In this document: piece by piece, positions 1-64,000 of the stretch
Layout of the letters: the number at the start of each line of letters is the position of its first letter
How positions within the stretch are numbered: position 1 is the stretch's first letter
From: a phage
NCBI GenBank assembly: GCA_026683435.1
Contig: GCA_026683435.1_4866.1
Strand: one strand, 5' to 3'
DNA length: 64,000 nucleotides
Position numbers and translations under genes: made by a program
The notes under the pieces: model-generated
Told to the model about the DNA's origin: nothing
The model's database searches: none
The model's input: the letters and a program-made list of their open reading frames with translations, nothing else

Positions 1-1324
1 GTTCATGCAAATAGAGGGAAGAGGTGGTGGTCTCCAATCTTATGGTCGAGGAGTAAGTCGAACCGCGTCCCGTAACCGGATAACGCGTGATGAACGAGAA
101 GTAGTCATTCCAAATATCGTAACCTGACAAATAGAGGAGTTCCGCTAAGCTCAGTCCGCGGACAAGCTTACGGTCACGTCCTTCCGGCAGGTCTTCAATA
201 TCGTAAAAGATTTTGAAGCTGCGTTTGTCCTGGTAGATTAATGCCACGTAATGGTCCGGATCAATCATCAGCGGTTTATGTCGAAGCTCGCGCGCTTCCA
301 TTCTGTTGATGAGTGTTTCGATGCCATCGTCGGTAGTGAAAAGGTCATACACCCGCCCGGAGACTTCCAGGAACTCACGCTTGAGTGTTTTGGTGTTAAC
401 GCCGTATAAGTTGCCGTCCCCTGCCCGGATGTTACTGAGGTAACGTTCACGGATGTGGTATTGAGCCACAGGCAGTAATGCCTTCAGGGTTTGGTACAAA
501 CCGATACGGGTATCCGTTGGACGAATCGCATCTTCGCGACCCATGACCTTGGAACCGGTTGAGAATGAAGACAGTACGTTACGCGTACCGTTCATTAACT
601 TACGTGACGTCACTTTACGACGTGCAAAACCACCTTTACCATCCTGGATGTTGAAGAAGTACATCCAGATGTCATTAAAGGTTTGTTGGAGCTTCCAGCG
701 AACCGGGTCAGTCAGTTCCGTTCGCGTACTGCGGTCGGGGATTGCACGCGCCAGAGAAATCAGACGACGGTAGAGTCCGCCAATCTCTTCTTCTTGGTCG
801 CGGCCATCCTGACGAATGACCAAATCACGTAATCCCGCAGGCAGAACCAGCACATAGCGGCTGAGACTGACCGGACGGAACTTATTGAAGAAATCGACTG
901 TCTCGTCGCGACGCATCGACTCGTTGCGACCCGGAGTCAGTTGTTCGTAGTAGCGTAGGAAGAAGTTGAAGCCGGTGTCTGCACCTTTATCACTGGGCAG
1001 AGCCGGCTCGAAATCTTTTTCTTTCTCATTCCAGATAGCGAATCGCTTCCCGGAACAGATTTCTTCGTACAGCTGTTTCAGCTGGAACAATGCCAAACAA
1101 ACGGTCGGCGAAATGATATCCAGTTTGATATCAATGTACGAGAACGTTGAGTCTCGTGCTTCGCTCCCTGTGAGGCCAAAAATTTCGGTTGAATACAGTC
1201 CTTCAGGGTGAAAGTTTTTCGTCAGTCCCTGAAAGGTGTCTGTTGTTGTAACTGGTTTTAAATGCGACACCAGGGACTTATTAACGTTCAGTAGATAAAA
1301 ATCTACCCAGTTAAGCTTTCTCAC
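1..1324 (-). CDS. partial CDS (C-terminal part lies beyond left edge), hypothetical protein
   Basis: Manual translation of the minus strand gives an uninterrupted frame of >440 codons from about 1324 to position 1 (…GLYRRLISLARAIPDRSTRTELTDP…); absent from ORF track because no stop in window; start uncertain (GTG at 1324-1322 or internal codon). Confidence 0.5.
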   Translation of the reverse strand, partial: MRKLNWVDFYLLNVNKSLVSHLKPVTTTDTFQGLTKNFHPEGLYSTEIFGLTGSEARDSTFSYIDIKLDIISPTVCLALFQLKQLYEEICSGKRFAIWNEKEKDFEPALPSDKGADTGFNFFLRYYEQLTPGRNESMRRDETVDFFNKFRPVSLSRYVLVLPAGLRDLVIRQDGRDQEEEIGGLYRRLISLARAIPDRSTRTELTDPVRWKLQQTFNDIWMYFFNIQDGKGGFARRKVTSRKLMNGTRNVLSSFSTGSKVMGREDAIRPTDTRIGLYQTLKALLPVAQYHIRERYLSNIRAGDGNLYGVNTKTLKREFLEVSGRVYDLFTTDDGIETLINRMEARELRHKPLMIDPDHYVALIYQDKRSFKIFYDIEDLPEGRDRKLVRGLSLAELLYLSGYDIWNDYFSFITRYPVTGRGSTYSSTIRLETTTSSLYLHE

Positions 1325-1354
1325 TTTTTAGGCTCCTGAATTGGAAGAAACATT

Positions 1355-4300
1355 ATGGCAAAAAGAGGCAAAGACGGTTTCGATGATATCGATTTAGATA
1401 GACTCGACGACTGGGATGATTTCGGTGAACCACCCCGTCCCAAAGACGAGAAAAAACGAAGCCCGATACTCAGTACCCTGAATGTTGCCAGGAAGTCGGC
1501 GTTGTCAACTATCTGGCCAGAAGGGAAACGCGACCAAGTTATCCTCAAGGGGATGCCTAAGCCGGCAGCTGATGCATACGAGGGCTATCAGTCAGCGGCA
1601 GCTGCAGCAAAGGACATTTACGCCCATACGAAAGGGGAGCTTGAGAAGACCGAGCGCACGCTGAAGATGCAAGCGCGCCAACTCGGTCCGACAATGAAGA
1701 AATACTTGCCGGATGCAGTTACTAAGCGCATCGACAAGTGGTCAAAATCTGACCAGTTAGATTACCAGAACTACGATCCGAATCAGGCATTGATGGATCG
1801 TGAACTGGGCGACGTATTCTCAGGTGTGCCAAAGGACGCCGACGAACAACGTCAGCTGCAGGACCGCATGGTAGAGGATAAGCTCCGCGACAGCATCAAA
1901 GAGATGCGCGCGGATGCAATGCACCAAACCATGATTGGGATGGCGAAAGACATTAACCTGCTAACCGGGTTAAGCCGTGGGGTATTCTTAAACATCGAGC
2001 GTAAGAAACTCGAATTGCAATACCGTACCCTGTTCGCCATTCAAGACATCGTGAAGATGAAGCAGTCGGAGTTCGATCGTAACACGCCTGCTTTAGAAGC
2101 CATCGTGAAGAACACGGCGCTGCCAGACTACGCGAAGGAAGATTTCTCAGAAGTCCGTTGGGCAAACGTTAAACGCCAGGCTGCGGAATGGATGAACCCA
2201 TTGCGTTATGCTGACGGGTTTATGGACATGATTCGCGAAAATACCAAGAAGAAAATTTCTGGTATATTCGGCGAAGGTCGTGGTTTGTTAGAGTCTGTTC
2301 TCGGCATGGGTGTTGAAGACGATTTCGGCATGAGCGACAGCTCTTCGTTGACTGCCGAACGTCGCAAAACAAATGCTCGCGATAAAGCAACTGCATGGGG
2401 TAGCGGATTCCTTGCGAAGAAACTACTCGGCCCACAAATCGAGAAACTCCAGAAATGGACTCGTGAGGAGATGGAGAAAAATCCAGAGGTCATGAAACGC
2501 CTGCAGAAGGGCGCGTTCACCTTTGGTAATCTTTCCTCTATCTCGAACTCAGCTATCGCAGGCGAAACGCAAGGACCTTTGGCGGATTTGTTCCGGGTAC
2601 TGAATGAACTCGGTATTGTCCAACCGTTAAACCGTGAGAAAGCCTTCCTTGATGAGCGTAATGGCGAAACGTTAAGTCGCTCGGCGAAGTTTGACCGTAA
2701 AGCGTATCTTAGCCTGGTTGAAGTTATTCCTGCCTGGCTGGCAGAGATTAACAAATCTGTTCGTCGTGGCTATGGCGAACATGCCGATCTGGAATACGAC
2801 ATCACCAGTCGTGGTTTCGTGGACCGCAAAGTGGTCGGTAACCGTGTACGCAAAGCGGTTGCAAACGATGAGCAGCGCCTGCGTCTCCAAAATTCCATTA
2901 ACAGCACTGTGGATTTTGTTGACCGTGGCAAAACGCTCTCGCAGAAGGATCGGCAGCATCTTGCCGACTATATCGAGTCACGTGCCTCGCAGGGCCGCGC
3001 ATTCGACGTAGAAGCGATTCTGAAAGACCCGATGCATCTTCATCGGTATATGCCAGGAAACGCCGCAGAACGCATTAAGGAAGCGTTACAGGGGCATTCT
3101 GATAGCTTGGTCGGTGGTAGCAACGAATTAAGTAACGAGCTGGCCCGCAAAATCTCCACAGTGCAGTCATCTATCACCCAACGTCAGGCAATTATCGACG
3201 AGGCGGTGAATATTTACGGTGAGCGAGCATTGCGTGATGCGGGTATCTTTAACTACGACGCGAAGAGTGACACTTTCGGCGTGGATAAAGACCTGTCCGA
3301 TCCCTATACCTTGTTTAATGACTTGGCGATGGGTAAGACACGCAGCGGGCGTGCATTGACTCGTGACCAGGAGATTCAACGTAAGCTGCAAAACGGTTCG
3401 GCGTTAGGCGACTATCTGCGCCGAATGAACCAAGGGGCAAGTGGTGGTGCCGATGACACGTCGTTGCCGCCGGCTTTACGTGGCGGTGGTAAAGGCCGCG
3501 GAATGTCGCCTCGGCAGTTAGCCGCAGTTCTCTACGGTGAAACCTCGACTAACTTTGTTGAATTGTTGAGTCAACGTAACCGCGGCGAAGAAGCACCACG
3601 GAATAACTTTGACGGCATCATCGAAGCGATTCGGGGTAATAACAACAGCGACACCCTCCAGAAAATTCTGGAACACGTTAGAAGTATGGACGAAGAAGGG
3701 GTTCTCCTGGCTTCGTTAGCAGGGGGTGCTGGTTCTGGTGACGAAGAGATGGGACCACCTCGTCCTGGTGGTGGTAGCGGTGGCGGTAAACGCCGCCGTA
3801 TTATCATCGGTGAGGATGGGCTTATTCGTCGTTGGGGCGGTGTGTTGTTCGACACTGCAGCAGGAATCGGTGGCTTTGCAAAACGTGGTGTTAAAGGTGC
3901 CTGGAATAAACTGAATCAGTTCGGTGGCTGGGCGCGCGGTAAAATCGCGGGGATGGGCGGCGGAGAAGGTCCTGGTTTCTTAACCCGGATGCGTGGCCTT
4001 ATCAGCGGTAGTGTCCGTGGGGGCTTTGAAGCGGTAAGCTCTTTCGGTAAAGGATTGCTGGGTATCCGCGACGTTTACGATGACCATGGTAATGTTGTAC
4101 TGCAAGGTGCACGTCTGGAAGCTGGAGAATACTATCAGGTCATTGATGGTAAAATGGTTCAGCTGAAAACGCTGGACGACATCAAACTGGGGAGTGATAT
4201 TGTTGACTCCGCAGGTAATCTGGTATTAGCAGCCGCTGACTTAGCCGCTGCGGGTAAACTCCGCTACTATAAAGGCGGGAAAATCCAAGCACTGACCCAA

Positions 4301-7300
4301 GGTCTGGCCAGTAAGATTGGCTTAGGCTTTAATAAGGTGGCTAAGCTACCGAAACGGTTCCTGGATTTCCTGTCACCGAAAGCAGGCAGCATCGTTGGTA
4401 AGATTAAGGACTGGCTGAACGAGATTCCGGAGGGTGAAGAAAAGACACGTCTCCAGAAAGCGTTCAACCGCGTAACGAGCTTACCGGGTAAAGTGCTCGG
4501 TTTTGCGAAACGTGGTGTCGACCGTCTGAAAGACATGATTACCGACAACCCACTGACGCGTTGGTGGAAAGGCCGTAAAGATGGTGGGGGTGGTGGTTTC
4601 AGTATCTTCTCATCAACCGGAAAGAAAACCAACCACATTCTTATCCGTATCTACAAACTGTTGAACCAACGTTTACCGGGTGATCCGGAAGACGAAAGTT
4701 GGACAGAAGAAATGGAGAAGGGTGTCGGTGGCGGTGGTAGTACGATCGGCCGTGCAGTTCGCGGGGCGTATAATCGTGCGAAATCGTCGTTGTCTGAACG
4801 TTTTGGTGGACGTTGGTCAAGAACAAAAGCGTTCTTTGGTCGTGGACGTGACCGCCTGCGTGGTTGGTTCAGTGGTTTCCGAGGCCGGGCTGGGGATATG
4901 CTCGATGGGTATCGTGGAGCACGACACGACATTGCTACACGTTACGAAGTTGAACGTCGGTTGGCTGGACGTGATGACGACGTTGCTGAGTTTTATCGCA
5001 GTCATTTGAACGCGAAAGGTGGCCTTTCTGGCCGTAAAGTCTACGGTGACGCGAAGGACGACCTTGAGACCGCGCGCGATGCAGCAGGTCGGGTTATCAA
5101 CAAAGGGAAGAACGCTGCCAAATCTGCAGGTGCAAGGTTATTCGAACGCTTGGACCGAATGATTGGCTTGCAAGAGATGTCATGGTTTAACACCATGCGC
5201 GAATCAGTATCCCGTGCAGGTGGTGACGATGGCATTATTCGTACCATGTTTGCGAAGTTCGGTAAACGTAACAAGCCACCTGAAAGTGATGAAAAACGCG
5301 ACTACCTTAACTTCTTCAAACGTTGGCGTGAGAAACGTAAGGAGAAGAAAGAGAAAGCGCAGGGCTCCAAAGGGAAATCTGGCGGTCTGTGGGATATGGT
5401 GAAAGGCTTACCTATCATCGGTCCCATCGTCAGTATCTTGGGAACTGTGGGTAATATACTCGGTTCTATCACGAAATGGGGTGTGTTAAAACCAGTAGGT
5501 CTTTTAGGTAAGGCTGCGTGGAATGTCGGTAAGTTCGCAGTAACCCGTTTGGCGGCACCCGCGGTGTCCGCTGTGGCAACTGCGGCATCTGCCGTCGTGA
5601 CAGCAGTGGGCTGGCCGGCAATTCTTATCGGTGGTGCGATCGCTGCGGCTGGTTACGCCGCGTACAGGATTGCAACGACTACCTATACCCAGTACCTGGA
5701 TAAGATGCGTTTAGCTCAGTACGGTTTCCGTGATTACGATAAGTGGTCGTCGGACGACGGGGCGAAAGCGCGTTACTTAGAAGACGCATTGCGTGAGTAT
5801 GTGTCTTACGCGGAAGATGGCCAAGCCAGTCTCCGCGGGCTAAGTGGAAAAGACGTTCAGAAGTTAGCTGAAGGGTTCGGTATTAACGTCGAGGAAAAAG
5901 GCGAGATGTTGGCCTTCCAAGCGTTTATGCTTCAGCGCTTTATTCCGATTTATCTCCGCTGGATTACGGCACTGAAGTCAATGCCGAACAGTATCCAGTT
6001 GGCTGACGTCGGCGATGCGAAGAAAGTATCGAAAGAGGACATGCTGACTCTCTTCAACAAAATGAAGATGACTAAGGATGCAAAAGCGTTCTCTTCGTTA
6101 ACTGACCCACGCAAAGTCAACCAAGGTTTCTTCTCGAAGGCTTGGGACGTCGTAACCTTTACACCGAAGGAGTTTTTGAGCGGTGAAGAGGTTATGGAAG
6201 TGCAGAATGAAGTCGAGCGTGCAATCAAGTCCAGAATGGACGATAAGAAAGCACGTAAGTACGGAATGGCACCGGCCGTGGAGGGGATTAAATCCGCTGG
6301 CGTTGATGAAGCTATCAACAAACTAGGACAGCTGGATAACGAACGTAACAAAAATCTGGCGAAGGTAGAAGGTTGGGAAGACGGAACAGAGCAGGTTCAG
6401 ATTCAGGTAGACTGGAATGCGGTGCTCGACCAGAAAGACATGAATGCGATGGAATCGGTGCGTTGGAAGACTTACGGCTTTACCACCATCGATAACGCCA
6501 CCCGCACTTTGATCACGGTATTCGAGAAGAACGTCATCAAAGACATTGACGTGAAAACCGCAAGCTACAAAGGAGATTGGAAGAAAGCAATCGCCTCGAT
6601 GGTTCCAGACGCTATCGGCACACCGAAAGAAGATCGTTTGAAACGGTGGTTCTTTGACCGTTTCTTACCGGTATTCATGACGTATTTGGTTGGGGTGAAG
6701 CGTTACCTGCCAACAGCCGATCCGCTGAACTTGAAACTGACCGGCGGCTACCTGTACGAAATCAGTCTGATGATGTCAACTGCCTACAGCTTGAAAGGTG
6801 GTATAAGACAGTCGGTGTGGGAAGTGAATATCAACCCATTAGGGGGTGAGGCTAACACGAACCCATCGTCTATCAAAGCCGAGCTGGAAACGCTGAAGCT
6901 GTTGTCAAAAGAAGCTGACCTTGCCGTGCGTAACATGATTAAAGCCATTAAAAATAATGGCAAGCGTGCACGCTGGAAGGATCGTAACAAGAACCGCAGT
7001 TCTCTGGAAGTTACCGATGAAGATGAAGAAGACTCGAACATCAGTTCGGGAGATTCTTTGTCATCTGACGGTGCTCGCGCCTCAGGCTACATTCCATCGG
7101 GTACGAGTGGTGGTGTGCCGGGTAACTTGGGTCAAGTCGTCGATGCGGTTGGTGGTGTGCGGAACTACGCTGCAATGACCACTGGTTCGTCTTCGATTAA
7201 CCTGAGTGATGTGAAAGACGGTGATTATAAGTCACTGGCTGAAAAATACCCGATAGAAATGTTGGGTAGAAAGGGTGCGTTGAACGTTCCGAATATCAAA

Positions 7301-8476
7301 GCATTGATTACCGATGCGGCGAACATGATGGGCGTGCCACCTGCAGTAGCGTTAGCAATGGCTAAAGCGGAATCCGGTTTTAACTACACCGCTAAAAACC
7401 CGTATGCTTCGGCGTCTGGGCTGTTCCAGTTCATTGACGGCACGTGGAACGGGATGATGAAGGGGTATTCGCGGAAGTTCGGTATTCCGCGTGTTAACCA
7501 AATGGACCCGTGGGCGAATGCTATATTGGGTGTACAGTTCATTCGTGACAACATCCAACAAGCACAGCGTGACCTGGGTGGTAAAGCACCACCTCCAGCC
7601 GTGGCTTATCTGTACCACTTCTTGGGTGCAGGCGGCGGTAAGAAGTTCTTGGAAGCATGGAAGCGTAATCCGAATATGGCGGCATCAAGTGCTCCTGGGA
7701 TTACATCTGCAATACTGAGAGGGAATGCCAACGTCTTCTACAGCAACGGTCGTATACGTAGCGTAGACGGGGTTATTCAGGAACTGAACCGCCGCATGGG
7801 CGCAATTTCCGCCAACGAAGTCGCTGCCGATCCGAGTAAGACGAAGGATATGGTTGCAGGCTTGTCGCCTAATTCACCAACCAACCCGGCAGCAGCAATG
7901 GGTGCACCGGCCGCTAATGATCCGAGTCTGTCGCCAGCAGATAACCTGCCGGCAGATAATGCTAATCGTCGTGATGACGCATTGACGCAGAAAGGGGCCA
8001 TGGCGGCACAAGATGCAATGGCTACCGCCGCAGGTAATGTAGGACCAGCAGCACCTACACCAACCACAGGCGGTACCGGAACATCCGATGCCTCAACAAC
8101 GGCCGAAACCGTAGCGTCGCAAGCTGCAGCAGAAGGATTGTCTGCGACGGATGTTGCTAAAGTGAAAGCAGGCGCGGAAGCGCAGGTTAACGCAGCAGCT
8201 CGTCCAGTTGCCGCTCCAACTTCTGATGCTACAGCATCGACGCCAACGCTGAATGGTGACCCGATAGATGTTCAGCAGCTCAAGGTACTGATTCAGTCTC
8301 GCGATTACTTGAAAGAGATTCGTGATATTTTGAAATCAAATCCAAGAGCGGCAAACGACACACGGGGTGGTAGTATCCAGCAAGCGGCAAATGTGGCTCC
8401 TCCGGGCTCAGCTGCACGTAGGCAGGAAATAACCCAACCGACACCGTCGTTAAACGTAAGTCGGAAAGCAAGCTAA
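1355..8476 (+). CDS. giant tape-measure-like tail/ejection protein with C-terminal lytic transglycosylase (SLT) motif
   Basis: 2373-aa ORF; Gly-rich repeats; long hydrophobic segment (GLPIIGPIVSILG…AAGYAAYRI); SLT family-1 motif AESGFNYTAKNPYASASGLFQFIDGTW at nt ~7361-7447. Confidence 0.85.
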   Translation: MAKRGKDGFDDIDLDRLDDWDDFGEPPRPKDEKKRSPILSTLNVARKSALSTIWPEGKRDQVILKGMPKPAADAYEGYQSAAAAAKDIYAHTKGELEKTERTLKMQARQLGPTMKKYLPDAVTKRIDKWSKSDQLDYQNYDPNQALMDRELGDVFSGVPKDADEQRQLQDRMVEDKLRDSIKEMRADAMHQTMIGMAKDINLLTGLSRGVFLNIERKKLELQYRTLFAIQDIVKMKQSEFDRNTPALEAIVKNTALPDYAKEDFSEVRWANVKRQAAEWMNPLRYADGFMDMIRENTKKKISGIFGEGRGLLESVLGMGVEDDFGMSDSSSLTAERRKTNARDKATAWGSGFLAKKLLGPQIEKLQKWTREEMEKNPEVMKRLQKGAFTFGNLSSISNSAIAGETQGPLADLFRVLNELGIVQPLNREKAFLDERNGETLSRSAKFDRKAYLSLVEVIPAWLAEINKSVRRGYGEHADLEYDITSRGFVDRKVVGNRVRKAVANDEQRLRLQNSINSTVDFVDRGKTLSQKDRQHLADYIESRASQGRAFDVEAILKDPMHLHRYMPGNAAERIKEALQGHSDSLVGGSNELSNELARKISTVQSSITQRQAIIDEAVNIYGERALRDAGIFNYDAKSDTFGVDKDLSDPYTLFNDLAMGKTRSGRALTRDQEIQRKLQNGSALGDYLRRMNQGASGGADDTSLPPALRGGGKGRGMSPRQLAAVLYGETSTNFVELLSQRNRGEEAPRNNFDGIIEAIRGNNNSDTLQKILEHVRSMDEEGVLLASLAGGAGSGDEEMGPPRPGGGSGGGKRRRIIIGEDGLIRRWGGVLFDTAAGIGGFAKRGVKGAWNKLNQFGGWARGKIAGMGGGEGPGFLTRMRGLISGSVRGGFEAVSSFGKGLLGIRDVYDDHGNVVLQGARLEAGEYYQVIDGKMVQLKTLDDIKLGSDIVDSAGNLVLAAADLAAAGKLRYYKGGKIQALTQGLASKIGLGFNKVAKLPKRFLDFLSPKAGSIVGKIKDWLNEIPEGEEKTRLQKAFNRVTSLPGKVLGFAKRGVDRLKDMITDNPLTRWWKGRKDGGGGGFSIFSSTGKKTNHILIRIYKLLNQRLPGDPEDESWTEEMEKGVGGGGSTIGRAVRGAYNRAKSSLSERFGGRWSRTKAFFGRGRDRLRGWFSGFRGRAGDMLDGYRGARHDIATRYEVERRLAGRDDDVAEFYRSHLNAKGGLSGRKVYGDAKDDLETARDAAGRVINKGKNAAKSAGARLFERLDRMIGLQEMSWFNTMRESVSRAGGDDGIIRTMFAKFGKRNKPPESDEKRDYLNFFKRWREKRKEKKEKAQGSKGKSGGLWDMVKGLPIIGPIVSILGTVGNILGSITKWGVLKPVGLLGKAAWNVGKFAVTRLAAPAVSAVATAASAVVTAVGWPAILIGGAIAAAGYAAYRIATTTYTQYLDKMRLAQYGFRDYDKWSSDDGAKARYLEDALREYVSYAEDGQASLRGLSGKDVQKLAEGFGINVEEKGEMLAFQAFMLQRFIPIYLRWITALKSMPNSIQLADVGDAKKVSKEDMLTLFNKMKMTKDAKAFSSLTDPRKVNQGFFSKAWDVVTFTPKEFLSGEEVMEVQNEVERAIKSRMDDKKARKYGMAPAVEGIKSAGVDEAINKLGQLDNERNKNLAKVEGWEDGTEQVQIQVDWNAVLDQKDMNAMESVRWKTYGFTTIDNATRTLITVFEKNVIKDIDVKTASYKGDWKKAIASMVPDAIGTPKEDRLKRWFFDRFLPVFMTYLVGVKRYLPTADPLNLKLTGGYLYEISLMMSTAYSLKGGIRQSVWEVNINPLGGEANTNPSSIKAELETLKLLSKEADLAVRNMIKAIKNNGKRARWKDRNKNRSSLEVTDEDEEDSNISSGDSLSSDGARASGYIPSGTSGGVPGNLGQVVDAVGGVRNYAAMTTGSSSINLSDVKDGDYKSLAEKYPIEMLGRKGALNVPNIKALITDAANMMGVPPAVALAMAKAESGFNYTAKNPYASASGLFQFIDGTWNGMMKGYSRKFGIPRVNQMDPWANAILGVQFIRDNIQQAQRDLGGKAPPPAVAYLYHFLGAGGGKKFLEAWKRNPNMAASSAPGITSAILRGNANVFYSNGRIRSVDGVIQELNRRMGAISANEVAADPSKTKDMVAGLSPNSPTNPAAAMGAPAANDPSLSPADNLPADNANRRDDALTQKGAMAAQDAMATAAGNVGPAAPTPTTGGTGTSDASTTAETVASQAAAEGLSATDVAKVKAGAEAQVNAAARPVAAPTSDATASTPTLNGDPIDVQQLKVLIQSRDYLKEIRDILKSNPRAANDTRGGSIQQAANVAPPGSAARRQEITQPTPSLNVSRKAS

Positions 8477-8485
8477 TCGTAGGGG

Positions 8486-10747
8486 GTGGCAACACCCCCT
8501 AATCATCTTACAGAGAGGTTTTACGTGGAAGCAAGACAACTAAAAGATTCAGGATGGGTAACCGGCCTGTTTGGCGGTACAACCGCACAACGCGATGAGC
8601 GTTTCCTGGGTTTGCGTCGTTACTCTAACGCGATGCTCTCGTTTGAAGATACCACGATGGGTGGTTCGCAAGCGTTAAATGCGCCGCCGCAGTTTACGAT
8701 GTTTGCTGATCCGAGTTCAACAGGCGCCTTTGCACAACCTGATGCGGGTCGTGGCTCGTACTCAAAGTACGTTAAAGGTCAAGACCAACGTGGTTCCTAT
8801 CGTTTAGGGACTTTCTATTACGAAGCTATTAACCAAAACAGTTTTTATCTTCATTGTCGTTTCGGTAAACCTCGATATATCGGGGTCGCTGCATTCTTCG
8901 CGAATATGTACGATTCCAACCTAGCGTATCTGGCGCGCACAGGTGACTACCCTGGTATGTTGCGTGCGATGGGGACGTATGTTGCCGCCGCAGCAATATG
9001 GGCCGCAGTAGGTACGGTTGCCTTTGCGGTTATTCTAATTACACCACGTATGTTGAAGATGGTGCTGAACAAGCAGACTTCTCGCTACTACTACGTGAAA
9101 CCGACAATGCACTTGTATCTGCGCGCTGTGCAGAATATGGTTAACACCCAGTTAGTTTATCGCCGATTGGTACCAACGGGTGTGTTAGGGACTTTCCAGC
9201 TTGCTAATGCTGTAGACGGGTCTGAGAAAGGCGGTACTGCTAATAAGTACAACGGCGACCGTAAAGAGTGGTACTCCATGCTGCCAGAAATCTGGACAGC
9301 TGATGGTGAGTTCGATATCTATCGAATGATTAACCGCTACCAAACATTAGCCAACTACCAGGCGAAAACCATCGATAAAATTCGTAAAGAGTCGAGTAAC
9401 GAAGAGGACATGGCTCGTCGTTTGCGAAACTTCTATCTGGAAGCGACGTATTCAACAACCCATTTGGAGAAAGCTGCGCAGTACGAGGTTTCTTTACGTA
9501 ACCTTGAATACGTAGCCAAAGCTGGTAAAGGGTACGATGCTGGTTTTGAAAACGTCGACAACAAAGAAGACGAACTGGTAGCAGGGATGAACGGCAGCAT
9601 TCAGGATGCTCAGTCACAAGGAGGTAAAGCTGAAAACTTCGAAAACGAAGGTGATGCGCAACGTAAAAAGCTTGCCGAGCGTATGGCACAGGTTGAAAAG
9701 AACCAGGCTCAGGTTGCTAAAAGTCAGACTGAAGCAAACTCAATGGATGAGAATAATCTCGACATTGGGAAGATTGAAAACTGGATGGACCAAGGCCAGA
9801 AAGAATCTGTCGGTAGCGTCTTCAAAGACTATATCGATATTTTAGAAGGCGCTATGGATGGGTTAACTTCGAACATCGCTTCGGAGATACGCAATGGTTC
9901 GCAGTGGATTACTTGGCGTGTTGATGGACGTGATACCGTAGGGCGTTCGTTCTCCAACACCACCAAAGAACCTGAAATCTCTGGCACGGTTAACTCCGCC
10001 ACACAGAAAGCACGTTCTTTAGAAGTAAACCTCTCTGGTGGTAAGACTGGTTTCGACGCAGTCGATGGTCTCATTACTGGGTTGAAGTCCGCCTTTACAG
10101 GCGCACTCGATTTCTTGCATTTATCAGGGATTATGTCGCTGTACAACTCGTCAGTGATTGACTTCCCGGAAGTGTGGGACTCCTCAGACACCTCAGGTGA
10201 CGATATCTCGCTAAGTATTCCCCTTCGCTGTTGGTCGGGTAACGACTTAGATGTGTTCCAGGATCTGATTGTCCCGTTGTCGTTCTGGTTAGCGGCAGTT
10301 TGCCCGTTAGCAACCGGTAAACAATCGTTTACGCACCCGTTCTATCTGGAGTGTTATTCTCGTGGTCATTATTCCATGCGTAATGCCATGGTAACTAACT
10401 TGAGTCTCCAGTTTGGTACAGGTGGGTTAGGGTGGCGTGCTGACGGTCTGCCGTTGTCGTGTGATATACAGGTAACTATTCGTGACCTGTCGCGTGTTAT
10501 GTACATGCCGATTGTAACTGATATTGGTGTGTTTGATGATGATAACAAGTTCAGTGAATTTATGTCTGTGTTGGGCGCTGCCACGCTTTACGAGCGTACC
10601 AACGGTATCGCGCAGGCTAAAATCAATGCGTCTATCTGGGCGCAGAACTGGGCAAGTGCCTGGTCACAGGGCAGCATCGTCAACGCCGCATTAGATATCA
10701 TACCAGCACGACAAATCGCGAACATTTTCCTACCACAAGCGCGATAG
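8486..10747 (+). CDS. hypothetical virion/tail-module protein with internal hydrophobic segment
   Basis: 753-aa ORF directly after the giant protein; track start is GTG at 8486 inside a hairpin; alternative GTG at 8525 has RBS gagagg. Confidence 0.75.
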   Translation: MATPPNHLTERFYVEARQLKDSGWVTGLFGGTTAQRDERFLGLRRYSNAMLSFEDTTMGGSQALNAPPQFTMFADPSSTGAFAQPDAGRGSYSKYVKGQDQRGSYRLGTFYYEAINQNSFYLHCRFGKPRYIGVAAFFANMYDSNLAYLARTGDYPGMLRAMGTYVAAAAIWAAVGTVAFAVILITPRMLKMVLNKQTSRYYYVKPTMHLYLRAVQNMVNTQLVYRRLVPTGVLGTFQLANAVDGSEKGGTANKYNGDRKEWYSMLPEIWTADGEFDIYRMINRYQTLANYQAKTIDKIRKESSNEEDMARRLRNFYLEATYSTTHLEKAAQYEVSLRNLEYVAKAGKGYDAGFENVDNKEDELVAGMNGSIQDAQSQGGKAENFENEGDAQRKKLAERMAQVEKNQAQVAKSQTEANSMDENNLDIGKIENWMDQGQKESVGSVFKDYIDILEGAMDGLTSNIASEIRNGSQWITWRVDGRDTVGRSFSNTTKEPEISGTVNSATQKARSLEVNLSGGKTGFDAVDGLITGLKSAFTGALDFLHLSGIMSLYNSSVIDFPEVWDSSDTSGDDISLSIPLRCWSGNDLDVFQDLIVPLSFWLAAVCPLATGKQSFTHPFYLECYSRGHYSMRNAMVTNLSLQFGTGGLGWRADGLPLSCDIQVTIRDLSRVMYMPIVTDIGVFDDDNKFSEFMSVLGAATLYERTNGIAQAKINASIWAQNWASAWSQGSIVNAALDIIPARQIANIFLPQAR

Positions 10748-10769
10748 TACACCACAGAGGTAGCGCATT

Positions 10770-11309
10770 ATGAGTTTATTTGGAAAGACCGCAAAAGAGT
10801 TGGTTTACGATCTTATCGTGTCCCAGAATCCCGGACTGGCTGGTAAGGGCGTGACCATCGATAAATTGTCGTTCGGTAACCCGTCGCACATCACCGCAGC
10901 CGATCCTGACCCAGAACAGTACACCAGACTGAACACCAGTCTCGATGTTTCTGGTATCGTTGAGAAAGGTACGTTTGGTAAGATGGGTCTTACTTACCGT
11001 CGACTGGACGTAGCCCACCTGTTTGAAAACGTGGTGCTGTCTGTAGATGGTAGTAGCGCATCCACTGCTGCTGATCTTGTCCCGTTATTGCAGGCTAAGT
11101 ATAACTGGATGATTGACACATCGGAGATCTATGCAAACGAGTCAATGACATCTTCCACGAAACACAATTTGCGTTTCAATGGCAAGTCTTTGGCTTGGAC
11201 TGGCACGGTTGAAGTTTATCTAACCGAAGTTCCAAGTGATGGCGTCGATATCAGTAAACTGATCACTGTTACTGAGCTGAATGGCTTGGTTTATGAAGTC
11301 TCGATATGA
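10770..11309 (+). CDS. hypothetical protein (end of plus-strand structural island)
   Basis: 179-aa ORF, RBS gagg upstream, followed by strong terminator. Confidence 0.7.
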   Translation: MSLFGKTAKELVYDLIVSQNPGLAGKGVTIDKLSFGNPSHITAADPDPEQYTRLNTSLDVSGIVEKGTFGKMGLTYRRLDVAHLFENVVLSVDGSSASTAADLVPLLQAKYNWMIDTSEIYANESMTSSTKHNLRFNGKSLAWTGTVEVYLTEVPSDGVDISKLITVTELNGLVYEVSI

Positions 11310-11335
11310 CGCAGGCGTAACAAAAAATAAGTATT

Positions 11336-11372
11336 ACGAGTACCCCGTCGGGGTACTCGTTTGCTTTATTTT
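11336..11372. terminator. bidirectional intrinsic terminator between convergent genes
   Basis: hairpin acgagtacccc-gtc-ggggtactcgt with A-run upstream and T-run downstream. Confidence 0.7.
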
Positions 11373-11795
11373 TTAGCGTTCAATAATCACTTTTACGATA
11401 TCTTCTACCGGAGGGTAATACCACAGAACCACGCTGTTTCGTCCCAAGTCTTTTGGAAACGTTTGACAGTACGCAATGTCGGTGCCGAAGCGCTCAGAGA
11501 GCTTTAAAACGTTCTCTGGGAATTGACAGCCTCCTCGCCAATCATGCGTATAGAGTACCTGCTGTAGTAACTTCACATTAGCATCGAAGAAGTACAGATT
11601 TTCCACTGGCGCAATATGTGGTACCGGAATTGGCGTGTCTGTAAGTACGAACTCCAAACCACCACATTGTTCTGAACGCTCCGCTAGGAATTTCAGATGC
11701 CATGGCATTAGACCGTGGTCTTCCCAGACGATATTGTTGACCAGTAAACGATCAACGTATTCATCGTAATCAACCGTGAACAGTTTCTTCGCCAT
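11373..11795 (-). CDS. hypothetical protein
   Basis: ORF track 11373..11810; start moved to ATG 11795 (MAKKLF) which has RBS gagg; track start has none. Confidence 0.55.
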   Translation of the reverse strand: MAKKLFTVDYDEYVDRLLVNNIVWEDHGLMPWHLKFLAERSEQCGGLEFVLTDTPIPVPHIAPVENLYFFDANVKLLQQVLYTHDWRGGCQFPENVLKLSERFGTDIAYCQTFPKDLGRNSVVLWYYPPVEDIVKVIIER

Positions 11796-12711
11796 CGGTA
11801 AACGCCTCATCTTTTACAGTAAGGGAACCGTTTACTTCGATTTCAGCGGCGGTCATGTCTGCTTCTTTAACGAATATACCGTCCGCGTTCAGGAAACCCT
11901 TACGGTCTTTGATTTCATCCCACGCCAGAGAGAAACACTGTTCCAGAGTCATATCGTACGCATTAGCCAGCGCATTGGCGTATTCGACCATCTGCGCGAA
12001 GTGACATTCGATCATTACCGCGTCGCTGTTCTCGAAGTGTTTATATTCGAGTTGCTTAGCTGAGTCGATGCCGGCTTGATCCCAGATGTAATCAACAGCT
12101 GCTGTGAGATGGAAACGCATTTTGTGGAACAAGTAATGACTGTTCCCGGCATGTGGGTTCTTTGAACGCGCTTCGTTGACATATGTGCTGATATCGGTCG
12201 AGTCAAACTTAATGAGTTCCATCAAGTTAACCAGCACGACCAGAGCATCACCGATACCGTCCATGATGTAACGGCGTTTGTTTTTACTGATACCGGTTGC
12301 CGCTTCACCGTCTTCTTCGTAGAGTTTGGTGGCTTGGCTATACCAGACGCCGTTATCCAGAATACCACGCGCTTTAGACCAACCCATAACGTTAGTAATA
12401 CATTGTGGGATGGTGTACAAAGGTACGTAACGCGGACGATCAACCGTACCACGATACTCGACACCTTCCAATGTCCACGGCATTTCGAAATCGTTTACTT
12501 CTAAACTCTGATCGCCGGTAAAGACTTTACCTTCGACGTAAGTGTGACCGGTTTCACTGTTCACGCACAGGGTGTACAGTTTCTCAAAGGACCACGGTTT
12601 AACAAACTGACGTTGGCAAAATCCAGCCAGAAGCTCATTAATCTGTGCCAGGTACTGGTTAGGTTCAACAATTACGTTGTACGGAATCTGGATAATGAAA
12701 CGATCGCCCAT
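11770..12711 (-). CDS. hypothetical protein
   Basis: 313-aa ORF; RBS aaggag upstream of ATG. Confidence 0.7.
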   Translation of the reverse strand: MGDRFIIQIPYNVIVEPNQYLAQINELLAGFCQRQFVKPWSFEKLYTLCVNSETGHTYVEGKVFTGDQSLEVNDFEMPWTLEGVEYRGTVDRPRYVPLYTIPQCITNVMGWSKARGILDNGVWYSQATKLYEEDGEAATGISKNKRRYIMDGIGDALVVLVNLMELIKFDSTDISTYVNEARSKNPHAGNSHYLFHKMRFHLTAAVDYIWDQAGIDSAKQLEYKHFENSDAVMIECHFAQMVEYANALANAYDMTLEQCFSLAWDEIKDRKGFLNADGIFVKEADMTAAEIEVNGSLTVKDEAFTDGEETVHG

Positions 12712-12741
12712 TTTGATAGCTCCTTAAACAAAAAAATAACT

Positions 12742-12763
12742 AGGGTGTCCATATGGACACCCT
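12742..12763 (-). terminator. intrinsic terminator (minus strand)
   Basis: palindromic hairpin agggtgtccatatggacaccct followed by T-run on minus strand. Confidence 0.6.
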
Positions 12764-12773
12764 AATACGTATT

Positions 12774-12962
12774 TTAAATCTTGCACGCACCACCGGTGCA
12801 GTTGTCGTCGTCTTTCGACGGGTCAACGCCACCTTCCACACCTGCATCCGGGTCAAGTCCAGGGATAACCATCTCGTCATCCGGAGACATGTTTACATCC
12901 GCACCTAACCCATCACGATACATGAACGTTGTGGCTTGCCCACGACCGAGTTCTCCAGCCAT
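12774..12962 (-). CDS. small hypothetical protein (62 aa)
   Basis: ORF with RBS gaggaaa; own terminator downstream. Confidence 0.5.
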   Translation of the reverse strand: MAGELGRGQATTFMYRDGLGADVNMSPDDEMVIPGLDPDAGVEGGVDPSKDDDNCTGGACKI

Positions 12963-12974
12963 ATTTTCCTCTAC

Positions 12975-13454
12975 TTAATTAATCAGGTGTATCACAACGT
13001 CTGGCGTTACTACGTCGACCAGACTGCGATAGATTTTATCGTAACTGAACTTGTTGAAGAAGAAACCCGCTTCGTCGACAATAACCAAGCCGAATTTCTC
13101 GTAGCCGGATATACCAGCACCCGTCGCGCGTTTCCAACCCTCGGGCAAGTAGTTACAGTGTACGGTCAACCAACCGTTCCCGGCAGCCTTTTCATGGAAC
13201 TTCTCCACTACTTCGTTTCGTAACGATTCATTGTGGACCAGATACAGAACGCTGCCGTGGAACTTTGCTGACATATCAACGGCGTGTGTTGTAACGCCCT
13301 TCTGACGACCGGCACCGTAACGGATGGTACGGAACTCACTCAGTGCAATGTGTGGCAGGAAGCCACAGCTGCGGGCTTCATCGGAGTCCAGTTCGATAAG
13401 ACCTTTGGACAGTTCTTTTACCACGGCACGATAATCGATCCGAGTTATAGACAT
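12975..13454 (-). CDS. hypothetical protein with Walker-B-like motif (LVIVDEAGFF)
   Basis: 159-aa ORF with RBS; motif seen in translation only. Confidence 0.65.
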   Translation of the reverse strand: MSITRIDYRAVVKELSKGLIELDSDEARSCGFLPHIALSEFRTIRYGAGRQKGVTTHAVDMSAKFHGSVLYLVHNESLRNEVVEKFHEKAAGNGWLTVHCNYLPEGWKRATGAGISGYEKFGLVIVDEAGFFFNKFSYDKIYRSLVDVVTPDVVIHLIN

Positions 13455-13465
13455 CTGTTTTCACC

Positions 13466-14233
13466 TTATTTGTAGTTAACCATATACGGCGCGCCCTGCT
13501 TAGTAAAGCCAACCGTCAGCTTGCTCGCCTCTTCTTTTACCCATGCGGGTAATTCTTCACGGAATGCCGGATTCAGGAACCAAATCTGCTCATAGCGCCC
13601 GTCAATCTTTTCAACAACACGTTCCCAACCTTCGACGTACGTCAACGAGAACCATTTAGAACGCGCCTGGCGTGCCCAGTAGTGGTATTCGATGGTTCGA
13701 CCGACGTGAGTCAAGACATCAATCAGAACTTGGTAGAAGCTCGGCTTTCCGATGACATGGCTATACTCGAAGATAACAGACTCTTCGCCAGGGACGAAGT
13801 TATCTTCAAAATTCTTCTCCCCTGTTAACGGTACCATTATCGTGTCGTCGTTGATACATAACAACCAGTGCTTATTCGAAAATATCGGCGTGTCGCCTGA
13901 GAAACGAGCCCAGCGATAATTTTCAATCGCGACGCCAATCTGTGGCCGTAGTGTATCGACCACCTTCGCTATCGCTGCAGGGTCTATCGGCTCATAAACC
14001 AGACAAATCGCTTGCGCTTGCTCTCTTTCCTGCTCAGGTTCCGCAGGTCGTGGTCGCCGCCCCAGCATCAAAATACCACTAAGATTAGTTTCCCCAATCT
14101 CAATGATTTCTATTTCGCTAGTGGGAAGCTGCCGTTTAGCGTCCTCCATGTCGACGGCCCCTAATAACCCGTATTCGTAGTCGTCAAATTCCACTGTGTA
14201 GAATTCATCGGAGAACGCAAAGAGTTTCATCAT
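13466..14233 (-). CDS. hypothetical protein
   Basis: 255-aa ORF, RBS ggagaaa. Confidence 0.7.
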   Translation of the reverse strand: MMKLFAFSDEFYTVEFDDYEYGLLGAVDMEDAKRQLPTSEIEIIEIGETNLSGILMLGRRPRPAEPEQEREQAQAICLVYEPIDPAAIAKVVDTLRPQIGVAIENYRWARFSGDTPIFSNKHWLLCINDDTIMVPLTGEKNFEDNFVPGEESVIFEYSHVIGKPSFYQVLIDVLTHVGRTIEYHYWARQARSKWFSLTYVEGWERVVEKIDGRYEQIWFLNPAFREELPAWVKEEASKLTVGFTKQGAPYMVNYK

Positions 14234-14234
14234 C

Positions 14235-14498
14235 TTATTTCTCCATTGTTTTAAAGAGAACGTCTACGCTGTTACGGAGCATATTCAGTTCTTCTTCTTT
14301 CTTACGCAGCAGCATTTCAGGAGCGTTCTTTGCAAACTCTTTCAATGCCATTTGGACGACATGCGAATCGGTTTCGTCCGGGAACAGAGCCTTTAATGCG
14401 ACCCATTCTTCCGCCGTGAAAACGTCGCCTTTGCGAACATTACGCTGTTGTGGTAGTCGAATTGTTTTAGTGAGTCGGTCAGTCATAGCTCCACCCAA
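14235..14498 (-). CDS. hypothetical protein
   Basis: 87-aa ORF packed between neighbours. Confidence 0.5.
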   Translation of the reverse strand: MGGAMTDRLTKTIRLPQQRNVRKGDVFTAEEWVALKALFPDETDSHVVQMALKEFAKNAPEMLLRKKEEELNMLRNSVDVLFKTMEK

Positions 14499-15019
14499 AT
14501 CAGTTTAAAGGTATCACCTTCTAAGCCAGTCGGATGGATAATCATCGCTTCGGTATAGATAGGCTCTTCTTCTGCAATGCGGTGTTCAGCTGCTAAGCCT
14601 GAAAGGTGCATGTAGAGGTCTTCATCCATATCCCCGTTAAAAGATGAGGTCAGGATGAAAGGTGTGGATTCTGCGATTTGCAAAAGCGTTTCTTTGCTAA
14701 TCTGCATCTCCATTGTCCGACGTCGTTCCATCCAACTGCCTTGTTCGTGGATATACGGGTCGGTATTAATGCGAACGACAGGTTCCGTAGACACACCCAG
14801 ACCACGCGACATCATCTGGATGGCCAGAAGCGTCCACCATTCTTGTTCAGCTATCGGGAAACCGATAGCTTTCATCGTCCCGTCCGGTTGTGGAACGTGC
14901 AATTGCCCACGATGCTCGTCTGGAAACTCGATGATCTTCTGTCCATTGACAGGAACAAACGGCGGTTCGTCCGTAGCAACCACCACTTTAGGTTTGAATG
15001 GAACGACGTTGTCAACCAT
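14483..15019 (-). CDS. hypothetical protein
   Basis: 178-aa ORF, RBS aggagcg. Confidence 0.65.
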   Translation of the reverse strand: MVDNVVPFKPKVVVATDEPPFVPVNGQKIIEFPDEHRGQLHVPQPDGTMKAIGFPIAEQEWWTLLAIQMMSRGLGVSTEPVVRINTDPYIHEQGSWMERRRTMEMQISKETLLQIAESTPFILTSSFNGDMDEDLYMHLSGLAAEHRIAEEEPIYTEAMIIHPTGLEGDTFKLIWVEL

Positions 15020-15031
15020 AAACGCTCCTAA

Positions 15032-16069
15032 TTAGATAGCGACAGGCGCAGATATTTTTTCATGAGACTGATACCCAACGATCTCAAAATCTTCGAACTT
15101 ATAATCGAAGATAGAATCCGGTTTACGCTTGATGACCAGTTTCGGTAAAGGTAAAGGTTCGCGCGTCAGCTGCAATTTAGCCTGTTCCAGATGGTTGGAG
15201 TACAGATGTACGTCACCACCACTCCAAACGAAATCGCCTGGAACCATGTTAACTTGCTGAGCTACCATGTGTACGAGTAATGCGTAAGACGCGATGTTGA
15301 ACGGTGTTCCCAGGAAGAAGTCTTGGGAACGTGCATACAGCTGACATGAAAGAATGCGGCGAGGTATTTCAAGTGCGTCCATCTCAACGTGGAACACTGC
15401 GTCGTCTGCAACAGCTTCATTACTAAAGCGGGAATCGTTAAATTGATCTGGAAGGTTCTTTTCAAACCAATCAAGACGCTCGTCGATAGACAGCTCACGA
15501 GTGTAGAACTGAAAGAACGCATGACACGGAGCTAACGCCATTTGATCCAACTCACCCACATTCCATGCGCTGACAATAATACGGCGACTGTCAGGATCGT
15601 TACGCAGTTGGTCAATCACCTTAGAGATTTGGTCGTGTAGTTTCAGAAGTACACGCGCATCGAACATTTGTGAACCGTCGTCCGCGTCGCCATAATCCAC
15701 GTATCCTGCATCTTGCAGTTTCTCGAGTAAAGCTGCATTTTTCTTAGGCACCAGTTTCACATCTTTCCAACGTCTCCACTGTTCCCCATACAGGGGGCCA
15801 AGGTTCCCATTTTCATCTTGCCACTCCCGCCAAATGGTAACGCCGTTATCTTCCAGATATTTGGTGTTGGTATCGCCACTAAGGAACCACAGCAGTTCGT
15901 GAATAATAGAACGCAGGTGGAGTTTTTTAGTCGTGACTAGCGGGAAACCTTTGCGCAAATCAAAACGCATTTGGCGACCAAAGACGGAGAGCGTCCCTGT
16001 TCCAGTACGGTCGCCTTTAACATGCCCTTCATCCAGAATATTCTGCATCGTTTCAAGGTATTGCTTCAT
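15032..16069 (-). CDS. thyA: thymidylate synthase (ThyA family) with two insertions
   Basis: Motifs [25 protein letters not shown], catalytic [10 protein letters not shown], dUMP-specific [17 protein letters not shown]-terminus [20 protein letters not shown]…APVAI closely like E. coli ThyA; 345 aa versus about 264. Confidence 0.9.
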
Positions 16070-16929
16070 TAGATACTATCCCTCTTTAAGCTTTCAAATA
16101 AGTAAAGTAGATCATCATTCATCACCACATTCACACCGCCATCTGTGTAGGCTGCGGTTATTTCAGGTACACGTTCGAACAGGATACGATTCCAGCGCAC
16201 TGAGTCACGAACATATTTGTCCAGCAGTTCGTTTAACGTAGTTGCGAGTGCAGCATTGATTGTCGGCAACTCGTCGCGTTTAAACGGCCGGTGGCAATAG
16301 GGCGCAAGGTGCGTAGCGACACAACTGTCCAGGACAGTCTGGAACATCAGACAGATGGCTGGCCCAGACATCTGTCTAGAACCAGGCAATTTATCGCCAG
16401 TAAAATCATCAGACGCGGGAACAAACAACCCGATGCCGTTCATTTCACCTTTCGTGTTGATTAGCACACGATGTCCGTTGTATATTACACGGCCGAATTC
16501 CAGGCCGCAGATACGCGCCAACATTCGGTATTGTCGCGCCAAACTATGCAGCTCGGTAACGTAGCTGTGGGGCTCGTGCTCATCTTGCAATATGAGTCCA
16601 ACCACTTCGGTGGCAACAACAAAAAGGTTATGAAGACGGAACTCTTTGGTGTTTCCCGTGGTGCGGTCTTTTATAGCTGCATCCAGTGGAATAACGAAAT
16701 CTCCCACGTTCGTGTGCTTGCCGAAGTGCAACAGACCAACGAACGCCCAAAGAGAGCGACCCATGGCCGCCGCCACTTTCAAGTTGTCCATCTTCTGCAC
16801 ACCTTCAGCGACGTCGCCTAATGTGCGATAGAACTTGGCAAGCTGCTGCTCGCGTGTCCCGTATTGGTAAATCTTCGCTTGCCGGTACCAATCATCAACC
16901 GCCTGAGTCTGCTGAATAATACTAAGCAT
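16069..16929 (-). CDS. hypothetical protein
   Basis: ORF track 16069..16995; start moved to ATG 16929 (MLSIIQQ) preceded by AGGAGG. Confidence 0.7.
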
Positions 16930-17341
16930 ACTCTTCCTCCTGATACGCGTAGCAGATTGCAAAGTTAAGCTGGCCGGTTGCGCGAGAAACGACAACGGCG
17001 ATAGTCTGGTCTTCTACACCCGACATCGGTGTGCCCTGGTTAACCATTTGACCTGCGGCTTTACTTACCGGACCCAGCAAACGCCAGCTGTACAGACGGC
17101 TACGTAACGCGGCGTTTTGTAAGAAAGCGGAGCCGCAATCATAGTCGACGTTAAACGCTGCAAACATTGGACCACAGTCCGCCATTGTGCCGTTTAACGG
17201 TAACTCGCTCGTCACCACGATTTTCACCGGCTTGTCTTTGAGACGTTGCGCTAACGCTTCCCAGTTAGCGTTATTAGTGCCAGCGACGATGGTGTTGTTC
17301 AGAAGTAAGCCAACGCCTTTTTCAAACGCGATATTGTTCAT
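16922..17341 (-). CDS. hypothetical protein
   Basis: 139-aa ORF, RBS aaggag. Confidence 0.65.
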   Translation of the reverse strand: MNNIAFEKGVGLLLNNTIVAGTNNANWEALAQRLKDKPVKIVVTSELPLNGTMADCGPMFAAFNVDYDCGSAFLQNAALRSRLYSWRLLGPVSKAAGQMVNQGTPMSGVEDQTIAVVVSRATGQLNFAICYAYQEEEYA

Positions 17342-17389
17342 TATAGTTCTCCTTGGGGTCTTTTACATACGTACAGCCGTGGCCGTAAA

Positions 17390-17752
17390 TTATCGAAGAA
17401 TAAGAATTTGGCTACTGTCGTGCACATTGTACGTATTCATCCTGGGCTTGCTAGGCGGGTTGAATCCCATCAATAATTCGCACAATACACGACCAGGCTG
17501 CCCACTGAAGATAACCAGGTGTGTGGTGTCTTCGCCGTCTCCAAGTCGGGAGAAAGCAACGCGTGGTGATGCAGCTTGCGTGTAGAGTTGCAATAGTTGA
17601 AACTTACCTTCTGCGAAGGGAGCAAGTTTCTCTTTCCACTCGACCATAGATGTTTCGTCGAGTTCTAACGTGCGTACACGTCTCCCGTCACTATCCGGAA
17701 CACCACAAACAAACACGATTCCGTGACGATTAAAGAAGAAGCCGATTTGCAT
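17390..17752 (-). CDS. hypothetical protein
   Basis: 120-aa ORF, RBS aaggagt. Confidence 0.6.
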   Translation of the reverse strand: MQIGFFFNRHGIVFVCGVPDSDGRRVRTLELDETSMVEWKEKLAPFAEGKFQLLQLYTQAASPRVAFSRLGDGEDTTHLVIFSGQPGRVLCELLMGFNPPSKPRMNTYNVHDSSQILILR

Positions 17753-17782
17753 TTACATACTCCTTAAGATAAAAAATAAAGA

Positions 17783-17806
17783 TACCCTCTCCCGAAGGAG
17801 AGGGTA
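17783..17806 (-). terminator. intrinsic terminator (minus strand)
   Basis: hairpin taccctctc-ccgaag-gagagggta, T-run on minus strand. Confidence 0.65.
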
Positions 17807-17810
17807 CGAC

Positions 17811-18473
17811 TTAGATGCGGGTTTCATTATCCCAGTAGTTCCGAATGACTTCCTGGGCTTCAGCATCAGACGGGTTGCCTGGAATAGCGTCTTCTACTGC
17901 AAACGGCAATACGTCCTTGATAGACGTCAGCTCAAATCGCTCAACTTCCAGTTCGACTTTTACCCATTCACCGAATGTCGTGGAGTCACGCAGTTCGTTG
18001 ACAAGGTCTTCGAAACCTGCCTGCGATTCGATAACTGGGTGACCTGCCAGTTTAAAGAACAGATCAATATCCCAATGCTTCGCACCTTGCTCTGCCAGTT
18101 CACCTGGTTCGAGTTTGATACGACGCACGAGATGTGCAAGATTGCCATCTTCGTAGAAGGTCAGACCCGAAGCAAACCCGATATCCGAGTTCTCTTCGAT
18201 ACGTCCGTCAGATGCTTGTCGTTTTAACGTTAAGACTGCGGTTTTATCGGTGGACAACCGCACACGACGTTTGCCGTTAACGACCGGCATGATGACATCC
18301 AGGAACGTTTCACCTGTCTGACCAAACAGCCATTGCCAACCTTCTTCAGTGGGTTTAACCCACATGCAATACTCACGTTCCTTCTCCGTAGAGATGGACT
18401 CACGCGCAACAGTAATGACTTCTTTTTCCTGCTGCTCGTCTAAGTTTTTGAGAATATCAAATAGTCCCATCAT
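17811..18473 (-). CDS. hypothetical protein
   Basis: 220-aa ORF. Confidence 0.7.
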   Translation of the reverse strand: MMGLFDILKNLDEQQEKEVITVARESISTEKEREYCMWVKPTEEGWQWLFGQTGETFLDVIMPVVNGKRRVRLSTDKTAVLTLKRQASDGRIEENSDIGFASGLTFYEDGNLAHLVRRIKLEPGELAEQGAKHWDIDLFFKLAGHPVIESQAGFEDLVNELRDSTTFGEWVKVELEVERFELTSIKDVLPFAVEDAIPGNPSDAEAQEVIRNYWDNETRI

Positions 18474-19308
18474 CGATTCCTAGTTTCTTCAAAAGTTCGG
18501 TTCGATCAAACGTACTGTCCTCAGGATCGATATGTTCAGCTATCATCTCAATCAGATTTGGTAGCCAGTCCCAGTGTGCTGGGAATATCTTACGCCCTTG
18601 CATCATGTAATAATGCTTAAGCGGGATACGTGCTCGCAGAATCTCTGCAAATACATTACCTAACGATGTCCCGTCGACCGACAGTATAAAGAGTTTATTT
18701 ACCAGCGCATGGATAAAACGGCTTTCTGTAACCGGGGTAAATGAACCGGGCTTATAGCTGGTTCCTCCGTAGATTTCCGCTTTCAGATTACGACCTAACC
18801 GGATACAGTCGGTGCCATCCAGTGCACGCAACTTCTCAATATCAGGCCAGGTGTTCACTGCCTGTCGCATGATATCAAATTCCATCACCAAAGTGCGGTT
18901 ATCAATTTCACGCATTAAGTAATCCAGAATACGCAGGTAATGATAATAACCTTCGAGCGTCCGGAAAGGTCCGTGGGGGGTAACAAAATACTCACCAGGG
19001 CGAGCATAGAAGTTACTCGCCATCCGACCTATCTCAGTTCGCCCCTGCGAATAGATGTTGAAGTGATTCAGACCGTCTGTAGACGGCGTGATGTCCACCA
19101 AGGTACTCTGGTAACCCATACGCAGTAAATAGCGTACAAAGGCTTCCTTTTCTTCTGGTGGGAGGATGGGACGTAAAACAGGATATGTGGCTTCTACCGA
19201 GGCGGGCAACGTAAACCCAAAAGCAGCTGCCAAAGCATCCACCGATGCACCATCGACACGTAGACGTTCCAACGCACTACGCAAAAACTTACCTTCATCT
19301 TTCGACAT
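18457..19308 (-). CDS. hypothetical protein
   Basis: 283-aa ORF. Confidence 0.7.
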   Translation of the reverse strand: MSKDEGKFLRSALERLRVDGASVDALAAAFGFTLPASVEATYPVLRPILPPEEKEAFVRYLLRMGYQSTLVDITPSTDGLNHFNIYSQGRTEIGRMASNFYARPGEYFVTPHGPFRTLEGYYHYLRILDYLMREIDNRTLVMEFDIMRQAVNTWPDIEKLRALDGTDCIRLGRNLKAEIYGGTSYKPGSFTPVTESRFIHALVNKLFILSVDGTSLGNVFAEILRARIPLKHYYMMQGRKIFPAHWDWLPNLIEMIAEHIDPEDSTFDRTELLKKLGIDDGTI

Positions 19309-19317
19309 AGAGGTACC

Positions 19318-20592
19318 TTACAAGGCGAAATAGCTCTGCACCAGCGTACTGGCAGACTGATATTGGACACTACCACCGGCGATAACGTACGGACGTTTCT
19401 CGGTGGTCAGGAGTGCTTGAATCGCATTACTGTTGGCGTACGTGTAAAGCTTAAGCTCAACCATTCCCGGATTCGTTTTAGAGATATCCCAGTTTGGATT
19501 AAGCGTTTTAAACAACGTCAACAGTCGTTGGCCGTAGGTGCTGTAACCCACACCCGGCTCAACGTTAAGGTTCATCAGAAGATTCTGAATAACAGTATCT
19601 GCAATCTCAGCACCTTGACCTGGCTGTAGTTTAGGCAAGTAATACTCAACAGAATTGAGATTACCCGCAGCCGCAGCCTGTATCATCAGTTCGCCGTACA
19701 ACGCTTGTTGTGCAACAGGATCGGTGATAGCCTGAATCATCGGATCGATGCGATTCGGCAGACCGTATTGATTGAGCTTCGTGGACATACCGTATATCAA
19801 CGCAGACGAGGTGTTGATATCCAGCGAGGAGAAATTTCCACTCCCGCCCGTAAAGCTATCAATGATCCCGTCGATAGACAAGAAGTCGTCCAGGTCCTTA
19901 AAGCTATCAAACGTGTGCGTAACATCGTCAATCAGTGCGGTGACTTGCCACTTGGCGCTATTGGCCATATCGACGTAGTTACCGATTTCACGCTGTACCT
20001 CACCAGGCAGTTTGGCAAGCTGTCCCGCGATGTTCATCGTGGATTCCAGGCGAGCTTTCACTGACGCATAATCTGTCCCGACCGCGCTTAAAGCGCTATC
20101 GCGAAGATCAGTCAGTGTATCCCATCCCTTACTTAACAGACTACCTGCGCCGCCCGGTGAGAGATAGCTCAGTGCAGTTTTCCCTTCCTGGTTTACCTTC
20201 TGAAAGGGTTCGGACACATCACGCTTCTGTGGATCGATAACTGGCAGCGCTTCTTTCGTGTTGGAAGCAAAAGTAGGCACACGTTGTGGCGGCGATACTC
20301 CGGAAGCCGCTGAACCTGCTGCCTTTTTACCACCCACCGTGACTTGGTCGCCACCCCCGAACACGTTACCAAATTTTTCACTTATCGTGTTGCCAATGTT
20401 GGAGATCTTGTCGAACGTCTCTCCGGCTTTAGCAGTTGCGTTATTGTACAAATTTTGAGCACTTTCAATACCGCGCTCGGCATTACCAATCGTTGACTGG
20501 ACACGGTTTTGAACATCGTTAACTTTGTTCTCTATTGCGCCCGTTGTGCTGCTTATCTGGTTGGTAATCCCATCAAGGTTGTTCAGTTTCAT
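19318..20592 (-). CDS. hypothetical protein (Gly/Ser/Thr/Asn-rich)
   Basis: 424-aa ORF. Confidence 0.7.
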   Translation of the reverse strand: MKLNNLDGITNQISSTTGAIENKVNDVQNRVQSTIGNAERGIESAQNLYNNATAKAGETFDKISNIGNTISEKFGNVFGGGDQVTVGGKKAAGSAASGVSPPQRVPTFASNTKEALPVIDPQKRDVSEPFQKVNQEGKTALSYLSPGGAGSLLSKGWDTLTDLRDSALSAVGTDYASVKARLESTMNIAGQLAKLPGEVQREIGNYVDMANSAKWQVTALIDDVTHTFDSFKDLDDFLSIDGIIDSFTGGSGNFSSLDINTSSALIYGMSTKLNQYGLPNRIDPMIQAITDPVAQQALYGELMIQAAAAGNLNSVEYYLPKLQPGQGAEIADTVIQNLLMNLNVEPGVGYSTYGQRLLTLFKTLNPNWDISKTNPGMVELKLYTYANSNAIQALLTTEKRPYVIAGGSVQYQSASTLVQSYFAL

Positions 20593-21451
20593 TGGAACTC
20601 CAGAATCTATACGTCGCTAACGGAACGTTGTCGCTGACCTCATATTCTCTACCACTACGATGGCGAACTTTGAAAGTGATTTCGAACTCACGCACGTCCA
20701 GCGCTTGTAAGATTATTAGAAACCAACGCCAGGTGATTGCCTCGGTGTGACGCATCGCCTGTTTCATGTTGTTTCGTCTGTCCCCACGTTTGGATGATGT
20801 GCCTGGGCACAACTTAGGGTTGTTGACGTAGTTCGTCGTCCACCGTTCCAGTTTATCACCATCGATTTTATACCCACGAATAATTTTGTAGATTAAACGC
20901 AGGAGAATATGCTTCATCACATGTTCGATGGTGTGATCGATGTTCGCGATATACTCGTTAACGTCGTGAGATGCAGGATGCTCGAAACGCTCTTTACGTT
21001 TCTTCCTGTTCTCATTACGTAAGTTCTTAATGAAGTCCTCACGCACAAACGTACTGTCGAATACAAAACACTTCGTGTCAAAGCTTCCCCGCTTAGTCAG
21101 CATGGTGACTGTTAGCGTTTGCATCTCCAGGATAACTAATCCCTCGATGAAACGTTTCCACGTAAAATCGACTGTCAGGTTACGTACCGAACCACCCGTA
21201 AGTGAGGTGTTCAGCCGGTTAACGCGGTCAGTCATCGTGGTCAGTTTGCTGTCACGAAACTGTTTCAGATACTCCGGGTCGTTGACATGTTGACGGATAA
21301 GGTCTTTCCATATCCCGTCGCTAATACCCATCAACTTAACCAGATTCCAATAAGCATTCCTTAACGGGTAGCTGGTATCCGACGCTGGTGGCGTACCGTG
21401 CCAAATTTGCTCGCGTGTGCTATTCAGCGGCGGCTTTTTCTCATCATCCAT
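20573..21451 (-). CDS. hypothetical protein
   Basis: 292-aa ORF. Confidence 0.7.
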   Translation of the reverse strand: MDDEKKPPLNSTREQIWHGTPPASDTSYPLRNAYWNLVKLMGISDGIWKDLIRQHVNDPEYLKQFRDSKLTTMTDRVNRLNTSLTGGSVRNLTVDFTWKRFIEGLVILEMQTLTVTMLTKRGSFDTKCFVFDSTFVREDFIKNLRNENRKKRKERFEHPASHDVNEYIANIDHTIEHVMKHILLRLIYKIIRGYKIDGDKLERWTTNYVNNPKLCPGTSSKRGDRRNNMKQAMRHTEAITWRWFLIILQALDVREFEITFKVRHRSGREYEVSDNVPLATYRFWSSNETEQP

Positions 21452-21484
21452 ACATCACCTTGTTACAAGGGAATAGATTAAAAG

Positions 21485-22015
21485 TTAGAGATAGTGTTCC
21501 ACTATCACTTCTAACTCGCGGAAGATATGTGCGGTTTGATTAAACAGCGTATCCTGCTCGGGTGTTTGTTTATCAAATGCACGCTGATACAGTTCTAACA
21601 TAGCGAAGACTGTGCGCAGTTTTTCGCGCGCGACTTCAGGATCGGATGCACCGAAATAGTGATCAAGCCATCGTGGTTCTGAACTCTCTCCTTTTCTATC
21701 GATTGCCTCAGGCAACTCTAACCAACGTTGATTGGGAATGTTGCTACTGGATACACGGTTATACTCAGAAATGAAGAATTCCAATCGCTCCACCAACGTG
21801 TCAAAATCTCGAATACGTAATTCGAGTTGTCCACGCAATGAAAAAGGAAGGTATTCTTTCCCATTATATTCCAGAGGCTCTGTAATGAGTTCTAAGCCCA
21901 CCATCACTCTGTGCAGGGTGTTATGGGTATTCTTATGAAACTCAGCCTCCAAAGAGCGTCTGCGAGCTTCTACAGCCTTACGACGCAGGAGTGTTGAAAG
22001 CCATTTAAAAAGCAT
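21485..22015 (-). CDS. hypothetical protein
   Basis: 176-aa ORF. Confidence 0.65.
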   Translation of the reverse strand: MLFKWLSTLLRRKAVEARRRSLEAEFHKNTHNTLHRVMVGLELITEPLEYNGKEYLPFSLRGQLELRIRDFDTLVERLEFFISEYNRVSSSNIPNQRWLELPEAIDRKGESSEPRWLDHYFGASDPEVAREKLRTVFAMLELYQRAFDKQTPEQDTLFNQTAHIFRELEVIVEHYL

Positions 22016-22046
22016 AGGTGTTATCCTATTATGAGATGTTGTCTCG

Positions 22047-22081
22047 GATAGATAATATCTGTCTGAGTTCTTTTTGAGATG
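22047..22081. promoter_or_regulatory. conserved intergenic element, copy A
   Basis: GATAGATAATATCTGTCTGAGTTCTTTTTGAGATG; aligns with copies at 31167, 40259, 49531. Confidence 0.5.
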
Positions 22082-22091
22082 AGGTTATCCC

Positions 22092-22562
22092 ATGAGCGAA
22101 GAAGTGAAATACCAAGCGTTCGACGGAGATGTGGACAACGAAGATTCGCTTCTCCGCCAAACACAACAGCTACGCGTTAAGCTCGTCACGGATATGGTGA
22201 ACGACGGTGAAGTACACAAAGACTTAAAAGCCGTCGACCGAATCGAACGCCTAATCAACGGCATCGACAAACAGGTCATGACGAAGCGGAAAATTAAAGC
22301 TGCTGAGAAAGGCGCTGAGGCGACTCAAGATTTGGCCAACAGTTTAAACGGCTTCTTAATGACCCGTGCTGGCGTTGGTATCAAACGTCACGATGATGAA
22401 GAAGATTTAAATAACGGATACCAACCCACCGTCCCACAGATTGCCGCAGTACGGCCTCCGAAAGAAGGTGAGTTGGCACCAGTAGGCGAAAAGATTGACG
22501 TTGACCAGATCATGGCGTCTGCGTTTGCGAGTCGTCGTCCTGCTGATGACGACGAAGACTAA
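22092..22562 (+). CDS. acidic hypothetical protein
   Basis: 156-aa ORF with RBS gaggt; lone plus-strand gene in a minus block. Confidence 0.6.
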   Translation: MSEEVKYQAFDGDVDNEDSLLRQTQQLRVKLVTDMVNDGEVHKDLKAVDRIERLINGIDKQVMTKRKIKAAEKGAEATQDLANSLNGFLMTRAGVGIKRHDDEEDLNNGYQPTVPQIAAVRPPKEGELAPVGEKIDVDQIMASAFASRRPADDDED

Positions 22563-23238
22563 ACAGCGCAGTGTCCTTTACGTCAGTACCGACGTATTGT
22601 GCAAGAAAACGGGTGGACTCCTTAAAGGGGTTCACCTTATCTCTTTTTATTTGCGCGATTGCTTCTTCCGTTAATTCGCTGGTCAGCATACTCGGTCGGG
22701 TAATCGTAAAATCCGGAATCGGTTTCTGGAAATGGTTCGCGTGTTGTTCTATCCACGGATACCAATCGTACATTATCCAACCATCCCATGCAGATGCAAG
22801 TCGTCCTGGTGTAAGATCGCTGTGAGGAATAACAACGACGTCTACTTGCACTTCGTTATAGTAGTAACGCAGTTCTTCCAAAAACGCATGACGTTCTTCA
22901 TCATCGAGATCAGCGTATGGCCACAGGTTAAACGTTAAGACAGGTCGCTCGATAGGAGCGTGCATCTGTATCGTCATTAACATTGCCTGTACTTCGTTCT
23001 TTAGCGTAAGCAACATTTCTGTTGGCTGCGCGTTCTGCAACGCGCGTTTATCACGCTCCGCGAACTTTTTATTCCAGTCCTGAATTCCTACCACTTCGGC
23101 CCACGCATCTGTGAACCGCATCCGATACACTTCTAAATCAAGCTTCTCTAATACATCAGGCTGCAGCACTTTCGCCCAACCAATTCGTGTATCGAAGATT
23201 GTGTCGATATCGACTAAGAAACGGCGTCCTAATCTCAT
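22510..23238 (-). CDS. hypothetical protein
   Basis: 242-aa ORF. Confidence 0.65.
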   Translation of the reverse strand: MRLGRRFLVDIDTIFDTRIGWAKVLQPDVLEKLDLEVYRMRFTDAWAEVVGIQDWNKKFAERDKRALQNAQPTEMLLTLKNEVQAMLMTIQMHAPIERPVLTFNLWPYADLDDEERHAFLEELRYYYNEVQVDVVVIPHSDLTPGRLASAWDGWIMYDWYPWIEQHANHFQKPIPDFTITRPSMLTSELTEEAIAQIKRDKVNPFKESTRFLAQYVGTDVKDTALFSLRRHQQDDDSQTQTP

Positions 23239-23903
23239 TCCGGGCGTCCTAAGTTGTTACCGATGTGCATTGCTTTAAAGTACGAAGACCATGTACGCGG
23301 CGCTTTTGAACTAGTACGCTCAGCCCCTTCCAGGTTGATGCGACCTTTACCGGTTTGCCGTAGCGATTGATAGAACGCACGTTGTAACGTATCGTTACCA
23401 CCACGCGCCCACAGGAACTCCTGGAGCGTTGAGTCGTGTCCATCCGAGTACATGATGTACGCTTCTGGAAACGAAACACCCGAAGCTTTGGAAGGCCCTA
23501 CTACCTGACCTGAGAGTTTATCGCGGACTTTATCGTTCTTCGCCACCGCCATTTTCTTCTCATGCATCTGCGTCTGGCGACGTGCAGGCAGGCGGAAGAC
23601 TAAATGGGGGTAACGGGTACGTTGTAGGATACCGGTTTTCGGTTCCGTGAGCCACAGGCGCTGACACAAGCTCAGTCCCATCGCTTCGCAAATTTTAATA
23701 TTGCGCATATGGTCAATTTTGACCTTGCCACCAGTTGGGTTGTAAACAGGCAACCCTTCGCGCAGACGATTGAACTCTTCGTCAGACATTCGCGAGAAAG
23801 CGCGCTTGGCAGCTTCCGCGTTAATCCCGGTCGGGTCAACTAAGTTCAGTAACTGTAAAGCATAAGCTTCTGCTTTTTTTCGCCGTGCCGGGTCTAATCT
23901 CAT
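23235..23903 (-). CDS. hypothetical protein
   Basis: 222-aa ORF, 4-nt start/stop overlap with neighbour. Confidence 0.65.
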   Translation of the reverse strand: MRLDPARRKKAEAYALQLLNLVDPTGINAEAAKRAFSRMSDEEFNRLREGLPVYNPTGGKVKIDHMRNIKICEAMGLSLCQRLWLTEPKTGILQRTRYPHLVFRLPARRQTQMHEKKMAVAKNDKVRDKLSGQVVGPSKASGVSFPEAYIMYSDGHDSTLQEFLWARGGNDTLQRAFYQSLRQTGKGRINLEGAERTSSKAPRTWSSYFKAMHIGNNLGRPE

Positions 23904-24175
23904 TTTTTCATCCTCTCGCGGAGCACTGGAAGAACCACACGTTCCAGGTCTTCAATCCAGTACGGGATATCTTCATTGTGTTCAGGCACACCGACCGCAT
24001 CAACCTTCGGTTTATCATTAATCAGGTTGCCGTAATGGGCATTTACCTGATGACTAAATTCAGACAGTGCATGTCGCGGTGCTGAGAACTCGTTATGGAA
24101 CGCGGTGCTAAGTTCCTGGCTAATACCAGCGAGACCCAGACACAGACGCTCTACAATATCTTTCTGATAACGCAT
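23900..24175 (-). CDS. hypothetical protein
   Basis: 91-aa ORF, 4-nt overlap with upstream gene. Confidence 0.5.
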   Translation of the reverse strand: MRYQKDIVERLCLGLAGISQELSTAFHNEFSAPRHALSEFSHQVNAHYGNLINDKPKVDAVGVPEHNEDIPYWIEDLERVVLPVLRERMKK

Positions 24176-24200
24176 CGCTAATCCTCAGGGGGAAAAAACA

Positions 24201-24216
24201 GGCGGGTTGCCCCGCC
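24201..24216 (-). terminator. intrinsic terminator (minus strand)
   Basis: hairpin ggcggg-ttgc-cccgcc with T-run on minus strand. Confidence 0.5.
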
Positions 24217-24221
24217 CATGC

Positions 24222-25715
24222 TTATTTCTTCTTAGTCAAGAACTTAGGTTCCAGACCATCCACGGCCATCGCCAGTAATGACATTGCTGTTAAGCAACGC
24301 TTACCACCTTTGACTTCCTGATCCTTGAACATCCAGTATTCCACTGTATTGTCCAGAATTTCATTCCAGTCCCACTTTTCGTCGATAACTTTATAAAGCT
24401 CCGCCGGTGAGAGATGGTACTTCATTTCCAGTCGGTGGTAGTTATTCTGCATGTACGCTAGTGCGGCGGTGATTTCCAACGCACGGCGCAAACGCGGGTT
24501 GCTGTCACACATGTCGCGAATCGTGGTACGCATGAAAGATGTACCAGGTAGCAAATCGAGGGTATAGTTAGCACCACTACGTTTGTAGCCCCATTCATCT
24601 TTCAGTGTGTCGCTCAGGTAATGCCACAGAGAGAGGTGATAAAGCAGACCCATCTCCTGCGAGAAGACCATTTTGAACTTAACGCCTGTGTGACCACCCT
24701 TCGCACGGTACTGCGTGAAAACAATTTCTTTCAGGTCGTTCACCGAAGCATTCATTGCTTTCGAACGCGCAGTCGGGTATTTCTCTTCGTTTACACCGGT
24801 CTTCGCGTTGTAAGTCTGATCCTGCTTCAACTCACCAGACTTGGTTGCAACCAGCAGGGAGTTAGTTAAGAACGACAACTGACGGCGCGGGATACCCGCA
24901 AACTTCAGATCATCGCCTGCATCGTCCAGCAGTTTACCGTTCGCCTTCGGTCCACCACGGCCACCTGCCGCCATTGCTTTACCCGCATCGTCGGCCAACT
25001 GAGCAACGAAGCCCATATAGAAACCACCACGCGCAAACGCAGACGGCCAACGGCTCATCATATTCGATTTCTGCAACGCATCGTGGGCGTTCAGGATGTT
25101 CTGTTCAGAATCACCGACTTCTGATTTGGCATGTTTCTCTTCCAGGGAAGAAGTGTGCCATTCGGACAGGGAGTCAATCGAGTACAACCACGGGTCGAGA
25201 ATCTTTTTCGCAGAGCGACGGATTGGGTCCGGGAACGGTGTTTCGCGTGCCTTACCAGCCATGTACTCTTTGAAACGTTTTTCGACTTCGTCACGGATAT
25301 AAGCAGAGTAATACTCCTCACCCGCCATGATATCCGAGCCAACCATGTTGTAACGACCTTCGTGGATCAGGTCCAGCACGCCGCCCGTTGGTGGTACTTC
25401 TAATCCGTTTGCTTTCGCTGCGGAAATGTACCCTGTTTCCAGACGACTTAATGCTGCCGTAACTTCGGTATCATATTTCGATCCCCAGGCTGCATTATAA
25501 CGTTGCAGAATCATGAAAATACAGAAGTCCAATAAGGTGGACTTAAAGGTATTCCCACGACCTGCGAAGCCCATGATGTGGGCAAAACCACCGTTGAGGT
25601 AGTACAAACCATCTTCCCCGCGCTCGTAGTTACCGAGAGCGTGGTCCATGATGGTATATACGTTAAAACGAGGGCGAATCACTTCACCCATGACTTGTTT
25701 AGCTGGACCTGCCAT
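24222..25715 (-). CDS. hypothetical protein (497 aa)
   Basis: long ORF; no family recognised by eye. Confidence 0.75.
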   Translation of the reverse strand: MAGPAKQVMGEVIRPRFNVYTIMDHALGNYERGEDGLYYLNGGFAHIMGFAGRGNTFKSTLLDFCIFMILQRYNAAWGSKYDTEVTAALSRLETGYISAAKANGLEVPPTGGVLDLIHEGRYNMVGSDIMAGEEYYSAYIRDEVEKRFKEYMAGKARETPFPDPIRRSAKKILDPWLYSIDSLSEWHTSSLEEKHAKSEVGDSEQNILNAHDALQKSNMMSRWPSAFARGGFYMGFVAQLADDAGKAMAAGGRGGPKANGKLLDDAGDDLKFAGIPRRQLSFLTNSLLVATKSGELKQDQTYNAKTGVNEEKYPTARSKAMNASVNDLKEIVFTQYRAKGGHTGVKFKMVFSQEMGLLYHLSLWHYLSDTLKDEWGYKRSGANYTLDLLPGTSFMRTTIRDMCDSNPRLRRALEITAALAYMQNNYHRLEMKYHLSPAELYKVIDEKWDWNEILDNTVEYWMFKDQEVKGGKRCLTAMSLLAMAVDGLEPKFLTKKK

Positions 25716-25730
25716 TTAGCGCTCCGTCAA

Positions 25731-26030
25731 TTAGCGTTTTTTCAGTGGGAGTAACAGACGACGTTTATGCCAAACTTCGAAATGCATTTCTGCCCACTCG
25801 GTGACTTGACTGTCATCTTTAGGGTTGATATTAGAAATGCTTTTGAAGCGGTTACGGTTACGTTCGTCGATTTCGATTTCCAGAACGCGTTGACCATCAG
25901 CACGTGTGGTCACGTTCAGGATTTTACCAACCACGATCGGACTACCATCGGTATTCTTCTTCGTCGGGGTGGTGTAAATCTCAGGTTCGATACGAGAGGT
26001 TAAAGCGCGAGTCAGTAATTTGATTCTCAT
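25731..26030 (-). CDS. hypothetical protein
   Basis: 99-aa ORF. Confidence 0.55.
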   Translation of the reverse strand: MRIKLLTRALTSRIEPEIYTTPTKKNTDGSPIVVGKILNVTTRADGQRVLEIEIDERNRNRFKSISNINPKDDSQVTEWAEMHFEVWHKRRLLLPLKKR

Positions 26031-26128
26031 CAGATGTTACCTTTTTGCAGTTCTCGTACATAAGGTTTGGGTGATACGTAAAAGACTTACTATGTAGCCC
26101 AATCCCTTATATATTCGAGGTTGATAGA

Positions 26129-26884
26129 ATGAATGTTAATCCACTTGCAGCGTTGTCGGGCTTTGTTGCCAAAGCATCCACGATTCTGCCTAAAGCCTTT
26201 AGCGGCTCTCAACAGGAACTCGCGCTGACCACCTATGACGACATGTCTGATGTGTCCAAGTGGATGCAGCAAGAGAAGTTTTTAAACTTTACCGGAATGC
26301 TTGTACCCGTACCACCGGGCTTCAACACGTATGTGATGGACCACATAGAACGGTTGGAATCTGTATGGGCTGTGCTCCAGAAGATTCAGGAAGGGGTTTT
26401 AAGTCCCATCGACAAACGTTTCGGCGCGATGACCCACGACCTGGGCATGTTAACTCTGCCGATTGGGTTTAAGTTCAAAGACCTGAACTATCCACTGAAA
26501 AACATTAACCCGAAAGACCTGGTTGAGAAACTGGCGAAGTCGTACACCAACAATGTGATCGACCAGCGTGCGATTGAAAAGACCTACCACAGTGCAGGTG
26601 AGATTGACGTTGCGTTTAATCGTGCCAAAGCGCTGAACCTGGAAGTGACTAAGAAACTCCAGAAAGGTATTGACCGTACAGTTGAAAGCATCAACGTCTC
26701 TGTAGACATTATCTCTAATTCACAAGTCCATCCTAATGTGGCGGCAGAGTTAGTGAAAATGGCTGACATGGGTGCTGACTGGGTTGAGCTGTTCGGACTG
26801 TTTATGAAACAGATTAATGAACTGACAGAATGCCTGAACGTAACCGGTGATCGCCTCAAGACCCTGAAAGCAAACAAAAAATAA
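26129..26884 (+). CDS. hypothetical protein
   Basis: 251-aa ORF followed by strong bidirectional terminator. Confidence 0.7.
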   Translation: MNVNPLAALSGFVAKASTILPKAFSGSQQELALTTYDDMSDVSKWMQQEKFLNFTGMLVPVPPGFNTYVMDHIERLESVWAVLQKIQEGVLSPIDKRFGAMTHDLGMLTLPIGFKFKDLNYPLKNINPKDLVEKLAKSYTNNVIDQRAIEKTYHSAGEIDVAFNRAKALNLEVTKKLQKGIDRTVESINVSVDIISNSQVHPNVAAELVKMADMGADWVELFGLFMKQINELTECLNVTGDRLKTLKANKK

Positions 26885-26900
26885 AAAAAAATAAGCATTA

Positions 26901-26923
26901 CCCACTCCCATAAGGGGAGTGGG
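26901..26923. terminator. bidirectional intrinsic terminator
   Basis: hairpin cccactccc-ataa-ggggagtggg flanked by A-run and T-run. Confidence 0.75.
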
Positions 26924-26934
26924 TAGGCTTTATT

Positions 26935-27858
26935 TTATTTGCATTTAGAACCGTTGACAAATGTCGGCGGTATCCATTTCAAAATCTTTGTCCGATTCCC
27001 GTCACGTGGACCGAGCCAGTAAGTACGCCAGTGTGCACGACGCATATGCGCACATCTGCTACCTTGTGTTCTTTTCTCCGTATCAGTATCAAATTCTTCA
27101 AGATACTCGCTTTGTGCTTTTACGGTGGAGAGGACAGTCGGTTTAGATTTTGGTTCAATGTGGTAATTGGCGATACGTTTCTTTCCAGTTAATTGTCTCA
27201 GTTTGACGGGTGTAGGGTTGTGCGGGATCAGTGAGAATGTAAACATGGTAGCGCCGACAATGCGTAACGTTTTCTCATTGGCCGGCGTACCAGTTTCCGC
27301 CACACGCAAGGATACAAAGCCGTCACCCACGTCCACGATTTCAAAGGTTTCCCCCTCGATACGTTTTCCAAAAATCATCATTGTTAAACAATCTTTCCCT
27401 TTAAACATTCGCCGACCGAAAACGTAAGTCTTTTCTTGGATACCGATATCTTTAGCGCGATAGCACACTGAAAAGGAGACGGCCCAACCGGGAATCTTGT
27501 CTATCCAGCTGCGTGGTATCTCAGTGAGAACGTCGCCAAGTAGAACTTGTTCAAAAATATTAAGATCAAATTCCATTTGGATACCCCCGTATCGCCAGCC
27601 GTAGGCAAGAGACAGGAAGTCTGCGGTGCATTCTTCGGCGAAGCAGTTCTTTAGGAACGCCTCAATCGGTATAAAGTGCTGGCCTATCTCGCCACAATGG
27701 GCTATTGCGTATTGCTCGATGATGGCGGGATCTCCACTTCTGGATTTCACACGTTCGTCGATTTTAGTAAGACCGTTTAAGAAATTACTCGGGGATTCGC
27801 GCATACCGATTACATCTACATTTACCGATTCTGCCAAATCAAAAAGAAAGCTGTCCAT
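26935..27858 (-). CDS. hypothetical protein
   Basis: 307-aa ORF, RBS aaggag. Confidence 0.7.
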   Translation of the reverse strand: MDSFLFDLAESVNVDVIGMRESPSNFLNGLTKIDERVKSRSGDPAIIEQYAIAHCGEIGQHFIPIEAFLKNCFAEECTADFLSLAYGWRYGGIQMEFDLNIFEQVLLGDVLTEIPRSWIDKIPGWAVSFSVCYRAKDIGIQEKTYVFGRRMFKGKDCLTMMIFGKRIEGETFEIVDVGDGFVSLRVAETGTPANEKTLRIVGATMFTFSLIPHNPTPVKLRQLTGKKRIANYHIEPKSKPTVLSTVKAQSEYLEEFDTDTEKRTQGSRCAHMRRAHWRTYWLGPRDGNRTKILKWIPPTFVNGSKCK

Positions 27859-27898
27859 TTAATACTCCTTTAGATTAATGGTCGATTAAAATAAAACT

Positions 27899-27922
27899 AC
27901 GGACACTCCGAAGAGTGTCCGT
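27899..27922 (-). terminator. intrinsic terminator (minus strand)
   Basis: hairpin acggacactc-cgaa-gagtgtccgt. Confidence 0.65.
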
Positions 27923-27926
27923 TTAA

Positions 27927-28469
27927 CTAGAATTTACTAATAGCGAGTGGCTGCATTGGCTCAATCACAATCAGTATTTCTTTCAGACGTGAAACGATAT
28001 GCTCCCAGACCTGCGCTTCGAGATGACGTAGCATAGTGGTGAACTCCTCCATATACATCTTTTTATACTCTTCGCGGTTGAGATTTTCCCACGCTTCTTT
28101 CAATGGGCCTGCTTCCGGTCCAGACATCTTAATCATCATTTCGATGTCCTTCATTTCATCAAAGGCTTTACCGACCTTATCAATAACCTCATCGGTCTTG
28201 AGTTCGAGTGAGAAGCGACCCATCTTAGACTGCAGGAAGCCGTCTTCAATGTCTTCGTCGTTGTATTCGAAACACGCAATACGTTGCGCGAGTTGATGAA
28301 CTTCATTTACCGCGATATTGACATACGCTGCAGAGATAAGCCCAGCGAGGTGCTGACGATCGATATTCTTCGGTATTAGATAGTCTTCACACTTACGCTT
28401 AAACTCGAACAACGCCGCTGGAAATATTTCACGAAATTCGTCATCGAGTAAGTCAATGAATATCTTCAT
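27927..28469 (-). CDS. hypothetical protein, tandem paralog family member 1
   Basis: 180-aa ORF; N-terminus MKIFIDLL. Confidence 0.7.
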   Translation of the reverse strand: MKIFIDLLDDEFREIFPAALFEFKRKCEDYLIPKNIDRQHLAGLISAAYVNIAVNEVHQLAQRIACFEYNDEDIEDGFLQSKMGRFSLELKTDEVIDKVGKAFDEMKDIEMMIKMSGPEAGPLKEAWENLNREEYKKMYMEEFTTMLRHLEAQVWEHIVSRLKEILIVIEPMQPLAISKF

Positions 28470-28479
28470 TCAACACCCT

Positions 28480-29049
28480 CTATAGTTGAAAACTGAAACG
28501 CAAATGGATTTCCCTTACCGTATCTACCACTTTCCGATAAACGTCTCCCATCACATCCCTCAAATCACGCTCAAGCAGATACACGATTTTCTCACACAGC
28601 TCGCTGCTAAAAGGATAACGTGTCACTGTATAACTGCCCGGATGTTTTTCGGCATGTTCGATGATTGCTTTATCACTAACGGCATACGCGGCAACACGCT
28701 TGCCGTCGTCACGATAGACTACATAAGCGATGTTGTCGAAAGACTCGACGTGGCGTCGAAAATTCGCTACCAAATCCGAAACATCATCGCGTTCAGTCAG
28801 CGAAGTTATTCTGCCAGCATAAACCCCATCGACCAGATCGGCATCAGTAATCTCAACCTGTAAAACGCGCTCCGTTAACGCAATCAAATCTTTCAAAAAG
28901 GGATTGAGCAGCAGCAACATGATGTGCTTTCGATGTTCTTCAGGCATGATACTCTCAAGCATGGCGTCGTAATCTCTGTTGAGAGTTTCGATGAGGCCTT
29001 TCCACATTTCCTCATGCCCAGGCGTGGTCAGATCAAGGTAGATTTTCAT
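28480..29049 (-). CDS. hypothetical protein, tandem paralog family member 2
   Basis: 189-aa ORF; N-terminus MKIYLDLT. Confidence 0.7.
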   Translation of the reverse strand: MKIYLDLTTPGHEEMWKGLIETLNRDYDAMLESIMPEEHRKHIMLLLLNPFLKDLIALTERVLQVEITDADLVDGVYAGRITSLTERDDVSDLVANFRRHVESFDNIAYVVYRDDGKRVAAYAVSDKAIIEHAEKHPGSYTVTRYPFSSELCEKIVYLLERDLRDVMGDVYRKVVDTVREIHLRFSFQL

Positions 29050-29585
29050 TCAATAACCTCCCCATATTTCTCGCCGAGGTACAACAGCTCACGGCGACAG
29101 ATAGCCAGCACTTTCATTTCCGCTTCACGATACAACTTGGTGATTTTGTCAATGATTGGCTGGTCAACGATATCAGACCATGTTACCGTGTCCGTAACGT
29201 TTGACGATTGTCCGTTAATGACCACAGCAACGTACGTCTCGCCGAGGTTCTCTTGATGTAACCCCGCCAGAGATTCACCGACCTTATCAAAGGCTTCACT
29301 CAACAAGTCGGTGATTTGGTCCGTCCCTTCTACCAGTTCAAAACGATGGGGATAGTTCAGAATGTTACGCAGCCGCGTGAACATACGTTCAATAAGCTGA
29401 TTTACCATATCCCCAGTGTCACAGATAGTCACATCTACACCCGAACCTATTTCGTCAGACAAACGATTTTCGTGGACGGCCAACGCATCGTGAAGTTCAA
29501 ATTCCACGTCACGTTTTAATCCTAACAGAATTTCATCTAGCTGACGTCTCGACTCCGACAGAGCGAAGTCAATTACGATTTGCAT
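29046..29585 (-). CDS. hypothetical protein, tandem paralog family member 3
   Basis: 179-aa ORF; N-terminus MQIVIDFA. Confidence 0.7.
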   Translation of the reverse strand: MQIVIDFALSESRRQLDEILLGLKRDVEFELHDALAVHENRLSDEIGSGVDVTICDTGDMVNQLIERMFTRLRNILNYPHRFELVEGTDQITDLLSEAFDKVGESLAGLHQENLGETYVAVVINGQSSNVTDTVTWSDIVDQPIIDKITKLYREAEMKVLAICRRELLYLGEKYGEVIE

Positions 29586-29595
29586 CTAATGCTCC

Positions 29596-30003
29596 TTAAA
29601 AGTTACTTAACTCGGGCTGCGTATACCAGTATCTGCACGCTACGAGATCCACAACGTTATATTTCAGTTGTCCACCGTGCTGTGACGTGTCTGCCAATTC
29701 ACGCGCAAGCTTGAACGCCAAGTCTCCACGGTTGTCGAGGATAAGCAACACAACACGTTGCACCTCATTAAAGATATCCAGTTCACGTAAACAACTGTAG
29801 CGGTCGCTAAGATGCTTAATAACGCCTTTATAAACATCTCCTGGTACAGCAGTGCCATTTTCTGCCGCGTGGAATGAAACAAGCACGATTTTAATTAAAA
29901 TCTCGACAACCATGGAGTATATCATTCCACGGTTGCCGTTAATTTCCACATGCTTTAGATACTCTTGCAAGTCCATCAATGACTCGCTATACACCTTTAA
30001 CAT
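29596..30003 (-). CDS. hypothetical protein
   Basis: ORF track 29596..30084; start moved to ATG 30003 (MLKVYSESL) to avoid 71-nt overlap. Confidence 0.5.
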   Translation of the reverse strand: MLKVYSESLMDLQEYLKHVEINGNRGMIYSMVVEILIKIVLVSFHAAENGTAVPGDVYKGVIKHLSDRYSCLRELDIFNEVQRVVLLILDNRGDLAFKLARELADTSQHGGQLKYNVVDLVACRYWYTQPELSNF

Positions 30004-30013
30004 ACCGCCCCCA

Positions 30014-30385
30014 TTAGCTGGTAGCTGGCCAAACCCCCGGCGATGGAATCGCATCGTATCCACGCCATTTCTTAATGGCAACAAGGCTAGTGCCTGGGGA
30101 GCCGTCTAAATCGAAACCGACGGTTGCAACCACATCAACTTCGGTTTCTAAGTTAGAGTGGCCGATCGGAGAGAGGTGGGAGAAGCTGACGACTTTACCG
30201 CCCTGGATGGCGGTATCTCGAACTATACGAGCCATCTGTCTTATTTCTTGAGAAACTGGGCCGCGTAGGGTGGTTACCCGCGACGATAACGTCAACCAGT
30301 TTTCGCTCTCGGGTGCGACTATGTACAGAATAGTCCCTTCTTTAAAGTATTGTTTAACCAGTGTTTCAAATTCGTCTTGCGTCAT
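30014..30385 (-). CDS. hypothetical protein
   Basis: 123-aa ORF. Confidence 0.5.
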   Translation of the reverse strand: MTQDEFETLVKQYFKEGTILYIVAPESENWLTLSSRVTTLRGPVSQEIRQMARIVRDTAIQGGKVVSFSHLSPIGHSNLETEVDVVATVGFDLDGSPGTSLVAIKKWRGYDAIPSPGVWPATS

Positions 30386-30398
30386 GTTAAATACTCCT

Positions 30399-31133
30399 TC
30401 AGTAGTTTAGTTTCTCAGAGACTTCTTTACGGATGCGACACATCACCACCATCGCACCATTCGGAATTTGGCTCACGCAGTTATCCGTGTAAAACTTACC
30501 TTCACAGAGATAAAAGTCCAGACACATGGCATCGGTCAGTTCGTGCCACAGTGTGCCGAAACCGTACTGCCAAGGGCCAGAATGAACGACATCGTAATCG
30601 CCTTCAGTTATGCCAAAAGCGGCAGTAGCGGAAGACCACAGTGTTGAGGAGGTGGTATAAGTGTCATACCAGTAACCGAGCAGACGATGGTTACGACGTA
30701 TCTCAGCTAACCGCTCGTACATTGGGATGAATACATCTTCCACCTGCGTGACAAAATCAGCCAGCATCAACTTTTCCGTGAACCACTCGATCCACGCAAA
30801 GATTTGTTCTTCAACGTCTTGTTGACTTAACCCCGTGGAAGTGATACCTTCTTCGTAGCTGTAACCTTCGTAGACGTCAACAACATTAATCTCTACATGT
30901 TCTAGCGTGAACAACCGTTCGGTGTTGATGCAGTCGTACATCTCTTGTAACCACGCAGTGAAGACTTCTATACAGACGTTGATGGCTGTATACTTGAACT
31001 CGTCACGCAGAGGATACCACTGTGGGTTATCCTTTAGTTCGTTCTTCGCGAACGCGGGCCAATGCTTTTCGAACAACGCTTCAAAGAACTGGGGCGTGAG
31101 GTTTAAAAGCACTGGCACTTCGACTTTAAGCAT
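30399..31133 (-). CDS. hypothetical protein
   Basis: 244-aa ORF, RBS aaggag. Confidence 0.7.
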   Translation of the reverse strand: MLKVEVPVLLNLTPQFFEALFEKHWPAFAKNELKDNPQWYPLRDEFKYTAINVCIEVFTAWLQEMYDCINTERLFTLEHVEINVVDVYEGYSYEEGITSTGLSQQDVEEQIFAWIEWFTEKLMLADFVTQVEDVFIPMYERLAEIRRNHRLLGYWYDTYTTSSTLWSSATAAFGITEGDYDVVHSGPWQYGFGTLWHELTDAMCLDFYLCEGKFYTDNCVSQIPNGAMVVMCRIRKEVSEKLNY

Positions 31134-31166
31134 CGTGAATAAATTCTCCTTAAGGTTACGTCCCTG

Positions 31167-31201
31167 TAGATAATATCTATCTCAGATTACTTTAAGAGAT
31201 G
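31167..31201. promoter_or_regulatory. conserved intergenic element, copy B
   Basis: TAGATAATATCTATCTCAGATTACTTTAAGAGATG; overlaps stop codon of upstream minus gene. Confidence 0.5.
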
Positions 31202-31927
31202 CAAGAAGCGTGCTGCCTGTTCTGTAAAGTGAAAATACTCGATGGTATCAGGTTCGTCCGAGTGAATGTCATCCGGGTCCAGCAGGTAGCCCGAGATATC
31301 ATCCGTTAAAACCCAAGCGTCTCCCTGCAGGAAAATACCCATCGGTTTTTCTACCACGGACATCACCAAGTCGGAATAAGAGTTACCTTCTGCTACCTTT
31401 ACAATGTCTTCACACGGGTCAACAATATACAGGTTGCAGAGACTACGATCTTTAAGACTGCGATGAAACATCGCTCGATCGTACCAAATAACCTGAGAAC
31501 AATTATCTTCGTCACCCGCCACATCGACCAACTCTGTCCAGAACCGATGTAAGAACCAGTTCAACGCACCGGTTATTAGCTCGTTCGGTTTCAGCATTCT
31601 AACGTGTTCGTCGTACAACTCTTCCATTGTCCAGATTCGACAATGCTCACGATCGATTGTCGGTAGCGGAGGTATTTGCGGCGGGACTTGTTTAGGCATC
31701 GGTTCATCACATCTTGCGTTGTAACGCGCAATTGTTTCGGTAACCAGCTCTGCCACAACATCACAAGCCGCTTCAAATCCCCACTTGTACAACACGTCGT
31801 AATCTTCCATGGGCGCAGCACCAAACTCACGGTTCGTTGCCATCCACGACATCCATCCGTATTGCTCCACACAGTTAATCAGACTTTGTGTGTGGAGCGT
31901 GAGCGATTCACTCACGACTCGCAACAT
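31187..31927 (-). CDS. hypothetical protein
   Basis: ORF track 31187..31987; start moved to ATG 31927 (MLRVVSESL) with RBS gaggtg. Confidence 0.65.
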   Translation of the reverse strand: MLRVVSESLTLHTQSLINCVEQYGWMSWMATNREFGAAPMEDYDVLYKWGFEAACDVVAELVTETIARYNARCDEPMPKQVPPQIPPLPTIDREHCRIWTMEELYDEHVRMLKPNELITGALNWFLHRFWTELVDVAGDEDNCSQVIWYDRAMFHRSLKDRSLCNLYIVDPCEDIVKVAEGNSYSDLVMSVVEKPMGIFLQGDAWVLTDDISGYLLDPDDIHSDEPDTIEYFHFTEQAARFLHLLK

Positions 31928-31928
31928 G

Positions 31929-33443
31929 TTACACCTCTTCTTCTCGCAGTATGCGACGGTTTGCGTAATACGCACACCACAACCCATGATACTCTTTACC
32001 GATATAGATTAAGAAGTAACGGATGTAGTATTTTTCAGGACGACACACCGCGATGTAATAACGGCCTTCGGGTTCTTTAATACGGTTGATTTCCGTACGA
32101 GACGGAATATCAATACCACGCGTCAAAATAACCGAGACAGGTCGTTTACCCATCGGAAAGTCAATCTTTAACGTTATTGACTTATCGACGCTACGGTAGT
32201 ATTCCTTAACAGGCTTACCTTTGTCATCGAACAACAAGTCAGTAATATCATTTAAGACATAACCCTTTTCCTGATGCAGAACATCACGCAACGTTGTAGC
32301 GAGTTCGTCACGAATATCCAGCGCACGGTACGACAATAAGGGCGGGCGAAGCATTCTGGAGATGGCCAGGTCTTCAAAGAACCAGACATTGGAATCTTCT
32401 CCACTGAAATGCATCTTGTCTGCCGGTAATCCATCACCTGCCACGTCAACGAACTTCTTACGTTTAACGAACTCATTGTTAACAACACCGATTGGATCAT
32501 ACTGCCGCATCTTCGGTGTATCTTTCCATGCCAGGGCGGCGTGGTTGTTTACAATCGTGTAGATGTTATCCCACGGTTGTTTAGTGAACATTACGGAAAA
32601 GTGTGCATCAGGAATCATTTTCCCAATAAACACCAAGTCGTCCTTGTTCTTTGCATGGTTGCCACCAAACATGTAATAGAAAGTTTCATCTTTCACTTTT
32701 ACAGTAGGATGGTCCTCGTTCACCAACGGATAGCAATATTTAACCGTACAAATCGGCGGATATGCCGCAAGGTTCATCCCAGCGGCGATGGGCTCGGGTT
32801 CCGCGGATGCAGGCAACTCATCCTTCGACCAGTACGGCTGATATGGAACGCCGTCGTTGGTCGCTGTGATGGCTGAACCTTTTCTAGCCAATTCGTCCGC
32901 CCGGTCGTTACCGTAGTGGCCGGAGTGTCCTTTGATTTTGATAACCTTAACACCCCGTCCTTCTTTTTTCATCTGCTGTTTGATTTCCCAGATACGAACA
33001 ATAAGTTCTTTGTTCGCCAGCGGAGTACCGTCAGCACGAACCCAACCGCGTTTATGCCAGCCGTCTATCCACTCGTTAAAAGTGTTTACAACGTAACTGG
33101 CATCCACGTAGATGATATAGTTCTTCGCGCGGAAGGGCGCGTTCTCAAACAACGTGATGAAGGCGATTAACTCGCCCACATCTGAGTAGAACTCTTTCGG
33201 AACGGGAATAACGGCGTCGACAAATTGAACGGTGTCCGGCAACTCCGGACACTTCACATCCTGCGGCACTTTTTTGTATCCAACAGTGGTAATCCGTTCT
33301 GAAACACCCGGATGGCTATAAGCCTGACTGTCTTCCAAATCTCCGTTGTTGAATAAATAACCATGAATACCAGCCCCCGAACCTTTCGGGGACTCAGTAT
33401 GACTACCATCGGTATAAATAACCGCTACGTCGACGTCTTTCAT
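31929..33443 (-). CDS. RNase HI domain fused to C-terminal domain of unknown function
   Basis: N-terminal ~190 aa carry RNase HI motifs: TDGS, ELIAF, YVDASY, WHKRGW, KGHSGHYGNDRADELA; C-terminal ~310 aa unassigned. Confidence 0.85.
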   Translation of the reverse strand: MKDVDVAVIYTDGSHTESPKGSGAGIHGYLFNNGDLEDSQAYSHPGVSERITTVGYKKVPQDVKCPELPDTVQFVDAVIPVPKEFYSDVGELIAFITLFENAPFRAKNYIIYVDASYVVNTFNEWIDGWHKRGWVRADGTPLANKELIVRIWEIKQQMKKEGRGVKVIKIKGHSGHYGNDRADELARKGSAITATNDGVPYQPYWSKDELPASAEPEPIAAGMNLAAYPPICTVKYCYPLVNEDHPTVKVKDETFYYMFGGNHAKNKDDLVFIGKMIPDAHFSVMFTKQPWDNIYTIVNNHAALAWKDTPKMRQYDPIGVVNNEFVKRKKFVDVAGDGLPADKMHFSGEDSNVWFFEDLAISRMLRPPLLSYRALDIRDELATTLRDVLHQEKGYVLNDITDLLFDDKGKPVKEYYRSVDKSITLKIDFPMGKRPVSVILTRGIDIPSRTEINRIKEPEGRYYIAVCRPEKYYIRYFLIYIGKEYHGLWCAYYANRRILREEEV

Positions 33444-34162
33444 TATTCTCCTCGCAACTGCGGTGGAATGTATTCACCTGTGCACATTTCGCGGTGGGCT
33501 TCTAACATGCGTTCGAAGCCGTACGTACGCGCAACCAGGGCCAAATGATAGATGCGTGCCGTAGAATACGCTTCCTTCGCAGCATCAAAGCTAGCGTTAT
33601 GCTCGTACGCTTCTTTGCCACGGGTCCAGTGGTGCGCTTCTGCGTGCCAGTTCGGTTCCAGACCAAACGCATATGCAATACGTTCTGCAGTCCGGTCAGA
33701 GTCCAATATAGAAAACTTGCGGTACTTGCCCGGCGGGATATCGCACTGCGCGAACGCGTTCATCAGAATTGGAGCATCGAAATCGGGACCGCGCATGGTG
33801 ATAACCATTTTCACGTTGCCCAGATCATCCAACCATTTTTTAGCCGCCCACAGTGCTTCTGGCAGTGGAGTGGTCCCAGAAAACGCTTCAATGCGTGCTT
33901 TCTCGCTCGGTGCGTATTCGGGGTCGCCTTTACCTTCCCAATAACCGACCGTTTGTGGATCGATGTAGAAGATTTCTTTTGCTTTTGCATCGTTGGGGTC
34001 GATTTTGTGGTAACATGAACCGATCATTTTCATTGTCGGAACATCGAATGCCACGTTTGCCAACGTTAAGATGTAGGCATCTGGACGTAAAGCCAGGGTC
34101 TCTAAGTCCGTCCCAACAACAACGGTGGGCGTTAAAACAGGCAGAATTTTAGGATAGGTCAT
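33443..34162 (-). CDS. DEDDh-type 3'-5' exonuclease
   Basis: Exo I motif VVGTDLETLAL, later HNASFDAAKEAY (H-x4-D); 239 aa. Confidence 0.75.
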   Translation of the reverse strand: MTYPKILPVLTPTVVVGTDLETLALRPDAYILTLANVAFDVPTMKMIGSCYHKIDPNDAKAKEIFYIDPQTVGYWEGKGDPEYAPSEKARIEAFSGTTPLPEALWAAKKWLDDLGNVKMVITMRGPDFDAPILMNAFAQCDIPPGKYRKFSILDSDRTAERIAYAFGLEPNWHAEAHHWTRGKEAYEHNASFDAAKEAYSTARIYHLALVARTYGFERMLEAHREMCTGEYIPPQLRGE

Positions 34163-34221
34163 TTCAACTCTCCACGAGATTATATATCACACTATTGACT
34201 ATTAACGTAAAAAAGGAAATC

Positions 34222-34245
34222 CCCTCTTACCCGAAGGTAAGAGGG
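34222..34245 (-). terminator. intrinsic terminator (minus strand)
   Basis: hairpin ccctcttacc-cgaa-ggtaagaggg, T-run on minus strand. Confidence 0.65.
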
Positions 34246-34250
34246 AGTTT

Positions 34251-34730
34251 TCATTGCACAAGGCAACTACTTTTGTGCCGTTCGTAGGCACGATTAAAAG
34301 ACTCTCTGTCTTCGCGATAGCTGCGAATGAGAGACTTAATCTGTCGTGACAAATCACGACTAATGTCTTGAGGGCTACGAGAACCAGGGTCGAGATATAT
34401 CCCGGAGGGTATACCATGAAGAGTGGGGCGAATAAACTCTTCACAAAGCGGTGCGGTCATCGGGGTGTGCCACCCTTTAGCTTCTGCATAGTTGTTTACT
34501 GACTTAGCGTACAGATAAACGTAATAAGCATAAGCGTTCACATCCGCAACAAACATTTTCCCTGCCAGCTTTTTCGCCTCAGGACTGTTCCCACCGTTAT
34601 ATACTGGTGGGTGTTCTAAAGGACGAAAAGGCCAATCTCCGGTTGAGGAGTAATCTGGGTCTACGTGACGGATGACCCCAGGGCATCCTGTCAACAATAG
34701 CACCAGTATCGCCACCAAAAATAACTTCAT
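34251..34730 (-). CDS. lipoprotein (candidate outer-membrane partner of upstream gene)
   Basis: N-terminus MKLFLVAILVLLLTGC has signal peptide with lipobox LTGC; 159 aa. Confidence 0.75.
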   Translation of the reverse strand: MKLFLVAILVLLLTGCPGVIRHVDPDYSSTGDWPFRPLEHPPVYNGGNSPEAKKLAGKMFVADVNAYAYYVYLYAKSVNNYAEAKGWHTPMTAPLCEEFIRPTLHGIPSGIYLDPGSRSPQDISRDLSRQIKSLIRSYREDRESFNRAYERHKSSCLVQ

Positions 34731-34739
34731 GTATGCTCC

Positions 34740-35255
34740 TCATGGATTATTAAGCGTACTGATAATCTCCTGTCGGAAATCGTTTGCCGCCTGCGACCCC
34801 ACTGGGCGAGAAGCTGCCTGGTGTTTCTTGGCAGGCGGGCTAGACGGATTTAACGGTGCCTGTGGTGTTACCGGCTTGAGTTCTTCAGGCGGAACCGCGG
34901 CCCCAGTGCCTGTCCCTGTTGGAGATTTGGTACCATCATATGGCGATCGAGAACCCAGGCATGTGAAGAGACGATCGTACAGCTTATTGTTCTCCACTTC
35001 GCCATGATCGGACTTCTCTTTTAGCTCCTTATAGGATATCTCCAGATACTGAGTACGCGATTGGACGCTAACCAGTGTGTGGTATTGAACAATGTAGGCA
35101 TATGAGACAAATGCAGAGAACGCGATCAGTGCCACTATCACTAGTGTCACTATTTTCCCGGCTCGTGTTACTTTCTCCCCCTCGCCCGGTTTAAATGCTT
35201 CCCACAGAATCTGTAAGAATGGAAGCAGTTTGAAAACTGATGCTATCATGCTCAC
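34740..35255 (-). CDS. inner-membrane-anchored protein with short coiled-coil and Pro/Ser/Thr-rich C-terminus
   Basis: 171-aa ORF; single hydrophobic helix IVTLVIVALIAFSAFVSYAYIV near N-terminus. Confidence 0.7.
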   Translation of the reverse strand: MSMIASVFKLLPFLQILWEAFKPGEGEKVTRAGKIVTLVIVALIAFSAFVSYAYIVQYHTLVSVQSRTQYLEISYKELKEKSDHGEVENNKLYDRLFTCLGSRSPYDGTKSPTGTGTGAAVPPEELKPVTPQAPLNPSSPPAKKHQAASRPVGSQAANDFRQEIISTLNNP

Positions 35256-35273
35256 CTCGGAGAGTTTTTAATT

Positions 35274-36653
35274 ATGTATGATTTACAAGGCTTTATTCAA
35301 ATAGCGGCTCTGATTGATAATGGCCCTGGCAACACCGCTCCGGTAGGTGAGTTGTCTGAGCTGTCATATTCGTTCGCTAAAAGCAAGCAGTATTTTACTA
35401 AAGAAAATCTGCAGGTGGAACTGGTTGCTTTTACTTCTAAACGTGACGAGTTGCCTATTAAGACCCCGGCCGTCTTTAGCGACCACGTTCTTACTGTTTC
35501 CCAATGGATCTACCAACAGTCTATCCTGGGCAACTTAAGAAACGACGAAGTTGAATTCCAGCGTTTGCTGTTGGGGCAATTTAATAGTGTCATCAGCGGT
35601 GTTCAGTCTGGCGCGATGATTCAGACTAACAGTAACTGGTTCCCACGTTGGGTCAGTTGGAAACTTGAAACCACAGCAGATAAAGTCGAAGACCCGTCTG
35701 ATGTAAATAACCAGATTATTCTCTGGTTTGCTGATGAAGATTTCAATCAGGACTATACTGGATTTGAAATTGAAGTCCAAATGCCGATATTACCGGTTGA
35801 TACTTTCTTGGCTGTGAAATCTGTAGTCGAAAAGGCAATGGAAGGGTTCAACCTTCCGGATCACCATAATAAGATTAACGAATTAGCTGACGGTTATCCG
35901 TACACTAGCCTGATTACTAACATCTATACTTGGCACGACCAGGAAGACTTTGACTCCACCTTACCGATACCGATGTCGGCTATCATCTACGGACGCGCGG
36001 GTCGTAACCCGAGCAGGATTAAACAAGCGTTACGTGATTACATTTTGGCAAACTCCAGTTTTACTGTGGCGTTGGGTGTCAAAGTGTTCCCAGAAATCTT
36101 TACGACCACCAAGTTCACAATTGTTCCCGGTTGGTCAATTCGTGGGATTCCAAATGAGGAAGATGTTGCGGCATTATACTCGCCGATTCTCCCATATGAT
36201 TTCTGGGTCAAAGCAATCTCCCGATTTGGGGAGTGGACTGTTCAAACCATTACGGAAAAAAATAGTGGAGCGATCTCGATTCCAACTACCGATGTAACGG
36301 ATTTACCGTCCATCTATAAATCGTTGAACGCCGTGGTTATCGCTGGCCCTGAAAACGATTCACGCAAAACGACCCTGCATGACACAATTCCTGACTACGC
36401 ATTAATCGGCACTAATAATGCGGATATTGCGAGAATGTCGAAGAAAACCACCGAGTGGTTGGATCTGTTCTTCCAGGCGTTAATTGCAGCCGAAGAGTAC
36501 CATCCGCACTCCACCCCGTTGGATATCGTGAAGCTCGTAGACGACGTTGATCCTAACGTTTACTTCTACGTCTTCGAATTCGATAACGTGGAATATCGTG
36601 TCTTGGCCCGTAAGGCCATTTGGGATGTTCCTGCGGTAGAGCCAAAAGCCTAA
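35274..36653 (+). CDS. hypothetical protein (probable virion protein)
   Basis: 459-aa ORF; plus-strand island ending in strong terminator. Confidence 0.75.
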   Translation: MYDLQGFIQIAALIDNGPGNTAPVGELSELSYSFAKSKQYFTKENLQVELVAFTSKRDELPIKTPAVFSDHVLTVSQWIYQQSILGNLRNDEVEFQRLLLGQFNSVISGVQSGAMIQTNSNWFPRWVSWKLETTADKVEDPSDVNNQIILWFADEDFNQDYTGFEIEVQMPILPVDTFLAVKSVVEKAMEGFNLPDHHNKINELADGYPYTSLITNIYTWHDQEDFDSTLPIPMSAIIYGRAGRNPSRIKQALRDYILANSSFTVALGVKVFPEIFTTTKFTIVPGWSIRGIPNEEDVAALYSPILPYDFWVKAISRFGEWTVQTITEKNSGAISIPTTDVTDLPSIYKSLNAVVIAGPENDSRKTTLHDTIPDYALIGTNNADIARMSKKTTEWLDLFFQALIAAEEYHPHSTPLDIVKLVDDVDPNVYFYVFEFDNVEYRVLARKAIWDVPAVEPKA

Positions 36654-36663
36654 GGAGGGTTAA

Positions 36664-37287
36664 ATGGCACAACTGTTGCCTAACACGCCTCAGGTTAACC
36701 TTGAGGGGTTGTTCAAGGTTAAGACACCTTATACGTTGCCAGATAAAGTGATTTACCGTGTTGACGCGGTACAGAACTTTCCGAAACTCCAACGTAATAA
36801 TATTGACGTTTATAACAAGTATTATAAACCTGTCGGCCTAACTCGTGACGACTATATCAGCGACGCTAATGTCGAAGCCTCGATTGTAACATTAAAGTCG
36901 AGGGACGGTCAAGTCTACGAGTTGCCTGATACGTACATTGAGACGTATCCTGGACTGAACGGGTTAAATTATAGACGCAATGTGGTGGTTATTGACCTGG
37001 CATTAATACCCGAATACGTCGATGTCACACTGCTAACGAACGACCTGAAAAGCATCTTAGAACGCGGTTTAGGAATCGAAGCACGTGTGGACATCACATC
37101 GATGGATTACGAAGGGACGGTGACGGAAGAAGAACACTTGCAAATGGAAGCGGTGCGTAAAGCCAAAATCCGTGAGCAGGTTCCTCTGACAGAACAAGTT
37201 GCAACACTCACTAAGCAGAATCAAGAACTGCAGGCGTTGAATGATGCGATGTTGAAAATCCTGAAAGATAACGGGTTAACAAATTAA
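36664..37287 (+). CDS. hypothetical protein with C-terminal coiled-coil
   Basis: 207-aa ORF, RBS aggagg. Confidence 0.7.
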   Translation: MAQLLPNTPQVNLEGLFKVKTPYTLPDKVIYRVDAVQNFPKLQRNNIDVYNKYYKPVGLTRDDYISDANVEASIVTLKSRDGQVYELPDTYIETYPGLNGLNYRRNVVVIDLALIPEYVDVTLLTNDLKSILERGLGIEARVDITSMDYEGTVTEEEHLQMEAVRKAKIREQVPLTEQVATLTKQNQELQALNDAMLKILKDNGLTN

Positions 37288-37303
37288 AGAAAAAAAAAGA
37301 ACT

Positions 37304-37324
37304 ACCTACTCCCTTGGGAGTAGG
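37304..37324. terminator. bidirectional intrinsic terminator
   Basis: hairpin cctactccc-ttg-gggagtagg flanked by A-run and T-run. Confidence 0.75.
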
Positions 37325-37345
37325 TAGGCTTTTATTTTTATCGCA

Positions 37346-38503
37346 TTATTTACCGATGATATCACGGACCATTGCTTTGATTGTGGCAACAGTACGTTTC
37401 TTTTTCGGCAGCTTGCGGATTTCTGCGTACAGTTTATCCAGGTTCAGCGTTTTCTGTACCTGCGCAACAATCTGCATTTGCTCTTCGTCGATCTTCACTT
37501 CGACGGTTTGTTCCTGCATTTTGCCCAGTTCCTGAATCACACTGGAAACCGATACCGGATAAGCTGTTGATTTTGGACGTTCGATACCGAGGGTAACAAA
37601 GATTTCGTCGTCAATAAACACATTTTCGATATCAACCAAGTTTTCCAGAATGATTTCATCGTGGTCTTCATCTTCCGACGCATTCGGGTATGGACGTTTG
37701 TAGGTGTAATCCCACACGTCATAACCGAGTTTATCTGCGAGTTGTACGAAACCTTCCCAGGTTACTTCGCCGGGGTTGATAGTCTGACCACGGAAACCGG
37801 GGTTGGCCGTAAAGACTTTCACCCAGTCGATGTTCGCGATGTTACGACACTCTTCCAGCGGCGCGTAACGATCTCCCACTTCGTCATTGTCAGTCTCTTC
37901 AACATGCTCTGCTTCACAACGCTCGAAAGTAACTGAGTGTGGTTTACCGTCACCGAAGATAACGGAGGCAGCACGCCAGTCTTCGATAGTCCACTGGACA
38001 TGAGTCAATTCAATGTAACAATGCCCAACCTTAACACGACCATGTGGAGCACTTACTGGTTTAATCAGCTCACCTGGTTCGAAGAAGAATTCGTCAGAAT
38101 GTGCAATGGCATACCAGACACCATCAACACCTTCAACGAGAATAGACCAGTTATAAGGCGCGTGGCAATTTTGGAAAGCTACGCCCAGCATACTTCCCCA
38201 ACGGTCATCTGGCGAATATTTCAGTGGCGGCAGGTTATCAAACTGAAGAGTTTGAGAAGAAAGGCACAACTTATTACGCAGGTGCGGCAGCGGCAGATAA
38301 GCCTCCACATTGTTATCGACCAGCGCATTGTAAAGATCCGGGTTGATAACACCGGTGCCAGTGACGTGTTGTGCAATCAGAGCTTCTGAATATGCACGAA
38401 TACCTTCGTAGCTAAGCACATACGCACGGTCACGTACTACACGAGCCATATCTTCGATTACGGAAATTGGAAATTTCATGTTAATAGTCCTTATAAAAGT
38501 CAA
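37346..38503 (-). CDS. hypothetical protein
   Basis: 385-aa ORF. Confidence 0.7.
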   Translation of the reverse strand: MTFIRTINMKFPISVIEDMARVVRDRAYVLSYEGIRAYSEALIAQHVTGTGVINPDLYNALVDNNVEAYLPLPHLRNKLCLSSQTLQFDNLPPLKYSPDDRWGSMLGVAFQNCHAPYNWSILVEGVDGVWYAIAHSDEFFFEPGELIKPVSAPHGRVKVGHCYIELTHVQWTIEDWRAASVIFGDGKPHSVTFERCEAEHVEETDNDEVGDRYAPLEECRNIANIDWVKVFTANPGFRGQTINPGEVTWEGFVQLADKLGYDVWDYTYKRPYPNASEDEDHDEIILENLVDIENVFIDDEIFVTLGIERPKSTAYPVSVSSVIQELGKMQEQTVEVKIDEEQMQIVAQVQKTLNLDKLYAEIRKLPKKKRTVATIKAMVRDIIGK

Positions 38504-38539
38504 TGGTATTTTCAGATGATTAGTTACTGCTGTAAAAAA

Positions 38540-38806
38540 CTAGTTACGGTCGGAATTAAAGACGTGCCAGGTACTACGCCAGCGGAAGAATCGGGTTATG
38601 AAACCACGTATGTGGTAGCCTGAGAACAACATCCAGATCGTGAGAAAAAGCTGCGCCCATGGAGTGGTGAGTTCCATCAAATGCGCGACTATCGCACCAA
38701 CTATCAACATTACCGTGGAGAATAACAAACTATACATCATCGGAATGTTGTGGCTATAGCGTTTCTCCATCCAGTAGAGAAAATTTATTAAACGTTTCAC
38801 GAACAC
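38540..38806 (-). CDS. small membrane protein with two predicted helices (holin-like topology)
   Basis: 88-aa ORF; two hydrophobic stretches and basic C-terminus. Confidence 0.5.
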   Translation of the reverse strand: MFVKRLINFLYWMEKRYSHNIPMMYSLLFSTVMLIVGAIVAHLMELTTPWAQLFLTIWMLFSGYHIRGFITRFFRWRSTWHVFNSDRN

Positions 38807-38830
38807 ACATCCAAGAATTAAATAAAAGGT

Positions 38831-38852
38831 GGTCAGACCCGAAGGTCTGACC
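38831..38852 (-). terminator. intrinsic terminator (minus strand)
   Basis: hairpin ggtcagacc-cgaa-ggtctgacc. Confidence 0.65.
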
Positions 38853-38857
38853 GTTAA

Positions 38858-39451
38858 TTACGCATCGGCCTCAAAGAACGGCTGGTTTGGTACCACTGCG
38901 TATTCGAGCACGAACAGATGTTCTGGGGCATCTTCTGCTCGCCACAGTTTGTGGCACGTTGCCAGTTTTTCCAGGATGGTCAACCAGCTGAGCTGGCAGA
39001 AAGCACGGTCGCCGAAGAACAGTTTCTGCAGTGCAATCGACACATCCATATACGCCTGTTTGAAGTCGAGTTCTTTATCGTAACCCGCCGACTGTCGCCA
39101 CGTCAGCACGAAACCTGCTTCGGTTTCGTTAATTGCTGGACGTAAACCACAAATCCACATCAGTGCCAGATTAACGTTCCAGTCGAATTCGATACCTTCG
39201 TCTTCGTCATCACCAAACGCCGCGTTTAACGCATCGTAGAAACCGTGGTTCTCTGCGAACCATTCGCCGTACTCAACGTAGACCGGTGCTTCGACAGCTT
39301 CCCCATCGACTTCACCGATAGGACGCTCTACATAGTTCGGGTTGGTTTGAACGTGTTCCGCACCCGCGCGAATTAATTCGTAGACATCTTTGGCGGTGAT
39401 TTGTGCGGCTGTTTTAAGACCTGGATACCAGGGGCGTGTTACGAGTGTCAA
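38858..39451 (-). CDS. hypothetical protein
   Basis: 197-aa ORF, 4-nt overlap with upstream gene. Confidence 0.65.
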   Translation of the reverse strand: MTLVTRPWYPGLKTAAQITAKDVYELIRAGAEHVQTNPNYVERPIGEVDGEAVEAPVYVEYGEWFAENHGFYDALNAAFGDDEDEGIEFDWNVNLALMWICGLRPAINETEAGFVLTWRQSAGYDKELDFKQAYMDVSIALQKLFFGDRAFCQLSWLTILEKLATCHKLWRAEDAPEHLFVLEYAVVPNQPFFEADA

Positions 39452-40170
39452 AGCAATGCTCCTTTCATGATAGTGTTATTTGCCAGTAGTGTACCGGCCG
39501 CAGGTGATATTTTGGTGTACAGCGTATCCCAGATTTTCTGAAGCTCAGCGACGCGTTGGTCGCGGTCTTCCTTCGCAAAAGCAAGCTGACGTGTTTCAGC
39601 TTTCGGTGGCGTCATTTTCGCACCGTAGAATGCTGCGTCTTTTCGGTAGCTGTCCATCCAGCGTTTCCCGACCGATGATTTCTTTTTAATCATCGCAACA
39701 GCAGCGCTCTCACCGAAGCGGTAGCCTAATGCAATTTCGGCTGTGCTCGGCTTGCGTTTGAGTTGTTTTGTCAGATGATCCTCGATGTGTTTCATGTAAA
39801 CAGCAGCAAGCTGTACAGCATATTTCGGTTTATTAAGGTCTGCGTTCTTTGGGATGTTAAGTTGTTTCCCATACAGACGTATCATGGAGCGTTTAGTACC
39901 TGTCGTCATTTGGACAACACTACTAGCACTGCTCGATTTATTCTTACCCACGTTTTTATTAAAACGGGATTCGCGGTAAATGGTGGTCGCAAGCATCCCG
40001 GCATGTACACCTTGCTTTTGAGATGCAGAGACGATGAGAGGTTTAATCTCATTGAACTGGTCCTGGATAAGGACAAATTCTTTTTGATGTTTGTTACTGG
40101 TGGACTGGTAAGAAGCGTTGCTGTTGAATGTGGTCACTGCTACCAGAAGAAATAAAATGGTGCGAAACAT
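39448..40170 (-). CDS. secreted or signal-anchored lytic transglycosylase-like protein (candidate endolysin)
   Basis: N-terminal hydrophobic signal MFRTILFLLVAVTTF; motif ESRFN…SSSASSVVQMTTGT parallels the SLT motif of the giant protein. Confidence 0.65.
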   Translation of the reverse strand: MFRTILFLLVAVTTFNSNASYQSTSNKHQKEFVLIQDQFNEIKPLIVSASQKQGVHAGMLATTIYRESRFNKNVGKNKSSSASSVVQMTTGTKRSMIRLYGKQLNIPKNADLNKPKYAVQLAAVYMKHIEDHLTKQLKRKPSTAEIALGYRFGESAAVAMIKKKSSVGKRWMDSYRKDAAFYGAKMTPPKAETRQLAFAKEDRDQRVAELQKIWDTLYTKISPAAGTLLANNTIMKGALL

Positions 40171-40258
40171 GGATGTATCTCCAAACGGATTTATACTTTT
40201 CCGTTCCCAATCCGGGAAGACGGCGCGGACGGCATTGTGCTCCTTTGTAATGTGCCCT

Positions 40259-40291
40259 GATGATAATATCTATTTGAAACTTTTTGGGATG
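40259..40291. promoter_or_regulatory. conserved intergenic element, copy C
   Basis: GATGATAATATCTATTTGAAACTTTTTGGGATG; overlaps stop codon of macro-domain gene. Confidence 0.45.
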
Positions 40292-40770
40292 ATTTTCTCT
40301 GCTTCCCTCAGCAGGGTGTCTGGTAAATAGAATCGATAAGTCTGCTCCGTGTGCTGTAGTCGTTTCTGTAAGTGTATAAAGATTTCCAATCGCTCATGGT
40401 AACGTAACCAGCCGTTAGCCATCCCTAGGGGCGGTATCGCAATCCCTCCTTCTAAGTCTTCCCCTAGTCGCGCCAGCGCATCAATGCCGGACGTGACATA
40501 GTAAATCTGCGATTTATAGCGAAAATGGGTTTTAGTAGGAAGGAGTATTACCCCTTCCTCAGGATAACAATAGACCTCACCAATAACGATTTGCTCTTTA
40601 CGGCATTTCTGGCGATAGTCATTATAAAGCGATGGGAAGCGTTCTCGGCACGCCAAAGCAATGCCCCTTCCCATTGCACCAACACAGTTAACTGTAACGA
40701 CCTTGAAGCGCTCAGGCGCGTTAAACAGGTCGTGGGAGATAATAGCCTCGTCGATCAGTTCTAGTGGCAT
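40270..40770 (-). CDS. macro-domain protein (putative ADP-ribose binding/processing)
   Basis: Motifs VTVNCVGAMGRGIALACRERFP and GIAIPPLGMANG resemble the two macro-domain signatures; 166 aa. Confidence 0.65.
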   Translation of the reverse strand: MPLELIDEAIISHDLFNAPERFKVVTVNCVGAMGRGIALACRERFPSLYNDYRQKCRKEQIVIGEVYCYPEEGVILLPTKTHFRYKSQIYYVTSGIDALARLGEDLEGGIAIPPLGMANGWLRYHERLEIFIHLQKRLQHTEQTYRFYLPDTLLREAEKIIPKSFK

Positions 40771-40969
40771 CTATTGCCATACCCCATTGTGAAATAACCG
40801 GAGACTGAAGCAACGATTCCAGCTCAGTAAGAACTCTGGCTTTTGCTTCTTCGCGCAACTTACGGACTTCCGGATCGGGTTTACCTGCGCCTAAATATTG
40901 GGGTTCTGTTTGTGGGGTAGGGAAACCACAGAAAGAACTAACCATTATTCCGATGATTGTTTTTTGCAT
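40721..40969 (-). CDS. small hypothetical protein with N-terminal hydrophobic signal
   Basis: 82-aa ORF with RBS gaagga; 50-nt overlap with macro gene lowers confidence. Confidence 0.35.
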   Translation of the reverse strand: MQKTIIGIMVSSFCGFPTPQTEPQYLGAGKPDPEVRKLREEAKARVLTELESLLQSPVISQWGMAIDATRTDRRGYYLPRPV

Positions 40970-41392
40970 TTAGCTATTCCTTCTCACCCAGGTTTGTACC
41001 GCTGACTCGAAACCTTCGTGTTCGATACCGAGTCGTTTCATTGCCAACATAGTGTTGAGGCTATTCGTAATTTCTTCACGGTAGCGATGGTCGTCCATCT
41101 TACGCCAACACTTCTCCGGGTCAACACCTAAGCGTTGGAGTAGATACGCCTCACGCACCATACCAGGCCGCCAGAATTTAGGGCGGGTAATCGCGATTTC
41201 AATCATGGGTGTCATGTCCAACGTGTGCGCGAGAATACTAACCGGCGTTTCCCCAACTTTATCACGTAACGCTAAACGTAACCACCACTGAACGTTTGCT
41301 TTGGTTTCAGGTAACAGATCGTAGAATAAGGCTGTTTCTTCTTCTGATAAATGATCGTATAGTGATTTTGTTTCGCGAATAGCGGTAACCAT
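40970..41392 (-). CDS. hypothetical protein
   Basis: 140-aa ORF. Confidence 0.6.
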   Translation of the reverse strand: MVTAIRETKSLYDHLSEEETALFYDLLPETKANVQWWLRLALRDKVGETPVSILAHTLDMTPMIEIAITRPKFWRPGMVREAYLLQRLGVDPEKCWRKMDDHRYREEITNSLNTMLAMKRLGIEHEGFESAVQTWVRRNS

Positions 41393-41410
41393 TTTAATGC
41401 TCCTTTAGAT

Positions 41411-41929
41411 TTAATCAATCTCGCGTTTAGGGCTCCTGTGAAACTTCACTTCAGGATTATCCTTAAATGTTTCCCAGATAAGGGACGCACCACCAAGCTC
41501 TTTGGTTTTCGTGGTGCGCAGGTGTGAGTCGCCGAGCATAACAGCACAACGTCCTTTTGCCATATACTTTTTAATTTTTTCAACCATTTTAGCTTCACGA
41601 ATATAAAAAGAACGGCTAAAGTTTACAGCCATTCCCTTTTTATCCTTGATATCTTTAGCGTAGGTTGCGTCGCTCCAGTCATCGATCCCAATAGCAGGGA
41701 TGCCGAGTTTCTTAGCCAACTCCAGCCCCATGGGCCCAATAGAGTACATCTTCTCCTTTAATGCCTTATCTTGCGCTTTTGCAGTGTGATATTCATACGG
41801 CCCCAGTTCTTCACACAGTAAAAAATCGTATGGTTTTTTCCGATGGTTATCGATGATCGCCCATTCAACACGATTACGATCGGCCGTGGTATGAATTTCC
41901 CCATATATGTCAACACGAATGTCTGTCAT
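41411..41929 (-). CDS. hypothetical protein
   Basis: 172-aa ORF. Confidence 0.65.
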   Translation of the reverse strand: MTDIRVDIYGEIHTTADRNRVEWAIIDNHRKKPYDFLLCEELGPYEYHTAKAQDKALKEKMYSIGPMGLELAKKLGIPAIGIDDWSDATYAKDIKDKKGMAVNFSRSFYIREAKMVEKIKKYMAKGRCAVMLGDSHLRTTKTKELGGASLIWETFKDNPEVKFHRSPKREID

Positions 41930-42171
41930 TTTAATTCCTCAAAAACTATAGACGCCGGCAGCGTACCAAGCGCTGCTTTAATACACGTACTCAGCGGAGT
42001 ATCATCGAACGCAACACGACCGATAGTACCCACGTTGATGTGTTTTGGATTTACGGGTAAGAACTCCTTCGCCCGTTCGTACTCAGCCCAACAGACATCG
42101 GTGTTTAAAGCTGAAAACCCAGGACGGTGAAACATAAATAGCACCCCTCGCGTAAAAAATACCCCACTCAT
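41926..42171 (-). CDS. hypothetical protein
   Basis: 81-aa ORF, 4-nt overlap with downstream gene. Confidence 0.45.
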   Translation of the reverse strand: MSGVFFTRGVLFMFHRPGFSALNTDVCWAEYERAKEFLPVNPKHINVGTIGRVAFDDTPLSTCIKAALGTLPASIVFEELK

Positions 42172-42206
42172 AGTGAGGCATAATCGTAAGGAGTGCTAAA
42201 ACAGGA

Positions 42207-42722
42207 CTATGCTACCGCAGTCCTTAAAGGATCATCTGCTTCCGCAGGAACCTGCTTCGTAAATTCAAGCCATTGTCCGTCTGTAGAGACGGTCTTGTCA
42301 AAACCGCGAGCGGTAAAGAACGCAATACCAGCTTCCTGGCAAGCGTATATTCCCCCATGCGCACTGGTGAACTTTTCATTCACATCAAGCGCATCAAAAA
42401 TCTGCGTCATCGTTTTGCGACGGCGTGCCATTTCGGACACGAACATCGTACGAATCTTCAGAACCCCAGCGATTACGCGATAGAGACAGTAACCAACAGG
42501 GGTACCCCCTTCCAGAGCAACACAAGCACGGTTCCCCGCCAACAGTTTCTCCAGAGTGAGGTTCGGAATCTCACCTTTTTCGATATGGAGTATGGTACGT
42601 TGGTGGTTCAGAAATTTATAATGCAGCCCCAACAGCTGTTTATTTTGTGCTTCCGTTAAATCTGAAGATGAGGAAAGAATGACAATTTCGGCCATGAGCT
42701 GAATTCCTAAGTGAGCTTTCAC
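42207..42722 (-). CDS. GNAT-like acetyltransferase (tentative)
   Basis: 171-aa ORF; GTG start at 42722 or ATG at 42695; C-terminal YACQEAGIAFFTARGF resembles a GNAT motif. Confidence 0.55.
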   Translation of the reverse strand: MKAHLGIQLMAEIVILSSSSDLTEAQNKQLLGLHYKFLNHQRTILHIEKGEIPNLTLEKLLAGNRACVALEGGTPVGYCLYRVIAGVLKIRTMFVSEMARRRKTMTQIFDALDVNEKFTSAHGGIYACQEAGIAFFTARGFDKTVSTDGQWLEFTKQVPAEADDPLRTAVA

Positions 42723-42763
42723 CTGCGATGAAAGCGAGTAACGAAGAATTGCGTTTGTGTTTT

Positions 42764-42787
42764 CTTAAGTTTACCGGTAAACTTAAG
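42764..42787. promoter_or_regulatory. perfect 24-bp palindrome (candidate operator)
   Basis: CTTAAGTTTACCGGTAAACTTAAG, about 40 nt upstream of the GNAT-like gene. Confidence 0.6.
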
Positions 42788-42841
42788 CGGTGTATACCGC
42801 TGCAGGTAAAGACCAGTTCTCTATCGGAACCGTGTCTTTGA

Positions 42842-43120
42842 TCAACAACGTCGTTGAAAACGCTGCGATGCTGAGGTAACCTTCCGTCGCCACATTCGCT
42901 CATGGCGCTTCTGATTACCACGCCAGTCTTCCCCGACTGTACGTGAAACTGCAAAATCATCCGGCCCGCAGACTTCCGCGATGTCTGCTAGAAGGTTCTT
43001 TGAAGACCCTATAGCCATCCCCGCGCTCGAAAGAACGATACGCCGGGTTGGCACGGCCGCCCCTGAACCCACGACCACGGGATCAGAGACTGTTTCACTG
43101 TTACATGATACTTCTCCCAC
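42842..43120 (-). CDS. hypothetical Gly/Ser-rich protein
   Basis: 92-aa ORF with GTG start and RBS aggaggg. Confidence 0.45.
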   Translation of the reverse strand: MGEVSCNSETVSDPVVVGSGAAVPTRRIVLSSAGMAIGSSKNLLADIAEVCGPDDFAVSRTVGEDWRGNQKRHERMWRRKVTSASQRFQRRC

Positions 43121-43138
43121 TTCGTAATTACCCTCCTG

Positions 43139-43246
43139 TTAAAACCAACCTTGCGTCAATGCAAGGATTGCGCCTAGGGCGTATGCGCCTGCTCCTAGTA
43201 CCAGACTACAGATGATACACCCAACCCACTTCACTAAAATAACCAT
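43139..43246 (-). CDS. small hydrophobic peptide (35 aa)
   Basis: Manual translation MVILVKWVGCIICSLVLGAGAYALGAILALTQGWF; below ORF-track cutoff; weak RBS. Confidence 0.3.
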   Translation of the reverse strand: MVILVKWVGCIICSLVLGAGAYALGAILALTQGWF

Positions 43247-43365
43247 GATGCCAGAAATGCTCCGATTGCACAGATGATAATCGTAATGCCAAGGTCTGTC
43301 CAGGTGGCACCATCATACGCACCTGTTGCAATCATCGCCGCGTTGACACTATTCACGACTGTCAT
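43234..43365 (-). CDS. small hydrophobic peptide (43 aa)
   Basis: Manual translation MTVVNSVNAAMIATGAYDGATWTDLGITIIICAIGAFLASWLF; RBS aaggga. Confidence 0.35.
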   Translation of the reverse strand: MTVVNSVNAAMIATGAYDGATWTDLGITIIICAIGAFLASWLF

Positions 43366-43552
43366 AAGCCGGGTCCCTTAAACGCGGGGGCTTGCTCCAC
43401 AGATTACCGAAGTAAACCCCTTCTAAGAACACCAAAACAACTAAGCCCCAAAAGGCAGGCGTAGCGCGAGACATGAAAATACCGAGTAGCACCACAGTGT
43501 GCATTACCACAACTGCCCAAAACTTTAAACGACCAGGTTTACGTCTTGCCAT
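43349..43552 (-). CDS. small membrane protein (67 aa)
   Basis: ORF track 43349..43597 (GTG start); trimmed to ATG 43552 (MARRKPGRLKFWAVVVMHTVVLLGIF…). Confidence 0.45.
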   Translation of the reverse strand: MARRKPGRLKFWAVVVMHTVVLLGIFMSRATPAFWGLVVLVFLEGVYFGNLWSKPPRLRDPAYDSRE

Positions 43553-43643
43553 GGAATGCCCATCCTTTCGTGCGGATAATCCAACCCCAGGCACCACGAA
43601 TCAACCACAGTGCAATACCGGTTAATACGATACCTTCAATCAT
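43539..43643 (-). CDS. small hydrophobic peptide (34 aa)
   Basis: Manual translation MIEGIVLTGIALWLIRGAWGWIIRTKGWAFHGKT; RBS ggagaa; ATGA overlap with upstream stop. Confidence 0.4.
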   Translation of the reverse strand: MIEGIVLTGIALWLIRGAWGWIIRTKGWAFHGKT

Positions 43644-43831
43644 GTCCGTTCTCCTATATCTCGCCACTCACAACGCGTGTCGAACAGACGTTCTTTAAGA
43701 GCAGCAGCTAAATAAACGACCGCAGCGATAACCACTACGGTTGCACAAAAGGAGAGGTACAGTACCATCACAACAAACTGAAGGAACTGAAAACCCCACC
43801 AAGCCCATAAGCGCCAACCGTTATGATGCAT
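43640..43831 (-). CDS. small membrane protein (63 aa)
   Basis: ORF track; hydrophobic helix FQFLQFVVMVLYLSFCATVVVIAAVVYLAAAL. Confidence 0.5.
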   Translation of the reverse strand: MHHNGWRLWAWWGFQFLQFVVMVLYLSFCATVVVIAAVVYLAAALKERLFDTRCEWRDIGERT

Positions 43832-46331
43832 ATTTGATTATTACCCCTTCGTTATAAACCGGTGGAAGCGTTACACCTTCTGGCTCCACGACACAGTAGG
43901 TGGCTTCGTTAAGTTTAGAATGAACTTCCGCTTCATGCGAAACGACCAGCAATTGAGAAAACTCTCCCGACAACGCCAACGATTTAATGAAGTTGACCAG
44001 TCGATTTTTGTGTTCTTCATCCATGCCTTCAGAGGGTTCATCCAATAACAAAGGATAGTTTTGTAAACCAAGCGCTTTATACGCTGTTAAACGAAACATC
44101 ATGTTAAAGATAATACGCTGTGCCTTCGAACCTTTCTTCACATCCGGCACCAGTTCTTCATGGTCTTTTAATCGCACCGGGAAAGTATAATCCAAATCCC
44201 CGTCGGTTAGATCGCATGGAATAACCTGCATCGGATATGCCCATACCGTTTCGATATACCGATTCATTAAATCCATGATGCGGGTAATCGCAGCATAAAA
44301 GTAACGACGCAATAATCCCTTTTCGGGTGAGACGGCATTGATAATCAATCTGGCATGATGGTGTTCTTTGAGCAACTCAGCTTGCTCTTTTTCCAATTCC
44401 GCTAAACGTGCAATAGCCCCTTCCATTTGACGAAACCGTTCACGAGCGGAAGTGTACGCATCGAGCTTCGCTTCGCGTCGGTTTAACAACTCGCGAACCA
44501 CGACGTTGTTAACGGAGATGTTCATTTCCGATACCAGATGTTCGTAGCCTTTTTGGAAACGTTCGATTGCTTCTTTGGTTTGTTGCAGTTGGGTGGTTTC
44601 GCGTTCCAGCACATTGGCTTGTCTGCGGTATTCTATCAGTCGACGGTTAGCCCCGTCCAGTTGTGAACGGATATGTTCAATTTTCTGGCTCAGCGCACCA
44701 TCAACGTTACCTACTGCGGCAACAGCCTCTTGCCATTCCCGTTCCGCTGTTGCAAGCTTCTCCGATTGACGCAGATACATCATGGCCGAATCTAGCTCTT
44801 CAGTAAAGGCACGTGCAATGGCACCGTAACGATCCCGCGCCATGGTGAAGATATCCAGCTCCTGCAGTTTACGGAAAAACAAACCGACAACGGGATGGTT
44901 GGAATACGACATGACGATTTCGCGAATCGTACGTAAGCTACGGACGTCCTCTTCAATCTCTTTGCGGTCACGCAAAAGACTATCCATTTCGTCTTTCAGC
45001 TGCTTCTTCCAACCTTCATTATCGTTGATGGCCTTTTCAATTTCAGGTAACGACTTACGAATCCCAGGACGGAAACGGTGGTTACACTGTGGACAATCAA
45101 CTTCTGCAGTTTCTAAGAAGTGTTGACGGTCGTGGTATAAACCGTGTAGCACATTCTCACAACGTTGCAGCTTTTCAGATAGACCCGCAGAGGTTAAATC
45201 CATACCCTGTAAACGCTTCTCTAACGCTCCCAGGCGCTCTGTTGTCTTTAACTGGTCCAGATGCATGGACAACGGTAAATTCCAGTTACAGGCATCGTTT
45301 AACGCGTTCTGAATGCTATCCACATCGATGCGGGTGCCTTCAAACAGAGCCGGGAACATCCAGTTCTGTTGGAACGTTGCCAGTTCCTGTTTTAAGCTGT
45401 CGATTGTTTGTTTTAGACCGGTATGGTTGCGCATCAGATATGCTTGACGCGACTCCTCATCCAGTAGCTGTGACAACTCTTTATTGTACATGTTGCATTC
45501 AGTTTCAGCAGAGGCCGCTTGCTCACGCCAGGCAACCACACGACTTTGAAACTCGTTAATCAGTTCGTCAGAAGGCAGAACGCCATAACGTTCCATAATG
45601 AGTTTTACAGCCGGTTGCAACGAGGCAATGCGTTTCCGGATACTATCAACCGAAACGGCGTTATCTAAACCGGGTCTCGCTTCAATGGTGCGGTTTAGTT
45701 CCTGAAGCTCAACGTCCAGTTCTTTCAAACGAACTTCTAAACGTGCACGATCTTCTTCATCGTCCACCACGCGCATTTTTGCCTCACCGATTTTACGGCC
45801 GGTGTGCTCAATGGCCCCACTTAAACTGGAAGCGAGTTTACGCAGACGACGATAACAACCAACGACGTACGTCAGATCAGATTCTGACATTAACGTAAAC
45901 CATTTACGACGAACTTCAGTGGTAGCGTCTGTTAATAAGGTTTCACCGTTAATTAACTCTTTGATTTCTTTGGTGATCCCGGTTAACTGTTCCACCATGG
46001 AGTTGTAAACTTTGGCGTTTACCGAGTCTACGACGGAGACACCTTTAGTGATGTTGAAGATACTACAAGACAGAGAAGAGCCACGACGCAGGACTTCAAA
46101 CTTAAGACGGTCGTCCCCAACTAACGCGTAGTTAGTGTAGGAACCACCTTCACGGAATTCTGATTTTGCTGGAGCTAAGGGGAGAAAAACAGATAGGAGG
46201 CTTGTTTTACCGCAGCCGTTGCCACCGAGGATGATGGTAACGGTTGACTTAAGGGTGAAATCAAACGTTTCGATTTCATGTAACCCCATGCCGGTAAATC
46301 CTTTCAAAATGATACGTTCGACCTTGAGCAT
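43821..46331 (-). CDS. Rad50/SbcC-like recombination/repair ATPase
   Basis: N-terminal Walker A GGNGCGKTSLL; central CxxC zinc hook (CPQCNHRF) within coiled-coil-like sequence; C-terminal Walker B LLLDEPSEGMD; 836 aa. Confidence 0.85.
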   Translation of the reverse strand: MLKVERIILKGFTGMGLHEIETFDFTLKSTVTIILGGNGCGKTSLLSVFLPLAPAKSEFREGGSYTNYALVGDDRLKFEVLRRGSSLSCSIFNITKGVSVVDSVNAKVYNSMVEQLTGITKEIKELINGETLLTDATTEVRRKWFTLMSESDLTYVVGCYRRLRKLASSLSGAIEHTGRKIGEAKMRVVDDEEDRARLEVRLKELDVELQELNRTIEARPGLDNAVSVDSIRKRIASLQPAVKLIMERYGVLPSDELINEFQSRVVAWREQAASAETECNMYNKELSQLLDEESRQAYLMRNHTGLKQTIDSLKQELATFQQNWMFPALFEGTRIDVDSIQNALNDACNWNLPLSMHLDQLKTTERLGALEKRLQGMDLTSAGLSEKLQRCENVLHGLYHDRQHFLETAEVDCPQCNHRFRPGIRKSLPEIEKAINDNEGWKKQLKDEMDSLLRDRKEIEEDVRSLRTIREIVMSYSNHPVVGLFFRKLQELDIFTMARDRYGAIARAFTEELDSAMMYLRQSEKLATAEREWQEAVAAVGNVDGALSQKIEHIRSQLDGANRRLIEYRRQANVLERETTQLQQTKEAIERFQKGYEHLVSEMNISVNNVVVRELLNRREAKLDAYTSARERFRQMEGAIARLAELEKEQAELLKEHHHARLIINAVSPEKGLLRRYFYAAITRIMDLMNRYIETVWAYPMQVIPCDLTDGDLDYTFPVRLKDHEELVPDVKKGSKAQRIIFNMMFRLTAYKALGLQNYPLLLDEPSEGMDEEHKNRLVNFIKSLALSGEFSQLLVVSHEAEVHSKLNEATYCVVEPEGVTLPPVYNEGVIIKYAS

Positions 46332-46398
46332 GTTTGCCTTCTAATGAGAAAGTATTAGTCGTTCATATCCAAAAGGTCATGCGTAAAAAAGAAGAAAT

Positions 46399-46416
46399 GG
46401 AACCCCGAAGGGTTCC
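46399..46416 (-). terminator. intrinsic terminator (minus strand)
   Basis: hairpin ggaaccc-cgaa-gggttcc with T-run on minus strand. Confidence 0.55.
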
Positions 46417-46427
46417 AGAGAGGAGAG

Positions 46428-47054
46428 TTATTGCGGAATAAACTTACGGTGTCCGAGTGATTCCCAAAAACTATCGGTGCGCTCTTTGGTTAATTCATAC
46501 CACGCCCGCCCGGCATCAGAATCGACAACCTTTAACGTTTCAGTAAGCAGGAATTTGAACAGTTCGGCACTACGACCGGGTGCCACGCCGTCGAGATATA
46601 TCGGGATTAAATAACCGGTTTTGATTTCTTCGTACGCTTGCGATTGGTGCTGGCCAACAACCCAGGCATCAGCAGCGCTACCGACCAAAGTGGTGTTTAC
46701 AGTCAACTCATCAGAAATCCAGTTAACTGTATCAGCCATTATTGAATCGCCATTGACGTAGAAGAAAACCAAACGCTTAGGTTGCTCCACCGAACCAGCC
46801 AAATCTAATGCGGTGGTTCCGGTAAAGATCGTATTGTTAGGGTTACGTTCTGCAATAGGTAGAGCAAACCACGCTTCTAGCTGTTCCCAGCTACGCGGCA
46901 GTGCTTCTTTAAACCACTTCACCAATCGCGGGTATTCCAGAAACCCTTCTACCTCTTCTTCCATCAGATTGATACGCAGTTTGGTATCCCGACGATTCGC
47001 TTTCTGACACGTCACCATGTCGTCGATGAAACGAATCAGGGTAATCTCGTTCAT
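46428..47054 (-). CDS. hypothetical protein
   Basis: 208-aa ORF. Confidence 0.65.
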   Translation of the reverse strand: MNEITLIRFIDDMVTCQKANRRDTKLRINLMEEEVEGFLEYPRLVKWFKEALPRSWEQLEAWFALPIAERNPNNTIFTGTTALDLAGSVEQPKRLVFFYVNGDSIMADTVNWISDELTVNTTLVGSAADAWVVGQHQSQAYEEIKTGYLIPIYLDGVAPGRSAELFKFLLTETLKVVDSDAGRAWYELTKERTDSFWESLGHRKFIPQ

Positions 47055-47081
47055 GTTTAATCCTTCTTCAACAAAAAAAGA

Positions 47082-47101
47082 AGGTAGCCCGTAGGCTACC
47101 T
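47082..47101 (-). terminator. intrinsic terminator (minus strand)
   Basis: hairpin aggtagcc-cgta-ggctacct with T-run on minus strand. Confidence 0.6.
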
Positions 47102-47108
47102 CTCGTAT

Positions 47109-47609
47109 TTACAGCCCCATATGCATAAGGGAAATGATTGGGACCTTATGGCCACGAATCATTGCATACGGTTCGTACATTTGTGCGTTGGTTTCGAATA
47201 ACTCACAGGCCGGAATACGGTCACCGGTAGAGAGTTGTAAGACCTCAATTTGGTCGCCCCAGAAGTTATTCACTAATACGTGGTCGACGGTGTTGTCTTC
47301 ACGACCTTCAGGGGTGCTACGATAGGTGGCTGCATCGTACCAACCTTTGCGGTATACTTCATATCCCGCGTGAAGCATCCGGTAGTACGGACGTAGCTGT
47401 GGGGCATTCAACGCAGCATCTAACCATTCGCTGTGGATGCTGTTAATCAGTACAGTTGCTTCTGCTGGCCAGTCGGTGCGATTGAGGGTTAACTCGCCTA
47501 ACAACTTCAACTTCCAACCAGTAGAAAGAATAGCACGGGTACGTTCAGGGTTAACGTTCATCTGAGTAAAGAAAGAAGAACGGGTATCGTCGAGAATGTT
47601 CATGTTCAT
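47109..47609 (-). CDS. hypothetical protein
   Basis: ORF track 47109..47675; start moved to ATG 47609 (MNMNILDD) with RBS aagga so the upstream hairpin is intergenic. Confidence 0.6.
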   Translation of the reverse strand: MNMNILDDTRSSFFTQMNVNPERTRAILSTGWKLKLLGELTLNRTDWPAEATVLINSIHSEWLDAALNAPQLRPYYRMLHAGYEVYRKGWYDAATYRSTPEGREDNTVDHVLVNNFWGDQIEVLQLSTGDRIPACELFETNAQMYEPYAMIRGHKVPIISLMHMGL

Positions 47610-47647
47610 TTGCTTAATCCTTACGGGTAATAGTCGATTAAAAAGGA

Positions 47648-47683
47648 CCCTGCGGCTAAGTGTTGGGGAAATCACCGCAGGGC
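47648..47683 (-). terminator. hairpin with long loop (putative terminator)
   Basis: ccctgcgg…ccgcaggg 8-bp stem followed by T-run on minus strand. Confidence 0.4.
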
Positions 47684-47709
47684 CAAAGTGAGATGGGTCG
47701 TCATCTCAC

Positions 47710-47738
47710 GTTATAACATCTGTCTGAAAACTTTTCGG
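47710..47738. promoter_or_regulatory. partial copy of conserved element (copy E)
   Basis: GTTATAACATCTGTCTGAAAACTTTTCGG; shares ATCTGTCTGA with copy A. Confidence 0.3.
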
Positions 47739-48122
47739 TTACTGGTCGAGCGCTATTGAACCACGCACTTCGCCTTGTTGTTCAATAACCAGGAGGCGCT
47801 GTTTGGTTTTCGTATTGTAAGCGAGCGACGCGCGAAGCGTCGGGTCGCACGTTATTGTCTCTACTGGCACAATCTCTTGTGCCTTTGAGTTCAACAGAAA
47901 GTAATAACCTGCCGGACAAGTTTCCTCGCCCTTTGCGTGGACTAGGATGTACTCGTCGTGCCGGCTGACTTCTTCACATCTACCATCGTCGCCAGTACAG
48001 ACTTCGAACGAAGGCGGGTTGTACTGATACGGTGTGCCTGGTAGTAAATCTTCTACGCTGGTTGTAGCTGAAGCAGAAGCGGTCAAGAACACCGCCGCGA
48101 TAATACCCATAAATCCACGCAT
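47739..48122 (-). CDS. small secreted Cys-containing protein, paralog S1
   Basis: 127-aa ORF; signal peptide MRGFMGIIAAVFLTASASA; motif ILVHAKGEETCPAGYYF. Confidence 0.7.
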   Translation of the reverse strand: MRGFMGIIAAVFLTASASATTSVEDLLPGTPYQYNPPSFEVCTGDDGRCEEVSRHDEYILVHAKGEETCPAGYYFLLNSKAQEIVPVETITCDPTLRASLAYNTKTKQRLLVIEQQGEVRGSIALDQ

Positions 48123-48135
48123 GTTGTTTCCTTAC

Positions 48136-48546
48136 TTAAAAGTCGAGTTTATTGATGCCCACGTTTTTCTTAATCGTAGGGTCGTACATGATAACCGTCA
48201 GGGCATTGTCGCCTGGGTCGCGAGTAAACTCGGCAACGGCTTCACCACTGCAGGCTTGGTTATCATTATAGTTCATGGATTCGGCTTGCCCGGTTGCCAT
48301 GTTAATGACCCCGTATTCAGGGTCGCCACATGCGACACCGCCCATCGTTTTCACTAACAGATAACGGTTGTTATCGGACATCGCAACGATCTGGCAGCTA
48401 CCGCCTTGTACGTCAGAGTTCTGGCACCAGAACTCTCCGCCGTATTCGTGATCGTTAACAACTTTTGGTAACTCGATACTTCCAGCACGAGCGAAGAAGC
48501 TAATGGCCAGAGTAGCAAGTAAAACTGGTAATAAAAAATGTTTCAT
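48136..48546 (-). CDS. small secreted Cys-containing protein, paralog S2
   Basis: 136-aa ORF; signal peptide MKHFLLPVLLATLAISFFARA; motif LLVKTMGGVACGDPEYG. Confidence 0.7.
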   Translation of the reverse strand: MKHFLLPVLLATLAISFFARAGSIELPKVVNDHEYGGEFWCQNSDVQGGSCQIVAMSDNNRYLLVKTMGGVACGDPEYGVINMATGQAESMNYNDNQACSGEAVAEFTRDPGDNALTVIMYDPTIKKNVGINKLDF

Positions 48547-48568
48547 AATAGCACCTCAATTTTTTGAG

Positions 48569-49060
48569 TTATTCTGAATAGTCGATTGTTTTGATGGTTT
48601 CCATACCGTAGTACATAGCGATGGAGGCCAGAGTTTTGGTATCCGGTCGCTGTACAAAACCGGCCCTGAAATCTTTGCTGCAAATTTTCTCCACTGATAG
48701 TTCATCACGATTAGGGATAAGCCATAACGCGTCACCGTTGTGACGGTCGACTGCACCCCACCAACCTCCTGGGCAATCTTTATCGCCCGGACGGTGTACG
48801 ATAGCGACACGACCGTTGAAGGATATGTCAACTACACGACACTGTTTCTTAAGCAGCTTACGCGCATTGCACCAGAACGGCTTATCATTAAGATTGATGG
48901 TGCGGGTATATGCTGGAATGCTGCCGTTAATACTGCCCTGGAACCCGCTGAATTCGTCAGCGCGTGCCTTAGAAATCCGTAGCCCAACAACAACTGCCAT
49001 CAACAGCACAGTAAAAAGCACCACTTTGGCCAAGTGGCGATTAACGTTATTGCATTTCAT
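48569..49060 (-). CDS. small secreted Cys-containing protein, paralog S3
   Basis: ORF track 48569..49105; start moved to ATG 49060 (MKCNNV) with RBS ggagat; motif AIVHRPGDKDCPGGWWG. Confidence 0.65.
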   Translation of the reverse strand: MKCNNVNRHLAKVVLFTVLLMAVVVGLRISKARADEFSGFQGSINGSIPAYTRTINLNDKPFWCNARKLLKKQCRVVDISFNGRVAIVHRPGDKDCPGGWWGAVDRHNGDALWLIPNRDELSVEKICSKDFRAGFVQRPDTKTLASIAMYYGMETIKTIDYSE

Positions 49061-49448
49061 TTTTGATATCTCCACGAATGAGGGTGATGCGACCAACGAG
49101 CACATCGTTGTGATAAAAACTCACAGCAACCAGATCTGGTAATTCCAACGGTGATACGCTGACCGAAGTGACTTTTGGTTGATCGCACGATATGTCGATT
49201 AACCGCTGATACATTTTCAATTTCTTATCAGCGATAACCAGCCCTGTGCAGTTCTTACCGTCCGTCAGTCTGTAGATTTGTAACTGTTCGACCTCACGCA
49301 TCAGTTCCGGTTTTTCATTCGGCGCAATGCCATAATCCGAATCAGCTGATGTGTATTCAGTCACGTCTGGCTTATCGAAAGCATAAGTTGCTGCAATGCC
49401 ACATGCGGCCAGAACTACTACTGCTTGTAAGAACTTCTTGATAGTCAT
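49047..49448 (-). CDS. small lipoprotein or secreted protein S4
   Basis: 133-aa ORF; N-terminus MTIKKFLQAVVVLAACG with lipobox-like LAAC. Confidence 0.65.
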   Translation of the reverse strand: MTIKKFLQAVVVLAACGIAATYAFDKPDVTEYTSADSDYGIAPNEKPELMREVEQLQIYRLTDGKNCTGLVIADKKLKMYQRLIDISCDQPKVTSVSVSPLELPDLVAVSFYHNDVLVGRITLIRGDIKNEMQ

Positions 49449-49484
49449 GTTTTACTCTATAGTCGATTGGTTTAAAAAAGAATA

Positions 49485-49502
49485 GGCTACCCGAGGGTAG
49501 CC
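49485..49502 (-). terminator. intrinsic terminator (minus strand)
   Basis: hairpin ggctaccc-gag-ggtagcc, T-run on minus strand. Confidence 0.6.
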
Positions 49503-49530
49503 AGTTGAGTTAATCTCTTAACTCTCACCT

Positions 49531-49561
49531 AGGTAATATATATCTGAGATATTTTACAATG
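49531..49561. promoter_or_regulatory. conserved intergenic element, copy D
   Basis: AGGTAATATATATCTGAGATATTTTACAATG; begins at stop codon of upstream minus gene. Confidence 0.45.
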
Positions 49562-50150
49562 TGAACGTTGTGTTAAGAATACGAAAACCCAACGCACGCT
49601 TAGCGATTTGCATATTTGCAGGCGTAAAGTCCACCAGTTTGATTTGAACGATCGATAAATCGTAAAGCTTGTGAAGCACTTCGATTTTGTGTCGCCAATC
49701 TGTTTTTTGGTGCAGCTCTATCGTCGTTGGTATCTCGCCTAGTCTCGGCAACTGTGCTCCAAGTAAACGATGGTGGACTTTACCGTTTATAGTTGGAGTG
49801 CCTTCCGTGACCATCAGCCGCGCATCGATGTAGTTATTTCGCTTAGCGTATTCCATAAAAGTTTTGACGTTTATCTTTTCCTCGTATAGAATGCTGCGAA
49901 AGTATTCGTAAATGATGTGTCCCGCCACCTTACCACTTTCCGAGTCCGGAATAACCTTATCGATGAAAATCGCAGAGACCACTTCGCTCCCACGCGAATG
50001 CATTGTAATGACCCTATCCCCGTGCTGTGCGGCAGTTAATAATCCACTCACATCAAGCCCCACCGGAAACAAGCCACGACTACGCATTACGTGCAGGTCT
50101 TCTAACTTGTTCTCTTGCAGTCGTAAAATACGTTCTGTCATATACCACAC
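49554..50150 (-). CDS. hypothetical protein
   Basis: 198-aa ORF. Confidence 0.65.
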   Translation of the reverse strand: MWYMTERILRLQENKLEDLHVMRSRGLFPVGLDVSGLLTAAQHGDRVITMHSRGSEVVSAIFIDKVIPDSESGKVAGHIIYEYFRSILYEEKINVKTFMEYAKRNNYIDARLMVTEGTPTINGKVHHRLLGAQLPRLGEIPTTIELHQKTDWRHKIEVLHKLYDLSIVQIKLVDFTPANMQIAKRALGFRILNTTFTL

Positions 50151-50188
50151 CTCAAATTAATTTGAGTTAAGTGTAAAAAATAAGAGGA

Positions 50189-50215
50189 CTCCAGTAACCC
50201 TCGTGGTTACTGGAG
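50189..50215 (-). terminator. intrinsic terminator (minus strand)
   Basis: 11-bp stem ctccagtaacc/ggttactggag, T-run on minus strand. Confidence 0.6.
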
Positions 50216-50220
50216 ATAAA

Positions 50221-50748
50221 CTACACACTCAACGTTTCAATGAATTTGATGCGCGCTGGGTGAAATGTGTGATAAACAGTTACCGGTGCGTGCGGGCCTT
50301 CGGCTGCGTGTATTGCGCCATCGTATCCGCTCAGCAACAGATGGTCATATATCGCACCACAGTTATACGCCACTGATGCCCATAGTGGTAACTTGTCAAA
50401 CTCTTTAGGGTGTTGGTGGTAAACCTCCATCAAACCCTTTTCAGGATGACGCTCTTGGATACGCTCCCACTCATTTGTTTCAATGAGCAAGTTCCCTTTC
50501 TTCTGTGCAACTGTCTGGTATTGATGCGGGGAAAGAATCTCGCGGAAATTACCGATATCGACGAACGGGTCAGTAGGATCGTCGATAAACGGATTGGTGA
50601 TTTCCAAAGAAACGTGGTTGATTAGCCGGCTGGGATTCGCTTTAACAATTTCAGCAGGGACGTCGATGTCTTTATAGACAACTTGAGAACGTGAAAGGTT
50701 AGCCTCAACAAACGGCTTATCAGTAACAATATAACCTTCGAGTTTCAT
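50221..50748 (-). CDS. hypothetical protein
   Basis: 175-aa ORF. Confidence 0.65.
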   Translation of the reverse strand: MKLEGYIVTDKPFVEANLSRSQVVYKDIDVPAEIVKANPSRLINHVSLEITNPFIDDPTDPFVDIGNFREILSPHQYQTVAQKKGNLLIETNEWERIQERHPEKGLMEVYHQHPKEFDKLPLWASVAYNCGAIYDHLLLSGYDGAIHAAEGPHAPVTVYHTFHPARIKFIETLSV

Positions 50749-51311
50749 TATAAGGCTCCTTTAAAGTGGTATGTCATGCTTTCTACGAGGTGAGAAGTCT
50801 GGCTTTCAAAGAAGTGTAAAACGGGTTCGAGCGGCACACCACCGAGATTATAAATAGTGACGTCCTGCTTTAATCCCGCATTAACTTCACTAAGAAAAGA
50901 CTCGATTGCCTGTTCGCTGTTCGTTGTGGAGAGGGTGATCATTGTTTCACCATCTTCGCTAAAGCCTGACGCATCTTGTAAACGTAAAACGCTTGGCACA
51001 GTTTTACTAATACGGATGTCTGGCGGAAGGACGACCTCCAATTGTGGCGTACGTACTTTACGCGCAAGGTAATTAACAAACAGATTGACATCAAGCTCAC
51101 TGACTCCGCAGCAAATGCAGTTTAGAACTGTTGCCAAACTCGTTGTCTTCCGTTCAAAAATTCCCTTGATCTGTTTAGCTTTATCGCTGTAAAGGAACAC
51201 CAGTAGTTGGTCGGGATTATCTGGTAAATCCTTTTCCACTCCCTCCCATTCCGGATCGTCGCGGATATGTTCTTGCCAGATATCGTTACGTATTTCTAAC
51301 AAGCGGAACAT
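50748..51311 (-). CDS. hypothetical protein
   Basis: 187-aa ORF. Confidence 0.65.
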   Translation of the reverse strand: MFRLLEIRNDIWQEHIRDDPEWEGVEKDLPDNPDQLLVFLYSDKAKQIKGIFERKTTSLATVLNCICCGVSELDVNLFVNYLARKVRTPQLEVVLPPDIRISKTVPSVLRLQDASGFSEDGETMITLSTTNSEQAIESFLSEVNAGLKQDVTIYNLGGVPLEPVLHFFESQTSHLVESMTYHFKGAL

Positions 51312-51320
51312 ATACCCTCC

Positions 51321-51902
51321 TTACGCAACGTAAACCGCGCGATGGTTGCGGAAGCCGTGTTCTTCGGTAAGGTGGCGGGCGTAGGTGTGTTCAATAGACG
51401 GAGTATAACAAAGCAGATGCAGTTCCTGCCCTTCAGCTAGGCCAGGCAACATCACACTCAACCAGTCCATTCCACCGTTCTGTTGAAGCATGTCTTGAGT
51501 TAGCGTTAACGGTTGAACGATATGTTCCGGATTGCAATCGTCTTCACTTTTTGTAAAACGAAGAATTCCCGGACGAGAACCCTCCACCAGTACCGTGCGC
51601 GGTAAGTCAAACGCGACCACTTTCGCTTTCTGTTCGTAGGACGATTTATAACGACGTAACAGTCCAATATCGGTATCTAGTACGGTAGCCATCACGTTAT
51701 ACAGCATCACTAGACGGTCGTCGTTATCGGTGGTGACGTGTTTTACGAACACCAACATCGGAATACCTTCGCGTTGGAATACCACGAAGTCTGCTTCTTT
51801 GTATTTCTCGCAACCTTCTACTACCCGTGGGGCTTTCACGCGATAGCGGCGGGTCAGTTCTTCGTAGTTCATTTCATGTTGTTCAATAATTGGTTGTGGC
51901 AT
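51321..51902 (-). CDS. hypothetical protein
   Basis: 193-aa ORF. Confidence 0.65.
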   Translation of the reverse strand: MPQPIIEQHEMNYEELTRRYRVKAPRVVEGCEKYKEADFVVFQREGIPMLVFVKHVTTDNDDRLVMLYNVMATVLDTDIGLLRRYKSSYEQKAKVVAFDLPRTVLVEGSRPGILRFTKSEDDCNPEHIVQPLTLTQDMLQQNGGMDWLSVMLPGLAEGQELHLLCYTPSIEHTYARHLTEEHGFRNHRAVYVA

Positions 51903-51934
51903 GGTTAAATACTCTTTACGGTTAAAAAATAAGA

Positions 51935-51951
51935 AGGGGGTACAAGACCCC
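51935..51951 (-). terminator. intrinsic terminator (minus strand)
   Basis: hairpin gggggt-acaag-accccc with T-run on minus strand. Confidence 0.5.
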
Positions 51952-51962
51952 CGATGGCGAGA

Positions 51963-53237
51963 TTACAGTAAACGCAAATCTGCGACAAACAATAGTTGAC
52001 GGCCGTACTTAGTCACTTCTTTCCAGCCATTGTTAACACCCCATTTGATGATAGCGTCGTAATGCCATTGTTTCAGTTCGTTGGTACCCCACGCATCCCG
52101 TACCGCCTTCGCCGACATCAAATAAGCAGGTTCGGCAACGGAGCGCATTTCAGAATCTGGCAGGCGAGAAACAACATAACTGTTCACACGCTGCAGCTTT
52201 CCTGTCACCTGTATCCAGAACGCAGGCGATATTGTATTTGTCGGTCGGCAGTCAAATACCCACGCCGTGTCATTTTCACTGGCCGGGGTCTTGCGTTTAT
52301 AGATGCTTAACAGTATTTCTGACTGGATAACTTCGCGGAAAACAGCAAGAAGAGTGAGGACTTTCTCATTAACCACCTCATCCTTTTCGACCTTATAGTA
52401 ATCTTTAAGGTTTCCTGGCTCTGTTATCGGCATTACTGACCAAACATCGGCGTCTAACATCTCACCGAAATAATGGTTAGCGTTTTCATCAGATGTCCAG
52501 AACATCATATTGCTATCATTGGCTATGGTGACTAGATCACGCAGTGCTTCCTTGGTGTCTTCGTCAATTTCCACAGGTTTGGCTGCTTCACGCGGTGCGT
52601 TTTTCGTGTAGAATCTGCGCTTGCTTACCGCTCTATTCCATACGGTAGTAATTTGGTACGCAGTGAATTCGGGGAACTGCTGCACCAACACTTCCGCATC
52701 AACATCAAGCCGCTCTGAATTAAAGTTTTGTAATTTCTCATTAAACCCTGTATTCAGCTCTCCGCCAATCCACCAGTTGCTATCGCTTAGTGCAGGCATG
52801 TCAGGTGTTAACTCGAACACCGGTTTACCGGTCAGCAGAGTAAGAATGTAGTGCACCCACATTGTGTTACCCTCAGCAATGGCGCGTCCGATGTTTTGAT
52901 TACCCGATAGGTAAGCTACCCGCGAATCCCCTTCGAATGTCATGGTTAATTCAACCCACGGCGCTAAGTCAGAGACGTGGTGGCCTAAACGGCACTTTAC
53001 TTCCCCTTTGTCAAGCAGACGCTTTTCGACAACGGTTGAGAGCTTTTGTGGCAGGCACGCACAATCCTGCCACGTTACGTCGCTGTAAGCCATACTCCGA
53101 ATATTGAACTGCATTCCCAACAGTACAATTGAGTTAGTAATTACTGCATTAAAGAATGCTTCTTTCGGTGTCTGGTAAACTAATTCGTATTCGTTATACA
53201 TTTGGTATTTCCTTTTAAAGTACACTAAAGTGACCAA
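51963..53237 (-). CDS. hypothetical protein
   Basis: 424-aa ORF (start may be internal ATG). Confidence 0.7.
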   Translation of the reverse strand: MVTLVYFKRKYQMYNEYELVYQTPKEAFFNAVITNSIVLLGMQFNIRSMAYSDVTWQDCACLPQKLSTVVEKRLLDKGEVKCRLGHHVSDLAPWVELTMTFEGDSRVAYLSGNQNIGRAIAEGNTMWVHYILTLLTGKPVFELTPDMPALSDSNWWIGGELNTGFNEKLQNFNSERLDVDAEVLVQQFPEFTAYQITTVWNRAVSKRRFYTKNAPREAAKPVEIDEDTKEALRDLVTIANDSNMMFWTSDENANHYFGEMLDADVWSVMPITEPGNLKDYYKVEKDEVVNEKVLTLLAVFREVIQSEILLSIYKRKTPASENDTAWVFDCRPTNTISPAFWIQVTGKLQRVNSYVVSRLPDSEMRSVAEPAYLMSAKAVRDAWGTNELKQWHYDAIIKWGVNNGWKEVTKYGRQLLFVADLRLL

Positions 53238-53238
53238 A

Positions 53239-53259
53239 AACTGTTACTAAAGAACAGTT
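53239..53259 (-). terminator. putative intrinsic terminator (minus strand)
   Basis: hairpin aactgtt-actaaag-aacagtt with T-run on minus strand. Confidence 0.4.
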
Positions 53260-53322
53260 GGTGTTTAAGCGACTGTGGGTTTATACACAATGCTCACTAA
53301 GATGACATCTATCTGTAAAAAC

Positions 53323-53640
53323 TTAGTATACGACCAGTACGATGCAGTCATCGATAGCCAGATTCAGTAATGAGTAGTCGTTACTTAACCGCTGGTAACG
53401 CATCCCTTTTTCAAACTGACTTAATTGTTCAGTCGGCATGACGTATACCGCGCTTTGCACTACTCCCGTAAACAGTTCGTCGTAGAACTGGTCTACTTCC
53501 CCGACTTTGTAAAAGCGCATTCTTTGATTGTTAGCAAAGACGCTGTCTAGCTTCCCGTTACTGGCTTTCTGTAACGCAGTAAAGGCACTGTCTGCATCAT
53601 TACGCTCTAATGCACTTTTAATGGTTTGAAATAAAGACAT
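53323..53640 (-). CDS. hypothetical protein
   Basis: 105-aa ORF. Confidence 0.6.
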   Translation of the reverse strand: MSLFQTIKSALERNDADSAFTALQKASNGKLDSVFANNQRMRFYKVGEVDQFYDELFTGVVQSAVYVMPTEQLSQFEKGMRYQRLSNDYSLLNLAIDDCIVLVVY

Positions 53641-53824
53641 GGTACTGCACTCCTCGTTAGGTTAGAAGTCAAGGTCAACTACAAAACAAAAGGATGTCGG
53701 TATCCTACGGATACCTCCGTTTATGTTCGCATCCAATACATAAACCCCCTTACCCCCGTACTCTCCTCGATTGTCAAACGATGAGATCGAAACGTAAAAA
53801 AGTGTAGTATGAGAGGAGGGTGGT

Positions 53825-54757
53825 ATGAATAAATCTAAGTCAGGGTTGCACATCTTCTCGATAGGTATCGTCGCGGAAGATAAACCTCGTGGTGCCACTC
53901 GAGTTAAAGTCATCCCTATCGAAGTTAACTTTATTAATCCTACAGCTGTCGATGCAACAGAGACACCTGTAGAGAAGCAACACAACAGTTTAAGTGGTAC
54001 TGACAACCTTACTGTAAAGCAAGGTAATGCCATCACTGCAAAATGGATGAAGTCCAACAGCAACCGGGTTAACCCTCCGGATGTGAAAAAAGAAGACTAT
54101 GTAAGAATCTGGCGTATCGGTGAAACCGATATGTACTTCTGGGAAGATTTAAACAACAGTAACGTTAAGCGACTGGAAGATGGGGTATATGCCTGGTCTG
54201 CTGACCCAGTAAACCAGATGGCCGATGACCTCTCTAACGCCTACGTACTGAATGTCTCCCCGATGGATGGTCACGTTACTTTACGCACCAGTATGACTAA
54301 CGGTGAGAAAAATGCGTATTTGCTCCAGCTGAATACCCGTGACGGGTTTTGCCAGTTAGTGGATGACGAAGGGCGTAAGTTCTACCTCAACTCTCCAGAG
54401 GATGACTTAGGGTTTGAAAACGCCTGCCGGTCGAAGATTAATATCAATAAAGAGGACGCTTTCATTTATGCTAAACGTTCTATTAATCTCGAGACAAAGA
54501 CGATTAACGAGAAGTGCGAAACTCGCAACTCTACAGCGTCGAAAAACATGGCATGGACGACTGAAGACTGGAAGACCACATGCCCAACGAATCTATTTAC
54601 CGGTAACCTGGAAGTAGGTAAGGATTTCCTCTATAATGGCAAGGGTGAAGGTAAGGGTACATTCACAGTTACCGAATCGGTTATCGGCGGCATCACCTTT
54701 AGTCTTCACTTGCATACTGGCCATGGTCCGGGCAACGACACCAGTACACCGCACTAA
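53825..54757 (+). CDS. hypothetical protein (probable virion protein)
   Basis: 310-aa ORF with RBS gaggaggg. Confidence 0.7.
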   Translation: MNKSKSGLHIFSIGIVAEDKPRGATRVKVIPIEVNFINPTAVDATETPVEKQHNSLSGTDNLTVKQGNAITAKWMKSNSNRVNPPDVKKEDYVRIWRIGETDMYFWEDLNNSNVKRLEDGVYAWSADPVNQMADDLSNAYVLNVSPMDGHVTLRTSMTNGEKNAYLLQLNTRDGFCQLVDDEGRKFYLNSPEDDLGFENACRSKININKEDAFIYAKRSINLETKTINEKCETRNSTASKNMAWTTEDWKTTCPTNLFTGNLEVGKDFLYNGKGEGKGTFTVTESVIGGITFSLHLHTGHGPGNDTSTPH

Positions 54758-54965
54758 TTTAATTACGTGTGAGCTGTATATTGTGACAATAAACCTCCTA
54801 ACTGTAACGATAACCCAAATCGCTTGTACACGGTTAGCCACTTTTTTCGCACAAAAGCCGGTTTATTGTCAACTAATTTACGAGACGGGGCAGTTAATAT
54901 GCCTCGAAGTACAAGTAGTTGAACATAGGGTTCTTCTGCTATCATTTGTTAATGGAGATAAGTAA

Positions 54966-55175
54966 ATGAGCATTCGTGAAATCACCGCAGGCAGCGACGT
55001 TTCTGGTCTGGTAGAAGCAGGCACTGTTCAGGTTTCTGGACTGAGCACCGTTACCGAAGTTACCGAAGCGCTGGCTAAGAAAGCCGAAGCTGAAGGCGGC
55101 GTAGCATTTAAAGTTACCGCTTGTGGCGGCAACAACAAAATGTTCGGCAACGCCATCTATTACGTAAACGCGTAA
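54966..55175 (+). CDS. YdgH/BhsA/McbA-like (DUF1471) small protein, no signal peptide
   Basis: 69-aa ORF with RBS ggaga and strong terminator; pattern GTVQVSG…ALAKKAEAEGG…FKVT…GNNKMFGNAIYY matches DUF1471 signature. Confidence 0.75.
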   Translation: MSIREITAGSDVSGLVEAGTVQVSGLSTVTEVTEALAKKAEAEGGVAFKVTACGGNNKMFGNAIYYVNA

Positions 55176-55206
55176 TCGGCCTGCAGGCAAAAAAAAGATA
55201 TAGGTA

Positions 55207-55229
55207 CCCTACTCCCAACGGGAGTAGGG
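55207..55229. terminator. bidirectional intrinsic terminator
   Basis: hairpin ccctactccc-aac-gggagtaggg flanked by A-run and long T-run. Confidence 0.75.
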
Positions 55230-55237
55230 TTTACCTT

Positions 55238-56500
55238 TTATTTTTTTCGTGCTTTGTAGCGATGCATTTCAACAAATGGCTTACCCCAAGCCCCGAAAGG
55301 CCCGACGATCGCCTGCGCGTCGTTTACCAAATTCTGGTTATACCAACGCGCGTTCCCCAACAAAAAGTTTTCCCGGTCGAAGAATGTGGTATTAAAGACC
55401 CACTCCCCTTCTTCCCAGGTCGGCCAGTACCCTACACATTTACCAATACGGTTAAAGATAGGACCTAGCGTCTTCTTCCCATCTGGGTCAGTCGGGTCTT
55501 TTAAATAGAACCGGCCCCAGATAGCGTTGTGGCTTATTCCGTGAATCTCTTTTTCGAGATACGGGTTGTCTATCGTAAAGATAAACGAGGATTCGTGCGT
55601 CAGCAACGCTTTTAACGTTTCTGAGTTACGAATACGTTGAACGGACGTAGGCGTACTTAAATCACCTACACCGATGGCGTCCCAATCGTAATAGCGACGG
55701 GTTTCCAATACAATCTTCGCCACGCTAAGGTTTGGCAGACTCAGCATAATCGCACGGTCGCTGAAATAGCCCTGCGGTGGCAACCAATGCAGAATACCCC
55801 CGATGACGAACCCAACGGTTTTCCCTGTAATGGAATCGGGTAAGGTCAACATTAACGAAGAATAGTAATCTCGCGTAGTATCGAGTTTGTTCATCGTTAA
55901 ACCGGATATGGGGTAAGTCTTCACTTTACCAATATTCGCCATCACTAGACAGCCGATGTCGGGTGTGTTGGCTCTCCGCACGATGTTACCAGCGCCGGTT
56001 AAGCGAACACCCACTGGGTCAGATTGGTGCGGTACCCATTGACCGTTGATGTTGTACAGTACCCCGGTACGGTATTTCTCTTTCCACTCATCGTCGCAGA
56101 CTACAACAACGTCGTGTGCATCATCAGGATTGAAGTCCTGAGTGTAGTGGTACCCAGGAGGGCACAGGTGCGTTTCTACGGGCACATCTGCATTAATAGA
56201 CTGGTAATGTGCCTCAACGAATTCGAGCTTCGGTAGGCCCTTCCCAAGCGTTGGAATCGCGATTCCTGACTTGGTGTTTAACCAATCTTGCAACGTGTCC
56301 GTACGGTTTTGTAAATCAGCCAGGTGATACTGGCTATAGAAGGTATATTCGGCACCTAGTGCTTCTAGTCCTACTTCGAAAAAGTGGTAGTTAGCACAAA
56401 GGGTATTTAAGGGCTGCGTGACATCGATGGTTCCCCAAGTTCGGGTGTCTCGAGAGAAGCCAAAAGCGCTGTCGGCCCGCACTTGATAAGCAGTAGTCAC
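55238..56500 (-). CDS. hypothetical protein
   Basis: 420-aa ORF between two plus-strand virion islands. Confidence 0.7.
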   Translation of the reverse strand: MTTAYQVRADSAFGFSRDTRTWGTIDVTQPLNTLCANYHFFEVGLEALGAEYTFYSQYHLADLQNRTDTLQDWLNTKSGIAIPTLGKGLPKLEFVEAHYQSINADVPVETHLCPPGYHYTQDFNPDDAHDVVVVCDDEWKEKYRTGVLYNINGQWVPHQSDPVGVRLTGAGNIVRRANTPDIGCLVMANIGKVKTYPISGLTMNKLDTTRDYYSSLMLTLPDSITGKTVGFVIGGILHWLPPQGYFSDRAIMLSLPNLSVAKIVLETRRYYDWDAIGVGDLSTPTSVQRIRNSETLKALLTHESSFIFTIDNPYLEKEIHGISHNAIWGRFYLKDPTDPDGKKTLGPIFNRIGKCVGYWPTWEEGEWVFNTTFFDRENFLLGNARWYNQNLVNDAQAIVGPFGAWGKPFVEMHRYKARKK

Positions 56501-56567
56501 TGGCTGTTTCCTCTAAGGATTCGGGTCATAGTATGAACTCGACGCCCTCAGAGAAAAGGAGTGTAAA

Positions 56568-59500
56568 ATGGCTGTCGTCCCTGACCCGCACTATCAAGAA
56601 CCGGGGAATATGCAGACCGGTGAAGCGGTAACGCCGATCGGTACTAAGTACCGGATGCTGTTCCCCGCACACGCCCCCTTTTATACCACATCCCTGGTGG
56701 TCAAGAGTGGCGGCAAGAAATTAACATTAGGTGATGATTACGTCATCACCCATGCGTACGTTACGGGCATGGCCCGCACTGGTCATGTTTGTCACGGCGG
56801 CGTGTGGATTACCAACCCGAAATACCAGAGTGGCTTTACACTCGATTACCATGCAATTGGTATCGGCGAAGCCACTGCAGAAATGATCGCCGCAGAACGA
56901 GAAGCGAATAAAGATCGGTATCCCGTAGACTGCCAATGGGATAACGTCATTGGGGATTTATATTTCCCACCGGTCGATATTAAGTTCGACTGGGAAAACT
57001 GGCGTGGCGAATCCGAGTTGATGGAAGCCATTGTTGCGGTTGGTGCTAAGCTCGGTGAAGCGATCAGCCGCGTTGACCCGATTGCTCGTAACACGTTAGA
57101 CCTTCAATATCGCGCCGGCGTCACGCTTATCACATCCGAGCAGTATGCGACGTACGACGGTACTGGCGGCTACACGTATAACGCGTCACGTCGTCGTTAT
57201 TCGTTATCTTACCAGAATACGACATTCGATGCGTATTCGTTAGCGGTAAAATACCGTTTACCGAGCATTCCACCGGAAACAACGTTGAATCCAGGCGAGT
57301 TGATCGATTGGATGCTCTGTTACGCAAACGGTGGGGCAAGTATCCTGCGTCTTCAGTTGAAGCAACGCGCGATTTATCTTACCTTAACGACAGCGATTGG
57401 TTCCGGTTCGTCTAATTACAGCTATACGTTGACGACTGGCCTGACCGATACCGAGTTGGCGGGTGAGGTTGAGTTTAGCGTGGTCAGACGCGAAGGTAAC
57501 GGCATTTACGACATCACCGTTAAAACAAGCAAGCAAACCGTTAACTACAGCTTTAACGTTGACAACCCACCGAGCGAATTTGCGCCAGGGTATCAGAAAA
57601 CTAATGTCGCAAAATGGTTGAAGTTTAAATCGGGCGTCAACCTAAACTGGTGGGCAGGTGAGAACGATTACGTCCAGATTCGTTCATTACCAGGCGCACC
57701 GGCACCTGACGTTAACAATGACGTGTACCAGCTGCTGGTAAAATATCACCAGATTGTCGATAAACTGTACCGTGATGCACCGGCACACACACACGTGCCG
57801 CGCAAGGATAACCCGCATCGCGATTCGTGGGGCGCAATCCGTGCTTTGGAGAATAACGGTATTGCTTCGGACGCGACACTGGTATACGGAAAAACGCAAC
57901 CGCAGCTGACAGATTACGTTAACAATCTGTTGCCGAAACTGTCAACGCTGGCGAATAAGCTTTTACGCTTACCGACGGCTGCACAGTCTATCAACGGCAC
58001 GTTCGGCATGAAGCCTGGCCTGACTTCAATAACGTCAGCAGTGGGTACCGATGAGTCTGAAGGCGTGGGTGCACAATTCACGGTTGACCCGAGGGTTATC
58101 CGTTTTATTGGACGCGATTCGCAAACCGTTAACGCCGGGAACAATCCGATTACATGGCAAGGTGGGGCTAACCAGCTCATCCTTTATCCGGATTCCCGTG
58201 GATTGGAGTTCAACGGTAAGAAACTGTTGGACCCTACTACGGTCGGGCCGTACCTGCCGGGTAACGAATCAGGTGGTGATGGACTGTTTTACGGAGCATC
58301 CACAGCTACTGTAACCATTAACGGTAACGGTATTCAGTCGGTTCCGTTCATTTGTACTTTTGTTCCACCGGAGTCCGACGACCTTGGCCTGATGGCTGTC
58401 CGTTTGTTGGCTACTGAATTCGGTGATCGTGAGGACTTGGCCGCAACGCCGGCACTCATCAAGAAATTGGATCAGCAGTTTACGGGCAAGTTGGTTGCCG
58501 TTAAATCGTACATCAACGACATGCCACTGACGAGTTCTATTTACATCGATAAAACTAACTTCGGCTTATCGAACGTACAGAACATCCCAGATGTACAATT
58601 GCCGATTTCCCCGCTCCAACAAGCTGAGCTGGACAAGTATGCAGTCGTCGGTCACAAACACACTTCTGCCGCGTTCGGGATTAAGCGTGCAACAACGACG
58701 GAGTTCGGTTTAGTACAGTTCGGCACCGCGGTTGACGATGCCACGCTGGCATTAGACGGCGGTGAGGTCATCCGACAGGCGGACGCCATCACAGAGATAG
58801 TGAAGGTTGCGAAGACAGTCGACTCTGGTGCTTCAATCAACATTATTCGTTACGGTTTACCCGGCACGGATATCATTGAAAACGGCATCACTTACACCGA
58901 CTGGATGGTTACTATTAAAGCGAACGATTATTTCGTTGGTCGCGAGTACAAAGTACCTCTCTCCACATTTAACTTGGCGGAGCTATTCCCAGCGACGCAC
59001 GAAGATGCCGAGTTTGGCGTGTATGTTGACGCGGCGGGCGATGATGGCAAGTACATTATCTACGAAAATCCAAATACGGCAGAAACTGAGACGATGACTA
59101 AAATAGGTTCCATCGTCACCAGTGAAACCGGTGTGGTGTTTGTAGAAATCCGCAACGTGACGCGTTTAGGTGAGTTTCGTGAATTAGGCGAGCATATCGA
59201 GGATGATAACGCCCATATTCGTCGGGGCATGACGCAAGCTGAATTCGGATTTACTTACGGTACCGGCGGGCCTGTGTGGTCCACGGGTGCACCGGGTACA
59301 AAACGTATAGATGCCGATTGGCGTTACGCGCAGGCTAGCAGCTATACGCCTATGTTGAAAGCGGACTACGATCCGGCTGCTGATAAATGGACGTTTAAAA
59401 CAACCGGTTTAACTGTAGCCGATTATCGTTTTGTCCACAACACATTCCCAATGTTCCAGAATAACGGCATTACCGCGACGTGGACACCTTTAACCGCAAC

Positions 59501-60281
59501 AGCGGACAGTGTGCTAGAAACGGTAATTGGGTGTTGCCATCACTCGGCCACGTTCATGCACCGTATTTCTGTACTCGTCGTACGCACCGCAGGGCGTATT
59601 ACCACTCCAGGCGGCGTGAGCACGTATGCGGGAATCGCGGTTAACTACGGACGTGCTGCTCAGGTTGTTATTGGCTTGAACGGTGTTACTGGTTCCGGCC
59701 ATGACTGGACGGCACTTAATCCATCGGTGCGTTTCAGCCACACGCGAACAGCGGACGGTATTTCGTTCGAGGGAACGATTAACATCGATTCCAAAACGAT
59801 TAACTTTGAGCTGACGCTAACCGCGACAACAAAGACGCTGAAATACACCTTGCAGTCGACCGGAGAGTCGTGGACTGAGGATTTGTCTACCCGTCTCCGT
59901 CCTGACTATATCGACTTGACGAAACTGATTACCGATCCGAGTACGCCGATTTATCACGGCGTGGGTGGTTTGTTTAGTTCCGACACCGAAGTGCGTTTGA
60001 CTTACGCTAACCTGAACACGATGCCGACAAAGAATCGTTATTACGCCACGTTCCTTGACTATGCGATTAACTATTCCGGCTTAAACCGCGCAAGATTCTT
60101 TACTGGCGTGGTGGATGCAGGTTCAACGATTAATGAGATGAACAGCGCGATGTGCAACTATTCATACAGTTCGTTCCGACCAGTGGATACAGGTAAAATT
60201 CCACTGGTGGCACACCCATCCAAGATGATGACGTTCAATCCGAAAAACACGTCAGCTCGAACACTTATTATTCGTGATTAA
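56568..60281 (+). CDS. large tail-fibre-like protein
   Basis: 1237-aa ORF with RBS aaggag; directly followed by a second giant fibre-like ORF. Confidence 0.75.
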   Translation: MAVVPDPHYQEPGNMQTGEAVTPIGTKYRMLFPAHAPFYTTSLVVKSGGKKLTLGDDYVITHAYVTGMARTGHVCHGGVWITNPKYQSGFTLDYHAIGIGEATAEMIAAEREANKDRYPVDCQWDNVIGDLYFPPVDIKFDWENWRGESELMEAIVAVGAKLGEAISRVDPIARNTLDLQYRAGVTLITSEQYATYDGTGGYTYNASRRRYSLSYQNTTFDAYSLAVKYRLPSIPPETTLNPGELIDWMLCYANGGASILRLQLKQRAIYLTLTTAIGSGSSNYSYTLTTGLTDTELAGEVEFSVVRREGNGIYDITVKTSKQTVNYSFNVDNPPSEFAPGYQKTNVAKWLKFKSGVNLNWWAGENDYVQIRSLPGAPAPDVNNDVYQLLVKYHQIVDKLYRDAPAHTHVPRKDNPHRDSWGAIRALENNGIASDATLVYGKTQPQLTDYVNNLLPKLSTLANKLLRLPTAAQSINGTFGMKPGLTSITSAVGTDESEGVGAQFTVDPRVIRFIGRDSQTVNAGNNPITWQGGANQLILYPDSRGLEFNGKKLLDPTTVGPYLPGNESGGDGLFYGASTATVTINGNGIQSVPFICTFVPPESDDLGLMAVRLLATEFGDREDLAATPALIKKLDQQFTGKLVAVKSYINDMPLTSSIYIDKTNFGLSNVQNIPDVQLPISPLQQAELDKYAVVGHKHTSAAFGIKRATTTEFGLVQFGTAVDDATLALDGGEVIRQADAITEIVKVAKTVDSGASINIIRYGLPGTDIIENGITYTDWMVTIKANDYFVGREYKVPLSTFNLAELFPATHEDAEFGVYVDAAGDDGKYIIYENPNTAETETMTKIGSIVTSETGVVFVEIRNVTRLGEFRELGEHIEDDNAHIRRGMTQAEFGFTYGTGGPVWSTGAPGTKRIDADWRYAQASSYTPMLKADYDPAADKWTFKTTGLTVADYRFVHNTFPMFQNNGITATWTPLTATADSVLETVIGCCHHSATFMHRISVLVVRTAGRITTPGGVSTYAGIAVNYGRAAQVVIGLNGVTGSGHDWTALNPSVRFSHTRTADGISFEGTINIDSKTINFELTLTATTKTLKYTLQSTGESWTEDLSTRLRPDYIDLTKLITDPSTPIYHGVGGLFSSDTEVRLTYANLNTMPTKNRYYATFLDYAINYSGLNRARFFTGVVDAGSTINEMNSAMCNYSYSSFRPVDTGKIPLVAHPSKMMTFNPKNTSARTLIIRD

Positions 60282-60293
60282 GGAGATTTTTGA

Positions 60294-63200
60294 ATGAAAA
60301 CGTATCCTTACGATCCTCGGGGTGTAAATCCTGAGTGTCACTTCATCGAGGAACGTATCATCGACTCCGACAATCCTAACGATCGGGTGGTGATGCTAGA
60401 TCATCGCCCGTTTTTCGAAGGATTGGTGGTAAGGCTCGCCGGCTCGTCCATACCGCTTACCCGCGGGACGGACTATGAGCTGGAGTATGCTTTAACACCG
60501 TTGGACGACTCGGTGACGACCCCGGTGTTTTGCGGGGTGCATCTTATTAACCCTAAACTGCGTGGTGCGGTGGTCTTTGAAGGCCAGATGCTCGGGGGTA
60601 CGTTTTACAGTGGTTTGATTGAGATGTTGGATGAGCTAATTAAGGCTCTCAACAATCCAACGGCTGCAGATTGGCTGCTTTTAGGTAATCGACCCTCCCT
60701 GTACCCAGCCACCCCTGCAGCGGTAGCTTGGTCAGACATGCTGAATAAAAAGTATGTTGCCTCTGCAGTGCATGATGTGGAGTTAGATGCCGGGGCGGCC
60801 AACGAGCAGATTCGTGAAAAGCTTACTGAGCTGAAAGATGCGGTTTTGGGCTTAGGAACTGAAATCGCCACATTTAACTACCCCGGACACATTGCGTCGA
60901 CTAACCCCCATGGGACTACCGCGGCGCAGGCCGGTGCGCATCCTGTCAACCTGAAAACGCCAGATACTTTCCTGGCGTATGGAAAGACGTTGCGTCAATT
61001 AACCAGCGAGGTCCGTGCACTGGGCCTGCAACAATCGGATATCGACAAGTACATTTCTAAATGGGTATCGAAAGAATCCAAAGGGGTGTTTAACGCGACG
61101 ATATCCGGTACTCGTGCCCTGTTCCGTTCTCCTGCTGGTGAATCCGAAATTGTGTTCTCTGCTGAGGCATTCACTCTTAAATCTAATGGCTCTGTTGTGT
61201 TGGCGTGTGGGTATGCCGACACTACTGGAACCGTCCGGTTTATGGAGTGGAAAGCAGGCATCAATACATTACGTATTGAGTCGACTGGCAGTGCCTTGGG
61301 GATGGATAAGCTGACGCTTAATGGTACGACGTTACTGACCACAACTGCTCTCATGGGCTATCAACAAGACCCTGGTACCGGCGGTGGTACCGTTGACCCG
61401 GATGACAACAAACTGTACATTAGCGGGGTGAACGGCATCACTTTCACGGGTAAAGGGTCAAAAGCCGATCCCGTCACCGGGAAGGTCACAGCCAAACCCG
61501 CGACGACCTCTGAACCTGGCGTTGTGACGCTGACTGATAAGCCGAGCGATGTAGTCAAAGGGCAAGCAGCCACCCCGTCGGCGCTTTTGCCGTATGAGGG
61601 CGACCTGTCTTCGTACGTCAGGAAGACAACGCTGCTGAATAACCAGCCGATGAACACTGGTAGTCGAACGCTGACGAAAAAGGATTTAGGTTTAGACTTG
61701 GCTGATAACACAGCTGACGTCGATAAACCACTTTCTGATGCGTTGGCAGAAGCAGTTACCGGTCTTAGTGATAAAGGTCACCATCACAACTTCGCCGATT
61801 TACAGATCCCAACGGCTTCTCAAACAGTTCCCGGTATCGCTCGATATTCTACCAACCTAAACGGCTTGTCGGGTAATCGCGGCGTTACCCCGAACGTTCT
61901 GAACGATTTGTCAAAACGTTTAGACGTAGTTGCAGCTGCGCTAGCAAACGCGAAAGAGGATTCCGTGACCGATTTTGCCGCTGTGCGTGGTAAGACTTGG
62001 ACTGTGGGATCTACACGTACCACCCTCGCCGTAACGGATTTGAATTATTTCTATCTGTTAAATGGTGCACGTAAAGAGGGGACGGTATCTGGTTCGATAG
62101 ACCTGCAAACCACCCCGATGTTCCAGTGGTTCTCTCCAGATAACCGTATGGAAAGAACGTGGCAGAACGCGGTAATTAATATCGGTGACGGTATTGATTT
62201 TAGTGGGTTTGAGGTTGCCGTCCCGGAAACGAACTACGGTGCGCAGATTGGGTTAACGGCAACCGGCATGGGTGACTTATCGGTTGTTAACCTTTTAGCA
62301 AAAACGTGGGTTCGTTGCGATACAGGTAAACTACGTATTTGGGTTCGTGGCGGTGGTGCTGTTTCTGTTTATCTGGACGGTGTAATTATCGGTGCGGGTA
62401 TTACAGAAGCGGGGTATCTGGAGGCGACTGTCAAAGAGGGGTGGAAGCAACATTGCCTGGCGTTTCGTGCGGAATGTAACAATAGCGCGAAAGCAGCTGC
62501 TATACGCTTCACCATTTACGATGGTGATTACCCGGTTGCGGTGTCGGACAAAAACACCAAGGTCGCCCGTTTGCAGGAGTTTGTTAAGACCGCGAACGGT
62601 TTACGACATTATCTTTACGTGAACATGATAACCGACGCATTGTATTCACGTGCGGAACCCATTGTGGACACTGAAGGTATTAACCTGGAGCGTGGGTACA
62701 TTGGTTACATTGATGTACCCGAGACGGGATTGGTTGCAGGTACGACTTACGAGTTTGAAACGACGTTTGATTTTGGCATGGCGTCCGAACTTAAACGACA
62801 CTTCGAAACACGTCTGGCGCACGGAGTGAGTAATGCCGACTGGTCGTTGACGGATAACCCAAAAATGTTACCGCTAAACAAAGTCGATCCGTTGCCTAAA
62901 CAGTGGCTTTATGCGTACCCTAATAGTCCAGTTTCTGGTAACCACTATATTCGATTAGACCGAGGGTTATTCGATTATAAATTTGATAGTACCATTTCAA
63001 GCCTAGTGTTTGTTGGAGCGGTTGTCTCCACAGAAAGCGCATCACCGTACTGCTGGTTTACACCAAGCAACCCGAAAGAAAAAGGGATGGCGACGTTTGA
63101 AGGTTCTGTGGTGGTCGATGTTGATTTGTCGGAAGCACAAACAGTTCGCGTTCGCGATATCACATTAAACTTCATGGCCCCGTCTGCAGATGATAAAAGC

Positions 63201-64000
63201 AAGACTAGGGTACTGAGATGGAGTGGCAATCGTCCAGAATTGAATTGTGGCTTCATCACGTCTCCTTATAACCAAGCAACTGGAGGCATCATCTCGACCA
63301 CGCAGGGCAGTGTTACAAATAAGGTGCTTGAAAATCCGAGGGTAATTAAAAACCTGACGAGCCAATCTACCGAGTGTTTAGATTTTCTTTCGGTTCATAC
63401 CGATAGTGAGCCTGCGCCGCTTGGAGATCGTTGGCTTGTACGTTATCGATACATTGTTGATACGCAGGTACTGCGCATCTCAATGGTTTCTAAGTTGATA
63501 GCCAATCCGCTGGTGCAGGTTTACGAAATGGAATACGACATTCCGTTTGATGCGATCGATTACTTTAAAGGTGGGGCGCTAGCCATCCACGTTTCCGGTA
63601 TTGAAACTGGAGACAACGTGACTATTAACCACGGTTTGATGCAGCCGATCATCTCAGATGTGGATATAAATCGTTTCCATTATTTACGTTCACTGTTTGA
63701 GTCGTATATTGAAAGGACACCAGATAGACAGTCTTCCGGCCACGAGGAGATGACAGTAACAACGGTACCTTTTGCGTCATTTGGAGATAACGTTGATCAC
63801 CCGGTTACGGAATACATCACGATGTCTGCTGCAAGTGAAGGTTATCCGGAACTTGCACCGAACGGTAAACTCCCCGCGCCGTTTTATAAAGGGCTGCAGA
63901 AACGTGGTGCTCCGCTACTTGAGTCGGCTCCTGCCGACTATACGGCTAACGGTGGTGAATGGAAGAACGGCTTTATGCGGGCCTATCGCCCAACTCAAAC
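60294..64000 (+). CDS. partial tail-fibre-like protein (C-terminus beyond right edge)
   Basis: Manual translation from ATG 60294 (RBS aggag) is open to the window end; absent from ORF track; contains KKDLGLDLADNTADVDKPLSDA and GHHHNFADL, motifs typical of phage tail fibres. Confidence 0.75.
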   Translation, partial: MKTYPYDPRGVNPECHFIEERIIDSDNPNDRVVMLDHRPFFEGLVVRLAGSSIPLTRGTDYELEYALTPLDDSVTTPVFCGVHLINPKLRGAVVFEGQMLGGTFYSGLIEMLDELIKALNNPTAADWLLLGNRPSLYPATPAAVAWSDMLNKKYVASAVHDVELDAGAANEQIREKLTELKDAVLGLGTEIATFNYPGHIASTNPHGTTAAQAGAHPVNLKTPDTFLAYGKTLRQLTSEVRALGLQQSDIDKYISKWVSKESKGVFNATISGTRALFRSPAGESEIVFSAEAFTLKSNGSVVLACGYADTTGTVRFMEWKAGINTLRIESTGSALGMDKLTLNGTTLLTTTALMGYQQDPGTGGGTVDPDDNKLYISGVNGITFTGKGSKADPVTGKVTAKPATTSEPGVVTLTDKPSDVVKGQAATPSALLPYEGDLSSYVRKTTLLNNQPMNTGSRTLTKKDLGLDLADNTADVDKPLSDALAEAVTGLSDKGHHHNFADLQIPTASQTVPGIARYSTNLNGLSGNRGVTPNVLNDLSKRLDVVAAALANAKEDSVTDFAAVRGKTWTVGSTRTTLAVTDLNYFYLLNGARKEGTVSGSIDLQTTPMFQWFSPDNRMERTWQNAVINIGDGIDFSGFEVAVPETNYGAQIGLTATGMGDLSVVNLLAKTWVRCDTGKLRIWVRGGGAVSVYLDGVIIGAGITEAGYLEATVKEGWKQHCLAFRAECNNSAKAAAIRFTIYDGDYPVAVSDKNTKVARLQEFVKTANGLRHYLYVNMITDALYSRAEPIVDTEGINLERGYIGYIDVPETGLVAGTTYEFETTFDFGMASELKRHFETRLAHGVSNADWSLTDNPKMLPLNKVDPLPKQWLYAYPNSPVSGNHYIRLDRGLFDYKFDSTISSLVFVGAVVSTESASPYCWFTPSNPKEKGMATFEGSVVVDVDLSEAQTVRVRDITLNFMAPSADDKSKTRVLRWSGNRPELNCGFITSPYNQATGGIISTTQGSVTNKVLENPRVIKNLTSQSTECLDFLSVHTDSEPAPLGDRWLVRYRYIVDTQVLRISMVSKLIANPLVQVYEMEYDIPFDAIDYFKGGALAIHVSGIETGDNVTINHGLMQPIISDVDINRFHYLRSLFESYIERTPDRQSSGHEEMTVTTVPFASFGDNVDHPVTEYITMSAASEGYPELAPNGKLPAPFYKGLQKRGAPLLESAPADYTANGGEWKNGFMRAYRPTQ

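Follow-up and report, generated by a model that had tools for sequence, protein, structure and literature searches.

In the jumbo phage SPN3US, gp239 is described in three papers as a 259-kDa "tail tape measure protein" that was found in purified virions by mass spectrometry, and that is missing from, or depleted more than 10-fold in, the tailless particles of gp64 and gp255 amber mutants (PMC5105663, PMC5694885, PMC10052503). The corresponding protein of phiKZ, gp181 (2237 aa), appears in a review as a virion-associated lysin of 60,000 U/mg with muralytic activity in its C-terminal domain, and the table of the same review lists it as a "needle-like cell-puncturing device" and putative trimer (PMC5380687). 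Transposon sequencing of phiKZ recovered zero insertions in the 6714 bp of the gp181 gene and zero in orf182, which indicates that gp181 is essential (PMC12676376). A 2026 structural atlas of phiKZ assigns the tube initiator to gp88, the spacer to gp182, the hub to gp101, the spike to gp164, the tip to gp163.1 and the pin to gp174, and builds the fibers from gp131-like paralogs; its text mentions neither gp181 nor a tape measure (PMC13250141). The model in the Goslar structure preprint is also without a tape measure and has a hub, spike and tip built from gp48 and gp13. That preprint proposes that members of the chimallivirus-specific DUF7941 family build long filaments, which are anchored in the baseplate and serve host recognition.

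Here we analyze a member of this protein family encoded in a 64,000-nt stretch of phage DNA (contig GCA_026683435.1_4866.1, hereafter the window). The gene, its lysin domain, its presence in virions and its tape-measure label have all been published for SPN3US and phiKZ and are already known. Thus, the feature is real yet ordinary, a known protein of a well-studied phage group, and as a finding it adds little. The text below concerns how this copy compares with its relatives and what its architecture suggests about its role.

Identity and orthologs of the giant gene

The giant open reading frame occupies positions 1355–8476 on the plus strand and runs from an ATG to a stop codon with no internal stop, encoding 2373 aa. 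A reading made from the letters alone (the sequence-only reading) had described it as a single frame of about 7.1 kb, which is what we find. By megablast, the gene matches SPN3US and about 25 other Seoulvirus genomes at 97.1–97.6% nucleotide identity across 100% of its length; the isolation hosts of these relatives are Salmonella, E. coli and Proteus. At the protein level the highest identity among sequenced relatives is to EC001 (99.4%), and the protein matches phrog_3201 at 2457 bits. These matches assign the phage to Seoulvirus, as an SPN3US-like jumbo phage, and the giant gene to the gp239/gp181 family as the Seoulvirus ortholog. Compared with SPN3US gp239 (YP_009153533), it is the same gene, with 97.1% nucleotide identity over the full length, the same neighbors and nearly equal length; the two differ in a few percent of nucleotides, and the present DNA represents another Seoulvirus isolate.

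More distant members of the family are recognizable along the whole protein. Phage SL2 gp158, a 2237-aa protein of the phiKZ gp181 type, gives collinear BLASTP matches at aa 12–603 (E = 3e-15) and aa 1383–2148 (E = 6e-29), and Goslar gp204 (2252 aa) gives similar matches. Homology to the phiKZ gp181 type is thus collinear and full-length. In phiKZ gp181, both ends are collinear with the giant protein, the lytic transglycosylase (SLT) domain lies at the same relative position, and virion RNA polymerase (vRNAP) beta-subunit genes lie upstream and gp182 downstream; it is, however, 136 aa shorter, only ∼20–24% identical, and of a type without the hydrophobic block described below when judged by the same criterion. 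Goslar gp204 belongs to the same family, shares the synteny and has a hydrophobic block (aa 1255–1339), but its lytic module is annotated as COG3179 (GH19-type lysozyme/chitinase) rather than SLT. What had been noticed in the sequence, a similarity to the giant tail proteins with SLT domains in jumbo phages, therefore reflects true homology, seen both in the collinear SL2 matches and in the conserved gene order.

Despite only about 20–25% identity, family members have similar lengths: the 206 members of at least 1900 aa have a median of 2368 aa and an interquartile range of 2259–2451, with the variation concentrated in low-complexity regions. An apparent compensation between the lengths of the N- and C-terminal parts (r = −0.68) was not used, since its probable cause is that the boundary between the parts is uncertain where distant homologs are aligned.

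Gene neighborhood

Upstream of the giant gene lies a divergent vRNAP beta-subunit gene (1–1325, minus strand), which runs off the start of the window and is separated by ∼30 nt from the ATG of the giant gene. Downstream, a 753-aa gene on the plus strand (8486–10747) starts 10 nt past the giant gene's stop. Its homologs are phiKZ gp182, Goslar gp203 and SPN3US gp238. The product matches the phiKZ protein, a baseplate "spacer" ring (PDB 9xqs_K), at E = 1e-61 and the Goslar protein, a "tail tube initiator complex protein" (11lx_H), at E = 1e-56, and the SPN3US counterpart is an essential tail gene. The next gene (10770–11309, plus strand) encodes a 179-aa DUF7941 protein (PF25613, E = 4e-26). The RefSeq record of SPN3US, where YP_009153533 is labeled "tail fiber protein," has two divergent vRNAP beta-subunit genes upstream of it and, downstream, a 740-aa gene followed by a "virion structural protein." The order vRNAP beta subunit (minus), giant gene (plus), gp182-like gene (plus) is common to Seoulvirus, Phikzvirus and Goslarvirus. 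Because this order is kept in three genera, the giant gene belongs to the tail-core module.

One match of the 753-aa product is odd for a homolog of a baseplate-core protein: it aligns just as well (E = 1e-55) with PDB chain 36za_rp, which is labeled "Capsid decorator gp77."

The lytic transglycosylase domain

The lysozyme-like SLT domain lies at aa 1935–2185 (7157–7909, plus strand), with a Pfam core at aa 1984–2072 (nt 7304–7570). The core matches PF01464 at E = 6e-10 and 39.2 bits, far above chance and well over the cutoff of 21.3. A motif near aa 2000 had been taken for that of a family-1 SLT domain, and this was borne out: within AESGFNYTAKNPYASASGLFQFIDGTW (aa 2005–2031, nt 7367–7447), a glutamate in an E-S motif is followed by an S-x-G-x-x-Q motif. 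The endolysin gp144 of phiKZ matches the giant protein by phmmer at E = 1.6e-15 over aa 1987–2139, and when the family profile is used for the search this match rises to E = 9e-56 and is joined by MltC, EmtA and phi6 P5. In the gp144 alignment, Glu2006 (codon at 7370–7372, plus strand), S2007 and Tyr2085 correspond to Glu115, S116 and Tyr197, respectively; Glu115 is what we take to be the catalytic residue of gp144 (Fokine et al. 2008). Among the 45 family members in the alignment, 90% or more keep E2006 and S2007. AlphaFold2, run on the 45-sequence alignment, models aa 1935–2185 as a lysozyme-like alpha fold at pLDDT above 90. The check proposed for the C-terminal region thus returns a clear SLT match by sequence and by predicted structure, and we assign aa 1935–2185 to the family-1 lytic transglycosylases, with a confidently predicted lysozyme-like fold. 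The relationship to gp144 (PDB 3BKH; neck wedge in 9XPS) is confined to this domain: gp144, of 260 aa, carries a peptidoglycan-binding domain at its N-terminus and is an endolysin and neck component rather than a giant tail-core protein.

The lysin is modular across the family. In some members, including Goslar gp204 and metagenomic proteins, a GH19 module stands in place of the SLT domain, and in others M23, VanY or DUF5675 domains are added. Such modularity, read from the sequences, fits a role as a cell-wall lysin acting at infection. The members in which the lytic module, at ∼85% of protein length, has been exchanged or supplemented are P0041/P0044/P0045/P0093, P0083, P0084, P0085 and Goslar gp204. 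Giant siphophages of Caulobacter and Brevundimonas offer a precedent, in that the SLT region also matches proteins of theirs that bear a tape-measure annotation.

The window encodes a second SLT-domain protein, of 240 aa (39448–40170, minus strand), which corresponds to the SPN3US "transglycosylase" YP_009153492. It matches PF01464 at E = 1.4e-6 and phiKZ gp144 at E = 5.5e-7, and its N-terminus (MFRTILFLLVAVTTFNSNA), signal-like when inspected by eye, resembles a Sec signal; this protein may be the phage's exported endolysin. The sequence-only reading had seen here a near-copy of the giant protein's motif. The second SLT domain is real, and both proteins have the E-S...S-A-S motif, but identity between the two domains is just 26% across 137 aa (E = 3e-9), and they are therefore better described as distant paralogous domains than as near-copies.

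Architecture outside the lytic domain

Two AlphaFold2 predictions together cover the whole protein and give an overall content of 59% helix and 4% strand. The most conserved N-terminal region, aa 37–420 (1463–2614, plus strand), is predicted with moderate confidence to form long helices of up to 49 residues and contains the near-invariant family motif KNTxLPDYAK (aa 252–261). It is followed by a confidently predicted compact alpha domain, D1, at aa 450–690 (2702–3424, plus strand; pLDDT about 85–92), whose length is conserved in the family (coefficient of variation, CV, 4%). Next comes a Gly-rich, basic, low-confidence helical or disordered region, aa 700–1345 (3452–5389, plus strand), which varies more in length across the family than any other part (CV 14–43%) and within which a small beta domain is predicted at aa 905–970 (nt 4067–4264, plus strand). 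Six Gly runs lie in this region (aa 710–716, 790–795, 805–811, 866–872, 1077–1081 and 1123–1128), and aa 801–900 are 30% Gly. The repeated Gly-rich stretches reported earlier are thus present, and they are compositional rather than sequence repeats, because self-BLASTP at E ≤ 1 returned no internal repeat.

The long hydrophobic segment that had been placed at about aa 1350–1440 is also found, as two sub-blocks. This Gly/Ala-rich block covers aa 1347–1440 (5393–5674, plus strand), and its sub-blocks, aa 1347–1373 and 1399–1440, reach 19-residue Kyte-Doolittle (KD19) maxima of 1.79 and 1.91, respectively. AlphaFold2 renders aa 1333–1421 as a low-confidence hydrophobic stretch that closes in a helix at 1419–1441. 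The block is found in most family members. It is strong and two-part in the giant protein and in Goslar gp204, whereas SL2 gp158, of the phiKZ gp181 type, has no hydrophobic segment above a KD19 of 1.3.

Immediately after the block lies D2, a confidently predicted globular domain of 415 aa (aa 1441–1855; 5675–6919, plus strand; pLDDT 84–95). No fold match in the PDB was obtained for D1 or D2. When 1.84 billion representative proteins were searched with D2, 358 matched at E ≤ 0.001; among the best 150 of these, nearly all lie in proteins of at least 1900 aa, with D2 at ∼60% of the length, and the shorter ones look like fragments. As judged from these matches, D2 occurs almost only in proteins of at least 1900 aa of the gp181/gp239 family. 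An acidic, Ser-rich, disordered linker (aa 1856–1930; 6920–7144, plus strand) with 9–17% identity across the family leads from D2 to the SLT domain, and an Ala/Pro/Thr-rich region (aa 2191–2373; 7925–8473, plus strand) completes the protein, with predicted helices at aa 2200–2330 followed by a disordered C-terminus. A family-profile search of the PDB, including the 2026 virion models of phiKZ and Goslar, found no chain matching any non-SLT part of the protein.

Discussion

The giant protein, mostly helical, is probably present in low copy number in the contractile tail, where it would unite the roles of virion-associated cell-wall lysin and presumed tape measure. During assembly, a few copies would occupy the lumen of the tail tube and limit its polymerization. 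Upon sheath contraction, the gp164-type spike would depart and the giant protein would be expelled ahead of the DNA, so that its SLT domain could make a local cut in the periplasmic peptidoglycan. Where a phage has the Gly/Ala-rich hydrophobic block, this block may aid passage of the conduit through the inner membrane; because the phiKZ-type ortholog is without such a block, membrane insertion would not be a universal step. The same functional logic of ruler, lysin and membrane-active segment is seen in T5 Pb2, mycobacteriophage TM4 Tmp and phiIPLA35 TMP, tape measures that have muralytic domains and hydrophobic segments. These differ from the giant protein in having no detectable sequence relationship to it, in their size (800–1300 aa), in belonging to non-contractile tails and in spanning ∼1.5 Å per residue.

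Several observations argue for this reading, which is essentially that of a tape-measure-like tail protein with a C-terminal SLT domain first proposed from the sequence and now supported by the SLT matches, the virion data for gp239, homology and synteny. Location in the virion, on which that proposal depended, is known for the near-identical ortholog, since SPN3US gp239 is a virion protein and is lost with the tail (PMC5105663, PMC10052503, PMC5694885). The giant protein is the largest tail protein and is largely helical, with long low-confidence helices; its gene adjoins the tube-initiator gene; the phiKZ ortholog is without transposon insertions (PMC12676376); and the length of the family is tightly constrained. 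The PDB holds no match to its non-SLT parts, and other proteins account for spike, hub and tip, which is consistent with a lumen protein left unresolved in symmetric reconstructions. The ruler role itself is what we infer from these observations; we found no demonstration of ruler function in the literature for any gp181/gp239 family member, nor any other tape-measure candidate reported in these phages.

It is useful to contrast this reading with one in which the giant protein sits in the tail lumen or in a baseplate cavity and is ejected as lysin and conduit, tail length being set by something else. We regard this as unlikely, albeit the most serious competitor. It draws on the dimensions of the protein: a 2000-Å tail divided by 2373 aa gives 0.84 Å per residue, compared with about 1.5 for canonical tape measures, so that the protein is ∼1.8 times the length that a 200-nm tail requires. 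In the AlphaFold2 predictions the chain folds into four or more compact domains (D1, the beta domain, D2 and SLT) instead of a single uninterrupted coil, and no tape-measure family model matches in Pfam (E ≤ 1) or NCBIfam (E ≤ 0.1). Protein and tube lengths also fail to show a simple proportionality, since the phiKZ tube measures 43 × 37.73 Å = 1622 Å with a protein of 2237 aa and the Goslar tube 46 × 39.16 Å = 1801 Å with one of 2252 aa; on these two measured points only, the tube of Goslar exceeds that of phiKZ by 11%, compared with a difference of <1% between the proteins. Against a non-ruler stand the unusually constant length of the family, the position of the gene where tail-core genes are found and the absence of any other reported tape-measure candidate in these phages. 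Lumen capacity is not decisive: three copies would take up 13% of the space at the published diameter of 68 Å, but 67% at the other published value of about 30 Å. No tail-chaperone frameshift pair precedes the giant gene, where the divergent vRNAP subunit gene lies ∼30 nt off; such a pair ahead of the tape measure is not universal among myoviruses.

The remaining readings place the protein elsewhere in the particle, and we consider each of them very improbable. An older assignment makes phiKZ gp181 the needle-like device that punctures the cell from the center of the baseplate, and a review table lists it in this role, as a putative trimer (PMC5380687). This assignment has been superseded, because the 2026 structures assign hub, spike and tip to other proteins, namely gp101, gp164 and gp163.1 in phiKZ (PMC13250141) and gp48 and gp13 in Goslar; moreover, the prediction contains 4% strand and neither a beta-helix nor an OB fold, and the non-SLT parts match no chain in the 2026 phiKZ and Goslar entries. 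A tail fiber or receptor-binding protein is slightly less probable still. What speaks for it is annotation labels only, in most GenBank records and in phrog_3201, whereas helices make up most of the protein, which contains an internal hydrophobic block as well as an enzymatic lysin domain and is 97–99% conserved among isolates from Salmonella, E. coli and Proteus, unlike host-range determinants. The fibers of phiKZ are, in addition, formed by gp131-like paralogs, and the baseplate filaments of Goslar are attributed to DUF7941 proteins. Most GenBank "tail fiber" labels for the gp239/gp181 family are therefore unsupported by evidence and amount to widespread mis-annotation. Equally improbable is a counterpart of T7 gp16 that is ejected from inside the head. 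The proteomes of tailless particles contradict it, since heads that are filled with DNA but have no tail lack SPN3US gp239.

A more elaborate version of the tape-measure and lysin reading would divide the protein in two. The helical N-terminal ∼1340 aa would be the scaffold in the tail lumen, and the C-terminal ∼1000 aa a cargo module that reaches the periplasm first and also engages the inner membrane, aiding the conduit or the early-infection (EPI) vesicle. The cargo may comprise the hydrophobic block, the family-exclusive D2, the swappable lysin and the C-terminal tail. This proposal is speculative, and we think it doubtful. If true, the module would do more than cut peptidoglycan and would help to create a conduit or the EPI membrane vesicle, a structure particular to the jumbo phages that form a nucleus. 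D2, which has no solved-structure relative and is almost confined to this family, could then be a domain of a new kind that acts on membranes or the envelope. A numerical coincidence in its favor was set aside: the block begins at aa 1347, and at 1.5 Å per residue a length of 2000 Å corresponds to 1333 aa, but Goslar (block at aa 1255, tube 1801 Å) and phiKZ (1622 Å, no clear block) scale inconsistently with it. More broadly, among the components of chimallivirus tails that still await a place in the structures, the giant protein is the largest, and it remains a reasonable target for focused cryo-EM or genetics.

Finally, two minor observations concern the database record and the rest of the window. 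A 2364-aa "tail fiber" in GenBank LR535917.1 (Salmonella phage SPFM20) consists of ∼20-aa blocks identical to the giant protein in reversed or scrambled order; we rejected it as a divergent allele, because the scrambled blocks look like an assembly or record artifact. Other large genes in the window encode a UvsX-like recombinase (24222–25715, minus strand), an SbcC-like nuclease subunit (43821–46331, minus strand), a baseplate assembly protein (phrog_3216; 53825–54757, plus strand) and a 1237-aa virion structural protein (phrog_7557; 56568–60281, plus strand).

Follow-up and report, generated by a model that had tools for sequence, protein, structure and literature searches.

The thyA locus

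The window analyzed here, a 64,000-nucleotide stretch of DNA, belongs to an SPN3US-like Salmonella jumbo phage and carries a single ORF for a thymidylate synthase (TS) of 345 aa (Table 1). Searched against PDB sequences with phmmer, the protein matches the 264-aa ThyA of E. coli in three stretches (residues 1-102, 146-191, and 240-345, equivalent to E. coli 1-102, 110-155, and 159-264), with E-values, in chain order, of 8e-49, 8e-20, and 5e-49. Within this core, 193 of 254 residues (76.0%) are identical to ThyA, for which we used the sequence from an E. coli genome. The stretches are separated by two inserts: 43 residues take the place of 7 in E. coli (insert 1, net +36), and 48 take the place of 3 (insert 2, net +45). 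Two matching gaps are also found in a MAFFT alignment with 16 homologs. Because these net gains equal the difference between 345 and 264, all 81 extra residues lie in two blocks.

An earlier note on this DNA had described a protein that closely resembles E. coli ThyA except for two discrete insertions, which occupy the positions of short loops. The 76% core identity bears out the closeness; the extra residues are indeed confined to two blocks, with none spread elsewhere, and each block replaces a short E. coli loop (residues 103-109 and 156-158). The coordinates that it gave for the insertions (15637-15766 and 15352-15502) were a few bases off from those determined here (15635-15763 and 15353-15496). 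We also confirm the motifs it quoted, the catalytic Cys being Cys182, and PFNIASY containing Asn258.

Table 1. Features of the thyA locus, in window coordinates. Ec, E. coli ThyA residue numbering.
Feature	Position	Strand	Description
Upstream ORF, 308 aa	16069..16995	-	Context; stop overlaps thyA ATG by one base (TAATG)
thyA coding sequence	15032..16069	-	Single ORF, ATG start, 345 codons plus TAA stop
Core block 1, aa 1-102	15764..16069	-	Ec 1-102, 74.5% identical; retains R21, K48, E58, W80, W83, Y94
Insert 1, aa 103-145	15635..15763	-	Replaces Ec loop 103-109; from alignment gaps
Core block 2, aa 146-191	15497..15634	-	Ec 110-155, 82.6% identical; R162/R163 (R126/R127), C182 (C146), H183 (H147)
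Catalytic Cys182 codon	15524-15526	-	Within core block 2
Insert 2, aa 192-239	15353..15496	-	Replaces tight turn Ec 156-158 of the interface beta-hairpin
Insert 2 conserved N-terminal edge, aa 192-198	15476..15496	-	ELSIDER
Insert 2 conserved C-terminal edge, aa 230-238	15356..15382	-	MDALEIPRR
Core block 3, aa 240-345	15035..15352	-	Ec 159-264, 74.5% identical; R247, S248, D250, N258, H288, Y290, C-terminal APVAI
Asn258 codon	15296-15298	-	In core block 3
Core loop VNMV, aa 273-276	15242..15253	-	Ec 192-195 (CDLE); co-varies with insert 2

The upstream 308-aa ORF is translationally coupled to thyA. It has a weak match to a MazG-family PHROG (E = 8e-6) and none in Pfam or among PDB sequences. 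Nine ORFs flanking thyA gave no match to a Pfam family. Positions 16070-16863 have no DNA homology to phages SPN3US or SPLA3, while both flanks are 93-97% identical; in SPLA3, an HNH-like gene lies directly upstream of thyA. In phage Cyrano, an insert-bearing TS is part of a MazG-TS-Pnk-DHFR cluster, with DHFR two genes downstream of TS. No TS neighbor is conserved across SPN3US, Goslar, PCH45, and phiKZ-like phages.

Enzyme identity

The protein matches Pfam family PF00303 with 374 bits (cut-off 24.3; E = 4e-112) and no other Pfam domain. It passes the cut-offs of three NCBIfam TS equivalogs: NF002499 (434.5 bits; cut-off 405), NF002497 (407.2; 327), and TIGR03284 (355.1; 108). The PHROG 160 family, thymidylate synthase, is matched with E = 3e-117, and all matched PHROG families are described as thymidylate synthase. 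The catalytic Cys is present in its P-C-H motif (C182, H183), and the four phosphate-binding Arg residues are kept (R21, R162, R163, and R247; E. coli R21, R126', R127', and R166). Also identical, in E. coli numbering, are N177 (Asn258 of the phage protein), E58, Y94, D169, W80, W83, F176, H207, Y209, and the C-terminal APVAI, where the chain closes over the folate. Among what we take to be the catalytic and ligand-contacting residues of E. coli TS, only two differ, with A246 in place of Q165 and R81 in place of D81. Close relatives of the phage enzyme have Gln at position 246. Both insertion points are separated from the active-site residues C182 and R247 by about 10 beta-strand residues.

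It had also been suggested that the insertions could alter the chemistry of the enzyme, for example toward hydroxymethyl-dUMP synthesis. The dCMP hydroxymethylases of the T4 gp42 type have Asp instead of the uracil-specifying Asn; the phage enzyme does not share this feature, having Asn258 where Asp would be expected. The dUMP hydroxymethylases of the SPO1 gp29 type make hmdUMP and usually occur with dTTP-depleting and hmdUMP-kinase functions, and we know of no simple sequence diagnostic for them. These hydroxymethylases are phage-encoded and share the fold family of the phage TS, which differs from them in scoring as a TS equivalog, keeping Asn258 and APVAI, and matching TS PHROGs only. When FolA of E. 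coli and Frd of T4 were used as tblastn queries, no DHFR was found in the 64-kb window. DHFR is reported to be encoded by all SPFM phages (PMC6614189), and in ten of them the TS is 97% identical to the one described here. The suggestion of altered chemistry is not supported: apart from A246 and R81, the residues considered are kept, as is APVAI, the protein scores above the NCBIfam cut-offs for TS equivalogs, and DHFR is encoded by related phages. Judging from sequence, the inserts very probably leave the chemistry of TS unchanged.

An intein would have a Hint domain, start with Cys or Ser, and end with His-Asn ahead of Cys, Ser, or Thr. It was rejected, as the 43- and 48-aa inserts start with D and E and end with ...KLH/D and ...RRI/L, and PF00303 is the only Pfam match. 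The td gene of T4 carries a group I intron, unlike this thyA, for which a group I intron or other RNA element was rejected after Rfam gave no match at E <= 1 in 14800-17100. The inserts have a GC content of 46.5-47.3%, and the core one of 46-48%, with no break in composition; conservation of insert residues is seen in the protein sequence.

Predicted structure of the inserts

The AlphaFold monomer model, built on an alignment of 115 sequences, has a mean pLDDT of 96.4 and a pTM of 0.93, with secondary structure defined in both inserts. A run with only 20 close homologs reached a pLDDT of 58 and was set aside in its favor. Foldseek aligns the model to E. coli TS (1TYS) with E = 5.6e-46 and a TM-score of 0.96 (target-normalized). 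By superposition, 91% of the model is covered by the predicted TS of phage 201phi2-1, against 73% by E. coli TS. Insert 1 is modeled as a strand (101-108), a helix (112-120), and two further strands (124-130 and 137-145), and insert 2 as four helices (195-205, 207-212, 217-221, and 223-232). Mean pLDDT over 10-residue blocks stays at 89-97 throughout insert 1 and 87-98 throughout insert 2, which has a net charge of about -8.

In the model, both insertion sites are connections between conserved secondary-structure elements. The 33 dimer-interface residues listed for E. coli TS include W101, T103, P104, Y153, V154, A155, and D156 (PMC4304848). As the points where the inserts emerge match these listed residues, we place the inserts, from the published residue lists and the monomer model, at the rim of the dimer interface, where they may or may not reach the partner subunit or each other. 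In PDB searches, neither insert was seen in any solved structure, and the inserts alone had no significant match among PDB sequences or PHROGs.

In each insert, conservation is limited to a few positions. In insert 1, these are G122, Y/F123, and G127, the phage protein having AGY at 121-123, and a homologous unit is present in the Goslar, phiKZ-like, and Cyrano enzymes. In insert 2, conservation is found at both edges. Among distant representatives with the residue present, it amounts to 84% for R198, 69% for E197, and 71% for L/M193 at the N-terminal edge, and to 63% for L/M230, 55% for D231, 74% for V/I235, 76% for P236, and 48% for R238 at the C-terminal edge. The motif CH..FQFYT(R/E)(E/P)(L/M)(S/T)xxER is found across about 100 representatives. 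Furthermore, the presence of insert 2 is associated with a core loop. Met stands at the position of E. coli L194 in 70 of 106 insert-2-bearing sequences against 5 of 60 insert-free ones, and positions 192, 193, and 195 shift likewise, both patterns being uncorrected for shared ancestry.

In other phage TS genes, the site of insert 1 holds an in-frame HNH endonuclease of 170-280 aa that matches phrog_2081 (E = 1e-43 to 1e-47). A profile of 18 insert-1 units gave an hhalign probability of 1.3% against a profile of the HNH insertions at this site, with the wrong region aligned. In searches with an insert-1 HMM, none of the HNH insertions rose above shuffled decoys; only phiKZ-like enzymes with the unit scored. 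We reject the view of insert 1 as a decayed homing-endonuclease relic for want of support, although with inserts this short the result is not a disproof.

Distribution and lineage

Both insert sites are occupied in SPN3US-like phages, Erwinia jumbo phages, Goslar, phiKZ-like phages, and the 108-kb phage Cyrano; insert 2 occurs without insert 1 in Serratia phage PCH45 and Cellulophaga phage phi17:2. Across 339-353-aa homologs and about 100 diverse representatives, insert sites are filled. The enzymes of 201phi2-1 (B3FJL1), the phiKZ-like phage PhiPizzaParty, Goslar (gp141), and Cyrano (CYRAN_72) share the edge motifs along with insertions at both sites, and those of PCH45 and phi17:2 share the insert-2 site with its edge motifs. 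Other large-phage TSs range from 339 to 488 aa, with cores only 39-71% identical to that of the enzyme described here, and in the phiKZ-like, PCH45, and Cellulophaga enzymes another large insertion is found close to E. coli residue 85. By contrast, the best 80 bacterial loci of a genome scan all encode ThyA of 264-277 aa, which leaves no room for the inserts.

We recognize an informal phage TS lineage with a hairpin-turn insertion bounded by T(R/E)(E/P)(L/M)(S/T)xxER ... (V/I)PxRxLSC, an optional strand-helix-GY-hairpin before DQI, and Met at E. coli 194. The enzyme studied here fits this lineage, having TRELSIDER ... EIPRRILSC, AGY, and VNMV. Cores of the phiKZ-like and SPN3US-like enzymes are only about 51% identical, and each retains both inserts.

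The gene had been called host-like, a term that holds in part. The nearest cellular relatives are ThyA proteins of Enterobacterales, with a core identity of 71-76%. However, the phage TS is about equally distant from ThyA of Pantoea, Serratia, Klebsiella, E. coli, Photorhabdus, and Aeromonas, whose proteins share 85-94% identity with that of E. coli. A neighbor-joining tree puts the phage TS outside these bacteria, grouped with other insert-bearing phage enzymes; an Enterobacterales plus Aeromonas clade without phages was recovered in 70 of 100 bootstraps. A blastn search of 5,426 E. coli genomes aligned the gene in three pieces at about 70% DNA identity. Recent capture from the host thyA, or gene conversion with it, was rejected, as no high-identity patch was found in these genomes and the phage clade lies outside Enterobacterales. 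Thus, the equal distances, the position in the tree, and the DNA identity point to an old phage lineage and not to a recent host capture that gained new insertions.

Variability and exchange of the inserts

Mean pairwise identity is 0.28 for insert 1 and 0.36 for insert 2, against 0.79-0.84 for the core. For alleles of the Lh1B type, identity is 97-100% ahead of insert 2 and 92-98% beyond it, but 31-33% inside it. In the DNA, 11 of the 12 30-nt windows that cover gene nt 151-510 are 100% identical; over gene nt 601-717, only 26-46% identity is left, after which values of 93-100% are reached again. Several discrete cassette types exist within one phage genus, and phages that are otherwise near-identical exchange their inserts as cassettes. 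We do not propose that the two inserts form a single composite structure, since they occur apart in some enzymes and are exchanged independently.

Comparison with other thymidylate synthases

E. coli ThyA (PDB 2TSC, 1TYS) shares with the phage TS the C-terminus and all listed catalytic and ligand residues but Q165 and D81. Its 7-residue loop, 3-residue turn, and CDLE loop correspond to 43 residues, 48 residues, and VNMV in the phage enzyme. In human TS, the insert-1 loop gains 8 residues, compared with 36 here, and the hairpin turn, extended by 45 residues in the phage enzyme, is of the same length in E. coli, human, and T4 TS. T4 Td carries its insertions around residue 85 and close to the C-terminus, neither of them a site of the inserts described here.

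The TSs of Lactobacillus casei and Enterococcus faecalis have a small-domain insertion near E. coli residue 88-90, earlier in the chain. They are bona fide TSs that, like the phage enzyme, tolerate a large (50-residue) surface insertion, although the phage enzyme has no extra residues at their site. The inserts of E. faecalis TS do not superpose on those of the phage, given that Foldseek needed 394 alignment columns for a 345-residue model.

Explanations for the inserts

We consider it probable that this is a conventional TS of an old phage branch, and that its inserts are non-catalytic, folded rim modules with conserved anchors and an exchangeable exposed remainder. The gene product would be a ThyA-type enzyme that converts dUMP and methylene-tetrahydrofolate to dTMP and dihydrofolate, and its branch of the TS family would be old and mainly phage-borne. 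Both inserts would be autonomous surface modules at the dimer-interface rim: insert 1 a small strand-helix-hairpin unit in the loop preceding the helix that starts at DQI, and insert 2 a small helical unit on the tip of the interface beta-hairpin. G122-Y123, G127, ELSxxER, and (L/M)Dxx(G/N)(V/I)PxR may, along with the co-varying VNMV loop, hold the modules in place on the core, while the exposed parts would drift freely and pass between related phages by recombination. We infer that the modules act on quaternary structure or protein contacts and not on chemistry. The earlier note had also raised phage-specific interactions; such interactions may exist, the inserts being phage-associated and placed at the interface rim. 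Their extreme variability could equally mean that they have no function.

The inserts might instead be docking surfaces for phage partners in a T4-like nucleotide-synthesis complex, channeling dTMP precursors in the infected cytoplasm, with DHFR, a MazG-like pyrophosphatase, a kinase, or a reductase as candidates. We regard this as possible but rather unlikely. Finer-Moore et al. reportedly proposed in 1994 that the T4 Td insertions contact other enzymes, and docking would agree with the phage association of the inserts, their surface position at the interface rim, the MazG-TS-Pnk-DHFR cluster of Cyrano, and the coupled upstream ORF with its weak MazG match. It would also agree with the location of a TS-GFP fusion of phage PhiPA3, which is cytoplasmic, outside the phage nucleus (bioRxiv 10.1101/2021.04.26.441357). 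However, TS neighbors are not conserved across the phages compared, and sibling phages have a different gene in place of the upstream one. Insert-2 cassettes of 31% identity in near-identical phages also fit docking poorly, unless the conserved edges alone bind. Unlikely, too, is a reading in which the inserts are functionless relics or passengers, left by in-frame mobile insertions or grown as neutral loop expansions at permissive sites, and shuffled by ordinary phage recombination. The HNH endonucleases found in frame at the insert-1 loop, the HNH-like gene adjoining thyA in SPLA3, and the hypervariable, mosaic nature of the inserts would agree with this reading, and knock-down of the phiKZ TS has a weak effect only (PMC12571901). 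Yet insert 1 has no detectable similarity to the HNH insertions by hhalign or by profile scores, which stay at decoy level, the composition of the inserts is the same as that of the rest of the gene, and conserved edges and confident folds are retained from phiKZ-like to SPN3US-like enzymes.

Altered chemistry or substrate, by which the inserts would turn the enzyme into a hydroxymethylase of dUMP or dCMP, or into some other enzyme that modifies pyrimidines, is highly improbable. TS-family hydroxymethylases do occur in phages, and hmdUMP synthases retain Asn at the uracil-specifying position (PMC8989533); A246 and R81 are the substitutions that could be cited in favor. These points are set against the core identity, the Cys, four Arg, Asn258, Glu58, Tyr94, Trp80/83, and APVAI, the TS-only equivalog and PHROG assignments, Gln at 246 in close relatives, the distance of the insertion points from C182 and R247, and DHFR in related phages. 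It is also very unlikely that selection keeps the inserts variable because a host defense or a competitor's effector recognizes the TS dimer rim. The sharp drop in identity inside the inserts of otherwise identical genes and the discrete cassette types are consistent with such selection, as are TS codons flagged as positively selected in SPFM phages (PMC6614189). However, recombination can mimic positive selection, relaxed constraint gives the same pattern, and no defense system or inhibitor that targets TS was found in the material examined. More broadly, the two loops of this otherwise highly conserved enzyme might be landing pads for exchangeable in-frame cassettes whose diversity is selected, the rim being recognized by a defense, a rival phage, or a lineage-specific partner; this we think quite unlikely. 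Over all of these, we favor the conventional TS with folded rim modules.

Significance

Thymidylate synthase is among the most conserved and best-studied enzymes. The two-module phage form is common to many phages; no solved structure of it was found, and it is undescribed in the literature that we searched (on SPN3US TS, jumbo-phage TS, and TS insertions). A 45-residue helical unit on the tip of a hairpin, and another unit in a neighboring interface loop, imply that an obligate dimer tolerates elaboration there. For annotation, the sequence argues that the enzyme is truly a dTMP synthase, and it gives no sign that these phages modify their thymine.

If the two loops were landing pads, a metabolic enzyme would be a site of molecular conflict, and the HNH-bearing versions of insert 1 in other phages would show this phenomenon in an actively mobile form. 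If the modules are neutral, they would provide a clean case of recombination by cassettes within an essential gene, and a caution for those who scan for selection. If they have a role in partner binding or in tuning dimerization, they would offer a handle on the cytoplasmic nucleotide supply of large phages.

Two insertions in a phage thymidylate synthase

By tblastn against GenBank phages, the window belongs to an SPN3US-like Salmonella jumbo phage of the genus Seoulvirus. Its 345-residue ThyA-type thymidylate synthase (TS) is 99.1% identical to that of SPLA5c and 95.9% identical to that of SPN3US, where it is labelled thymidylate synthase. The thyA start overlaps the stop of the upstream open reading frame by one base (TAATG). 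In SPN3US (L001, 6001-7038), GTG stands in place of the window's ATG, and the GenBank coding sequence begins 7 codons downstream, so that the conserved MKQYLE N-terminus is missing.

In a phmmer search of all PDB sequences, the alignment with the 264-aa E. coli ThyA falls into three stretches (1-102/1-102, 146-191/110-155, and 240-345/159-264), here core blocks 1 to 3. Measured against the translation from an E. coli chromosome, these are 74.5%, 82.6%, and 74.5% identical, 193/254 residues (76.0%) in total. All 81 residues in excess of E. coli ThyA fall within two inserts. The earlier note had correctly placed two discrete insertions here: the two blocks account exactly for the 81 residues, which are not spread evenly along the protein.

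Features of the thyA region, in window coordinates
Feature	Position	Strand	Residues	Remarks
thyA	15032-16069	minus	345 codons	ATG start
Insert 1	15635-15763	minus	aa 103-145	net +36
Insert 2	15353-15496	minus	aa 192-239	net +45
Upstream ORF	16069-16995	minus	308 aa	weak MazG PHROG match

Evidence for a genuine thymidylate synthase

The protein passes the curated thresholds for Pfam PF00303 and for three NCBIfam TS equivalogs, and its PHROGs matches are TS families only. We compared a list of residues that are catalytic or ligand-contacting in E. coli TS. Identical are R21, K48, E58, I79, W80, W83, Y94, R126, R127, L143, C146, H147, R166, S167, D169, L172, G173, F176, N177, H207, Y209, and the C-terminal V262-A263-I264; among these are the catalytic Cys (C146) and dUMP-specifying Asn (N177) that the earlier note had recognized. 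Only two differ, with E. coli Q165 replaced by Ala and D81 by Arg. The first lies at aa 246-249 (window 15323-15334), where LYARSQD stands against LYQRS(C/A)D of E. coli and of relatives of the SPFM/SPN3US type, which have Gln at position 246; a Gln occurs three residues further on. This variant is common to the query and alleles like that of the related phage Lh1B.

AlphaFold gave a poor model (pLDDT 58) from 20 close homologues and a confident one (pLDDT 96.4, pTM 0.93) from 115 diverse sequences. Superposed on E. coli TS, the latter has a TM-score of 0.96 when target-normalised and 0.73 when query-normalised. Thus, the core is fully matched, while the inserts lack a counterpart in any PDB chain listed.

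DHFR is required only where dihydrofolate is made. SPFM phages are all reported to encode it (PMC6614189), and the TS of ten of them is 97% identical to the query; in Escherichia phage Cyrano, its gene is close to that of a TS with inserts. Judged by sequence and predicted fold, the protein is still a thymidylate synthase. The suggestion that the inserts alter its chemistry, for example toward hydroxymethyl-dUMP, is unsupported and very improbable, because TS cut-offs are passed, all but two of the listed residues are kept, the fold matches, and related phages encode DHFR.

Predicted fold and position of the inserts

Insert 1 is modelled as a strand (101-108), a helix (112-120), and two hairpin strands (124-130 and 137-145), followed by the conserved helix starting at DQI. 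Insert 2 is modelled as four short helices (195-205, 207-212, 217-221, and 223-232) between two hairpin strands, one carrying the catalytic Cys and the other Arg247. Block mean pLDDT is at least 87 in both. Insert 2 is acidic (13 acidic versus 5 basic residues). Searched alone, neither insert matches any PDB sequence or PHROG family.

By our own conversion of numbering, human Y202 corresponds to E. coli Y153 and query Y189. Human Y202 lies at the perimeter of the intermonomer interface, where it stacks on F59' near K47', T55', and D254' of the partner subunit (PMC9831607). A published set of 33 E. coli TS residues at the dimer interface (Greene et al. 1993, as quoted in PMC4304848) includes W101, T103, and P104, the start of the loop that insert 1 replaces, and Y153, V154, A155, and D156, the strand end and turn that insert 2 replaces. 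Because the insertion points coincide with these published residues, both modules project from the dimer-interface rim, where they may contact the partner subunit. Each insertion point would lie about ten strand residues from the active-site end of the hairpin.

We also set the core columns of 106 insert-2 carriers against those of 60 sequences lacking this insert, treating sequences regardless of shared ancestry. Beyond the hairpin turn, the strongest differences are at E. coli positions 192-195 (CDLE), where carriers have V/T, N/G, M, and V/A. E. coli L194 is Met in 70 of the 106 carriers versus 5 of the 60 non-carriers, and the query, otherwise E. coli-like, has VNMV. Since the strand ending at H207/Y209 comes after this loop, the loop and the hairpin tip should share one end of the sheet. 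This location and the covariation together suggest that insert 2 packs on the loop within the same subunit.

Distribution among phages and bacteria

A search of 5.8 billion proteins returned homologues of 339-353 aa, 65-97% identical, all with both inserts, on contigs of ~220-245 kb. One group, labelled Shigella or Salmonella, lies on 225-kb scaffolds that we regard as phage contigs, because few predicted proteins have a Pfam match, a 2388-aa transglycosylase-domain protein is present, and gene order is SPN3US-like. An exhaustive HMMER search covered 1.84 billion cluster representatives; of the 150 TS sequences listed, ~100 have a 20-90-residue insertion at the hairpin turn, and many have one in the insert-1 loop. 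The insert-2 edges are conserved, as CH..FQFYT(R/E)(E/P)(L/M)(S/T)xxER ... (L/M)Dxx(G/N)(V/I)P(K/R)RxLSCQLYQRS.D (among distant representatives R198 84%, E197 69%, P236 76%), and insert 1 has the common pattern W.D.r(v/i)v ... (K/R)G(Y/F)...G ... v..r.IDQI.

Among GenBank phages, the hairpin-turn insertion occurs in SPN3US-like phages, Erwinia jumbo phages, Cronobacter CR5, Goslar, Serratia PCH45, phiKZ-like Pseudomonas phages, Aeromonas D6, Lak megaphages, Cellulophaga phi17:2, Chryseobacterium MA9V-2, and ~110-kb phages such as Cyrano. TS matches from Bacillus, Arthrobacter, and other phages span only ~41 codons over the hairpin segment and therefore lack it. Direct alignment shows that Goslar, a phiKZ-like phage, and Cyrano have both inserts, whereas PCH45 and phi17:2 have insert 2 without insert 1. 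The BFVD model of the 201phi2-1 TS covers 91% of the query model.

For Bacteria and Archaea, one genome per species was scanned (185,579 species). The best 80 of at least 600 confirmed matches, headed by Enterobacterales, all span 783-831 bases, which leaves no room for the inserts; 26 were translated, giving 263-277 aa (264 aa in 24). No cellular carrier was found among these best 80 of at least 600 matches, which is not proof of absence from cells. The inserts are a lineage feature of phage TS.

Several other TS from outside the window are distinctive. The TS of Cyrano (108 kb, a non-jumbo E. coli phage), which has both inserts, is mis-labelled ThyX and stands in the order MazG-like pyrophosphatase, TS, polynucleotide kinase, DHFR. 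Near E. coli residue 85, a third site holds 40-200 extra residues in many phage TS, among them those of phiKZ-like phages, PCH45, and Cellulophaga phages as well as many of the representatives; L. casei and eukaryotic TS also have inserts in this region. Many other phage and metagenomic TS have a 170-280-aa in-frame insertion in the insert-1 loop (including representatives P0122, P0130, P0132, P0139, P0163, P0173, P0218, and P0238). Three were scanned; each is an HNH endonuclease (phrog_2081, E = 1e-43 to 1e-47) whose C-terminal tail resembles a helix-turn-helix, with no intein motifs and no significant Pfam match. These look like homing endonucleases residing in an essential gene as domain insertions, not introns or inteins. 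One 377-aa representative (P0154) has nine short E. coli ThyA matches in reverse order, which may be an assembly or gene-calling artefact.

Origin and recombination of the gene

The earlier note called the enzyme host-like, which holds for similarity and probably not for recent descent. Core identity is 71-76% with the enzymes from Pantoea, Serratia, Klebsiella, E. coli, Photorhabdus, and Aeromonas and 69% with one betaproteobacterial ThyA; the named Enterobacterales and Aeromonas sequences are closer to E. coli ThyA, at 85-94%. When core columns are used for a neighbour-joining tree, the SPN3US-like family and Goslar form their own clade adjoining gammaproteobacterial ThyA, outside Enterobacterales. 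The phage-free clade of Enterobacterales and Aeromonas appears in 70/100 bootstraps, phage-clade monophyly in only 48/100. An earlier tree, with E. coli as sole named bacterial sequence, placed E. coli inside the phage family; topology is thus sensitive to sampling. Window and E. coli thyA DNA align at ~70% identity in three pieces with no high-identity patch. Both this and the tree position argue against a recent host gene with acquired insertions. We read the sequences as pointing to an old phage lineage, slow-evolving in enterobacterial phages.

Mean pairwise identity within the family, 0.79-0.84 in core blocks, is as low as 0.28 for insert 1 and 0.36 for insert 2. Lh1B-type alleles match the query closely up to insert 2 (core block 1, 97-98%; insert 1, 98-100%; core block 2, 100%), fall to 31-33% in insert 2, and return to 92-98% in core block 3; in other alleles the two inserts vary independently. 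Window and Lh1B DNA are identical in 11 of 12 30-nt windows across gene nt 151-510, 86% identical at nt 541-600, 26-46% at nt 601-717, and 93-100% after insert 2 as far as nt 987. At the DNA level, SPN3US and SPLA3 show no difference from the window through insert 2 but diverge in other segments. Because identity falls sharply in insert 2 and is high on either side, thyA is a recombinational mosaic in which insert 2 behaves as a cassette. Across four close phages (the window, SPN3US, L006, and L007), stretches of 100% thyA identity alternate with stretches of 26-76% in a partner-specific pattern.

The gene directly upstream of thyA is replaced among sibling phages, and this slot is a replacement hot spot. 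Window 16070-16863 has no DNA homology to SPN3US or SPLA3, with flanks 93-97% identical on both sides, and its boundary coincides exactly with the start codon of thyA. The slot holds a different 289-aa gene in SPN3US and, in SPLA3, an HNH-like gene annotated 'restriction endonuclease' that overlaps the thyA start. SPLA3 has an annotated MazG gene ~2.3 kb downstream of thyA.

Possible roles of the inserts

In PhiPA3, TS-GFP is kept out of the phage nucleus (bioRxiv 10.1101/2021.04.26.441357), knock-down of phiKZ TS gives a weak phenotype (PMC12571901), and no thyA neighbour is conserved across SPN3US, Goslar, PCH45, and phiKZ-like lineages. The inserts have the base composition of the rest of thyA, and no RNA family was found in the thyA region. 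We consider it probable that the enzyme is a genuine dTMP synthase and that its inserts are structurally anchored modules on the surface without a catalytic role, with any action on dimer or partner contacts. Docking surfaces for specific partners are an unlikely alternative. Somewhat less likely still are neutral relics of mobile insertions, a reading that suits inserts varying far more than the core but not their conserved edges.

A surface diversified by selection seems improbable. A published scan flagged positive selection on TS codons (PMC6614189), a signal for which thyA recombination may be the reason.

Annotation of the gene as TS dates back to 2011. We found no description of the inserts in the literature on SPN3US TS, jumbo-phage TS, or TS insertions, and no solved structure with either insert by PDB sequence and structure comparison. 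The unusual element is the insertion at the interface hairpin turn, because in an alignment of E. coli, human, and T4 TS this turn does not differ in length.

Follow-up and report, generated by a model that had tools for sequence, protein, structure and literature searches.

A repeated element at gene junctions of an SPN3US-like jumbo phage is probably an early promoter of the phiKZ type

Introduction

An element of ~35 bp recurs at gene junctions in a 64,000-nucleotide stretch of phage DNA (NCBI GenBank assembly GCA_026683435.1, contig GCA_026683435.1_4866.1; hereafter the window), which raises the question of what it does and on which strand it is read. A preliminary description had quoted five plus-strand copies (A to D and a partial copy E), all of which we found in the window at the positions given for them, and had listed three candidate roles without commitment: a phage-specific promoter read on the minus strand, a regulator binding site, or an RNA-processing or stability signal.

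The window DNA shares 98.6-99% identity with SPN3US, JN03 and similar phages (98.6% with SPN3US) and, judged by its sequence, comes from an SPN3US-like, phiKZ-related (Chimalliviridae) jumbo phage, SPN3US being a giant Salmonella phage. The SPN3US virion carries a five-subunit RNA polymerase (vRNAP), whose subunits gp240, gp241, gp218, gp42 and gp244 were seen in virions by mass spectrometry, and the genome also encodes a non-virion polymerase (nvRNAP) (PMC5105663). The window includes a homologue of the vRNAP subunit gp218 at 23235-23903. Literature searches on SPN3US, Seoulvirus and Erskinevirus found no promoter or transcriptome work, the searchable literature on SPN3US-type phages yielded no transcript-end, timing, rifampicin or in vitro data, and a search for the motif words themselves returned unrelated papers only. 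Lavysh 2016 (Virology 495:185) reportedly predicted early motifs across all phiKZ-related phages.

Results

Motif definition and statistics

Read on the minus strand, the quoted copies align as one asymmetric motif, A(-29)A..TTTCAGATAG-ATATTAYC-T-N4-G(+1)AG, whose conserved span runs from an invariant A at -29 through G+1/A+2. A search with the 11-mer core AGATAATATCT (≤2 mismatches) gave 25 matches against 13.2 ± 4.0 expected, a modest enrichment and too weak a test, so a position weight matrix (PWM; 50 nt, information content ~39 bits) was used in its place. Across the SPN3US genome (240 kb) the PWM identified 23 sites of 31-53 bits, all on one (forward) strand, and leave-one-out scores were all ≥21.2 bits. 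Among 30 Markov-1 simulated genomes of SPN3US size, none contained a match above 14 bits and the maximum was 11.6 bits; the genome-wide frequency, which had been proposed as a check on the element, is thus non-random. The single reverse-strand match in SPN3US is a palindromic overlap at copy A, so that 23 of 24 matches share one orientation.

A-29, A-13, T-12, T-10, A-8 and G+1 are invariant in the 23 sites, and A-11, T-9 and T-5 are conserved at 83-96%. The motif consists of an A-rich stretch that starts at A-29, a conserved -20 block (T-23 to T-21, C-20, A-19, G-18, A-17, T-16, A-15) and an AT-rich block of ~10 nt near -10 (A-13 T-12 A-11 T-10 T-9 A-8 Y-7 C-6 T-5), with conservation also at +2/+3 (AG). 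The sites fall into two subtypes: the commoner type I (AGATAGATATTATCT) has T at -7, and type II, which comprises the seven best-scoring sites, has C at -7 (7/23); G occurs at -11 in 4/23. In type I, the core AGATA-T-TATCT forms a perfect 5+5 palindrome and the consensus is symmetric at 8/10 positions per arm; this dyad is limited to type I and absent from type II (TATATATTACC). The repeated element is therefore real, but the terminal GAGATG that had been included in it (CATCTC in the minus-strand reading) lacks genome-wide conservation; at copy A this block belongs to the leader of the divergent gene, whose ATG follows ~11 nt downstream.

Copies in the window

The window contains copies A to D, a copy E that has lost one base, and a sixth copy, F, that the preliminary description had missed. 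Coordinates cover -29 to +1 for copies A and B.

22045..22074, minus strand: copy A, predicted early promoter, 40.5 bits; core ATATTATC at 22051-22058; predicted transcription start site (TSS) G at 22045
22036..22065, plus strand: A', reverse match over copy A, 27.9 bits; predicted TSS G at 22065
31163..31192, minus strand: copy B, predicted early promoter, 41.0 bits; predicted TSS G at 31163
40256..40285, minus strand: copy C, the weakest strong copy, 33.1 bits; predicted TSS G at 40256
47707..47735, minus strand: copy E, 1-nt deletion at -6, 8.6 bits unmodified; predicted TSS G at 47707
49526..49555, minus strand: copy D, type II (CAGATATATATTACCTAGGTG), best-scoring in the window, 52.7 bits; predicted TSS G at 49526
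53295..53324, minus strand: copy F, predicted early promoter (CAGATAGATGTCATCT), 39.2 bits over a PWM span of 53285-53334; predicted TSS G at 53295

Each copy precedes a gene: 21485-22015 on the minus strand for A (gp221 homologue; 5' UTR 30 nt), 30399-31133 for B (gp209 homologue; 30 nt), 39448-40170 for C (putative endolysin, gp198 homologue; 86 nt), 49047-49448 for D (gp180 homologue; 78 nt), 47109-47609 for E (gp184 homologue; 98 nt) and 51963-53201 for F (gp175 homologue; 94 nt). The upstream part of copy B overlaps the stop codon of gene 31187-31987. Copy A sits, as had been noted, in a divergent gap with no co-oriented transcript upstream. The predicted TSS of A' lies 27 nt upstream of the ATG of the plus-strand gene 22092-22562 (gp220 homologue), and A' scores 22.7, 10.1 and 22.8 bits in the relatives described below. 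A divergent promoter is a possible reading of A'; since the core is a palindrome, this match does not count as independent of copy A.

We compared these junctions with those of SPAsTU, Asesino and pEa_SNUABM_29, which are 67-73% identical and in which the flanks of the motif have diverged, with indels. The motif is kept at the orthologous A-D junctions of all three phages, scoring 41-42 bits at copy A and 43.6-49.1 bits at copy D, and it is kept at copy B despite coding divergence and indels in the flanks. Copy C is the least conserved (13.7-20.3 bits; its SPN3US orthologue scores 21.2 bits in leave-one-out). Copy E, previously called partial, is a true orthologous copy minus one base, because its junction scores 31.1 bits in SPAsTU and 37.8 bits in pEa_SNUABM_29 and because putting one C back at -6 raises its own score from 8.6 to 34.1 bits; in Asesino the PWM found no match >10 bits at this junction. 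The deletion alters the spacing, and copy E may be inactive in the window phage.

Placement and gene association in SPN3US

In SPN3US, where intergenic DNA makes up 6.4% of the genome, 22 of the 23 sites are intergenic, the exception (site 25232) falling within a coding sequence, and all 23 are co-oriented with the next gene, with predicted 5' UTRs of 26-135 nt. Six sites lie in five divergent gaps, before gp9, gp22 (two sites), gp34, gp221 and gp263; as these have no upstream co-oriented gene, the genes need a promoter, and the motif is the only element that the gaps share. All four nvRNAP core genes are first or second after a site (gp23, beta'N; gp34, betaC; gp35, beta'C; gp77, betaN), the three loci gp22-23, gp34-35 and gp76-77 being preceded by sites, in tandem at two of the three. 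Among the first genes after each of the 23 sites, none is a vRNAP gene and none is annotated as structural; a site also precedes gp101, a putative transcriptional regulator. The nvRNAP association is supportive and not diagnostic, because the nvRNAP genes of 201phi2-1 are not all near an early promoter (PMC11512511).

Comparison with promoters of other phages

According to a review, bioinformatic searches can detect a motif of this kind in every RNAP-encoding jumbo phage, and the motif has proved to be an early promoter wherever tested (PMC7598289). In phiKZ-type early promoters a highly conserved AT-rich block of about 10 nt is centred near -10 (PMC7598289), with extra conservation at ~-20 and -30 and a T-rich stretch upstream of -19 (PMC8244752, PMC11512511), and the early promoters of phiKZ and 201phi2-1 are conserved at -10, -20 and -30 (PMC11512511). 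The SPN3US motif shares this layout of three blocks: A-rich at -30, T-rich plus AGA at -20, and AT-rich at -10. The phiKZ early sites read AAA..TTT.AGAt.TATATTAC-N6-G, with 7 forward and 0 reverse in 50 kb, and SPN3US type II sites carry the same core word TATATTAC with N6 to the conserved G. Applied to phiKZ sites, the SPN3US PWM gave 30.3, 28.2, 18.3 and 14.4 bits; the simulated genomes had reached at most 11.6. The best of these sites (30.3 bits) precedes PHIKZ054, a gene that has a primary TSS with the early motif by dRNA-seq (PMC8244752). We do not claim that the gp22 promoters are orthologous to this phiKZ gene-54 (chimallin) promoter, because BLASTP of SPN3US gp22 with PHIKZ054 gave E = 0.67 and gp22 has no Pfam match. 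Both phages have a few dozen copies (23 in SPN3US; 28-32 in phiKZ), on the coding strand and ahead of non-structural genes.

The SPN3US sites differ from those of phiKZ in the T (not C) at -7 and the 5+5 dyad of type I, in a far more conserved CAGATAG at -20 to -14, in the conserved +2/+3 (AG), and in stem-loops at +1, which are common in SPN3US and occur at ~2/7 phiKZ sites examined. The early promoters of AR9 (AAATATATATTAT-N6-G+1) likewise have an AT-rich block ending in TATTAT, six nt and a G start; they number 41, are used by an injected multisubunit vRNAP, and were found bioinformatically and later confirmed (PMC5312081). The distance of 6 nt from TATATTA(C/T) to the invariant G is identical in the phiKZ sites and the AR9 consensus. 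AR9 differs in its uracil-containing DNA, longer pure-AT block, lack of a CAGAT block and lack of a phage nucleus. Coliphage N4 also has early promoters for an injected virion polymerase, and their inverted-repeat character recurs in type I sites and copy A. The N4 vRNAP has a single subunit, and its recognition target is a hairpin of 5-7 bp extruded from the DNA. By contrast, the dyad is missing in the strongest (type II) SPN3US sites and the conserved features are asymmetric; with an inverted repeat in type I only and not at every site, we rejected assignment to the N4-type hairpin promoter class.

Host promoters and operators as alternatives

The motif might instead represent host sigma-70 early promoters, as in T4, with TATTAT at -12 to -7 serving as an (extended) -10 box for Salmonella RNAP. 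T-12 A-11 T-10 T-9 A-8 T-7 does resemble TATAAT, a G at -14 is like an extended -10, and the spacing from TATTAT to G+1 is canonical; because of this resemblance and correct spacing, some use by the host RNAP is conceivable on sequence grounds. The preliminary description had seen no E. coli sigma70 match, and our scan agrees: a -35 consensus is absent (-35 to -30 show weak conservation and no resemblance to TTGACA), none of copies D, E and F was called on the coding strand, and the region holds 7 sigma-70-like sites, fewer than the 10.3 in shuffles. The two positions most critical for sigma-70 are -11 and -7, and the motif has C at -7 in its seven best (type II) sites and G at -11 in four sites. 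Its information content (~39 bits) and invariant bases at -29, -13 and +1 are far above those of sigma-70 promoters, and the phiKZ version of the motif is transcribed independently of host RNAP (PMC7598289). The lack of a -35 box and the C at -7 in the strongest sites argue that the motif is not a sigma-70 promoter, and we consider that reading highly improbable.

No more credible, in our estimate, is the regulator-site candidate, in which the dyad AGATA-T-TATCT would be an operator bound by a dimer of a phage-encoded DNA-binding regulator that turns early genes off (or on), the promoter proper lying elsewhere or overlapping. The perfect 5+5 palindrome of the type I core, with 8/10 symmetric consensus positions per arm, its extension to an 11-bp hairpin at copy A, and the site ahead of the putative transcriptional regulator gp101 itself would fit such a role. 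A symmetric operator, however, would not need the single orientation to the downstream gene that 23 of 24 matches have; the full motif is asymmetric, with an A-tract upstream and G+1AG downstream, the strongest subtype (type II, TATATATTACCTAGG) has no dyad, and the divergent gaps offer no other conserved element to serve as a promoter. Such an operator might also overlap the promoter, in which case both readings could hold.

Leader structures

Stem-loops of differing sequence begin at +1 to +3 in about 11-13 of 24 leaders, with compensatory changes between phages, and their position supports the predicted TSS at the invariant G. At copies D, E and F, the promoter forms a composite with a stem-loop or terminator structure. 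The following features were predicted in the window:

22033..22045, minus strand: 5'-terminal stem-loop of the copy A transcript (GAGA-CAACA-TCTC), from +1 (RNAfold)
47690..47707, minus strand: 5'-terminal stem-loop of the copy E transcript (GAGATG-ACGACC-CATCTC), from +1
49507..49524, minus strand: 5' stem-loop of the copy D transcript (GAGTTAA-GAGA-TTAACTC), from +3
53267..53295, minus strand: 5'-terminal stem-loop of the copy F transcript, from +1; SPN3US orthologue z = -3.5
47640..47684, minus strand: terminator-like hairpin and T-run in the copy E leader (GGCCCTGCGG...CCGCAGGGTC CTTTTT; RNAfold)
49475..49502, minus strand: terminator-like hairpin and T-run in the copy D leader (GGCTACCCTCGGGTAGCC TATTCTTTTTT; terminator scan)
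47630..47639, minus strand: leader box AATCGACTAT in the copy E leader, CGAC 27 nt before the ATG
49459..49468, minus strand: leader box AATCGACTAT in the copy D leader, CGAC 17 nt before the ATG

The copy D stem is replaced in Asesino by a different complementary pair, GCATTGA/TCAATGC, and the copy E 5' stem shows a compensatory change to GAGACG/CGTCTC in SPAsTU, where the copy E terminator hairpin also changes in a compensatory manner from CCTGCGG/CCGCAGG to CCCGCGG/CCGCGGG. The terminator structure of the copy D leader is kept in SPAsTU and pEa_SNUABM_29; it predicts a short RNA of ~50 nt and/or attenuation. The terminators at D and E had been taken as an argument against a promoter, a conclusion that we do not share because terminators within 5' UTRs, giving short RNAs, are documented in phiKZ and 201phi2-1 (PMC10914365, PMC11512511), in the same arrangement of TSS, hairpin and U-run within 50-70 nt, and then the gene. 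The SPN3US-clade sites and the D and E leader terminators are predicted from sequence; the phiKZ early promoters have been mapped experimentally. The combination of promoter and stem-loop or terminator in a cassette repeated at gene junctions also resembles the PeSLs of T4-type phages (PMC2839356, PMC4122927), whose promoters differ in being sigma-70 early promoters; directly downstream of copy D, gene content differs among the relatives.

Leaders also contain a conserved box, AATCGACYAT, which at copy E is identical in SPAsTU and pEa_SNUABM_29. Its reading as a phiKZ-style middle promoter centred at -22 is unlikely, because the start would fall on the ATG despite conserved Shine-Dalgarno sequences. 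A small ORF in the copy C leader was dropped, as alignment with SPAsTU showed that it is not conserved. No Rfam family passed its gathering threshold anywhere in the window.

The third candidate, an RNA processing or stability site in a polycistronic mRNA, would make the invariant G a 5' end created by cleavage and protected by the stem-loop, in keeping with the many copies between co-oriented genes and with stem-loops that start at the predicted 5' end, as with stable processed ends. The six divergent-gap sites have no upstream co-oriented transcript to process, conservation is in upstream duplex-type blocks at -29, -20 and -10 and not in RNA structure, no Rfam family is present in the window, and the homologous motifs of phiKZ and AR9 yield TEX-resistant primary 5' ends (PMC8244752, PMC5312081); we rate this account below both the host-promoter and the operator accounts. 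Least probable of all is that copy A alone is a plus-strand intrinsic terminator: the reported 11-bp plus-strand hairpin is real (-13.4 kcal/mol, z = -3.0) and is followed by the T-rich run TTCTTTTT, but it lies in a divergent promoter gap ~10.7 kb from the nearest upstream plus-strand gene (end 11309), its arms are the promoter's own -20 and +1 blocks, the middle of its stem is disrupted in Asesino, and the predicted plus-strand RNA would not contain it, because its predicted start at 22065 falls inside the 3' arm. Most likely the hairpin arises incidentally from the dyad symmetry of the motif and the overlapping reverse-strand match.

Discussion

In its minus-strand reading, the ~35-bp element is very probably an early promoter for the injected virion RNAP, by analogy with phiKZ. 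The candidate that the preliminary description had placed first, a phage-specific minus-strand promoter, is supported by orientation, position and distribution, by cross-phage conservation and by the match to the phiKZ vRNAP early promoters; the element belongs to a promoter class already known from phiKZ and is not a new kind. Our analysis established the motif and its statistics, its orientation and gene association, its conservation across phages, and its match in sequence and spacing to the phiKZ early promoters. From these we infer the polymerase, the timing and the exact TSS by analogy, and the roles of the hairpins. Among the observations that count against this reading, the copy C gene is a putative endolysin, not a typical early gene, with copy C also the weakest and least conserved, and site 25232 lies within a coding sequence.

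By analogy with phiKZ and AR9, the multisubunit vRNAP (gp240, gp241, gp218, gp42, gp244) would enter with the injected DNA and recognise, with no host sigma factor, a three-part duplex signal composed of A-29 with its A-rich stretch, T-rich DNA leading into CAGAT (~-23 to -15), and the AT-rich block at -13 to -5. Initiation would occur at the invariant G, six nt downstream of TATTA(T/C), to give transcripts that begin GAG(A) with 5' UTRs of 26-135 nt. The early products would be non-structural and include all four core subunits of the nvRNAP, which would then take over middle and late transcription. Where a stem-loop is present at +1, on roughly half of the transcripts, it probably makes the 5' end more stable, and the D and E leader hairpins probably attenuate read-through or yield short early RNAs.

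A bolder proposal, which we advance tentatively and consider rather unlikely, is that the sites are modular early-expression cassettes, each with a vRNAP promoter, a +1 stem-loop, an optional conditional terminator and, at a nearly constant 25-28 nt from the ATG, the leader box AATCGACYAT. D and E would then give abundant short early RNAs of about 50 and 70 nt; the leader box would be a post-transcriptional signal not described before (serving, for example, a phage RNA-binding protein, the export of mRNA out of the early vesicle/nucleus, or translation); the cassettes would act as recombination points that shuffle early genes, like T4-like PeSLs; and copy A, as a palindromic vRNAP promoter, may truly work in both directions.

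The natural variants described here (type I versus type II, and the -6 deletion in copy E) would be useful for studying sigma-less promoter recognition by a multisubunit vRNAP. Together, the predicted sites amount to a promoter map that can be tested in the clade of SPN3US (Seoulvirus) and Erskinevirus, a genetic model of giant nucleus-forming phages; it contains 23 early start sites predicted at single-nucleotide resolution, of which the window has six. This map points to the genes whose expression is likely to come first once the genome has been injected, the complete nvRNAP core among them.

Genome context and occurrence of the element

Across a 4-kb stretch around the element, the window shares 98.6-99.0% identity with Salmonella phages SPN3US, JN03 and SEGD1 and the SPFM phages. 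This group, SPN3US with its close relatives, consists of phiKZ-related jumbo phages (Seoulvirus) of ~240 kb. Because the plus strand of the window is the SPN3US minus strand, the minus-strand genes of the window lie on the main SPN3US coding strand, which carries 231 of 264 CDS. SPN3US packages a virion RNA polymerase (vRNAP) of five subunits (gp240, gp241, gp218, gp42 and gp244) and also codes for a second, non-virion polymerase (nvRNAP) (PMC5105663).

All five copies (A-E) of the ~35-bp repeat quoted in the preliminary description were present where it had placed them. Aligned on the minus strand, they read AAAAG-N4-5-TCAGAnAGATATTATCTA, and each sits 5' of a minus-strand gene. This holds for copy A too: its predicted start precedes the ATG at 22015 by 30 nt. 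Since the 11-mer core (≤2 mismatches) was only ~2-fold enriched (25 vs 13.2 ± 4.0), the whole element was tested instead. The complete SPN3US genome has 20 coding-strand matches to ATATTA[CT]C and 7 on the opposite strand; 14 of the 20 have a long context in common. A 50-nt motif matrix (PWM; ~39 bits) was built from these shared-context matches and iterated to convergence. It identified 23 coding-strand sites in SPN3US (31-53 bits; leave-one-out scores at least 21.2 bits), against a maximum of 11.6 bits in 30 Markov-1 simulated genomes, none of which exceeded 14; the sole opposite-strand match in SPN3US is a palindromic overlap at copy A. The repetition is therefore non-random genome-wide, and the observation is real and highly significant. 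A sixth strong copy, F, was absent from the original list.

Copies of the element in the window, with PWM scores
Copy A: 40.5 bits
Copy B: 41.0 bits
Copy C: 33.1 bits
Copy D: 52.7 bits
Copy E: only 8.6 bits
Copy F, 53285-53334, minus strand: 39.2 bits; precedes the gp175 homologue; core CAGATAGATGTCATCT

Motif anatomy and comparison with phiKZ-type early promoters

With the invariant G taken as +1, positions A-29, A-13, T-12, T-10, A-8 and G+1 are invariant, A-19, G-18, A-17, T-16, A-15, T-9, T-5 and A+2 are conserved at 87% or more, and -23 to -21 is T-rich, giving the consensus A(-29)AAAAATTTCAGATAG-ATATTATC-TAAGT-G(+1)AGAG. There are two core subtypes, type I (AGATAGATATTATCT) and the highest-scoring type II (AGATATATATTAC(C/T)TAGGTGAGAG). 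The GAGATG block, previously counted as part of the element, falls outside the motif conserved across SPN3US sites.

According to a review (PMC7598289), an AT-rich motif of ~10 nt, centred near -10 of the early operons, can be detected bioinformatically in all jumbo phages that encode an RNAP, and where transcripts have been mapped it has always turned out to be the early (vRNAP) promoter. Early promoters of AR9 read AAATATATATTAT-N6-G+1 (41 sites; PMC5312081); those of phiKZ (28-32 sites) combine an extended -10 with T-rich sequence upstream of -19, and have 5' UTRs mostly of 31-40 nt (PMC8244752); those of phiKZ and 201phi2-1 are conserved at -10, -20 and -30 (PMC11512511). The first 50 kb of phiKZ contains TATATTAC 7 times forward and 0 times in reverse, always in the context AAA..TTT.A(G/A)A..TATATTAC-N6-G, identical in order and spacing to SPN3US type II sites. 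The SPN3US PWM scored phiKZ sites at 30.3, 28.2, 18.3 and 14.4 bits, the first of these upstream of PHIKZ054, which has a dRNA-seq primary TSS with the early motif (PMC8244752). Judged by this shared order and spacing and by the PWM scores at phiKZ sites, the element has, at the sequence level, every property of a phiKZ-type early promoter, with the invariant G as its predicted start. It is very probably the SPN3US-clade version of that promoter for vRNAP, which bears out the leading interpretation of the preliminary description, a phage-specific promoter read on the minus strand.

Position and gene context

In SPN3US, 22 of the 23 sites are intergenic, in DNA that makes up 6.4% of the genome, and the next gene is co-oriented with the site in all 23. 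Predicted 5' UTRs are 26-135 nt, except at two distal or internal sites; a good site (37.4 bits) at SPN3US 25232 is internal to the coding sequence of gp30 and precedes gp31 by 261 nt. Five divergent gaps, which precede gp9, gp22, gp34, gp221 and gp263, together contain six sites, two of them before gp22. As no co-oriented gene lies upstream of these six sites, the genes there must have a promoter.

The first gene 3' of a site is always non-structural or hypothetical. A site precedes each nvRNAP core gene either directly or with one gene in between: gp23 (Rpb1 domain 2), gp34 (Rpb2 domain 6), gp35 (Rpb1 domain 5) and gp77. PMC5105663 names gp35 nvRNAP beta' and gp77 the N-terminal fragment of nvRNAP beta. 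Tandem sites occur at two nvRNAP loci, gp22-gp23 (SPN3US 15620 and 15713, in SPN3US stretch L003, as is 25232) and gp76-gp77 (SPN3US 72492 and 72690; 22492 and 22690 in stretch L004), and no vRNAP gene lies close behind any of the 23 sites. Such a distribution would be expected if the injected polymerase must first produce nvRNAP, an order of events established in phiKZ and AR9 (PMC7598289).

Conservation among relatives

We scanned syntenic 41-kb stretches of SPAsTU and the Erwinia phages Asesino and pEa_SNUABM_29, whose identity to the window over the junction tested is just 67-73%. The SPN3US PWM gave 41-42 bits at orthologous junction A, 22-35 at B, 14-20 at C and 44-49 at D. The motif block was kept while the adjoining 3' end of the upstream gene diverged, with indels, most clearly at B and D. 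Junction E scored 31 bits in SPAsTU and 38 bits in pEa_SNUABM_29, with no match above 10 bits in Asesino. The C at -6 is missing from copy E through a loss in the SPN3US lineage; with one base put back, the copy scores 34.1 instead of 8.6 bits. From the motif at this junction in SPAsTU and pEa_SNUABM_29, copy E is judged a real family member.

Gene content just 3' of the D promoter/terminator cassette (window ~49448-49475) varies among relatives, reminiscent of PeSL-mediated shuffling in T4-like phages: an extra 240-nt ORF follows in SPAsTU (stretch L006, 2532-2771) and pEa_SNUABM_29 (L008, 2459-2698), an unrelated 1287-nt gene in Asesino (L007, 929-2215), and neither in the window or SPN3US.

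Alternative readings

A host promoter was rejected: the motif alignment contains no -35 element, and its information content greatly exceeds that of sigma-70 promoters. At the two positions on which sigma-70 depends most, the strongest sites carry C (-7) and four sites carry G (-11). On the coding strand a sigma-70 scan called none of D, E and F, and the scanned region contained fewer sigma-70-like sites than its shuffles. Strict orientation to genes, asymmetric flanks and the absence of a dyad in type II sites speak against a symmetric operator. An RNA processing signal was rejected on the six sites in divergent gaps and on the 5' ends of homologous motifs, published as primary (TEX-resistant); an Rfam search of the window returned no match.

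Leader features downstream of the predicted promoters

A stem-loop starts at +1 to +3 in about 11-13 of 24 predicted transcripts. The 5' stem sequences vary from site to site, with compensatory changes between phages in the E stem (GAGATG/CATCTC to GAGACG/CGTCTC) and the D stem (GAGTTAA/TTAACTC to GCATTGA/TCAATGC), which supports the invariant G as the predicted 5' end. Stem-loops at the 5' terminus stabilise E. coli mRNAs, an effect that the +1 stem-loops would fit. Such stem-loops, often present in SPN3US-type predicted transcripts, occur at only ~2 of 7 phiKZ early sites examined.

Features of the predicted leaders
22033-22045, 49507-49524, 47690-47707 and 53267-53295, window minus strand: 5' stem-loops
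SPN3US sites 4433, 56300, 65419, 92546, 94245, 113992 and 223283: 5' stem-loops
49475-49502, minus strand: terminator-like hairpin and T-run in the D leader, between promoter and gene; conserved
47640-47684, minus strand: terminator-like hairpin and T-run in the E leader, between promoter and gene; conserved, with a compensatory change
47630-47639 (E leader) and 49459-49468 (D leader), window minus strand: leader box
SPN3US 4480, 23834, 56338, 57149, 65458, 94283, 114033, 165766, 167595, 223321 and 224200: leader box

The terminators at D and E had been taken as an argument against a simple host-type promoter; since 5' UTR terminators giving short RNAs and conditional read-through are documented in phiKZ and 201phi2-1 (PMC10914365, PMC11512511), the arrangement is compatible with a promoter. 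We predict that the two hairpins produce short early RNAs of ~50 and ~70 nt, or attenuation. Terminator-like sites are enriched across window 46900-53600 (15 vs 6.2 ± 2.9 expected). One of them, at 47081-47102, is a hairpin that separates the homologues of gp184 and gp185 and appears to be bidirectional.

Of the 11 intergenic copies of the conserved leader box, AATCGACYAT(T)A, in SPN3US, nine fall within predicted early leaders and two stand alone (gp56, gp251); every copy is on the coding strand. In 9/11 the CGAC precedes the ATG by 25-28 nt, and the E-leader box is identical in SPAsTU and pEa_SNUABM_29.

The 11-bp plus-strand hairpin described at copy A, followed by TTCTTTTT, is real. The hairpin sits in a divergent promoter gap, ~10.7 kb from the nearest plus-strand gene upstream, and the -20 and +1 blocks of the promoter itself form its arms. 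The ~75-bp gap is nearly invariant in SPAsTU and pEa_SNUABM_29. An opposite-strand PWM match over copy A (window 22026-22075, plus strand, 27.9 bits), which is not independent of that copy, would start at 22065, with the plus-strand gene 22092-22562 beginning 27 nt further downstream. It may mark a second, divergent promoter, making the site bidirectional.

The phiKZ-type early promoter class was known already, and Lavysh et al. 2016 reportedly may have logged the motif bioinformatically; what is new is its SPN3US-clade member, as predicted here. Beyond this, the most novel part of the analysis is the set of composite leader features.
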